DNA from: Blastocatellia bacterium
GTDB taxonomy: Bacteria; Acidobacteriota; Blastocatellia; UBA7656
Assembly (NCBI GenBank): GCA_035275065.1
Contig: DATENM010000145.1
Location: 89,851-113,850 of the forward strand
Direction of reading: 5' to 3'
Length of the DNA stretch: 24,000 nucleotides
A program made the translations under genes and the position numbers. The notes beneath the pieces were generated by a model. That model did not search any database, was not told where the DNA came from, and saw only the letters and a list, made by a program, of their open reading frames with translations. Positions 1-24,000 of the stretch are shown in pieces. Positions within the stretch are counted from its first letter, which is position 1; each line of letters opens with the position of its first letter.

Positions 1-2
1 GA

Positions 3-1457
3 CTAACTCTTGGTCTCGGGGCCGGCGGGCTTGGCTTCTTCCTTCACCAGGTCGCCGTCCTTCAAGTTGCGTAGCGTCTTGTAGGGACCGATGATGATCC
101 GCTCGCCTTCCTTCGGGCCGGTCTTCAGCTCGATCTCCTGATCGCCCTTGATCCCCGTAGTGACTTCGACAAAGCGCGCCTTGCCGTTGTCGTAGATGAA
201 GACGCCCTCGACCTCTTTCTTCTTTGCGGGCCCGTCGGCGGGCGGCTGCGGTTGCGCTTGCGGCTCGGCGGCTTTGTCCTTCGGCAGCTCGCGCGGCACG
301 ATGGCTTGCAGCGGCACGGTGGTGACGTTTTCAACCATCGCCGTCGTAATCGTCGCGGTTGCAGACATGCCCGGACGCAGCTTGTTGCGAACTTCTTCGT
401 TGGGGCTCAGCTTGATCTTGACGAGGAAATCTTTCGCCTCTTGCGAGTTGGCGTTCGAGGCGATGGTCTGTCCCGACTTGGTGATGGCCGAAGCGCCTTT
501 CTCGATGACTTCGCCGTCGATCTCCTGCTCGCCGAGCGCGTCAACCTTGACCTTGACCTTCTGCCCTAACTGCACGTCGGCGATGTCTGTCTCGTCAACG
601 TGAATTTCGGTGTTGATCTGCGACATATCGGCGACCGTCAGCAGCGGCGTTGTCGAAAAACTCGCCAGGGCGTATTCGCCGACCTTGACCGGCAGGCTCG
701 AAACGACGCCGTCAATCGGCGAAAAGCGCGTCGTCTTCTTCAACTGATCGGCCTGCTGCGCCAGTGTCGCCTGCCCCTGCTTGACGCGCTGCTCTGAGGA
801 GTTCAAAGCCGCCTCGGCGCGGTTGACCGCCAGCTCGGAGTCTTTGACCTGCACCTTGATCTGGTTGATGCGCGCCTGCTGCGCGTTGACCGAGGCGCGC
901 GCCTGGTCGTAGCGCGATTTCACCGACTCGAATTGCGACTTATTGATGACGCCCTTCTCGACCAACTCTTGATTGCGCTTGTACTCGCTTTCGGCATAAC
1001 GGAGGTCGGCTTGCAAGCGTTCAAGCTCGGCCTCGGCAGCGCCGAGACTGGCCTTCGACTGGTTGACGTTGTTGCGCGCCTGGTCGAGAGCGACCTGCTG
1101 GTTCTGCACGTCGGACTGCGTGACGCGGACGCTGGCTTCGCCCGCCGTGACCGCGAAGCTCGATTGCGTCGGGTCAACTTTGACGAGCGGCTGACCCTTC
1201 TTGACGGTCTGTCCCTCGGTGACGTAGATGGCTTCGACGCGGCCCGGCACCTCTGCGGTCAGGTTGTAAATATGTACCGGGCGAATCTCGCCCGACGCCG
1301 TGACCTTCGAGATCAATTGCGTGCGGCGCTCGATCTTGCCGACCTGCACCGGCTCGCCGTCGCGTTTCTTAAAGACTCTCGATAAAGCAATGATGGTAAT
1401 GAGTCCGACGACCACCAGCACAATGATGACGGTCTTTTTCCTACGATTGAGTGCCAT
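3..1457 (-). CDS. Efflux transporter periplasmic adaptor subunit (HlyD/MacA-type membrane fusion protein)
   Basis: Complete 484-aa ORF with TAG stop at 3-5. N-terminal basic stretch plus TM anchor (MALNRRKKTVIIVLVVVGLITIIAL). Lipoyl-like motif (TAEVPGRVEAIYVTEGQTVKKGQPLVKVD). Long Q/A/E-rich coiled-coil hairpin, then beta-barrel and membrane-proximal region. GGAGGA Shine-Dalgarno (complement of 1470-1475) lies 12 nt upstream of the ATG. The partner pump gene would lie beyond the left window edge. Confidence 0.85.
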   Translation of the reverse strand: MALNRRKKTVIIVLVVVGLITIIALSRVFKKRDGEPVQVGKIERRTQLISKVTASGEIRPVHIYNLTAEVPGRVEAIYVTEGQTVKKGQPLVKVDPTQSSFAVTAGEASVRVTQSDVQNQQVALDQARNNVNQSKASLGAAEAELERLQADLRYAESEYKRNQELVEKGVINKSQFESVKSRYDQARASVNAQQARINQIKVQVKDSELAVNRAEAALNSSEQRVKQGQATLAQQADQLKKTTRFSPIDGVVSSLPVKVGEYALASFSTTPLLTVADMSQINTEIHVDETDIADVQLGQKVKVKVDALGEQEIDGEVIEKGASAITKSGQTIASNANSQEAKDFLVKIKLSPNEEVRNKLRPGMSATATITTAMVENVTTVPLQAIVPRELPKDKAAEPQAQPQPPADGPAKKKEVEGVFIYDNGKARFVEVTTGIKGDQEIELKTGPKEGERIIIGPYKTLRNLKDGDLVKEEAKPAGPETKS

Positions 1458-1709
1458 AAGAAGGGTCTGTCCTCCGAATTGAATTACGATTATCTAACCG
1501 ACTCGTATTACGCCCTTGTTTTGCTTGAGGTTTCAAGAATCTTGTCGCAGTGATACCGACTTAGCGATGATTTTAAGCGCCCGCTTGGCATCGGCCCAAA
1601 GGCAACCGGCTAAAGCCAGATTTTAGCCCTCTATTCACCGCCATGTCAAAAAGCCGGAGCGGCTGGCCTTTGTCATTTTGCTCATTACAAAGAGCGGATC
1701 GCTTGTGCT

Positions 1710-3506
1710 ATGCTTGTTAACCGCTATATGGATGAAGTGACAAGAAATATAGAAAACGCCTGCTCGGTATGTGGGGCGACAGACAATGAGCCGGGGGCGC
1801 ATTTTTGCCAGGTCTGTGGCGCGAAGCTCGGCTCATCTTTGACCGCGCCGATTCCGCCACCGGCACCCGCCGAACCGGGCAAAATCATCGCTTCGCGCTT
1901 TAAGATTCAATTGCTGCTGTGGACGGCGCCAACCTATAACGCCTATTCGGCGACGGCGCTGGACGCTTCCGGCACGAATTACACTATTGTCGAGCGCCGC
2001 CTGACCGATGACGACGCGCTGACCGGGCTGTCGCCTGTGAATGCCGCCGCCGGCAGCGCCGCGGGCCGCACCTCCGGCAGCCTCGAAGAGGCCGGCGCCG
2101 CCTTCGAGCGCTTCGGCCTGTTCAAGCCTTTCGAGCATACGGTCGAAGGCGAAGCCGCTTACCTGGTTTTCGAAGAGATTCACGGCCAGGCCGTCGCCCA
2201 CATCGATCAAGTGGACGAGAAGACGGCGCGCGCTATCGGCGTCCAGCTCTGCACGCTGGCCGAGCAATTCCACCGCAATGGCTGGGTCTTCAACGGCTTC
2301 GAGCCGTACAGCGTCTTCATCGATCAAGCAATGAAGGTGCGGCTGGTCGGATTTGAGCGGGCGCGACAGATGCTGTCGGCAGTCGCCGACGCGCCGATCT
2401 ATCCGAGCCGCGGCTTTACCGCGCCCGAACTGTTTGAAGATGATGCCGTCTACGACGTGCGTTCGGACGTTTACGCCATCGGGGCGCTGCTGCAATTCAT
2501 GCTGACCGGCGAGAGCTTGAGCGGCGAAGAGGCCAGTTGCCTTTACCCTGTGGCGACGGTCTTCCCGAACTTTGAGCGGTTGTTGACGCGGGCGCTCGCG
2601 GATCAGCCGCAGGCGCGCTTTCAGAGCGCCGCAGAGTTCCGCACGGCGCTCAACGACCTGAACCTCCCGGTTGTGCTGCAATCCGGCCACTTCACGGATG
2701 TCGGGCTGGTGCGCGAGCTGAACGAAGACAGCATCCTGGCGCTCAACCTGACGCAGTATTACGAGTCTGTGCAGACGCAGATCGGCATCTATGTCGTCTC
2801 TGACGGCATGGGCGGCGAGGCGGCGGGCGAGGTCGCTTCGCGGGTTTCGGTGCGCGCCGTCGCCGAGTGGATGACCGACAAGCTGATCTCCGCGAGCTTG
2901 CGCTCGACCCACGAAGAGAAGATCGCCGCGCCGACGCAGACCGGCGGCCTGCGCCTGGCCATCGCCGACGGCAACGAGATGGCGACGACCGAAATGTTGC
3001 GGCAGGCGGTGGTCCATGCCAACCGCGAAGTCCTGGCCTACGCGCGCGCCAACCCCGACGAGCGCGGCCTGGGAGCCACCTTGACCGTCGCCATGCTGGT
3101 CGGCGAAGTCCTGAGCATCGCGCACGTCGGCGACAGCCGCTGTTACCTGCTCAACGGCGAAAAATTCGAGCAGCTCACCGAAGACCATTCGCTGGTCCAA
3201 CGCATGGTCAATACCGGCAACCTGACGCGCAGCGAGGCGCGCATTCACCCCTACCGCAATGTCATTTACCGCTCGATAGGCGCCGACGATCAGATCGAAA
3301 TTGATATCATCCGCCGCAAGCTGGTGAGCGGCGACACCCTGCTGCTGTGCAGCGATGGTCTGAACGGCATGCTGGGCGATGATCACATCCGCGACATCCT
3401 CATGGTCAACCCCGACCCGTACGCCGCCGCCAAAGAGCTGGTTGTCGCCGCCAACGCCGCCGGCGGCGAAGACAATACCTCGGTCATCGTCGTGCGCCTA
3501 TCCTAA
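1710..3506 (+). CDS. Zinc-ribbon / pseudokinase / PP2C-family Ser/Thr phosphatase fusion protein
   Basis: 598-aa ORF. N-terminus has CSVCG..x10..CQVCG (zinc ribbon). The middle has a protein-kinase-like fold with retained APE and SDVYAIG motifs but no Gly-rich loop; HRDLKPxN is replaced by FNGFEPYS and DFG by GFE. The C-terminus has all PP2C motifs (VSDGMGG, GATLT, AHVGDSRCYLL, LTEDHS, LLLCSDGL, GGEDNTSVIVV). No TM segment seen. Alternative ATG at 1728. Confidence 0.85.
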   Translation: MLVNRYMDEVTRNIENACSVCGATDNEPGAHFCQVCGAKLGSSLTAPIPPPAPAEPGKIIASRFKIQLLLWTAPTYNAYSATALDASGTNYTIVERRLTDDDALTGLSPVNAAAGSAAGRTSGSLEEAGAAFERFGLFKPFEHTVEGEAAYLVFEEIHGQAVAHIDQVDEKTARAIGVQLCTLAEQFHRNGWVFNGFEPYSVFIDQAMKVRLVGFERARQMLSAVADAPIYPSRGFTAPELFEDDAVYDVRSDVYAIGALLQFMLTGESLSGEEASCLYPVATVFPNFERLLTRALADQPQARFQSAAEFRTALNDLNLPVVLQSGHFTDVGLVRELNEDSILALNLTQYYESVQTQIGIYVVSDGMGGEAAGEVASRVSVRAVAEWMTDKLISASLRSTHEEKIAAPTQTGGLRLAIADGNEMATTEMLRQAVVHANREVLAYARANPDERGLGATLTVAMLVGEVLSIAHVGDSRCYLLNGEKFEQLTEDHSLVQRMVNTGNLTRSEARIHPYRNVIYRSIGADDQIEIDIIRRKLVSGDTLLLCSDGLNGMLGDDHIRDILMVNPDPYAAAKELVVAANAAGGEDNTSVIVVRLS

Positions 3507-3599
3507 AAGGAGTCAGGAGTCAGAAGACAGAATGGAAGAGGAAGTCGGCTCCGCCTCCGGTTTTTATTCTGACTCCTGACTTCTGACTCCTGACTCCTT
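3507..3599. repeat. Inverted repeat built from tandem heptanucleotides (AGTCAGG/AGTCAGA units); long stem-loop immediately after the stop codon of the upstream gene
   Basis: 3507-3526 (aaggagtcaggagtcagaag) is the perfect reverse complement of 3580-3599 (cttctgactcctgactcctt), giving a 20-bp stem and a 53-nt loop. The left arm holds 3 heptamer units and the right arm 4 units in inverse orientation. The loop contains a T5 run (3561-3565). The element starts 1 nt after the TAA at 3504-3506. Confidence 0.85.
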
Positions 3600-3825
3600 G
3601 CTTTGACAAGTTTTGTCAGGCGGCCTTCCAGAATCCGTTACCCTCTCCGGCCTAGAGTTTTCAGCCGGCTTTATTTCCAGGCCGGTTATGCTACCCCAAT
3701 TGGGCCTTGGCGATGGCACGAGCATTGCTCCTTGTCGCGGCGTAGCTTCTTTGAAAAGCGCAACGAGTGAGGTCAAGGGGGCGACGTCGCTCGCTGTTTT
3801 GTAACAGAGGCTACGCAGCAGAATT

Positions 3826-3876
3826 GCAGGCTGTCGTGCCGGGATGACGGGGGCCATGCCGGCCACGACAGCCTGC
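3826..3876 (+). other. GC-rich stem-loop in the non-coding region upstream of the small ORF/rpoD (possible terminator or leader structure)
   Basis: gcaggctgtcgtg (3826-3838) pairs perfectly with cacgacagcctgc (3864-3876), a 13-bp stem. Inner ccgg/ccgg pairing extends it with one bulged C. It is followed by ttgattct, only a weak U-tract. Confidence 0.3.
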
Positions 3877-3947
3877 TTGATTCTGTGACCCACCCTGCGC
3901 CCAGGGTTTTAGAATTCCCATTCCGCAAACATTAAGGACACGAAGCG

Positions 3948-4229
3948 ATGCCAAGACATCAACACCTCATCGAAGAAGTGGGCGAGCTTGACCGACTGAT
4001 TTCAGTCATTGCGAGCGAAGTTGAATCCGAGCGCGCCGGCGACGGTCACGCCGAAGCCTTGCTGCGCGAGATGGAAGAGGCGCTCACCGAATTGCGCCTG
4101 GCGCGCGGCGTCCGCCTGATGTGGCTGAATGCCCAGGGCGAAGCACTGCCGACCGGAGCCGTACGCCGCAATGCCGGCGGCGCCATCAGCGTCGGCGGTT
4201 GGACGCGGGCTGGCCAGCGGGTCGCCTAA
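3948..4229 (+). CDS. Hypothetical small protein (93 aa)
   Basis: ATG preceded by AAGGA 8 nt upstream. Codon usage (GC3-rich, gaa/gag/ctg/gcc) resembles neighbouring genes. Predicted helical acidic N-terminal half. No recognisable motif. Lies 66 nt upstream of rpoD on the same strand. Confidence 0.45.
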   Translation: MPRHQHLIEEVGELDRLISVIASEVESERAGDGHAEALLREMEEALTELRLARGVRLMWLNAQGEALPTGAVRRNAGGAISVGGWTRAGQRVA

Positions 4230-4295
4230 ACTCAGTCTTAACGCCGCGCTGCAAAGCCGATCATCAGCCATTCTATCGCGCAGGGGAGATTCATC

Positions 4296-5987
<1,692 letters not shown>

Positions 5988-6015
5988 TCGGCGGATCATT
6001 AAAGCACCGAACCTC

Positions 6016-6067
6016 AAAACGGCTGAATCGAAGCTTGCACCGGCAAGCGATTCGATTCAGCCGTTTT
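6016..6067. terminator. Bidirectional rho-independent terminator between convergent rpoD and the zinc-ribbon protein gene
   Basis: aaaacggctgaatcga (6016-6031) pairs with tcgattcagccgtttt (6052-6067). Inner stem gcttgc/gcaagc (6033-6038 / 6043-6048) with loop accg. A4 on the left and T4 on the right give a U-tract in both orientations. The minus-strand TGA stop (6067-6069) abuts the stem. Confidence 0.8.
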
Positions 6068-7014
6068 CATTGGGCGCGAAAGCTCAGGTTGCGGGTTGCC
6101 GATAGGAACATCAGGCGGGAATAGCGCTCGAACTGGTCGCGGTTGTCTGTGGTCAGGCTCGACATCGCGACGGGCCGGTAGGTGATGCCTTTGCGTTTCA
6201 CGCCGCGCGCTTCGTTGTGGCTGCGCTCGGGCCAGGCGCGCGCGAGCAAGCGCCGTAGACGGGCGAAATCTTCGTCAACGAGGACTTGCGGCGCTGCTTT
6301 TTCGAGCGCGCGCAGGGCCGCGCGAAAATTAAGCTCGGTGCGAAATGACAGCGGCGCGACCAGCCCCGAATAATCGAAGCCGTCGGCGCGCAAGCGAAAG
6401 CTCTCTTCAAGCGAGCCGCCATAGACATCAAGCACGGCTTCGTCCGAGCGAAACTCTGCCGTCTCTAACACGCTCGCCGATTGCGTGCGCATGCCGCGCA
6501 GTCCTTCCGAATAATCTACGCGGTTCTGGCGCAGCGAGCCGACGACGATCACCCGCAGGGCTGATGCGGGAATGGTCAACACGCCGCCGCTGTGCTGTAC
6601 GACGACTTCATTATTTTTAATCTCAATGTGTCGGGCGCGGATCAATTCGCGCTCGACGGCCAGCTCTTCATCAGCAACGACGAATGCCGCCAGCCCGCAA
6701 TCGCGCACCAGGGCGGCAATCATTTCGGCCTCCTGCCGCGTCAGTGACCGCGCGATGGGCAATCGCTTGTTAGCCGCAACCATCTCGCTGGCCTCGCCGC
6801 TTTCAACCTTGAGCGCGGCGGCGAGCGCGGCGATGGCGGTTTCGCCGGCGGCCAGTCGCGGCGGTTCGAGAATCGTGTTGAAGGCGAGCTCGGCGGCGTC
6901 GAGGTTGCGTTGCGGCGGCGCGCTGGTCAGCTTGCTGATCGGCAGGGTCTCGCCGCAGTAAATGCAAGTGCCGCGCGCTGCCGCCGTGCGCCGCCGGCAA
7001 CGTGGGCAGTTCAT
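6067..7014 (-). CDS. Zinc-ribbon domain protein of unknown function (315 aa)
   Basis: The track ORF 6067..7632 is trimmed to the ATG at 7014-7012 (MNCPRCRR..x10..CIYCG, a zinc ribbon), because the upstream 206 codons run antisense through the 7105 gene and its promoter region and look non-protein-like. No motif recognised in the rest. A GTG one codon upstream is an alternative start. Confidence 0.65.
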   Translation of the reverse strand: MNCPRCRRRTAAARGTCIYCGETLPISKLTSAPPQRNLDAAELAFNTILEPPRLAAGETAIAALAAALKVESGEASEMVAANKRLPIARSLTRQEAEMIAALVRDCGLAAFVVADEELAVERELIRARHIEIKNNEVVVQHSGGVLTIPASALRVIVVGSLRQNRVDYSEGLRGMRTQSASVLETAEFRSDEAVLDVYGGSLEESFRLRADGFDYSGLVAPLSFRTELNFRAALRALEKAAPQVLVDEDFARLRRLLARAWPERSHNEARGVKRKGITYRPVAMSSLTTDNRDQFERYSRLMFLSATRNLSFRAQ

Positions 7015-7050
7015 CACATCTTGATTCAAGGCTTTCTCGCTTTCACTTTT

Positions 7051-7080
7051 TTGAGTCGGTGGGGCTGCGGCGATTATAGC
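7051..7080 (+). promoter_or_regulatory. Candidate sigma-70-type promoter for the 7105 gene
   Basis: TTGAGT (7051-7056), 18-nt spacer, TATAGC (7075-7080), about 25 nt upstream of the ATG at 7105. Same architecture as the candidate pgsA promoter (TTGACA-N18-TATAGT). Pattern match only. Confidence 0.3.
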
Positions 7081-7104
7081 ACAGCCGTGATAAGATGCGC
7101 TTGA

Positions 7105-8883
7105 ATGAATCTGCGCGACTGGCTCACTCGAAAGAACCTGATCATTACCGCCGTCATCCTCGGGGTGCTTGTCGCAACCGCCTGCTACTTCGCTTTGCGC
7201 AGGCCGCAGCCTGTGGAGATGGAGCGTTATGTTGCGGCGTCGTCGCTTGCCTATCTCGAAATCAATAACCTCGCGGATGTCGCCGATGGCTTGACTGGCA
7301 CACGGGCCTGGCGCGAGCTGGGGCCGGCGCTCGGGCTGTCGAGCCAGCTCCGACAGATTGGCTTGATGGCCGACCTCGTCGGGCGCACAGGACTCGGCCC
7401 CGAAGAAGTGGTGCTGGCGGGCCGCGCTCAATTGGCGCTGGCGCTCACCGATGTTGAAGCGCAGACCGGGCAGACTGACGAAGGGCCGTACCTGCACTTC
7501 AAGCCGCGACTGGCGTTGATTATCGAGACCCACGCCCGCCCGGCAACCGCCGCGCGTCTGGTCAACGACCGCGCCATCATCGTCGCGCAAAGAATCTATG
7601 GCATGACGGTGGCCCAGGAAGAAGGGGAGCACCAGGGCACGCGGCTGCTCATCTTTCGCGGCGCGAACCCCGACCGGCCACTGGTGGCGGCGGCGCTCGG
7701 CTCAGTCATCGTGTTGACCAATCACCTTGAAGCCATGAAGGCGACGCTCGACACGATTGCCGGGCGCGCGCCGGCGCTCGCCGAAGACCCAACGCTTGCG
7801 CGGCTCAAGCCCGATATGGCCGCGGGCGCAGCCGTCACTGCCTTTATTACCGAAACCGGCATCAACAAACTGATCGCCTTGTTGCCGCCGCTGGCCGCCA
7901 GTCGCTATGCCGCGGAACCCGAAACCGTCGCCTCCTTCACCGGCCTGCTTGAGCATATGGCCAGTCAGGCGGTTGCCGGCTTGCTCTACAGCGCCGAATT
8001 CAAGGACGGCGGCGTCGTGGATCGCTATCTCACGGCGTTGAAGCCGGGCATCGGCGAAGCCCTGACCGAAGCGCTGAAACCGGCACAGGGAGCCGGTTTC
8101 AAGTCACCGCAATTGATCCCCCGCAGTGCTGAAGAAGTGACGCTGCTGAACATCGAGCGCGCCGGCGAATTGCCTGAGCGCGCCCTGAAACAGCTCGCGC
8201 CCCACGTTGATATTGTCGCCGGCCTCGCCCTGCGCGAGTTCGTCATCAACCTGCGTAAGCAATACGGTATTGAAGGCGGCGAGTCGGTCGGCGATGCCAT
8301 CGGCCATGAAATCACCCTGATCAATCTCGGCGACGGCGGCTCGCAAGCCATGCTTTTGAGCGTCAAGGATAAAGACCGGCTCGCGCCCTTCATCACGCGC
8401 TACCTGACGCGCGGCGATGCGAAGATCACGACTGACAGTGTCGGCGGCACAGAGCTGCGCCTGTCGTCGAATGAAGATGGCCGCGCCGCCGCTTTCATCG
8501 GCAGCTATCTGGTGCTGGCGACCCAACCACAGATCACACAGTTGCTGGAGGCGCAAGGTGCCGGCAGTGTGGTGGCCGCGGATGAAAGACTGCAAACGGC
8601 GATGGCGCTGCGTCCGCCGGGCACTTCAATCGTTTCACTGAAGCCGGCAGACCGGCGGGCCGGCGAGCTGTTGCTCGCCGTTTCAAGGCTGACTCGCGTG
8701 ACCGATGGCTCGCGCGAGCTGTTGGAGCAAGAGCAGGTTCGCAGAGCTTTGGACGGCCTGCCGCCGACCGTCGGCTTTACAGAGTTCCGAGCCTATGGCA
8801 TCTACAACGAAACGCGCTCGGCCATCGGCAACTTCGGCTTGCTGGCATCGCTGGTCGGCGGCGGCGGGGACGCCGAGAAATGA
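7105..8883 (+). CDS. Membrane-anchored protein of unknown function, DUF3352-like
   Basis: 592 aa. N-terminal signal-anchor (LIITAVILGVLVATACYFAL). The mature part opens with a pattern I associate with DUF3352 proteins (..YVAASSLAYLEINNLADV.., later GLGPEEVVLAGRAQLALALTDVE). Family assignment is from memory, not from a search. Confidence 0.8.
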   Translation: MNLRDWLTRKNLIITAVILGVLVATACYFALRRPQPVEMERYVAASSLAYLEINNLADVADGLTGTRAWRELGPALGLSSQLRQIGLMADLVGRTGLGPEEVVLAGRAQLALALTDVEAQTGQTDEGPYLHFKPRLALIIETHARPATAARLVNDRAIIVAQRIYGMTVAQEEGEHQGTRLLIFRGANPDRPLVAAALGSVIVLTNHLEAMKATLDTIAGRAPALAEDPTLARLKPDMAAGAAVTAFITETGINKLIALLPPLAASRYAAEPETVASFTGLLEHMASQAVAGLLYSAEFKDGGVVDRYLTALKPGIGEALTEALKPAQGAGFKSPQLIPRSAEEVTLLNIERAGELPERALKQLAPHVDIVAGLALREFVINLRKQYGIEGGESVGDAIGHEITLINLGDGGSQAMLLSVKDKDRLAPFITRYLTRGDAKITTDSVGGTELRLSSNEDGRAAAFIGSYLVLATQPQITQLLEAQGAGSVVAADERLQTAMALRPPGTSIVSLKPADRRAGELLLAVSRLTRVTDGSRELLEQEQVRRALDGLPPTVGFTEFRAYGIYNETRSAIGNFGLLASLVGGGGDAEK

Positions 8884-8985
8884 GCAGGCGTGATTGCCGC
8901 CGATGCTGCCCGTAGTAGCCACATTGTCGGTTGAGTGGAGGCGAGACTAAGGTTGACGAGACGGAGGGCTTCGATAGGCGAGCGG

Positions 8986-9771
8986 CTATTGCCGGCGGCC
9001 TTCAGCCTTGACGGTCTCGGCGGGGAGGCCCGTGGTGGTTTTGCGGCGGCGGCGGCGCAGGATACGCACCCTGCGGCGCTCGCGCACTTCGATGCGGTCG
9101 CGCACCTTGCCATAGAACTTGGTGAAGTAGTCAACCATTGACCAGAGCGCGAAGAAGACGACGACCCACAACATCGCCCTGCCCGCGCCATAACAGAGGA
9201 CGCGGAAATCATCGAGCGTGATCGCTCGATTACTAATGACCGCGCCCAGCGTGCGCGCCGATTCCGAGAACGAGGCGAAGGCGATTTCGGGCTGCACGTG
9301 TGGCGGCGGTTGCAAGCCGGACGGGCCGCCCGGCACGCTGCCGGAGATCAACAGGGTGATGGCGATCACCTGCGTCAGCATTTTGAACTTGCCCTTCATC
9401 GAGGCGCTGATGGTGAAGCCTTCAGCCGAGGCAATCGAGCGCAATCCGGTGACGGCGAATTCGCGGCCGATGATGATGACGATGGCCCAGGCCGGGGCGA
9501 TGCGGTTTTCGACCAGTGAGATCAGCGCCGCCGAGATCAACAGCTTATCGGCGATGGGGTCGAGCAGGATGCCGAGCGTTGATACCTGGCCGCGCTTGCG
9601 GGCGAGGTAGCCGTCGAGCCAGTCGGTGATCGACGCGCCGACAAACAGCGCCAGCCCGAGGAACTGTTGCGGTACGTCGAACCAGTCGCTGGGGAACTTC
9701 GTCAGCAAGACGACGACCAGCAGCGGGACGATGAAGATTCTGGAGAGCGTGAGCGCGTTCGGCAGATTCAA
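8986..9771 (-). CDS. pgsA: CDP-diacylglycerol--glycerol-3-phosphate 3-phosphatidyltransferase (CDP-alcohol phosphatidyltransferase family)
   Basis: CDP-alcohol transferase motif DWLDGYLARKRGQVSTLGILLDPIADKL (D-x2-DG-x2-AR...G-x3-D-x3-D). Start moved to the TTG at 9771-9769, giving the canonical N-terminus (M)NLPNALTLSRI with AGGGA 8 nt upstream. The track start at 9894 is the TTG of a TTGACA -35-like hexamer. 261 aa, with an internal insertion and a very basic C-terminal tail. Confidence 0.85.
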   Translation of the reverse strand: MNLPNALTLSRIFIVPLLVVVLLTKFPSDWFDVPQQFLGLALFVGASITDWLDGYLARKRGQVSTLGILLDPIADKLLISAALISLVENRIAPAWAIVIIIGREFAVTGLRSIASAEGFTISASMKGKFKMLTQVIAITLLISGSVPGGPSGLQPPPHVQPEIAFASFSESARTLGAVISNRAITLDDFRVLCYGAGRAMLWVVVFFALWSMVDYFTKFYGKVRDRIEVRERRRVRILRRRRRKTTTGLPAETVKAEGRRQ

Positions 9772-9864
9772 GCGACTTATCCCTGAGCCGGTTTCGCGGG
9801 CACGAAAACCAACCGTGATTCGATTAAAATTAACGCGAGCAGCACATCTTTTGTTGGCAAGTTG

Positions 9865-9894
9865 ACTATATTGGCGGCCCGCGGTGGTTGTCAA
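9865..9894 (-). promoter_or_regulatory. Candidate sigma-70-type promoter of pgsA
   Basis: On the minus strand: TTGACA (complement of 9889-9894), 18-nt spacer, TATAGT (complement of 9865-9870). This implies an ~85-nt leader before the TTG start at 9771. Confidence 0.4.
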
Positions 9895-10013
9895 GAACCG
9901 CTCGCCACAAGCCGCAGTCGTTTTTCGATTTGCTGCATCTAAGGCTGCGTTGAGTGGTGAGTTTCAGATTGGGGTAGCGCCGCGCGGTCAGCTTATGCGA
10001 CACTGCGCAGTCT

Positions 10014-10041
10014 GTGGCGCAAGGCGGTTAGCTTGCGCCAC
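10014..10041 (+). promoter_or_regulatory. Perfect 10-bp hairpin in the leader of the beta-propeller gene
   Basis: gtggcgcaag (10014-10023) and cttgcgccac (10032-10041) with an 8-nt loop gcggttag. Followed by catcgttgtgagtttta and the ATG at 10072. An overlapping tgcgc/gcgca pairing upstream could compete with it. Confidence 0.3.
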
Positions 10042-10071
10042 CATCGTTGTGAGTTTTAATCCGAGTCTTCA

Positions 10072-12078
10072 ATGTTGAACTGGATCAAGCGACTGTTCAA
10101 TCGGCGCGGCGCGCTCATCGCCGCAGGCATTGCGATTGTCCTCGCGCTGGCGGGGCTGTTGATTTATGTGGTCAGGCTGAATCGTCATATCAGCGCTGAA
10201 CAGGAAGCCGAAGCCGCCGCGCAAAAAATCACCGTTGAAGAGACGCGCTTGCGCCCGCCGGTGACGGACGGGCTGACGGTTTATCTGAACGCCGCTGATG
10301 CGAGGGCAACGGCGGTCTTTGCCGGCACGCGCTATCTGGCGACCTCAGGCGGGCTGATCGCGCTCGACGAGGGCGGCACGGTCAAACACCGCTACACCAC
10401 TTTCGATGGCCTGAGCGACAACGACCTGACGGCGCTGGCGGTCTTTCGTGATCGGCTCTATATCGGCACGGCAGCCAGCGGCTTGATGGCATTCGACGGC
10501 AATGGCTTCACCGGCTATCGCTTCGTCAAGCCGAAGGCGACGCGGGTGAGCGTGCTGACGGCGACAGAAAGCGAGTTGTTAATCGGCACACTCGACGGCG
10601 GCTTGTTCGAGTTTGATGGACAGCAACGCTTCACGCGCCGCTTCAATTCGGCTCCGGGAGCCGATTTCACGCGAGTGACCGCGGTGCTGCCGTTTGCTTC
10701 GCGGCTCTACATCGGCACACAGGACAGCGGGCTCTACATCTGGCGCGAAGGCCACATCGAGCACCTGACGACGAGCGACGGCTTGCCCTCACCGCGGGTC
10801 ACAGGGCTGGTCGCGCTGCCTTCGAGCGATTCGCAGTACGGCGGGCTCGCGGTAGCGACCGATTTCGGCGTCGTCGGCCTGAGCGATGCCAACGAGATCA
10901 AAGCCATCACCAATCGCCCGAACGTCACTTCGATTGCGGTGATCGGCGGGCGGCTGTTTGCCGGGCTGTTCAGCGGCGGCCTATTTGACATCAACGCCGA
11001 ACGGACGAAGTCGAGCCCGAACGAACCGCGTACCGGCCTGTCGGAAACGCCGGGCCTGCCGGCGAATGCGCCGACGACGGTCTTTGCCGATGATGGCGGA
11101 TTGTGGGCGCTGACGCGCGATGGCGCATTCGTGCGCGAGGCGGGGGCGGGCGGGCCGGCCTTCGAGCCGGTCGCGGCATCGCTGGTCAGCGAGCGCATCA
11201 TCACCGGCGACCACATCACCGGCGTGGCGCTCGATGGCGCCGCCCACCTGTGGGTCGGCTATTTCGACCGCGGCGCTGATGTGATCGCGCCGGAAACCAG
11301 CGAGCGCCTGGCGCACATCGAAGACGAGCGCGTCCGTGAAGTGAACTTCATTACTTTTGACCCGGCATCCGGGCAGACGCTGATTGCCACGTCGCGCGGC
11401 CTCGTCACTGTTGATGGGCGAAGGCAACAGACGGTGATGACCCGCGAAAAGAATGGCTTAATCAGCGATGCCATTGCTCACGTTTCTTTGATGACGGCAA
11501 ACACCTCGGCGGCGGGCGCGATGGTGCTGGCGACGGCAGGCGGCTTGACGGAAGTGGCGGGCGGGCGGGCGCGGTCGCTGACCTCGTTTCACGGCCTGTC
11601 GAGCAATCACCTGTATACGTCGGCGGCGGCGGGCTCGCGGCTCTTCGTCGGCAGCCTGGCGGGGCTGATCGAGCTTGAGGGCATGCGCGTCGTGCGAACC
11701 TACAAGACGTCGAACTCGCGCCTGTCACACGACTGGGTGACGGCGCTGGCGGAAGCCGAGGGCACCCTTTATGTCGGCACCAACGGCGGCGGCGTTGATG
11801 CGTTGCTGCCGACCGGCGAGTGGATCAGCTTTGCCAATGATCGCGATGTCGGCAAATTCGAAGTCAATCAGAACGCCATGTACTTTGACGGCGAGCGATT
11901 ATATGTCGGCACTAGCGATAAAGGATTATTGGTATATAATACGCGCGCGCGGAGTTGGAAACGGCTCAGCGCCGGCCTGCCGTCGCCGAGCGTGACGGCC
12001 ATCACAGGCGATGACCGATACGTTTATATCGGCACCATGAATGGCCTTGTCAGGATTGAGAAGCGAGTCGTCGGATAG
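10072..12078 (+). CDS. Membrane-anchored double beta-propeller protein (two-component-regulator-propeller / Reg_prop-like repeats)
   Basis: 668 aa. N-terminal signal-anchor (GALIAAGIAIVLALAGLLIYVV). About 14 repeats of the blade motif hydrophobic-(Y/W/F)-(I/V)-G-T-x2-G-L-x-x-(F/Y)-D, e.g. RLYIGTAASGLMAFDG, ELLIGTLDGGLFEFDG, RLYIGTQDSGLYIWREG, TLYVGTNGGGVDALL, RLYVGTSDKGLLVYN, YVYIGTMNGLVRIEK. No kinase or HTH output domain follows. Confidence 0.85.
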   Translation: MLNWIKRLFNRRGALIAAGIAIVLALAGLLIYVVRLNRHISAEQEAEAAAQKITVEETRLRPPVTDGLTVYLNAADARATAVFAGTRYLATSGGLIALDEGGTVKHRYTTFDGLSDNDLTALAVFRDRLYIGTAASGLMAFDGNGFTGYRFVKPKATRVSVLTATESELLIGTLDGGLFEFDGQQRFTRRFNSAPGADFTRVTAVLPFASRLYIGTQDSGLYIWREGHIEHLTTSDGLPSPRVTGLVALPSSDSQYGGLAVATDFGVVGLSDANEIKAITNRPNVTSIAVIGGRLFAGLFSGGLFDINAERTKSSPNEPRTGLSETPGLPANAPTTVFADDGGLWALTRDGAFVREAGAGGPAFEPVAASLVSERIITGDHITGVALDGAAHLWVGYFDRGADVIAPETSERLAHIEDERVREVNFITFDPASGQTLIATSRGLVTVDGRRQQTVMTREKNGLISDAIAHVSLMTANTSAAGAMVLATAGGLTEVAGGRARSLTSFHGLSSNHLYTSAAAGSRLFVGSLAGLIELEGMRVVRTYKTSNSRLSHDWVTALAEAEGTLYVGTNGGGVDALLPTGEWISFANDRDVGKFEVNQNAMYFDGERLYVGTSDKGLLVYNTRARSWKRLSAGLPSPSVTAITGDDRYVYIGTMNGLVRIEKRVVG

Positions 12079-12192
12079 CCTGCGAGCGCGAGCCAAACGC
12101 CCCTGCAACGTTGGCCCGCGCATTCAGGGCAAGCGTGATCGAATCACCACTTCCGCCTTCGGTTTTCGCGGGTGAGCGGCCCGCGCTTCAGG

Positions 12193-14595
12193 ATGCTTAT
12201 GAAATCAAGTGGACGCACCTCTCTGAGTTTAATGGCACGGCGAATGGCTGCGCTGCTGGTCTTGTTGCTGATTCCCGTGGCGGCGCAGGCGCAGTCAGGC
12301 GTGCTGATTCCGACCAGCGCCCAGAAGCCTGACTCGGCAATCCTCTCGCTCGACGAGATGACGGTCGACATCAAGATCGATAACCAGTACGCGCGCGTCC
12401 GCGTCGTGCAAATCTTCGGCAACCACACAGCCCGCGTGCAGGAAGGCCAGTACGTCTTCCTGATCCCGACGACCGCCTCGATCTCGGACTTTGCGGTCTG
12501 GGACGGCGACGTGCGCATCCCCGGCGTCATCCTTGAAAAGCGCCGCGCCGAAGAAATCTACGAAGACCTGGCGCTGCAATCCATCGATCCGGGACTGCTC
12601 GAACAGGAGCGCGATGATCAGTCGGACACCGCCTTTACGGTCAAGATCACGCCCATCCCGGCGTATGGCACCAAGCGCCTGGAGCTTGAATACACCGAAG
12701 CGCTGCCTGTGGATAATCTCGAATCGTACTTTTCGTTCCCCTTCAAGCCGAGCCAGTACGGCGCGCAGACGGTCAACCACCTGTCGCTTAGATTACAGAT
12801 CGCCAGCAAGTTTGCGATGAGCGATCTGAGCGTGCGCAGCAAAATCTATCCGCTCAACTTCATCGATAACCGCCCTGAGTACAAGTCTGCGTCGTTCGAG
12901 GGCAACGACATCCAACTGACCGAGGACTTCTCGTTCCGCTACGGCCTGAACGTGCCGCACACGGCGTTCGAGTTTCTCGCCTATCGCGCGCCGGAGCGCA
13001 TTACCGCCGACGAGTTGCGCGACCCGCGATTGGCCGAGCGCGAGCCCGACGGATATTTCGAAGCGGGCGTCGTCTTCAATGAAGCGGGCCGCGCCCCCGG
13101 CGAAGTCGCCGCGCCCGAACCGCGCTCGGTGCTGGTCATGCTCGATACGTCGCTCTCGATGCAGTGGGAGAAGCTCGACCGCGCTTATGAAGCGACCGAA
13201 GCGCTGCTGCGCTCGTTGACGCCGCAGGACACGTTCAATCTCATGCTGTTCAACGATGATGTCACCGCCTTGAGCGACAAGTCGGTGGACGCGCGCCCCG
13301 AGCAGATCGAGCGCGCCCTGTCATTCATCAAGTCGAGTTACCTGTCGGGCGGCACCGATCTGGCCGCCGCACTCGAACGCGCCACGCAATTGTCGAAAGC
13401 GATGCCGGCCAAGAAGGAGCGCGCCATCGTGATGATCACCGATGGCAACTCGTCGCTCGGCACGACGCGATTGAAAACGCTCACGGAACGCTTTCAGAAA
13501 GCCAACGACGCCGGGTCGCGCGCCCGCCTGTACGTATTCGGCATCGGCTCGGACACCAACCTGCGATTGCTCGGCGAGCTGGCGCGGGCGTCGCGCGGTT
13601 ATTTCGATTGGTCGCGCGAGACCGACGATCTGGAATTCAAGCTCAAGGGCTTTGTCAGCAAGATAGGCCGCGCGCCGATTGATACCTTGAAGCTGGCCAA
13701 TACGGACGCGGCGAACTTCTATCAGGTCTATCCCGATTACGAGGCGACTGCCTATGACGGCACACGGCTGTCGTTCGTCGGTCGCTACAAGCGGCCCGGC
13801 CCGGCGCAGCTCGCAATCACCGGCAACAGTGAAGGCAAGGCGGTGCGGCTCAATCAGCAGGTCGAGCTGCCGGAGCGCGATGACACGCACGACCATGTGC
13901 CGCGCCTGTGGGCGCGTGCGCGTGTGGACGCGCTGCTCAGGCTGATCGCTTTGAATGGCGAGACCAAAGAGGCGATTGACGAGATCATCGCGCTCTCAAA
14001 GAAGTACAAGTTCGTGACGCCCTACACGTCGTTTCTGGCGGCGCCGCGGTCGCTGCTGCGGCCTCGCGTGATTCGCCCCGGCGACCCTGTGTTGCGGGTT
14101 CGCGCCGATCAAGCGATTGTTGAAGTGACCGCGGTCTTCCCCTTCGGCTTGACCAGGCGATTGACTTATCTGAAGGGCGAAGATGTCTGGGAGACGCGCT
14201 TCGTCGCGCCGCGCGAGATGAGCGACGGCGTCTATCATTGCCGCCTGTTGCTGGTCGACAACAAAGGCCGCGCCTATCAAGAAGACAAGAGCTTCGTCAT
14301 TGATAGCCGCCCGCCGCGCCTTGAGCCGAAGTTAGATCAAACCGTCGCCCATGCCGGCGAAGAGTTAACGATCACTGTGCGCGCCGACAGCGACACGCGG
14401 GTGATTGCGGCGCGCGTCTTTGGCGCGCTGCCGGTGCCCATCGTTTGGGATGCAAAGTCAAAAGCCAATGTCGGCCACCTGCGCATCCCCGCGGGACTGC
14501 CATCGGGAACCTACACGATTCAGGTCACCGCCGAAGACTTCGCGCACAACTCGACGGTCGCCGAGGTGATGGTCGAAGTGATTGGCGGCAGTTGA
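12193..14595 (+). CDS. Secreted VIT domain + von Willebrand factor A (VWA) domain protein with Ig-like C-terminal region
   Basis: Signal peptide (MARRMAALLVLLLIPVAAQA|QS). VIT-like region (LSLDEMTVDIKIDNQYARVRVVQIFGNHT..YVFLIP..ISDFAVWDGDVRIPGVILEKRRAEEIYE). VWA with full MIDAS (DTSLS at 13144-13158, GGTDL, ITDGNS). C-terminal beta-rich region (GTYTIQVTAEDFAHNSTV). Start is ambiguous: the track gives 12172 (non-ATG), with ATGs at 12193, 12199 and 12232. Confidence 0.9.
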   Translation: MLMKSSGRTSLSLMARRMAALLVLLLIPVAAQAQSGVLIPTSAQKPDSAILSLDEMTVDIKIDNQYARVRVVQIFGNHTARVQEGQYVFLIPTTASISDFAVWDGDVRIPGVILEKRRAEEIYEDLALQSIDPGLLEQERDDQSDTAFTVKITPIPAYGTKRLELEYTEALPVDNLESYFSFPFKPSQYGAQTVNHLSLRLQIASKFAMSDLSVRSKIYPLNFIDNRPEYKSASFEGNDIQLTEDFSFRYGLNVPHTAFEFLAYRAPERITADELRDPRLAEREPDGYFEAGVVFNEAGRAPGEVAAPEPRSVLVMLDTSLSMQWEKLDRAYEATEALLRSLTPQDTFNLMLFNDDVTALSDKSVDARPEQIERALSFIKSSYLSGGTDLAAALERATQLSKAMPAKKERAIVMITDGNSSLGTTRLKTLTERFQKANDAGSRARLYVFGIGSDTNLRLLGELARASRGYFDWSRETDDLEFKLKGFVSKIGRAPIDTLKLANTDAANFYQVYPDYEATAYDGTRLSFVGRYKRPGPAQLAITGNSEGKAVRLNQQVELPERDDTHDHVPRLWARARVDALLRLIALNGETKEAIDEIIALSKKYKFVTPYTSFLAAPRSLLRPRVIRPGDPVLRVRADQAIVEVTAVFPFGLTRRLTYLKGEDVWETRFVAPREMSDGVYHCRLLLVDNKGRAYQEDKSFVIDSRPPRLEPKLDQTVAHAGEELTITVRADSDTRVIAARVFGALPVPIVWDAKSKANVGHLRIPAGLPSGTYTIQVTAEDFAHNSTVAEVMVEVIGGS

Positions 14596-14684
14596 TCGCG
14601 TGACTTTTTCCGGTTCCGAGCGAACCGCCTGGCATCAACCGTTTTCTTGTTTTCGGGTTTGTCTTCACGATTTATTGATCGCAG

Positions 14685-17600
14685 GTGCTTATGCGCAAAC
14701 GAATCTTTCTGACCGTCGCGATTGTCCTTTCGGTCGCTTCCCTTGCTGTTGCCACCCTGTTTGCACAGCGGGCGGCGCAGCGCGCGAAAACCTCAACTCC
14801 GAATGCTGCGGGTGGCCAGGCCACCGCCAAAGGCAAGCCGCCGGCGAATCGCAACCAGAGCGCCGCCACCGCGCCCTTGCGCCAGCCCGACCCGAATCGC
14901 GCCCCGCAAGCGGCGGTTGACGAAGCCCTCTACACCAAAGAAGAGTTCTTCGGCACTCAGGCGTCCGTCGCGCGGCCATATGCCCCGGCGCTTGAGCGCG
15001 TCGGCACCTTGCTTGTCCAGTATCCGAAAGATGCGCGATTGCACCTGCACGCGGCGCGGCTCTCTGAACGGCTCGGGCAATTCGATAAAGCCGCGACCGA
15101 GATGGCGCAATATGCCGACCTCCGCCGGCGCTCGCCCGATGCCTTGCGCCGGCTTGCGGTCTTCTATCACAACCGCGCCCGCTTCGCCGACGAAGTCAAA
15201 ACGCTTGTCGAGCTCGGCAAAGCCTTGCCGGTGACCGAGCGCGCACCCATCTATAAACAGGCCGCCGGTATCGTGCGCGCCTATTCGCTCAAAGAGTACA
15301 AGCCGGCAGATTTCTTCGCCGAGCTGGTCGCCGCCGACCCGTCGAATATTCAACCGGTCAAAGACTACGTTGAAGAGCTGCAACTCGCCGAGAATCGCAA
15401 AGAGGCGCTGGAAGTGCTGACGACCTTCCAGCCGAAGTTCGCCGGTCAACTGGCTTACTTCTTGAAGACCCGCGCCGCGATACTCGAAGCGCAAGGCGAC
15501 CGCCGCGCCGCCGAACAGGTTTATGACGCGGCCTTCGATCCGACGTGGCCGCGCGCCATCAGCGGCGATTATTACGAGCTGCTGCGCCGCTTCGGTCGCT
15601 ACCGCGCGGTGCGCCGTGGCTTGCAGGAGCGGGCGCGCACCGCGAGCGACCTCAACACCGTCGCGCGCCTGTTCAGCATCTATTCTTACGAAGGCAACTT
15701 CGAGCCGGCCTCGCGCCTGCTGCGCGACCTGGAAGCGCGCCGCGCCGGTCGCGCCTCGTCACGCCCTGCGACGACGGGCGGCAACGCACAGCCAGCAGCC
15801 GTGAGCGCGTCGTGGAATGGCCGCGAGCTTGAAACCGTCGCGGCATTGTTCGCCTCCGTAGGCGACTTCGATCAGGCGTCGCGCTACCTCTACACACTTT
15901 ACCTGACGGGCGGCTTGCAGCCCGGCAGCGCCTCGCGCGAAGAAGCCTTGCACCGGCTCTTCCGCGTCATGCTCGACGCCGCCGGCACGCCGACGCGGGT
16001 GGCGGCGGGCGACCTGTCGCTCTACAAAGACGTGGCGCAGGTAGACGCCCACCCGGGCTTTATGAACGGCGTGCTGTCGCTGATTCTTTCCGGCACCAAC
16101 CCGGCGAGCGAATATGCGACGCAAGAGAAAGCCGCGGCCAGCTATTTCAACCGCGCCTTCGCCTATCGCATCTTCACCGCATTCAAACAGGAGTACGCGC
16201 AGTCGAAGTACCTCGCAGACATGTACCTCGGCGTCACCGAAGTCTTCGCCGGCCTCGGCGAGCATCGGCTGGCGATTGAAGCGGGCCGCGAATTCCAACA
16301 GCTCTATCCGACCTCGCCGCATTACACGGACGTGTCGCTGCGCATCGCCGACGCCTACGTGGCGCTGAAAGACCGCGCCGGCGAGCGCGCCGTGCTGAAC
16401 GATTTGCTGGATCGCCTGGCGCGCTCGCGGCCCAAAGGGCGACCGCTGATCGCGACGACGGCGAAGCGCTGGACCTATGGCATCTCGCCGGCTTTTGACA
16501 AACTCGTGGACCGCATTCGCTATAACATCGAAGCCTACAGCGACACCTACGACCCGACCGAAGACAGCTCGGCAACCAGCTCGAACGAAGGCGACAGCGA
16601 CGTGGATGCGGACGAGCCGACCAACTTCGGCGATGAAAGCGACAAGCGCGGGCCGACCTACAGCAGCGTGCTTGAGCGTTACGTCGCGTCGCTTGCCGCC
16701 GATGAGAAGAAGACGGAAACGGTCACCTTCTTCTGGAATGAAATCCGCAAGCATCCGGGCGAAGAAGGTCTATACGAACGGTTCCTGCGCTGGCTCGGCT
16801 CGGCCGAGCTGGTCAACGAGCAGTTGAAGGCGTACAACACGGCGATTCGCCAGTTCGATTCCAACACCTGGTATCACCGGCTGGCGCGCTGGTATGTGCG
16901 GCAGAAGCGCGGCAGGGAATTGCAGCGTTATTCGCGGCAGCTCATCAGCATCTTTGACGAAGAAGACATCACTGAATACCTGTTGCGCTTTGCCGGTTAC
17001 GGCGCGTCGGCGGCGGGCGATTCGCTGAACTGGGATCAGAAGCTGGCCTTCGACCTTTACAGTTACGCGCACCAGCGCTTCCCGCAAAACCTTTTCTTCG
17101 TGCGCGGCATGCTGACTTACCTGGCGAATAACAAAGAGGTTGGGCCGTGGGCGCAGCTATCGGCGCAGTATTACTTCGCCGACCGCTCGATCCGCGAGCC
17201 GTTCCTCGCCTACCTGTCGAGCAACAACCAACTGCGCGACCGCTACCAGAAAGCCAGAAGTCAGGAGTCAGGAGTCAGGAGTCAGAATACCGGCGCAACC
17301 GTCACGACTTATCACGTCTTTGCGGCAGACGCGGCGCTATGGCTGTCGCATCACGACGAGGCGATTGATGCCTATCGGCAACTGACGGCACTCTATCCGG
17401 GCGAGCCGCAGTATGCCGACCGGCTGGCTGACCTGACGCGCTCGTTCGGCCAGCGCTCCGACAAGCTCTACGAAGAGTCCGCGCAGGTGCTGTCGCACAT
17501 GGCCGAAATCTACCCGTCGGAGCATTCGTACCGCATCAAGGCCGGTGAAGCCTATGCCGAGCTGGGCGATTTCAAGCGCGCCGGCGCTGAGTGGAACAAG

Positions 17601-20600
17601 CTGACCCAGCTTGAGCCGGGCGAGCGCAACACCTATCTCGAAGTCGCGACGGTCTTCTGGGACTACTATCAATTCGATGATGCGCTGCGCGTCTTCAAGG
17701 AACTTCGCAGCCAGACCGGCGACCCGACCATCTATGCCTATCGCATGGGCGCGGTCTATGAAGGCAAGGGCGACATTGACGCGGCCATCGCCGAATACGT
17801 CAAGGTGTTGCCGGAACCCGGCGACGGGCGCAGCACCGTGGCCAAACGCCTGGCGCAACTTTCCAGACGCGCCGGCCTCGCTGACAAGATCGCCGCCGCT
17901 TATAACCAGGCGCGCACGGCTAAACCGGACGACTGGCAGTTAGTGATTGGCTACGCGCTCTACAACGCCGAGCGCGACCATCAGGCCGAGGCGCTCGCGG
18001 GCTTGCGCACGGAAGTATCGCGCTCATCAAACGTCGAGTTTCTCGAAAGCGTGCGCGATCTCTTCCAATATATCTTGCGGCCCGAAGACGAGCAGCAGGT
18101 CATCGCGCGCTTGACTCAGGTGGCGCGCGACGAGCGCGAAGCGATGACCTATCGCTTGCAGCTCGCGGCCTTCCTGGAACGCCACAATCAGGTGGACGAG
18201 GCGATCAAGAACATCGACAAGCTGGTCGCCGATTACCCTACGAACGTCGGCGTCGTCGAAGAAGCCTCGCAGTTCTACTGGCGCGCAGGCTTGCTCGACC
18301 GGGCGCTCGATCTCTACAAGCGGACGCTCGCCAGGGCGCAGGGGCCGAACCGCCGATTGCTGACCTTGCAGTACGCTCGTCGCTTGAGTGAAGCCAATAA
18401 GCTCACGGACGCCGAAGCGACGCTGCGCGCTTTCTACAACGAGAACCGCAGCGATACGGAAGTTTTTTCGGAGCTGGCGCGCACGCTCGGAGCCGAGAAC
18501 AAGATGAACGACCTGGCGGCGCTTTATCAGGACGCCTTCAAGGACGTGAAAGAATCGGGGCTCACCGGCGACGACGCCAAAGCGCAGGTCGCCGATCTGC
18601 GCGCCGGGTTGATTCGCACCTACACGGCGCTCGGCAAGTTCAACGAAGCCGTGGACCAGCACATCGAGATCATCAACCTCTTCCCCGAAGACGCCGAGCG
18701 GCTGGCCACGGCTTACGAGTACGCCGAGGCGCACAACCTGCTCGACCGGCTGACGGCTTACTACGAGAAGCTGACGAAAGAGTCGTATAAGAACTATCGC
18801 TGGCAGGTGGTGCTGGGCCGCGTCTACGAGCGGCGCGGCAACCTGGCGGGCGCGACCGAGCAGTATCGCAACGCCGTCACCAACGAGCCGGAGCGCACCG
18901 ATTTTCGGCTGACGCTGGCGAACCTGCTGACCCGGCAGCGGCGCTACGACGACGCCATCACCGTCTTGCGCGAGGGCTGGCAGTTGGCGGGCCGCGACCC
19001 ATCGTGGCTGACAGAGGTGGCGCGCATACAGGTGTTACAGGGCAAGCGCGACGATGCGGTGCAGACCTTGCGGCAGGCGCTCGCTTCCAAGAAAGAGACC
19101 AAGGTCGCAGATCAAATCGTCGTCGCCCAGCGGCTCGCTTCGTGGGGCCTGTACGCCGAAGCCGTGCGCATCTATGAAACGGCGCTCGCGGCTTATCCCA
19201 AGGTGATGAAGGACGAATACCTCGGCGGCGATGCCATCAGCGGTTACGTACAGGCGCTGGTTCGGACACAGCCGGCGGGGCAGGTCTATCAAAAGCTCGC
19301 GCGCATGCGCTCGCAGTACGCCGCCATCGGCAGTAACTCGTCGGACACGGACAGCTATCGCGCCAAGAACGTCGTGCAGTATATCGATAGCGCCTTGCGA
19401 ACAGACTTTGCCCGCGGCGTGATCGATTACGCCGGCTCGCAGGATGCTGCCGCCGTCGCGCAGGCGCTCACCGCCGAGACGGCGAAGCTGACGGCTTATA
19501 CGGATGCCGACGAGCTGCGGCGCTATCTCGGCATTGCTCGCTCCGCCAATCTGGTTGAAGTCGAAGAGCGATTGCAGACGCGTTTGAAGGACGTGGCCTA
19601 CGAGGGCCGCCCGAAAAATGCGCCGCAGCCGACCACGCAGGACACCAGCTATTACAGCGAGCTGCGCGCCCTGGTGGCGTTTTATGATCGCCACGCGGCT
19701 TACGCCAAGGCCGCCGAGGTAATCGCCGGTGAATTGAAGCGCGACCCGTACAAAGATCGCTTCGATTATCAAAACCAGATTGCCACCCAGTACCGATTGG
19801 CAGGCGACACGACGCGCGAGCTGGAATCGTTGCGCGCGGCCTATCAGAGCGCCAGCGGCGCTGAAGTGACGACTAACACGGACTGGGTCGAGCGCTATCT
19901 GACCTTGCTCTATGCGGCGAACCAGCGCGACGAGCTGGAACGCATCGCCGCCGCCGACAGCCCTTATCAACTGCAACTCGTCAACTTCTTGATCGAGAAG
20001 AATGACAAGGCGCTCGCCCGCCGGGCCATCAACAGCGCGGCGCGCTCGGTCGCCTGGAAGGCGTCGCGCAGCGGCGAAGTCGGCCTGTTTATGCGCGACA
20101 CCTCGGCGGAAACCGAAGGGTTCTTCAAGCGCGCCCTCGACATCAAGAGCATCGGCGACATGCTCAACCGCAAGGTGGATGGCAACCAGACGCTGGTCGG
20201 CGATGACTGGTTCGTGGCGGCGCGGAATTATGGTTACTGGCTGGGGCTGACGCCGCAGCGCGGCAAAGAGAGCCTCGACTTTATCGCCGGCGAGATCGAA
20301 GGCCACCCTTCGAGCGAGAAGGCACAGCTTGAGCTGGCGGCCTACTATCTCGACCACAAAGACCTGACGCGGGCGGCGGCGCACACGGAGCTTGCCGCGG
20401 AGCTGGCGCCGGCGAGCACCGATGTCATCATCGCTCGCGGGTTACTGGCGATGGCGCGCGGCGACCGCAAGGCCGCCAGCGAACAGTGGGGCCGTTTGTT
20501 GAGCGGGCGCGTGTCGGTCGCCGATGCGCAGACCTACTTGAAGCTGATGGCCGATAACAACATGCTGCGCGAAGCGCTGCCGCCGCTGCAAAACTTCATC

Positions 20601-22517
20601 GTGAGTTTCGTCAACTATGCGACGCGGCGCAAGAACAGTGATGGCGATGTCAGCGGCCTCGATCCGCTGGTGCGCGAGATCGCGAATCGAGCGCGCGGCG
20701 ACGCCAGGCTCACTGGTGACGTGGCGACTTTCTTCCACACCACGATGACCGAGCTTGGCGAGAATACCTCGATTGGCGAGTTGCTGATCGGTGAGAACCT
20801 GTTGCCCGAATCGGCGCTGGCCAGCATCTATCGCGCCGTCCATCAACGCTTGAGCGATCATGCGGCGGCGACGTTTGGCACCAGTGGTTATGAGACCGGC
20901 GAAGCGTCGCGGGCGCTCGGCGACTTCCGCCGCCAGTTCATCGATTACATGATTCGCAACCGCCAGTTCGACGAAGCGCGGCTGCTGGTGGCGACGATTA
21001 AGCATGAGCTGTCTGACGCACGGCTGGCGCTCAAGGCGCAGGGCGGCGACGACAGCGGCCCGACCGATGCAGAGACGCGTTACAACTGGGTGCCGCTGGC
21101 ATCGGCGCTGATCGAGCTGCGCGCCGGCAAAGATGCCGCCAAAGCCATTGCCGAGCTGCGGATGTATTGCGGGCTGGACAGCGCCGAGGGCAAGCCGTCG
21201 GGAGTTGAGCAAGAAGACGGCAGTCGCGTTCACGGCGAATGTATTAACGCTTACAATCTGCTGCTCGCCGAAGGCCGCGAAGCCGACGCCGATGCGTTGC
21301 TCTATGACGCTTATCGCGTGGCGGCGCGGTCGCGGGCGATTGACGAAGGCAGCCTCGCGGGGCTGGCCGAAATCGAAGCGCGCCGTAATCACCCGGAAGA
21401 GGCGTCGCGCTGGCTGCGCTTGCTGGTCGAGCGTTCAACCGACAACCTGCGCGCCCTGCAACTGGCCGCCGAAACCGCCGCCCGCATCGCGCATTACAAT
21501 GAAGCGATTGATTTCCGCGAGCAACTGGCGCGTGCCAATCCTGACGACGCGACCAACCGGCTAGAGCTGGCGCGGGCGATTGCCGCTTCCGGCAAGCCCG
21601 CTGATGCGCTCGAACGGATTGCGGCCTTAATTACAGAACGCGCGACGCCGAACCGCATCCGAGCGCAGGCCGCCGAAACCGTGGCCGACCTGGTTCGCGC
21701 TGACCGCTCGCTCGCTTCGCGTGCCGCATCGCTCTTTGAGCAGAAAGCCGCGCAGGGCGACGCCGGCGCATTGCTGGCGAGTGCAGCGGCGAGCGAAGCG
21801 GCGGGCAACGCCGGCGAAGCGCGCGCCGCGCTTTCGCGCATCACCGCGGGGTCGCTGGCGGCGGTGGCGCAACTGAAGCTCGGCGTCATCGCGCTTGCCG
21901 CGAACAATCAGCCAGAGGCGACGGCGAGCTTCGAGCGCGCGCTCTACCTGGACGCCGATGGCGAAGTCACCGAATCGGTGACCTACGCGATGGCCGGCCC
22001 GCGCGCCCAACTGATCGCGCTCTACAGCCGCGCCTCGCGCGACCTGGCGGCGGTGCGGCTTGCCGAAGAGGGCGGTGATTCAGGCAGCGAGCAGGACAAG
22101 CGCGCGCTGCTTAGCACAGCCGTTCGCCGGGCGCTCACCGCAGAGAATCAGCAGGCGAATAATGCAGAGGTCGAAGTTTCGTTCCAGCCGTCAATGGACG
22201 TGGCGCGGGCGCGCAGCAAAGGCTTGCGCACCATCGCCGAGCTGAACGACGCGGCGGTCGCACGGCTGCGGGTTGATCTGGTCGCGGCGCTCGTCGAATC
22301 GGCGGCGCGGCTCGGACAGTTGGATCGCGCCATCGCGCTCGAACGGCTGCGCGCCATCGAAGCGCGCAAGCCTGAGGAGAAGACCGCGATTGAAAAACGG
22401 CTCGCCGAGCTGCTGGCCGCCGAACAGGCACGGCAGGCGCGCGGCGCGCAGCTCTTGCGCATCGATCAGCAGAACACGTCGGGCGCGATCTTCACCGCGC
22501 GGGTGATCGGAAGATAG
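14685..22517 (+). CDS. Giant (2610 aa) exported TPR-like alpha-solenoid repeat protein
   Basis: Single uninterrupted 7.8-kb ORF with consistent GC3-rich codon usage. N-terminal signal or anchor (RKRIFLTVAIVLSVASLAVATLFAQRAA). Low-complexity linker, then dozens of TPR-like helix pairs (e.g. YRIKAGEAYAELGDFKRAGAEWNKLTQLEP; AYRMGAVYEGKGDIDAAIAEYVKVL; WQVVLGRVYERRGNLAGATEQYRNAVTNEP; LELARAIAASGKPADALERIAAL). Acidic disordered insert around 16541-16650. Start is GTG 14685 or ATG 14691 (AGGTG just upstream). Confidence 0.9.
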   Translation: MLMRKRIFLTVAIVLSVASLAVATLFAQRAAQRAKTSTPNAAGGQATAKGKPPANRNQSAATAPLRQPDPNRAPQAAVDEALYTKEEFFGTQASVARPYAPALERVGTLLVQYPKDARLHLHAARLSERLGQFDKAATEMAQYADLRRRSPDALRRLAVFYHNRARFADEVKTLVELGKALPVTERAPIYKQAAGIVRAYSLKEYKPADFFAELVAADPSNIQPVKDYVEELQLAENRKEALEVLTTFQPKFAGQLAYFLKTRAAILEAQGDRRAAEQVYDAAFDPTWPRAISGDYYELLRRFGRYRAVRRGLQERARTASDLNTVARLFSIYSYEGNFEPASRLLRDLEARRAGRASSRPATTGGNAQPAAVSASWNGRELETVAALFASVGDFDQASRYLYTLYLTGGLQPGSASREEALHRLFRVMLDAAGTPTRVAAGDLSLYKDVAQVDAHPGFMNGVLSLILSGTNPASEYATQEKAAASYFNRAFAYRIFTAFKQEYAQSKYLADMYLGVTEVFAGLGEHRLAIEAGREFQQLYPTSPHYTDVSLRIADAYVALKDRAGERAVLNDLLDRLARSRPKGRPLIATTAKRWTYGISPAFDKLVDRIRYNIEAYSDTYDPTEDSSATSSNEGDSDVDADEPTNFGDESDKRGPTYSSVLERYVASLAADEKKTETVTFFWNEIRKHPGEEGLYERFLRWLGSAELVNEQLKAYNTAIRQFDSNTWYHRLARWYVRQKRGRELQRYSRQLISIFDEEDITEYLLRFAGYGASAAGDSLNWDQKLAFDLYSYAHQRFPQNLFFVRGMLTYLANNKEVGPWAQLSAQYYFADRSIREPFLAYLSSNNQLRDRYQKARSQESGVRSQNTGATVTTYHVFAADAALWLSHHDEAIDAYRQLTALYPGEPQYADRLADLTRSFGQRSDKLYEESAQVLSHMAEIYPSEHSYRIKAGEAYAELGDFKRAGAEWNKLTQLEPGERNTYLEVATVFWDYYQFDDALRVFKELRSQTGDPTIYAYRMGAVYEGKGDIDAAIAEYVKVLPEPGDGRSTVAKRLAQLSRRAGLADKIAAAYNQARTAKPDDWQLVIGYALYNAERDHQAEALAGLRTEVSRSSNVEFLESVRDLFQYILRPEDEQQVIARLTQVARDEREAMTYRLQLAAFLERHNQVDEAIKNIDKLVADYPTNVGVVEEASQFYWRAGLLDRALDLYKRTLARAQGPNRRLLTLQYARRLSEANKLTDAEATLRAFYNENRSDTEVFSELARTLGAENKMNDLAALYQDAFKDVKESGLTGDDAKAQVADLRAGLIRTYTALGKFNEAVDQHIEIINLFPEDAERLATAYEYAEAHNLLDRLTAYYEKLTKESYKNYRWQVVLGRVYERRGNLAGATEQYRNAVTNEPERTDFRLTLANLLTRQRRYDDAITVLREGWQLAGRDPSWLTEVARIQVLQGKRDDAVQTLRQALASKKETKVADQIVVAQRLASWGLYAEAVRIYETALAAYPKVMKDEYLGGDAISGYVQALVRTQPAGQVYQKLARMRSQYAAIGSNSSDTDSYRAKNVVQYIDSALRTDFARGVIDYAGSQDAAAVAQALTAETAKLTAYTDADELRRYLGIARSANLVEVEERLQTRLKDVAYEGRPKNAPQPTTQDTSYYSELRALVAFYDRHAAYAKAAEVIAGELKRDPYKDRFDYQNQIATQYRLAGDTTRELESLRAAYQSASGAEVTTNTDWVERYLTLLYAANQRDELERIAAADSPYQLQLVNFLIEKNDKALARRAINSAARSVAWKASRSGEVGLFMRDTSAETEGFFKRALDIKSIGDMLNRKVDGNQTLVGDDWFVAARNYGYWLGLTPQRGKESLDFIAGEIEGHPSSEKAQLELAAYYLDHKDLTRAAAHTELAAELAPASTDVIIARGLLAMARGDRKAASEQWGRLLSGRVSVADAQTYLKLMADNNMLREALPPLQNFIVSFVNYATRRKNSDGDVSGLDPLVREIANRARGDARLTGDVATFFHTTMTELGENTSIGELLIGENLLPESALASIYRAVHQRLSDHAAATFGTSGYETGEASRALGDFRRQFIDYMIRNRQFDEARLLVATIKHELSDARLALKAQGGDDSGPTDAETRYNWVPLASALIELRAGKDAAKAIAELRMYCGLDSAEGKPSGVEQEDGSRVHGECINAYNLLLAEGREADADALLYDAYRVAARSRAIDEGSLAGLAEIEARRNHPEEASRWLRLLVERSTDNLRALQLAAETAARIAHYNEAIDFREQLARANPDDATNRLELARAIAASGKPADALERIAALITERATPNRIRAQAAETVADLVRADRSLASRAASLFEQKAAQGDAGALLASAAASEAAGNAGEARAALSRITAGSLAAVAQLKLGVIALAANNQPEATASFERALYLDADGEVTESVTYAMAGPRAQLIALYSRASRDLAAVRLAEEGGDSGSEQDKRALLSTAVRRALTAENQQANNAEVEVSFQPSMDVARARSKGLRTIAELNDAAVARLRVDLVAALVESAARLGQLDRAIALERLRAIEARKPEEKTAIEKRLAELLAAEQARQARGAQLLRIDQQNTSGAIFTARVIGR
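17255..17288 (+). repeat. Tandem heptanucleotide repeat (AGTCAGG)x3 + AGTCAGA inside the giant CDS
   Basis: cagaAGTCAGGAGTCAGGAGTCAGGAGTCAGAat; repeat core 17259-17286 (28 nt), translated in frame as RSQESGVRSQN. The flanks CAGA... and ...AGTCAGAAT are identical to the reverse complement of 3566-3585, which has 2 units instead of 4. Confidence 0.9.
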
Positions 22518-22529
22518 AAGGTGATAGTT

Positions 22530-24000
22530 ATGAAAACCACAAGAGCGTTTGTCGTTCTCGTCCTTGTCATTGCGGCGCTGTGGCACGCGTCAGACGGCCA
22601 GCCGCAGCGGCCCCTTGCCGATCAACTGCGATTGGCCGGGGCGCTGCCGCGCGGCGCGCTCGTTTATGTGCAGGCGCGCGACCTGTCGGCGTTGATGAAG
22701 GCGTGGATGGCTTCGACCGTGCGCAACAAGTTTTACGCCAGCCCGAGCTACACCGCCTTCTCGAAGTCGCGCGTCTTTTTGAAATTCCAAGACCGTCGCG
22801 GCGACTTTGAAAAGGCGCTCGGCTTCGGCATTGACGAAGACCGGCTGACGGAGCTAGCGGGCGGCGCGTCGGCAGTGGCGGTCTATGACATCGGCAAGCT
22901 CGACATGGCCTTTGTCACCGAACTGCCGCGCGAGCGGGCGCTGCTGACCACGATGTTCAAAAGGCTGCCGCAGTTTCAGGAGCGCAATGCCGACGGCGGC
23001 ATCTACTACGCCAAGGACGTGCAGACCGACGGCGGCAGGCTCAGCCAGCAATTCTGTTTTGCGCACGTCGGCGGCAAGTTGATCGTGACGACGAGCGAAG
23101 GCTTGATGATCCGCGCCCTCGCCGCGGTCAAGACCAACGGCGCGGATTCGCTGCTCGGCGACGTGATGGCGCTGGCCGAGCAGGCCAAAGGTTTCGCCAC
23201 GCACGACCTGACGATCTGGCTCGATCAGGCGCGCTTGAACCGCGACCGCCTGTTCAACAGCTACTGGATTCATCAGAACGTCGGCAAAGAGTTGAACGGC
23301 ATCGAAAGCGGCTTGCTCGACCTGCGCATCACGGCGCAAGGGTTGACCGAGCAGCGTTACTTCAAGTTGGCGGCCGGGGGCCGGGGGCCGGGGGCCGGTT
23401 CGCAGGCCGATGGTGAAGCGGGCTCGTTGAAAGGCAGTGACGCGGCGGCGCTGTTGAAGTTCGCGCCCGCCGACGCCCAGCTCGCAGAGATTCATCCACA
23501 GGTCAAAGCCGAAGACCTGGCCGATACCGTGACCAGTGCGCTGTTCGGCCACCTGCCGACCGCCGAACCGACGCGGCCCGATGTGTCGCGCCCGTCTTCC
23601 TCGGATGACGACAGCGGCGGGCGCACAGAGCGTTACAGCCAGCTCGATGCGCGCTTTGACGTCGACGTTGACGACGAGCAAGCGCCGCCGCGCGGCAACG
23701 CGCCGGCTCGCAAAGGCAAGGCAGAGGCCGCGCCGCAGACCGGGCCGACTTCGTTCGTCGCCGCGATGACCAGGCTCGCGCCGGTGGCGGTATGCGAGCT
23801 GACGCGCTCGAAAGCCGATCCCGACCGGCCATTCGTTCACTTCGAGCGCGCCGTGGTTGTTGAGATGAAGAGCGAAGCGGCGATAGACCGCGCGGCGCTC
23901 GAACGCGCCATCGTCGAAGAGATGCGGGCGCGTTTCGTCGTCGCCGGCGTAGACCCGCGCTTCACCTGGCAGGATGACGCTGGCGTCCGCGTGCTCGGCC
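22530..24000 (+). CDS. Secreted protein of unknown function, DUF3352-like (partial; runs off the window end)
   Basis: Not in the ORF track because no stop falls in the window. Hand translation from ATG 22530 gives 490 codons with no stop. AAGGTGA SD (22518-22524) lies 5 nt upstream, directly after the giant gene's TAG (22515-22517). Signal peptide MKTTRAFVVLVLVIAALWHA|SD. The mature N-terminus (LPRGALVYVQARDLSALMKAW ... LAGGASAVAVYDIG) parallels the 7105 product. Codon usage is typical of the window. Confidence 0.8.
   Translation, partial: MKTTRAFVVLVLVIAALWHASDGQPQRPLADQLRLAGALPRGALVYVQARDLSALMKAWMASTVRNKFYASPSYTAFSKSRVFLKFQDRRGDFEKALGFGIDEDRLTELAGGASAVAVYDIGKLDMAFVTELPRERALLTTMFKRLPQFQERNADGGIYYAKDVQTDGGRLSQQFCFAHVGGKLIVTTSEGLMIRALAAVKTNGADSLLGDVMALAEQAKGFATHDLTIWLDQARLNRDRLFNSYWIHQNVGKELNGIESGLLDLRITAQGLTEQRYFKLAAGGRGPGAGSQADGEAGSLKGSDAAALLKFAPADAQLAEIHPQVKAEDLADTVTSALFGHLPTAEPTRPDVSRPSSSDDDSGGRTERYSQLDARFDVDVDDEQAPPRGNAPARKGKAEAAPQTGPTSFVAAMTRLAPVAVCELTRSKADPDRPFVHFERAVVVEMKSEAAIDRAALERAIVEEMRARFVVAGVDPRFTWQDDAGVRVLG
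23372..23398 (+). repeat. Tandem heptanucleotide repeat (GGCCGGG)x~3.9 inside the CDS
   Basis: ggccggg ggccggg ggccggg ggccgg, perfect, 27 nt, encoding GGRGPGAG within a Gly/Ala-rich linker. Contains three G5 runs separated by CC. Confidence 0.85.

Follow-up and report, generated by a model that had tools for sequence, protein, structure and literature searches.

The window analysed here, a 24,000-nucleotide stretch of a Blastocatellia contig, ends in four consecutive genes that code for a double beta-propeller (g1), a VIT-VWA protein (g2), a giant TPR protein (g3) and a DUF3352-like protein (g4). This arrangement raises the question as to whether the four products form a functional unit, and what such a unit may do. 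The open reading frames are identical to the public gene calls and lie, all on one strand, where the first-pass annotation had placed them (Table 1). On the source contig (ENA ERZ27257050 k141_2143770, 153 kb) g4 extends to window coordinate 24410. Depending on the choice of start codons, the spacers measure 93 or 120 nt between g1 and g2 and 89 or 95 nt between g2 and g3. Translational coupling of g3 and g4, as first suggested, is plausible but would not apply everywhere, since just 20 of 58 loci have a gap of 20 nt or less; two loci (L088 and L170) show 4-nt overlaps. Between g2 and g3, genes are frequently inserted (median gap 534 nt), so conservation does not extend to strict co-translation.

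Table 1. Coordinates of the genes and sequence features in the window
Feature	Position	Strand	Description
Upstream DUF3352 protein	7105..8883	+	592 aa, signal-anchored; PF11832 2.4e-7, above cut-off
g1	10072..12078	+	668 aa; double (14-blade) Reg_prop beta-propeller, signal-anchored
g2	12199 (ATG, public gene call)..14595	+	798 aa; secreted VIT-VWA protein, ITIH-like
g2, alternative GTG start	12172	+	would give 807 aa
MIDAS DxSxS (DTSLS), g2 VWA domain	13144..13158	+	accompanied by GGTD and (T/S)DG
KFVTPYTSFLAAPRSLLRPRVIRPGDPVLRVR, most conserved g2 stretch	14008..14103	+	end of ITIH-homologous region
g3	14691 (ATG)..22517	+	2608 aa; giant TPR alpha-solenoid
g3, alternative GTG start	14685	+	would give 2610 aa
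g3-g4 spacer, 12 nt	22518..22529	+	AAGGTGA Shine-Dalgarno-like motif between g3 stop and g4 ATG
g4	22530..24000 (window edge)	+	first 490 of 626 aa; secreted alpha/beta protein

The giant g3 was found in 316 GTDB species genomes of Blastocatellia. At the loci from this class it is accompanied by g2 in 56 of 58 cases, by g1 upstream of g2 in 47 of 54 and by g4 downstream in 42 of 43. The complete order g1-g2-g3-g4 is present at 30 of the 34 fully judgeable loci, and order and strand are always the same. Closer relatives share a wider neighbourhood with a 315-aa gene, a DUF3352 gene, a CDP-OH transferase, DUF3887 and an S8 peptidase. Deeply diverged loci have lost these flanking genes altogether (0/22, 0/21, 0/6, 0/13 and 0/11 retained), while g1, g2 and g4 persist in 18/24, 24/25 and 14/15 cases (75-96%). 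Unbiased clustering of flanking ORFs revealed no other family in more than 8 of about 80 loci. The same gene order recurs in a second branch of Acidobacteriota beyond Blastocatellia, with Bryobacteraceae as the name of one cluster member. Genes of this branch can overlap by 4 nt, and the giant lies upstream in 58 of 59 loci and the VIT-VWA gene in 29 of 31. We conclude that the block is a genuine, selectively maintained and operon-like module of Acidobacteriota. The first-pass annotation had proposed an undescribed assembly, and the strong synteny in both branches agrees with this proposal, as does the failure of every component to reach the curated threshold for a characterised system. We found no paper that describes the block, and no cultured carrier was identified among the homologues. 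The block appears to be undescribed, yet assembled from known modules.

The same annotation had read the products as exported proteins, comprising a propeller of 14 blades that lacks an output domain, a VIT-VWA protein of the ITIH type with a complete MIDAS, a giant TPR protein and a DUF3352-like protein, in a block that lacks an ATPase, a transporter or a secretin and does not match Bat or MoxR-VWA systems. All of this was confirmed. Each product has a single hydrophobic segment, at its N-terminus, and lacks any further transmembrane segment, and this signal is kept in 46/47 (g1), 56/57 (g2), 22/24 (g3) and 49/50 (g4) orthologues. A domain search of the window and clustering of neighbour genes at the Blastocatellia loci detected no ATPase, enzyme, transporter or secretin within the block or conserved beside it. 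Lipobox, LPXTG, PEP-CTERM and outer-membrane export signals were not found on any of the block products. The lack of signals for sorting or for outer-membrane export, together with the membrane anchor of g1, favours the periplasm over the cell surface. The initial proposal of a periplasmic or surface scaffold is thus better supported in its first half than in its second.

In Pfam profile searches g2 matches VIT (1e-22) and VWA_3 (4e-18), and its C-terminus contains two Ig-like domains with weak matches to DUF4625 and Big_13. Among human proteins it resembles ITIH4 (2e-27), ITIH1 (3e-24, residues 51-629) and PARP4 (1e-6). The protein shares the whole VIT-VWA-C-terminal region with mammalian ITI heavy chains (ITIH1-4) and vault PARP4. 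Its MIDAS is intact, and this site is at least 90% conserved, together with GGTD and (T/S)DG, in 57 Blastocatellia and 29 distant-branch orthologues. Unlike the ITIH proteins, g2 is bacterial and probably periplasmic, and the two terminal Ig-like domains replace the ITI_HC_C propeptide. The signal peptide proper begins at 12232 with cleavage between MARRMAALLVLLLIPVAAQA and QSG; this AxA-QSGVLIP site is kept in 56 of 57 orthologues. The segment KFVTPYTSFLAAPRSLLRPRVIRPGDPVLRVR is at least 90% conserved in both branches despite an overall identity of just 44%. The ITIH processing site, DPHFII, is not alignable to g2, which offers just a conserved G-D-P; the ITIH1 alignment fades out weakly at D629. 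The G-D-P within the conserved segment might, speculatively, mark a site of Asp-Pro processing as in ITIH, or it might belong to the opening strand of the Ig-like domain.

The block could also encode an adhesion assembly of the cell surface or extracellular matrix, with g2 as an integrin- or ITIH-like adhesin outside the outer membrane and with the giant and the propeller organising matrix or aggregation. Homology of g2 to the extracellular-matrix ITI heavy chains and its Ig-like domains are consistent with this idea, as are its top NCBIfam partial matches, which are surface-sorted proteins (TIGR03788, a marine proteobacterial sortase target, 1e-61; PEP-CTERM/MSEP-CTERM VIT proteins). However, these matches all fall far under their cut-offs, and g2 has neither an LPXTG nor a PEP-CTERM tail. 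Identity with TIGR03788 was rejected on these grounds (209 against a cut-off of 552; no LPXTG). Export could still proceed through a secretion system encoded elsewhere, but the conserved neighbourhood of the block contains neither a secretin nor an autotransporter, a T9SS or any other component for export across the outer membrane. In addition, g1 remains fixed to the inner membrane, and the enzymes co-encoded in the sister lineages work in the periplasm. We therefore consider a role in adhesion unlikely.

The relation of g4 to DUF3352 (PF11832), an equally exported family, is visible solely by profile-profile comparison (hhalign probability 95.7%, E 8.8e-9; 92% minus the signal peptide) and lies in the N-terminal half of the protein. 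No Pfam or NCBIfam match to g4 emerged even at E <= 10; the Pfam DUF3352 model misses it, and 43 family members are likewise under threshold. On the strength of these profiles, g4 is a remote DUF3352 relative. Its AlphaFold model (pLDDT 71.6, pTM 0.71) is predicted to resemble Treponema pallidum TP0453 (Foldseek E 9e-6, probability 1.0, TM 0.47), a modest similarity at the level of the fold only, with no similarity in sequence. TP0453 (PDB 3k8g-j) is a lipoprotein of 250 residues, whereas g4 comprises 626 aa and lacks a lipobox. Comparison by hhalign also identifies the upstream DUF3352 protein as a remote paralogue of g4 outside the conserved core, since its gene adjoins the block in 23 of 27 closer loci and in none of 21 deeply diverged ones.

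If g4 and this paralogue bound lipid or entered the inner leaflet of the outer membrane as TP0453 does, and if the giant bridged both membranes, the block might form an envelope lipid, lipoprotein or outer-membrane tether. The fold match to TP0453 (PMC7521688) points in this direction. So do two genes immediately upstream in the window's clade, one for the DUF3352 paralogue and one for a divergent CDP-alcohol phosphatidyltransferase, and the anchoring of g1, and probably of g3, in the inner membrane. The phospholipid-enzyme and DUF3352 neighbours are nevertheless gone from all deeply diverged loci (0/22 and 0/21), there is no linked transporter of the ABC or Mla/Lpt-like kind, and the missing lipobox as well as the modest similarity to TP0453 also argue against a tether, which makes this function distinctly unlikely.

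The propeller protein g1 matches Reg_prop (5e-8) in a Pfam profile search and contains 14 blade motifs, spaced by about 40-47 aa as judged by motif count and by eye. Its PDB matches are designed propellers and the Bacteroides HTCS sensors 3v9f and 4a2l. Like the periplasmic sensor propellers of Bacteroides hybrid two-component systems (3v9f, 4a2l, 3va6) and T9SS PorZ, g1 consists of two tandem seven-blade Reg_prop propellers. In contrast to those proteins, no Y_Y_Y, kinase, receiver or HTH output domain was detected by domain search, and the chain stops after the last blade. Identity with PorZ was ruled out (44.5 bits against a model cut-off of 260). The N-terminal signal is a charge-flanked hydrophobic stretch (residues 11-38). 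Three loci (L065, L085/L086 and L087) contain a same-strand Reg_prop histidine kinase directly upstream, with a sensor region weakly homologous to g1 (24-53 bits), and in L065 and L087 also a GerE-type response regulator. These loci would fit a signalling accessory, in which g1 acts as a co-sensor for the kinase and g2-g4 are modulators or the regulated output of a two-component system. Neither the window nor the other Blastocatellia loci checked, nor the gene-called loci, show this arrangement; g1 has no cytoplasmic domain, and a solenoid of 2,600 aa would be left unexplained. Such a role is very unlikely.

The giant g3 begins with a signal or anchor and a low-complexity linker, and matches many TPR families in Pfam searches. 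Its homologues measure 2400-2750 aa and share 30-97% identity; an alignment of 24 sequences is nearly indel-free and contains 130 invariant residues. The AlphaFold model of residues 61-1200 consists entirely of helical hairpins (pLDDT 80.6), and Foldseek retrieves IFT-A TTC21B, Ski3, Ctr9 and the TPR domain of OGT. These proteins, the nearest structural counterparts of g3, serve large complexes as scaffold subunits. The best NCBIfam partial match is the PEP-CTERM-system TPR lipoprotein PrsT (TIGR02917, 3e-36). This assignment was rejected (125 against a cut-off of 312; no PEP-CTERM signal in the block products). TIGR03788 and PrsT, the best partial matches of g2 and g3, are both families of envelope or surface sorting systems. 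The window and the gene-called loci contain no annotated sortase or exosortase.

A VWA protein beside a TPR protein is also found in Bat (Bacteroides aerotolerance) and MoxR-VWA clusters, which likewise encode exported or membrane-anchored VWA proteins with a MIDAS, presumably form an envelope complex and are poorly understood in function. A divergent system of this kind would share these ingredients with the block, and one locus (L004) has a BatA+VWA_2 gene after it. That gene was seen in this locus only, g2 lacks the BatA N-terminal domain, and neither a MoxR AAA+ ATPase nor DUF58 was found in the window, in the Pfam-annotated gene-called loci or among recurrent Blastocatellia neighbour families. 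By comparison with these clusters, g2 adds VIT and Ig-like domains, g3 has about ten times the size of their TPR protein, and the double propeller and the DUF3352-like protein are extra; this explanation is close to refuted. That the four genes adjoin merely through shared ancestry of close genomes, as the wider neighbourhood of closer relatives might suggest, is already refuted by the deeply diverged loci, which keep the block and lose its flanks, and by the second acidobacterial branch, in which the order is the same and stop codons overlap start codons.

The second branch may also provide a clue to function. There, a small penicillin-binding-fold protein (PF00905) is encoded directly after g4 in 57 of 65 loci, with SxxK, SxN and KTG motifs that are intact and at least 90% conserved. 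In 42 of 48 loci this gene is followed by a SpoIID/LytB gene (TIGR02669, 137.5 bits against a cut-off of 83.3). Within Blastocatellia, one locus (L048) contains SpoIID immediately 3' of g4. Since the sister-lineage operon runs into these two genes, peptidoglycan is favoured over generic adhesion within the earlier suggestion of adhesion, matrix or envelope organisation. Neither the window itself nor L170 shows this linkage, and nearly all Blastocatellia loci lack it as well; it may therefore reflect lineage-specific operon growth and give no clue to the core function.

In Proteobacteria, the periplasmic TPR adaptors NlpI, LpoA, CpoB/YbgF and LbcA act as scaffolds or regulators for penicillin-binding proteins and cell-wall hydrolases. 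These adaptors comprise 200-700 aa and are usually lipoproteins. The giant g3 is similar in being a TPR protein that is co-operonic, in sister lineages, with PBP-fold and SpoIID/LytB genes. Its YbgF-like match is weak (2.4e-11, 44 bits, under the cut-off of 90); the adaptors are not known to share homology with g3 beyond generic TPRs, and none is known to have a VIT-VWA, propeller or DUF3352 partner.

The modules detected in g1-g4 are of binding types only. We surmise, at somewhat less than an even chance, that the block is a passive, non-enzymatic and energy-independent periplasmic scaffold tied to peptidoglycan remodelling. All four products, with their conserved signals, would cross the inner membrane via Sec. 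An uncleaved signal anchor would hold g1 in this membrane, where it may display a double propeller of the glycan-binding type known from Bacteroides sensor kinases. The VIT-VWA protein would be freed into the periplasm and may grip a carboxylate-bearing partner or ligand through its MIDAS metal site and the near-invariant 32-residue segment. The giant could serve as a rigid solenoid of about 2,600 residues, a platform that holds the other products and recruits clients, while g4, as a DUF3352/TP0453-like protein, may touch a membrane leaflet or lipid. In the sister lineages the same operon would encode the putative clients, namely the small penicillin-binding-fold protein, which is catalytically intact, and a cell-wall hydrolase or enhancer of the SpoIID/LytB type; the genes for these proteins do not adjoin the block in the lineage of the window. 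Since the sister-lineage block is joined to genes for cell-wall enzymes, this acidobacterial module is probably a periplasmic, cell-wall-associated scaffold.

Four genes follow one another on the same strand of the window and encode a propeller protein (g1), a VIT-VWA protein (g2), a giant TPR protein (g3, the giant) and a DUF3352-like protein (g4). ORF calling placed all four where the first-pass annotation had located them. The public gene call starts g2 at an ATG, not at a GTG. Full-length g4 was taken from a 153-kb soil-type metagenome contig of a Blastocatellia bacterium (Acidobacteriota) that contains the window (ENA ERZ27257050 k141_2143770).

Positions of the four genes of the block in the window
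Gene	Position	Strand	Product
Propeller gene (g1)	10072-12078	+	ORF; 668 aa
VIT-VWA gene (g2)	12172/12199-14595	+	ORF; 798 aa from ATG at 12199
Giant TPR gene (g3)	14685/14691-22517	+	ORF; 2608 aa
DUF3352-like gene (g4)	from 22530, past window end	+	626 aa on source contig

The intergenic gaps measure 93-120 nt (g1-g2), 89-95 nt (g2-g3) and 12 nt (g3-g4), the last of which holds an AAGGTGA ribosome-binding motif. A scan of the intergenic regions revealed no convincing promoters or terminators, and neither Rfam nor a tRNA scan detected any structured RNA or tRNA in the window. GC content is even over the block and its flanks, so there is no sign of a recently acquired island. Elsewhere in the window, a gene at 1710-3506 (+) codes for a 598-aa protein with protein-kinase and PP2C phosphatase domains in a single chain, and adjoins an RpoD gene (4296-5987). 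The longest minus-strand ORF (6067-7632, 521 aa) overlaps a DUF3352 gene at 7105-8883 (+); its start is probably spurious, since the public call covers only 6067-7014, a 315-aa product with a weak zinc-ribbon-like N-terminus.

The four genes form a conserved unit in which orientation is shared and overlaps are frequent, and their exported products are built from binding modules. When one genome per GTDB species was scanned, 316 species genomes proved to carry the giant. Synteny was counted at the best 80 of these 316 giant loci, using phmmer searches of the window proteins against all ORFs. The VIT-VWA gene lies upstream of the giant in 56 of the 58 loci with enough flank, the propeller gene is present in 47 of 54 Blastocatellia loci, and g4 lies downstream of the giant in 42 of 43. 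All four genes occur in 30/34 loci, always in identical order and on the same strand. The co-occurrence of the four families, implied by the first-pass annotation, holds in the deep loci: where the giant is at most ~41% identical, g1 (18/24), g2 (24/25) and g4 (14/15) are kept, whereas the flanking genes of the window are lost (0/22, 0/21, 0/6, 0/13 and 0/11). In unbiased clustering of the other flanking ORFs, no additional gene family exceeded 8 of the ~80 loci, and thus the conserved unit consists of these four genes. The same clustering agrees with the earlier reading that no ATPase, secretin or transporter belongs to the block, because none recurs with it.

Estimated median gaps are 64 nt for g1-g2 and 78 nt for g3-g4, and about a third are 20 nt or shorter. 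The g2-g3 junction is an insertion hotspot with a median gap of 534 nt. Five species (loci L005, at 9232-9678, L007, L015, L031 and L037) carry a ~150-aa Y1 (IS200/RAYT-like) transposase at this one intergenic position, where the gap in the window is 89 nt; it could be a domesticated or a recurrently inserting element. In eight other loci (L023, L028, L038, L039, L041, L049, L051 with two copies, and L054) the g2-g3 gap contains members of a family of secreted YD/RHS-like repeat proteins of ~230-250 aa that end in ...RT(I/L)(T/S)YY. Between the giant and g4, gap analysis located a ~310-aa membrane-anchored ORF in L072, L076 and L082, a family that flanking-ORF clustering found in five loci. 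Two metagenome-assembled genomes (MAGs) hold two divergent giant-centred blocks each (L060 and L068 in JBFLVQ01, MAG010; L045 and L051 in DATIFP01), which are either true paralogous modules or the product of mixed bins. In one such pair, the giants are 41% (no propeller gene) and 29% (with propeller gene) identical to that of the window. Public records under the name "uncultured Clostridia bacterium" or "Heliomicrobium sp." (L017, L020, L033, L039, L043, L054, L058, L061, L067, L073, L078 and L081) also contain the module, at 60-65% identity to Blastocatellia (30-38% in some); these co-assembly MAGs seem to be misnamed. The named matches include no cultured carrier, and the carriers found are all MAGs.

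At least two deep branches of the Acidobacteriota have the module; the second lies outside Blastocatellia. Distant g4-like proteins measure ~565 aa, and one of their clusters has a Bryobacteraceae member. At L088, a locus of this branch, the gene order, with 4-nt overlaps, is propeller (641 aa), VIT-VWA (793 aa), giant TPR (2364 aa), g4-like (569 aa), then a PF00905 transpeptidase-fold protein of 264 aa, SpoIID and an M48 peptidase. With this branch as seed, a metagenome scan gave at least 538 confirmed sites. At the 80 best sites, the giant lies before g4 in 58/59 and the VIT-VWA gene is present in 29/31; a PBP-fold gene follows g4 in 57/65, SpoIID/LytB lies downstream of g4 in 42/48, and M48 in merely 2/35. 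In one large branch the module is co-operonic with two peptidoglycan-directed proteins. The SpoIID/LytB protein scores 137.5 against an NCBI curated cut-off of 83.3. In 54 orthologues of the PBP-fold protein, SxxK, SxN and KTG are each at least 90% kept, which suggests that this protein is probably an active acyl-serine enzyme. One sub-branch (L170) has overlapping core genes without cell-wall enzymes, another (L171) has the core and the PBP-fold gene, and a single Blastocatellia locus (L048) has SpoIID immediately 3' of g4. Neither the PBP-fold nor the SpoIID gene lies within 10 kb of the block in the window and its relatives; the link to peptidoglycan comes from gene neighbourhood in sister lineages, not from the window itself.

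Export signals are kept in 46/47 (g1), 56/57 (g2), 22/24 (g3) and 49/50 (g4) orthologues, and no lipobox was found in g2, g3 or g4. The four products would assemble in the periplasm, since their only export signals are of the Sec type, an inner-membrane anchor retains g1, and signals for outer-membrane export or sorting are missing. The solenoid of the giant would be the base on which the assembly forms. At the N-terminus of the giant, a signal or anchor precedes a linker rich in Lys, Pro and Ala. For residues 61-1200, AlphaFold predicts a continuous series of helical hairpins and a few disordered loops (pLDDT 80.6), and the nearest solved structures (IFT-A TTC21B, Ski3, Ctr9 and the TPR domain of OGT) are scaffold solenoids from big complexes. 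Orthologues across 30-100% identity are nearly free of indels and share 130 invariant residues, which suggests that the architecture is defined and that many of its contacts are fixed. Assignment as the PEP-CTERM TPR lipoprotein PrsT was rejected (TIGR02917, 124.6 bits against a cut-off of 312.2). The reading we favour, at a little under an even chance, is a passive periplasmic scaffold tied to peptidoglycan remodelling.

An assembly for surface adhesion or matrix formation is the next candidate, and we consider it unlikely. It would centre on g2, in which a cleavable signal peptide (cut between AQA and QSGVLIP) precedes a VIT domain (PF08487, 80.5 bits) and a VWA domain (PF13768, 66.3 bits), each above the Pfam cut-off, with weak Ig-like Pfam matches at the C-terminus. 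Human ITIH1 can be aligned with it over residues 51-629; ITIH4 and PARP4 align as well. Like the inter-alpha-trypsin-inhibitor (ITI) heavy chains, g2 has VIT followed by VWA with a complete MIDAS and is homologous over the whole region; DxSxS, T and D are kept across orthologues of both branches. By sequence, g2 can be counted among the ITIH-like VIT-VWA proteins; in the favoured periplasmic scaffold, too, it plausibly binds a carboxylate ligand through the MIDAS. An acidic loop of the giant (residues ~612-651) was rejected as this ligand, because it is variable and missing in the distant branch. A surface location would place g2 beyond the outer membrane; its C-terminus (...VMVEVIGGS) has no LPXTG or PEP-CTERM sorting signal and no transmembrane (TM) segment, and sortase or exosortase target families fell far below cut-off (TIGR03788, 208.9 vs 551.65; TIGR02921, 34.7 vs 200; TIGR04286, 20.6 vs 150).

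The best-conserved part of g2, KFVTPYTSFLAAPRSLLRPRVIRPGDPVLRV (14008-14103), is at least 90% conserved in both branches, compared with 44% identity overall, and lies at the end of the ITIH-homologous region. Its segment reads KFVTPYTSFLAAPR...GDPVLRV, and RPGDPVLRV is near-invariant in g2 orthologues. Mammalian ITI heavy chains are cut at an Asp-Pro bond and then esterified through the new C-terminal Asp to a glycan, chondroitin sulfate. By analogy, g2 might be cleaved at Gly-Asp-Pro, between D629 and P630, and joined covalently to peptidoglycan or another envelope polysaccharide within a hitherto unrecognised acidobacterial cell-wall machine, in which the giant would serve as a periplasmic platform that positions the PBP-fold enzyme and the SpoIID-type hydrolase; we rate this combined reading as a long shot. 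The Gly-Asp-Pro of g2 does not align with the ITIH1 processing site, as the full alignment ends weakly before that site, and the conserved segment may equally be the first strand of an Ig-like domain. If covalent attachment were true, it would be a bacterial counterpart to a protein-glycan cross-link hitherto known from the animal extracellular matrix.

A tether to lipid or to the outer membrane, an account which we judge improbable, is suggested by the predicted fold of g4. This protein has a signal peptide and matches nothing in Pfam or NCBIfam (E ≤ 10 for the window part, E ≤ 1 at full length); none of 43 diverse or distant relatives matched PF11832 at E ≤ 0.01. The family extends to 600 clusters in a profile search of 1.84 billion representatives, and, as for the giant, its hundreds of relatives are all annotated "hypothetical" or "TPR repeat protein". 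A diverse g4 alignment matched the family of the upstream DUF3352 protein in hhalign with 95.7% probability (E 8.8e-9; 92% and E 6.7e-7 without the signal peptide) over the N-terminal half only. This relation is visible solely with the diverse alignment: close homologues alone gave 3.7% probability, and BLASTP of g4 against the upstream protein gave no match. The label "DUF3352-like" of the first-pass annotation is therefore right as remote homology, and g4 belongs to the DUF3352 superfamily at the profile-profile level alone. The upstream gene at 7105-8883, 1.2 kb before the block, encodes a 592-aa signal-anchored true DUF3352 member (PF11832, 2.4e-7) and remote g4 paralogue; it holds this place in 23/27 closer-clade loci vs 0/21 deep loci.

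PDB sequence searches with g4 and DUF3352 profiles found nothing, and a duplication between the two halves of g4 was not detectable (13% probability). AlphaFold models g4 as two alpha/beta lobes with disordered linkers between them (pLDDT 71.6, pTM 0.71). Only one PDB fold match is significant, that to TP0453 of Treponema pallidum (E 9e-6, probability 1.0, TM 0.47 on target), which is a lipoprotein whose anchor lies in the outer membrane's inner leaflet (PMC7521688). From this predicted fold, g4 plausibly contacts membrane or lipid in the favoured scaffold reading as well. In contrast to TP0453-like lipoproteins with their lipobox Cys, none of 50 g4 orthologues has a lipobox-like motif. The model ends in a beta-hairpin, and the last residues of g4 and of its relatives are ...VYS(F/W) (window 23997-24000 region; 19700-19720 in locus L002), a Y-x-aromatic C-terminus reminiscent of the outer-membrane-protein signal read by periplasmic PDZ proteases. 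Past the window end, two more genes follow g4 on the same strand (L002 20034-24034); the first encodes a 132-aa DUF3887 protein, the second a secreted S8 peptidase of 1155 aa whose C-terminal domain is MAM-like. They occur in 19/23 and 16/21 closer-clade loci, respectively, and never in deep relatives.

Next, a signalling accessory, which we think very improbable, would have g1 as a co-sensor. This protein has a hydrophobic segment with charged flanks at residues 11-38, its only TM-like segment, and 14 blade motifs spaced 40-47 residues apart, found by computed search and by eye. It scores 32.6 bits against Reg_prop (PF07494, cut-off 20.4), and its PDB matches include 3v9f and 4a2l, periplasmic propellers from hybrid sensor kinases of Bacteroides. 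Like Reg_prop hybrid two-component sensors, g1 has tandem seven-blade Reg_prop propellers; unlike them, it lacks the Y_Y_Y domain, the subsequent TM segment and the cytoplasmic output. It stops after blade 14 and so has no output domain, and Pfam detected no Y_Y_Y domain, kinase, receiver or HTH. BT4663-type Reg_prop sensors are the model for glycan binding, and by this analogy g1 plausibly binds a glycan in the favoured scaffold reading. The T9SS protein PorZ was rejected (NF052228, 44.5 bits against 260, across 80 residues only). At three Pyrinomonadaceae-type loci (L086 2545-5490, L087 1666-5461 and L065 715-4895), the gene just upstream of g1, in the same orientation, encodes a Reg_prop histidine kinase of ~1000 aa, and two of these loci also have a GerE-type response regulator; the sensor region of this kinase is weakly homologous to g1.

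Membership in a Bat-like system is less probable still. As in Bat and MoxR-VWA systems, a VWA protein with a MIDAS is encoded beside a TPR protein. The window and its 10-kb extension contain no MoxR-type AAA+ ATPase and no DUF58, both of which are also absent from eight Pfam-annotated neighbourhoods (L003-L005, L086-L088, L170 and L171). A Pfam scan of g2 found no BatA domain (PF07584), and in place of a double TM g2 has its single signal peptide. With MoxR, DUF58 and the BatA domain all missing, the exclusion of Bat and MoxR-VWA systems in the first-pass annotation stands. The sole Bat-like neighbour seen is at L004 (14038-21841), a 50%-identity locus where the block runs on with tiny gaps into genes for a Peptidase_M24, a 672-aa BatA+VWA_2 protein, a 1092-aa protein and DUF7790. 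An anti-phage defence system was rejected (no PADLOC families for g1-g4). That the four genes form no functional unit scarcely deserves consideration beside their joint retention in deep loci.

Full-text literature searches found no description of the four-gene module. Together with the failed membership tests, this leads us to place it among the exported VWA/TPR envelope assemblies as an undescribed variant made of known parts; it may yet prove to be a cell-wall machine of a new kind.

To our knowledge, Acidobacteriota rank with the most abundant bacteria of soils, and very little is known of their envelope biology. The module is kept in hundreds of species with its four products annotated by domain names only, and the giant, with ~2,600 residues, is among the largest conserved proteins in the carrier genomes. 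If the module is a peptidoglycan-associated scaffold, it would point to a phylum-wide organisation of cell-wall enzymes by parts unlike the proteobacterial adaptors, and would give DUF3352 and the bacterial ITIH-like VIT-VWA proteins their first functional context.

Follow-up and report, generated by a model that had tools for sequence, protein, structure and literature searches.

A giant, putatively exported TPR-type solenoid protein and a conserved same-strand four-gene cluster in Acidobacteriota

Gene content of the locus and integrity of the giant reading frame

The window analysed here is a stretch of 24,000 nucleotides from a Blastocatellia bacterium. It carries a cluster of four genes, all on the same strand, in the order Reg_prop propeller, VIT-VWA, giant TPR and ~620-aa protein:

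10072..12078, + strand: gene 1, 668-aa Reg_prop-type beta-propeller protein with a predicted N-terminal transmembrane anchor (MLNWIKRLFNRRG-ALIAAGIAIVLALAGLLIYVV-RLNRH)
12232..14595, + strand: gene 2, predicted secreted ITIH-like protein of ~787 aa with VIT, VWA and C-terminal Ig-like domains
14691..22517, + strand: giant TPR/alpha-solenoid gene, 2608 aa; its ORF opens with GTG at 14685 and the stop codon is at 22515-22517
22530..24000, + strand, running past the end of the window: gene 4, predicted secreted protein of ~615-630 aa from an undescribed family (MKTTRAFVVLVLVIAALWHASDGQ...)

The gene 2 ORF opens with GTG at 12172, its likely start being the ATG at 12232, and gene 4 begins 12 nt past the stop codon of the giant gene. 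No RNA genes or tRNAs were found in the window. A promoter scan over the cluster returned 2 hits compared to 2.6 in shuffled sequence, and a terminator scan returned 22 compared to 14.4 ± 3.9; no convincing intergenic terminator was found across the cluster.

A preliminary description of this DNA had singled out a 7.8-kb ORF as uninterrupted, and translation of 14685..22517 (+) confirmed 2610 aa from the GTG with zero internal stops. Because homologues open with MRKR..., the likely start is the ATG at 14691, which gives 2608 aa. By our own calculation, stops make up ~2.8% of random codons at the composition of the window, so that 2,610 stop-free codons would occur by chance with a probability of ~1e-32. 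GC content at codon positions 1, 2 and 3 is 0.67, 0.46 and 0.79, and dN/dS computed against three relatives lies between 0.08 and 0.15 in each of eight 326-codon blocks; purifying selection on the giant gene is strong and uniform over its whole length. The length of the ORF was all that raised the question of an artefact, be it a gene fusion, a mis-assembly or a pseudogene in decay, and we found nothing in support of this reading, which has practically no chance of being correct. Hundreds of independent assemblies carry full-length, collinear homologues, and a frameshift or assembly artefact is ruled out because record L003 holds a homologue at 97% identity and more than 100 full-length homologues measure 2488-2686 aa. 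The gene also lacks DNA-level tandem repeats capable of assembly collapse. The artefact and pseudogene readings are thus refuted by the full-length homologues and the uniform dN/dS, and the 7.8-kb gene is real and constrained from end to end.

Domain content, fold and topology of the giant protein

The giant protein was divided into the following regions, the functional labels being predictions:

14691..14765, + strand: aa 1-25, N-terminal export signal or signal anchor, MRKR followed by IFLTVAIVLSVASLAVATLFA
14766..14942, + strand: aa 26-84, low-complexity basic P/A/N/Q-rich linker
14943..17330, + strand: aa 85-880, N-terminal conserved helical module, the most conserved part of the protein
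16008..16115, + strand: aa 440-475, highly conserved segment GDLSLYKDVAQVDAHPGFMNGVLSLILSGTNP, candidate partner-binding site
16551..16646, + strand: aa 621-652, acidic disordered insert, DPTEDSS...DESDK
17331..19190, + strand: aa ~880-1500, canonical Pfam-detectable TPR region
19191..22514, + strand: aa 1501-2608, C-terminal alpha-solenoid with almost no Pfam signal

Membership of the TPR repeat superfamily is indicated by matches above the Pfam gathering thresholds for TPR_14 (63.1 bits, cut-off 23.5), TPR_19 (50.6 bits, cut-off 25), TPR_8 (30.2 bits, cut-off 25.7) and ARM_TT21_5th (38.8 bits, cut-off 27.8). AlphaFold2 models based on alignments of 23-25 sequences cover aa 85-1284 and aa 1409-2608 and contain 63 and 65 helices, respectively, without any strand (pLDDT of 84.8 and pTM of 0.78 for the second model). 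These ~128 helices, mostly 12-18 residues long, are arranged over both modelled halves as the antiparallel helix pairs of a TPR-superfamily solenoid, with no other fold according to AlphaFold2 and Foldseek. Only generic TPR/HAT solenoids were matched by Foldseek with either model. The best structural matches to both halves (E values of 1e-9 to 1e-15) are IFT139/TTC21B, Ski3, Ctr9 and Naa15, which are also long irregular TPR solenoids and hold multi-subunit complexes, but which reside in the cytoplasm or nucleus and are half as large. For the C-terminal model the TM-scores of these matches are mostly below 0.2, with a maximum of 0.29. TM-scores mostly of 0.1-0.2 and 10-13% identity therefore indicate a similarity of fold class to these eukaryotic scaffolds and no orthology.

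Sequence-based searches gave a similar picture. Within the PDB, the giant protein matched only the TPR domain of OGT and designed CTPR proteins, with matches in aa ~880-1500. Pfam and NCBIfam searches of the whole protein returned only TPR-type matches, with no enzyme or other known functional domain, and a Pfam rerun on its two poorly annotated portions again gave only TPR-type matches. The all-helical, TPR-like character and the lack of a recognisable catalytic domain put forward in the preliminary description therefore stand, the former on the Pfam matches and the helix-only models of both segments, the latter on Pfam, NCBIfam, PDB sequence and Foldseek searches, none of which found an embedded enzymatic domain. 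The protein is thus predicted to adopt an all-helical TPR-type fold and appears devoid of any detectable enzyme domain. A profile-profile comparison of its N- and C-terminal halves gave a weak TPR-like match (83% probability); with no more than this match and no tandem repeats in the DNA, an internal duplication was rejected.

Conservation differs between regions. In the alignment of homologues the first 50 residues show only 35% identity with 15% gaps, and the linker, which had been described as Pro/Ala/Asn-rich and proved to be P/A/N/Q-rich over aa 26-84, is variable except for a DPNRAPQ motif. The aa 85-880 module, in which the TPR signal is sub-threshold, Pfam matches are weak and AlphaFold2 predicts helices only, is mostly 65-81% identical across 110 homologues, and less so at variable spots. 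The segment at aa 440-475 contains the invariant residues G440, Y445, D447, D452, G460, L462, S463, L464 and L466 and was not placed by AlphaFold2 (pLDDT below 50 at model residues 356-391); it may be a partner-binding site. Another conserved segment lies at aa 734-781. An acidic disordered insert had also been reported, and it is indeed present (pLDDT of 26-37). It cannot stand as a feature of the whole family, however, as the alignment varies in the block around it (aa 601-650) and the insert carries a net charge of −10 to −14 among members of the Blastocatellia clade compared to ~0 to −5 in Terriglobia-type relatives. Because the insert is strongly acidic in the Blastocatellia clade only, its role as a family-wide ligand of the metal-ion-dependent adhesion site (MIDAS) of a partner is unsupported as a general mechanism. 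The aa ~880-1500 region holds the best stretches of most TPR-type Pfam families as well as the PrsT-, MamA- and PilW-like stretches detected with NCBIfam. The only two cysteines in the 2608 aa, C2160 and C2184, lie within the C-terminal solenoid on either side of a disordered loop.

The N-terminal export signal proposed earlier is likewise supported by a positive n-region and a hydrophobic h-region in 319 of 346 large homologues, in which a hydrophobic run of ~19 residues begins near residue 6. The median charge is +3 for the N-flank of this run and 0 for its C-flank. Classic cleavage-type signal ends (..SLSPQA|DT and ..PQHAA|E) occur in clades B and C. In the clade of the window, an h-region of ~20 residues precedes a very basic segment (+4 to +6), which is ambiguous by the positive-inside rule and could disfavour translocation. 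A content of only two cysteines is consistent with an exported protein, and the three conserved neighbour proteins all have signal peptides or N-in anchors. The best reading of these sequence features is that the giant protein is Sec-exported and possibly anchored by its N-terminus.

A conserved four-gene cluster in a phylum-wide family

Homologues of the giant protein number in the hundreds, are 2,200-2,800 aa long and align from end to end at 27-97% identity. Searching 1.84 billion representative proteins with the aa 85-880 module yielded 519 clusters; in the best 150 of these, the complete proteins are 2,200-2,800 aa long and carry the module near the N-terminus. Complete family members are all giant among the matches listed, and length is held within ~10% at less than 30% identity. 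The family spans Acidobacteriota, including Blastocatellia, Terriglobia and Bryobacterales. The giant size seen in the preliminary description is therefore genuine and shared by orthologues. The protein is no isolated case but one of a phylum-wide family, and a still larger bacterial TPR scaffold, GltI, is already known. Databases name the homologues “tetratricopeptide repeat protein” or give them misleading automatic labels, and a literature search on Blastocatellia or Acidobacteria combined with TPR and VWA proteins or giant genes found no paper on this family. The family, found across soil Acidobacteriota, is uncharacterised.

Gene 1 matches Pfam Reg_prop (32.6 bits, cut-off 20.4) and, among PDB sequences, designed propellers along with 3v9f and 4a2l, which are periplasmic sensor domains from hybrid two-component systems of Bacteroides; a weak PorZ-like match was also observed. 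Gene 2 begins with a predicted signal peptide (...PVAAQA|QSGVLIP) and matches Pfam VIT (80.5 bits) and VWA_3 (66.3 bits), together with the PDB sequences of ITIH1 (6fpy, E value of 3e-24 over aa 40-618) and ITIH4 (E value of 2e-27). The MIDAS residues of this protein (D-x-S-x-S, T, D), among them D325 in the numbering of the ORF from GTG 12172, show no variation in 54 of 54 orthologues save for one T-to-S change. Gene 4 is 51% identical to the gene at the same position in L002 and 33% identical to that in L001, and has no match in Pfam, NCBIfam or the PDB, even when searched with a 28-sequence profile. It was also considered as a divergent copy of a nearby DUF3352 protein, and this was rejected.

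The association of these genes extends well beyond the window. Of the 49 loci with enough flanking sequence, 42 have the propeller gene upstream of the giant gene; the VIT-VWA gene is found directly upstream in 52 of 55 loci, and the ~620-aa gene is located downstream in 40 of 43. Linkage holds over three clades, down to 29% identity, always on the same strand, and in one genome the identity is 56% for the VIT-VWA protein and only 38% for the giant protein. The same gene order, with overlapping stop and start codons, recurs around a 2357-aa relative; among the closest relatives of this protein, those with a name are from Terriglobia and Bryobacterales. A paralogous subclade lacks the upstream VIT-VWA gene, but here too a VWA protein, of a different kind, is encoded directly after the giant gene, which is in line with a functional linkage. 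Departures from this organization were also found: the propeller gene is absent upstream in 7 of the 49 loci, and three loci lack both flanking partners. All four proteins of the cluster have N-terminal signal or anchor sequences. A reading of the cluster as a defence system was rejected, as PADLOC models matched none of the four proteins; the only defence trace in the giant protein was GapS6b at 14.9 bits against a cut-off of 850. The phylum-wide family of giant proteins and the conserved same-strand four-gene cluster are new here, and gene order is kept across the phylum.

A putative extracytoplasmic assembly and its alternatives

On balance, we think it probable that the giant protein is a Sec-exported, non-enzymatic alpha-solenoid serving as the platform of an extracytoplasmic four-protein assembly with its three co-travelling neighbours. 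It would comprise ~65 TPR-like helix pairs, and its N-terminal hydrophobic segment would either keep it at the inner membrane or be cut by signal peptidase, which would free the protein. Its partners in this assembly would be the Reg_prop beta-propeller protein, anchored in the membrane, the secreted VIT-VWA protein, which is ITIH-like and would bind a ligand via its MIDAS, and the secreted ~620-aa protein. The conserved gene order and the invariant MIDAS of the VIT-VWA partner support a functional link among the four genes. We infer that the four proteins bind one another physically, with the solenoid as scaffold; conserved synteny could instead mean co-regulation. A binding platform, the role suggested by the preliminary description, is also the most plausible one for a giant protein with the predicted export, helical fold and lack of a catalytic domain. 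It is more speculative that the assembly handles a polysaccharide or other envelope polymer, an idea suggested by the glycan binding of relatives of the propeller (Bacteroides hybrid two-component sensor domains and PorZ) and of ITIH, to which the VIT-VWA protein is related.

A precedent for a giant bacterial TPR scaffold is known from the cytoplasm. GltI (AgmK) of M. xanthus, a 3,822-aa cytoplasmic TPR scaffold of the Agl-Glt gliding machinery, is likewise a bacterial protein of several thousand residues made almost entirely of TPR-like helices and proposed to be a multi-site scaffold of an envelope-associated machine, and this machine also uses the VWA-domain protein CglB and the TPR proteins GltC, D and E (PMC11761067). 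By analogy with GltI, the giant protein could be a membrane-tethered cytoplasmic scaffold, its N-terminal segment oriented N-out/C-in and its solenoid organising cytoplasmic partners. This interpretation would account for the flank of +4 to +6 that follows the hydrophobic segment in the clade of the window, which is more basic than usual for an exported protein, but it is quite unlikely given the family-wide charges of +3 for the N-flank and ~0 or −1 for the C-flank, the short h-regions that precede AXA-like cleavage motifs in clades B and C, and the signal peptides or N-in anchors borne by all three conserved neighbours. With its predicted N-terminal signal or anchor, and with neighbours that are predicted to be exported, the giant protein differs in this respect from GltI. 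Moreover, neither AglRQS motor nor Glt genes were found among the neighbours of the giant gene within 10 kb on each side, and conserved neighbour clusters include no Agl/Mot-type motor or other Glt gene.

Known functions of exported TPR solenoids provide two further alternatives. BcsC, PelB, PgaA, AlgK and PEP-CTERM PrsT are periplasmic binding platforms for proteins or polymers, and a similar scaffold for secretion of an exopolysaccharide or surface polymer is suggested by PrsT (TIGR02917) being the best NCBIfam match, by the “cellulose synthase operon protein C” label of homologues in some databases, by GT2/GT4 glycosyltransferase genes 8 kb upstream in one relative, and by the glycan binding of relatives of the partner proteins. 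We nevertheless consider this function unlikely. The PrsT match reaches 124.7 bits, over aa 926-1289 only, far under the cut-off of 312.2, and the PrsT lipobox cysteine is absent, the first cysteine of the giant protein being C2160. The C-terminal outer-membrane beta-barrel of BcsC, PgaA and PelB is missing as well because the last 1200 aa (aa 1409-2608) are all helix in the model, with no BCSC_C or porin match in Pfam. The giant protein is two to three times longer than these proteins, its conserved neighbours include no synthase, glycosyltransferase, exosortase or Wza/Wzc gene, and the database labels are automatic TPR-based names; a BcsC- or PrsT-like identity was thus rejected. A role of the giant protein as adaptor of an envelope protease, or as its regulator, in the manner of LbcA (CtpA), NlpI (MepS/Prc) or the TPR arm of BepA, is very unlikely. 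LbcA is among the Foldseek matches and a weak match to the TPR region of BepA was seen, but both reflect generic TPR similarity. Although a 1,161-aa S8 peptidase is encoded ~2.7 kb downstream in 20 loci of the Blastocatellia clade, it is missing from clades B and C, and the “predicted Zn-dependent protease” label given to many homologues by JGI contrasts with the lack of a peptidase domain in the giant protein, which at 2,600 aa is also about five times the size of any known adaptor.

In soils, Acidobacteriota rank with the most abundant bacteria, yet experiments have covered little of their cell biology. The four-gene cluster encodes ~4,700 residues in an order kept across three classes. Together with the conservation of length at low identity, this points to a large, strongly constrained and previously undescribed envelope structure. 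We tentatively suggest, as a possibility short of probable, that the four genes encode a phylum-wide Acidobacteriota envelope machine, structural or polymer-handling and without counterpart in model bacteria, in which the solenoid would position the MIDAS-bearing ITIH-like protein, the glycan-sensor-like propeller and a novel-fold protein. If extended, a periplasmic solenoid of ~2,600 residues would by far exceed the width of the periplasm and would need to run along the envelope or across it. Should such a complex exist, genetics and cryo-electron tomography in culturable Acidobacteria would have a defined target; the complex would also provide a natural case of a very long exported TPR solenoid and a first bacterial context for ITIH-type VIT-VWA proteins. 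Were the giant protein no more than a passive scaffold, modest in importance, the definition of the family would still be useful, with no surprise in kind.

The combination of VWA and TPR envelope proteins in one operon is also reminiscent of the Bat (Bacteroides aerotolerance) MoxR/VWA/TPR operon, which is recognised by its genes for a DUF58 protein and for the AAA+ ATPase MoxR. Both are absent from the genes of the window and from the neighbour clusters conserved over 78 loci, and the VWA partner is predicted to be a soluble ITIH-type VIT-VWA protein, unlike the membrane-anchored BatA and BatB; without MoxR, a Bat-like operon was rejected. Among known proteins, that of gene 2 comes closest to the inter-alpha-trypsin-inhibitor heavy chains ITIH1/4 and to the VIT-VWA module of PARP4. 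The gene 2 protein differs from ITIH1/4 in its bacterial origin and its extra C-terminal Ig-like domains, it bears no sortase or PEP-CTERM end signal, and we know of no bikunin or chondroitin-type partner for it; it nonetheless aligns to ITIH1 across the VIT domain, the VWA domain and the region that follows, with a complete MIDAS.

The giant gene and its family

An uninterrupted ORF spans positions 14685..22517 (+) of the window and encodes 2610 aa counted from a GTG codon. The gene probably starts at ATG 14691, giving 2608 aa, because homologues open with MRKR/MKRK. Translation revealed no internal stop, as the preliminary description had stated for this 7.8-kb reading frame, and by our own calculation random codons of the window's base composition would be stops at ~2.8%, which puts the chance of 2,610 open codons at ~1e-32. 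GC content at the three codon positions is 0.67/0.46/0.79. The dN/dS values against relatives at 97%, 89% and 82% identity are 0.08, 0.11 and 0.15, and lie within 0.04-0.18 in every one of eight 326-codon blocks. This ORF is a true gene, under constraint over its full length. The frameshift or assembly error that might have undone it did not materialize: full-length homologues are collinear, a repeat scan found no DNA tandem repeats of consequence, so repeat collapse is of no concern, and GC content is even throughout the window. That the ORF is an artefact is practically inconceivable.

A word-indexed search using the giant protein gave E<=1e-5 for 203 clusters. Among the best 120 are over 100 full-length proteins, 2488-2686 aa long (38-97% identity), and every one with a name is labelled Blastocatellia or Acidobacteriota. 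Alignment of 110 full-length members is collinear and nearly gapless, with 65-81% identity in the N-terminal two-thirds and 36-69% in the C-terminal third. Scanning one genome per GTDB species revealed 322 stretches encoding relatives. The best 80 form three clades at ~60%, ~37% and ~30% identity, all of 2520-2690 aa: clade A, to which the window belongs, and the more distant clades B and C. Most of these 80 carry Blastocatellia labels, including Pyrinomonadaceae and one Chloracidobacterium MAG; a few have labels such as Clostridia, Heliomicrobium or Actinomycetota, which we read as placeholder naming or mis-binning. The non-canonical N-terminal module (aa 85-880) alone was searched exhaustively with HMMER against 1.84 billion representatives; 519 clusters matched, 222 with E<=1e-30. 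Complete proteins among the best 150 of the 519 measure 2,200-2,800 aa, a size distribution of the kind that the preliminary description asked for; the module begins at about residue 45-90, and no short protein carrying it occurs among these 150. A further search, started from a 2357-aa member, gave 396 clusters, among them some with the names Bryobacterales, Terriglobia, Terriglobales or Acidiferrales. Together, the word-indexed, GTDB and HMMER results indicate a family that spans Acidobacteriota and consists of giant proteins only. We found no cultured-strain name among the family matches and no paper on the family.

Some genomes harbor two copies of the giant gene (loci L058 and L067 in MAG JBFLVQ01; L041 and L047 in MAG DATIFP01). 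The two MAG010 copies differ in clade, being 41% and 29% identical to the window protein; a VIT-VWA gene lies upstream of both and a propeller gene upstream of L067, which suggests that paralogues of the whole cluster described below exist.

Fold and cellular location

Pfam reports exclusively TPR-type families in the giant protein, with scores above threshold that assign it by sequence to the TPR superfamily. The best stretches lie mostly at aa ~880-1500, with one weak match at ~aa 96-152, and in the two less annotated portions TPR signals stay borderline or below threshold. The top NCBIfam match, the PEP-CTERM TPR protein PrsT, scored 124.7 bits against a cut-off of 312.2; the others (MamA, YbgF, PilW, BepA TPR arm) are generic TPR matches, all under cut-off. 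In the PDB, sequence matches were confined to designed consensus TPRs and the TPR domain of OGT. AlphaFold2, run with family alignments on two segments, predicted 63 helices and no strand for aa 85-1284 (pLDDT 77.7, pTM 0.40), and 65 helices and no strand for aa 1409-2608 (pLDDT 84.8, pTM 0.78); the intervening aa 1285-1408 are covered in part, from ~aa 1307, by TPR matches in Pfam, NCBIfam and PDB. Foldseek aligned both models with large eukaryotic TPR/HAT scaffolds of the PDB (IFT139/TTC21B, Ski3, Ctr9, Naa15, OGT) at E-values as low as 2e-15, yet with TM-scores of just ~0.1-0.3, which for these models points to a shared fold class and no specific relationship. PADLOC defence-system models gave no match. 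On these results, the giant protein is an irregular alpha-solenoid of ~65 helix pairs without a recognisable catalytic domain, and the earlier all-helical, TPR-like, non-enzymatic reading of the sequence stands.

The low-confidence variable loops of the N-terminal model are aa 356-372 and the acidic insert, which occupies aa 621-652 of a low-confidence stretch at aa 592-653. Conservation at aa 440-475 and aa 734-781 is among the highest in the family, yet AlphaFold2 places neither segment confidently; both are candidate interaction sites.

The protein opens with MRKR followed by ~20 hydrophobic residues. Such a segment starts at about residue 6 in 319 of 346 large homologues, the exceptions being mostly truncated or mis-started sequences; the N-terminal flank has a median charge of +3 and the C-terminal flank a median charge of 0. 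In clades B and C the h-region is short and closes with an AXA-like motif (..SLSPQA|DT, ..PQHAA|E). The neighbouring gene products likewise carry N-terminal segments: a clear cleavable signal in the VIT-VWA protein (..AQA|QSGVLIP), a signal peptide in the ~620-aa protein and an N-in transmembrane anchor in the propeller protein. These segments, and the presence of just two cysteines in 2,608 residues (C2160 and C2184, window 21168-21242, on either side of a disordered/low-confidence loop), support an extracytoplasmic location. The export signal of the preliminary description is thereby borne out as a hydrophobic segment; in the window's clade, however, the flank that follows it is strongly basic (+4 to +6), which leaves predicted cleavage versus anchoring, and strictly even orientation, ambiguous. 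C2160 and C2184 are kept in the Blastocatellia consensus and missing from clade B, and may form a clade-specific disulfide.

A conserved four-gene cluster

Flanking sequence of up to 10 kb was compared across 78 loci by tblastn, followed by all-against-all clustering of neighbours. Only three neighbours recur in every clade, each on the strand of the giant gene. In the window, these are:

Conserved neighbours of the giant gene
10072-12078, same strand as the giant gene, propeller gene
12232-14595, same strand as the giant gene, VIT-VWA gene
22530 to window end (24000), same strand as the giant gene, ~620-aa protein gene

Among loci with enough sequence, the ~680-aa Reg_prop beta-propeller gene is found upstream in 42/49, the ~800-aa VIT-VWA gene immediately upstream in 52/55 and the ~620-aa protein gene immediately downstream in 40/43. 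A Terriglobia-type relative (L079) has the same four genes with overlapping stop/start codons. Clade A alone adds genes for a CDP-alcohol phosphatidyltransferase, a DUF3352 protein and a downstream S8 peptidase. Partner genes are missing at three loci, two of which encode a different VWA-domain protein of 535-573 aa (L059:17720-19327 and L051:8919-10640) immediately after the giant gene, in a paralogous subclade without the upstream VIT-VWA gene; VWA pairing thus recurs.

A match to human ITIH1 covers aa 40-618 of the VIT-VWA protein (E 3e-24), which also aligns with ITIH4. The MIDAS residues of the VIT-VWA protein are invariant in 54/54 orthologues, its C-terminus holds Ig-like domains, and no sortase or PEP-CTERM sorting signal was found at its end. 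It is conserved above the giant protein (56% vs 38% identity in the same genome pair), and its sequence identifies it as a predicted bacterial inter-alpha-trypsin-inhibitor heavy-chain type (VIT, VWA and Ig-like). The propeller protein, above the Pfam Reg_prop threshold, has matches among periplasmic sensor domains from hybrid two-component systems of Bacteroides and a weak one to PorZ. The ~620-aa protein, with full-length copies (~615-630 aa) at L002:17934-19781 and L001:17704-19602, appears to represent an undescribed family across Acidobacteriota because Pfam, NCBIfam and the PDB gave no match to it, even when searched with a 28-sequence profile. Relatedness to the DUF3352 protein encoded nearby was not detected.

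The spacer between the VIT-VWA and giant genes measures 95 nt in the window and 0.6-1.9 kb in many relatives (L012, L036, L047 and others). At L002:9384-9999 it contains a 77-aa ORF and a PIN-domain gene that look like an inserted toxin-antitoxin pair. This spacer seems to tolerate insertions.

A possible envelope scaffold

We lean towards a model in which the giant solenoid, exported via Sec, would serve as a non-enzymatic scaffold gathering the propeller, VIT-VWA and ~620-aa proteins into an envelope complex. This model combines the demonstrated fold, absence of enzyme domains, export signals and synteny with a physical association of the four proteins that we infer from the phylum-wide gene order, one relative's overlapping stop/start codons, and the conservation of both length and individual positions. 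This unusual conservation also suggests constraint over much of the solenoid surface. The pTM of 0.78 suggests a defined, fairly compact arrangement of the C-terminal half.

The giant protein works most like known large TPR scaffolds. In bacteria it is closest to the Myxococcus Glt system, where a giant TPR protein, GltI, occurs together with the VWA adhesin CglB and the periplasmic TPR pillars GltC, D and E (PMC11761067). GltI reaches ~1100 Å for 3,822 aa (PMC11761067). If scaled like GltI, the giant protein would measure several hundred Å when extended. That length exceeds the typical width of a periplasm, and the protein would therefore have to run along the membrane, be coiled or traverse the envelope. 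A cytoplasmic scaffold resembling GltI is quite unlikely: the basic flank of clade A blurs orientation, but GltI is cytoplasmic whereas the giant protein has an export signal or anchor, and no motor gene was seen beside the four-gene cluster in the up to 10 kb of flank compared. A scaffold for exopolysaccharide secretion is unlikely; the giant protein scores under the PrsT cut-off and has no lipobox, and BcsC-type fusions have a barrel that it lacks. Very unlikely is a protease adaptor, the S8 peptidase gene being confined to clade A. Bat operons contain MoxR and DUF58, neither of which is among the genes of the window or the conserved neighbours. Returning to the exported scaffold, the complex could, speculatively, handle glycan or another envelope polymer, an idea that stems from properties of the relatives of its propeller and VIT-VWA components.

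The fold and general role of the giant protein are familiar. Its exported giant format, strict length conservation and Acidobacteriota-wide spread are undescribed, as is a four-gene cluster with an ITIH-like and a family-less partner. The cluster gives a solid and clearly bounded entry into acidobacterial envelope biology, an unexplored field, and keeps to known protein logic.

Other genes of the window include 1710-3506, coding for a 598-aa protein with protein-kinase and PP2C phosphatase domains in a single chain, and kept in the same relative place at several loci of clade A. The DUF3352 and CDP-alcohol phosphatidyltransferase genes (7105-8883 and, on the minus strand, 8986-9894), just upstream of the cluster, occur at 26 and 27 clade A loci and are absent from clades B and C; they could be a lineage-specific extension or plain local synteny. 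A long minus-strand ORF at 4002-4826, overlapping rpoD (4296-5987) and without family match, is probably a spurious high-GC ORF. Another at 6067-7632 (minus strand) overlaps the DUF3352 gene, and its true start probably lies well downstream of the listed one because it is kept in clade A as a ~320-aa gene.
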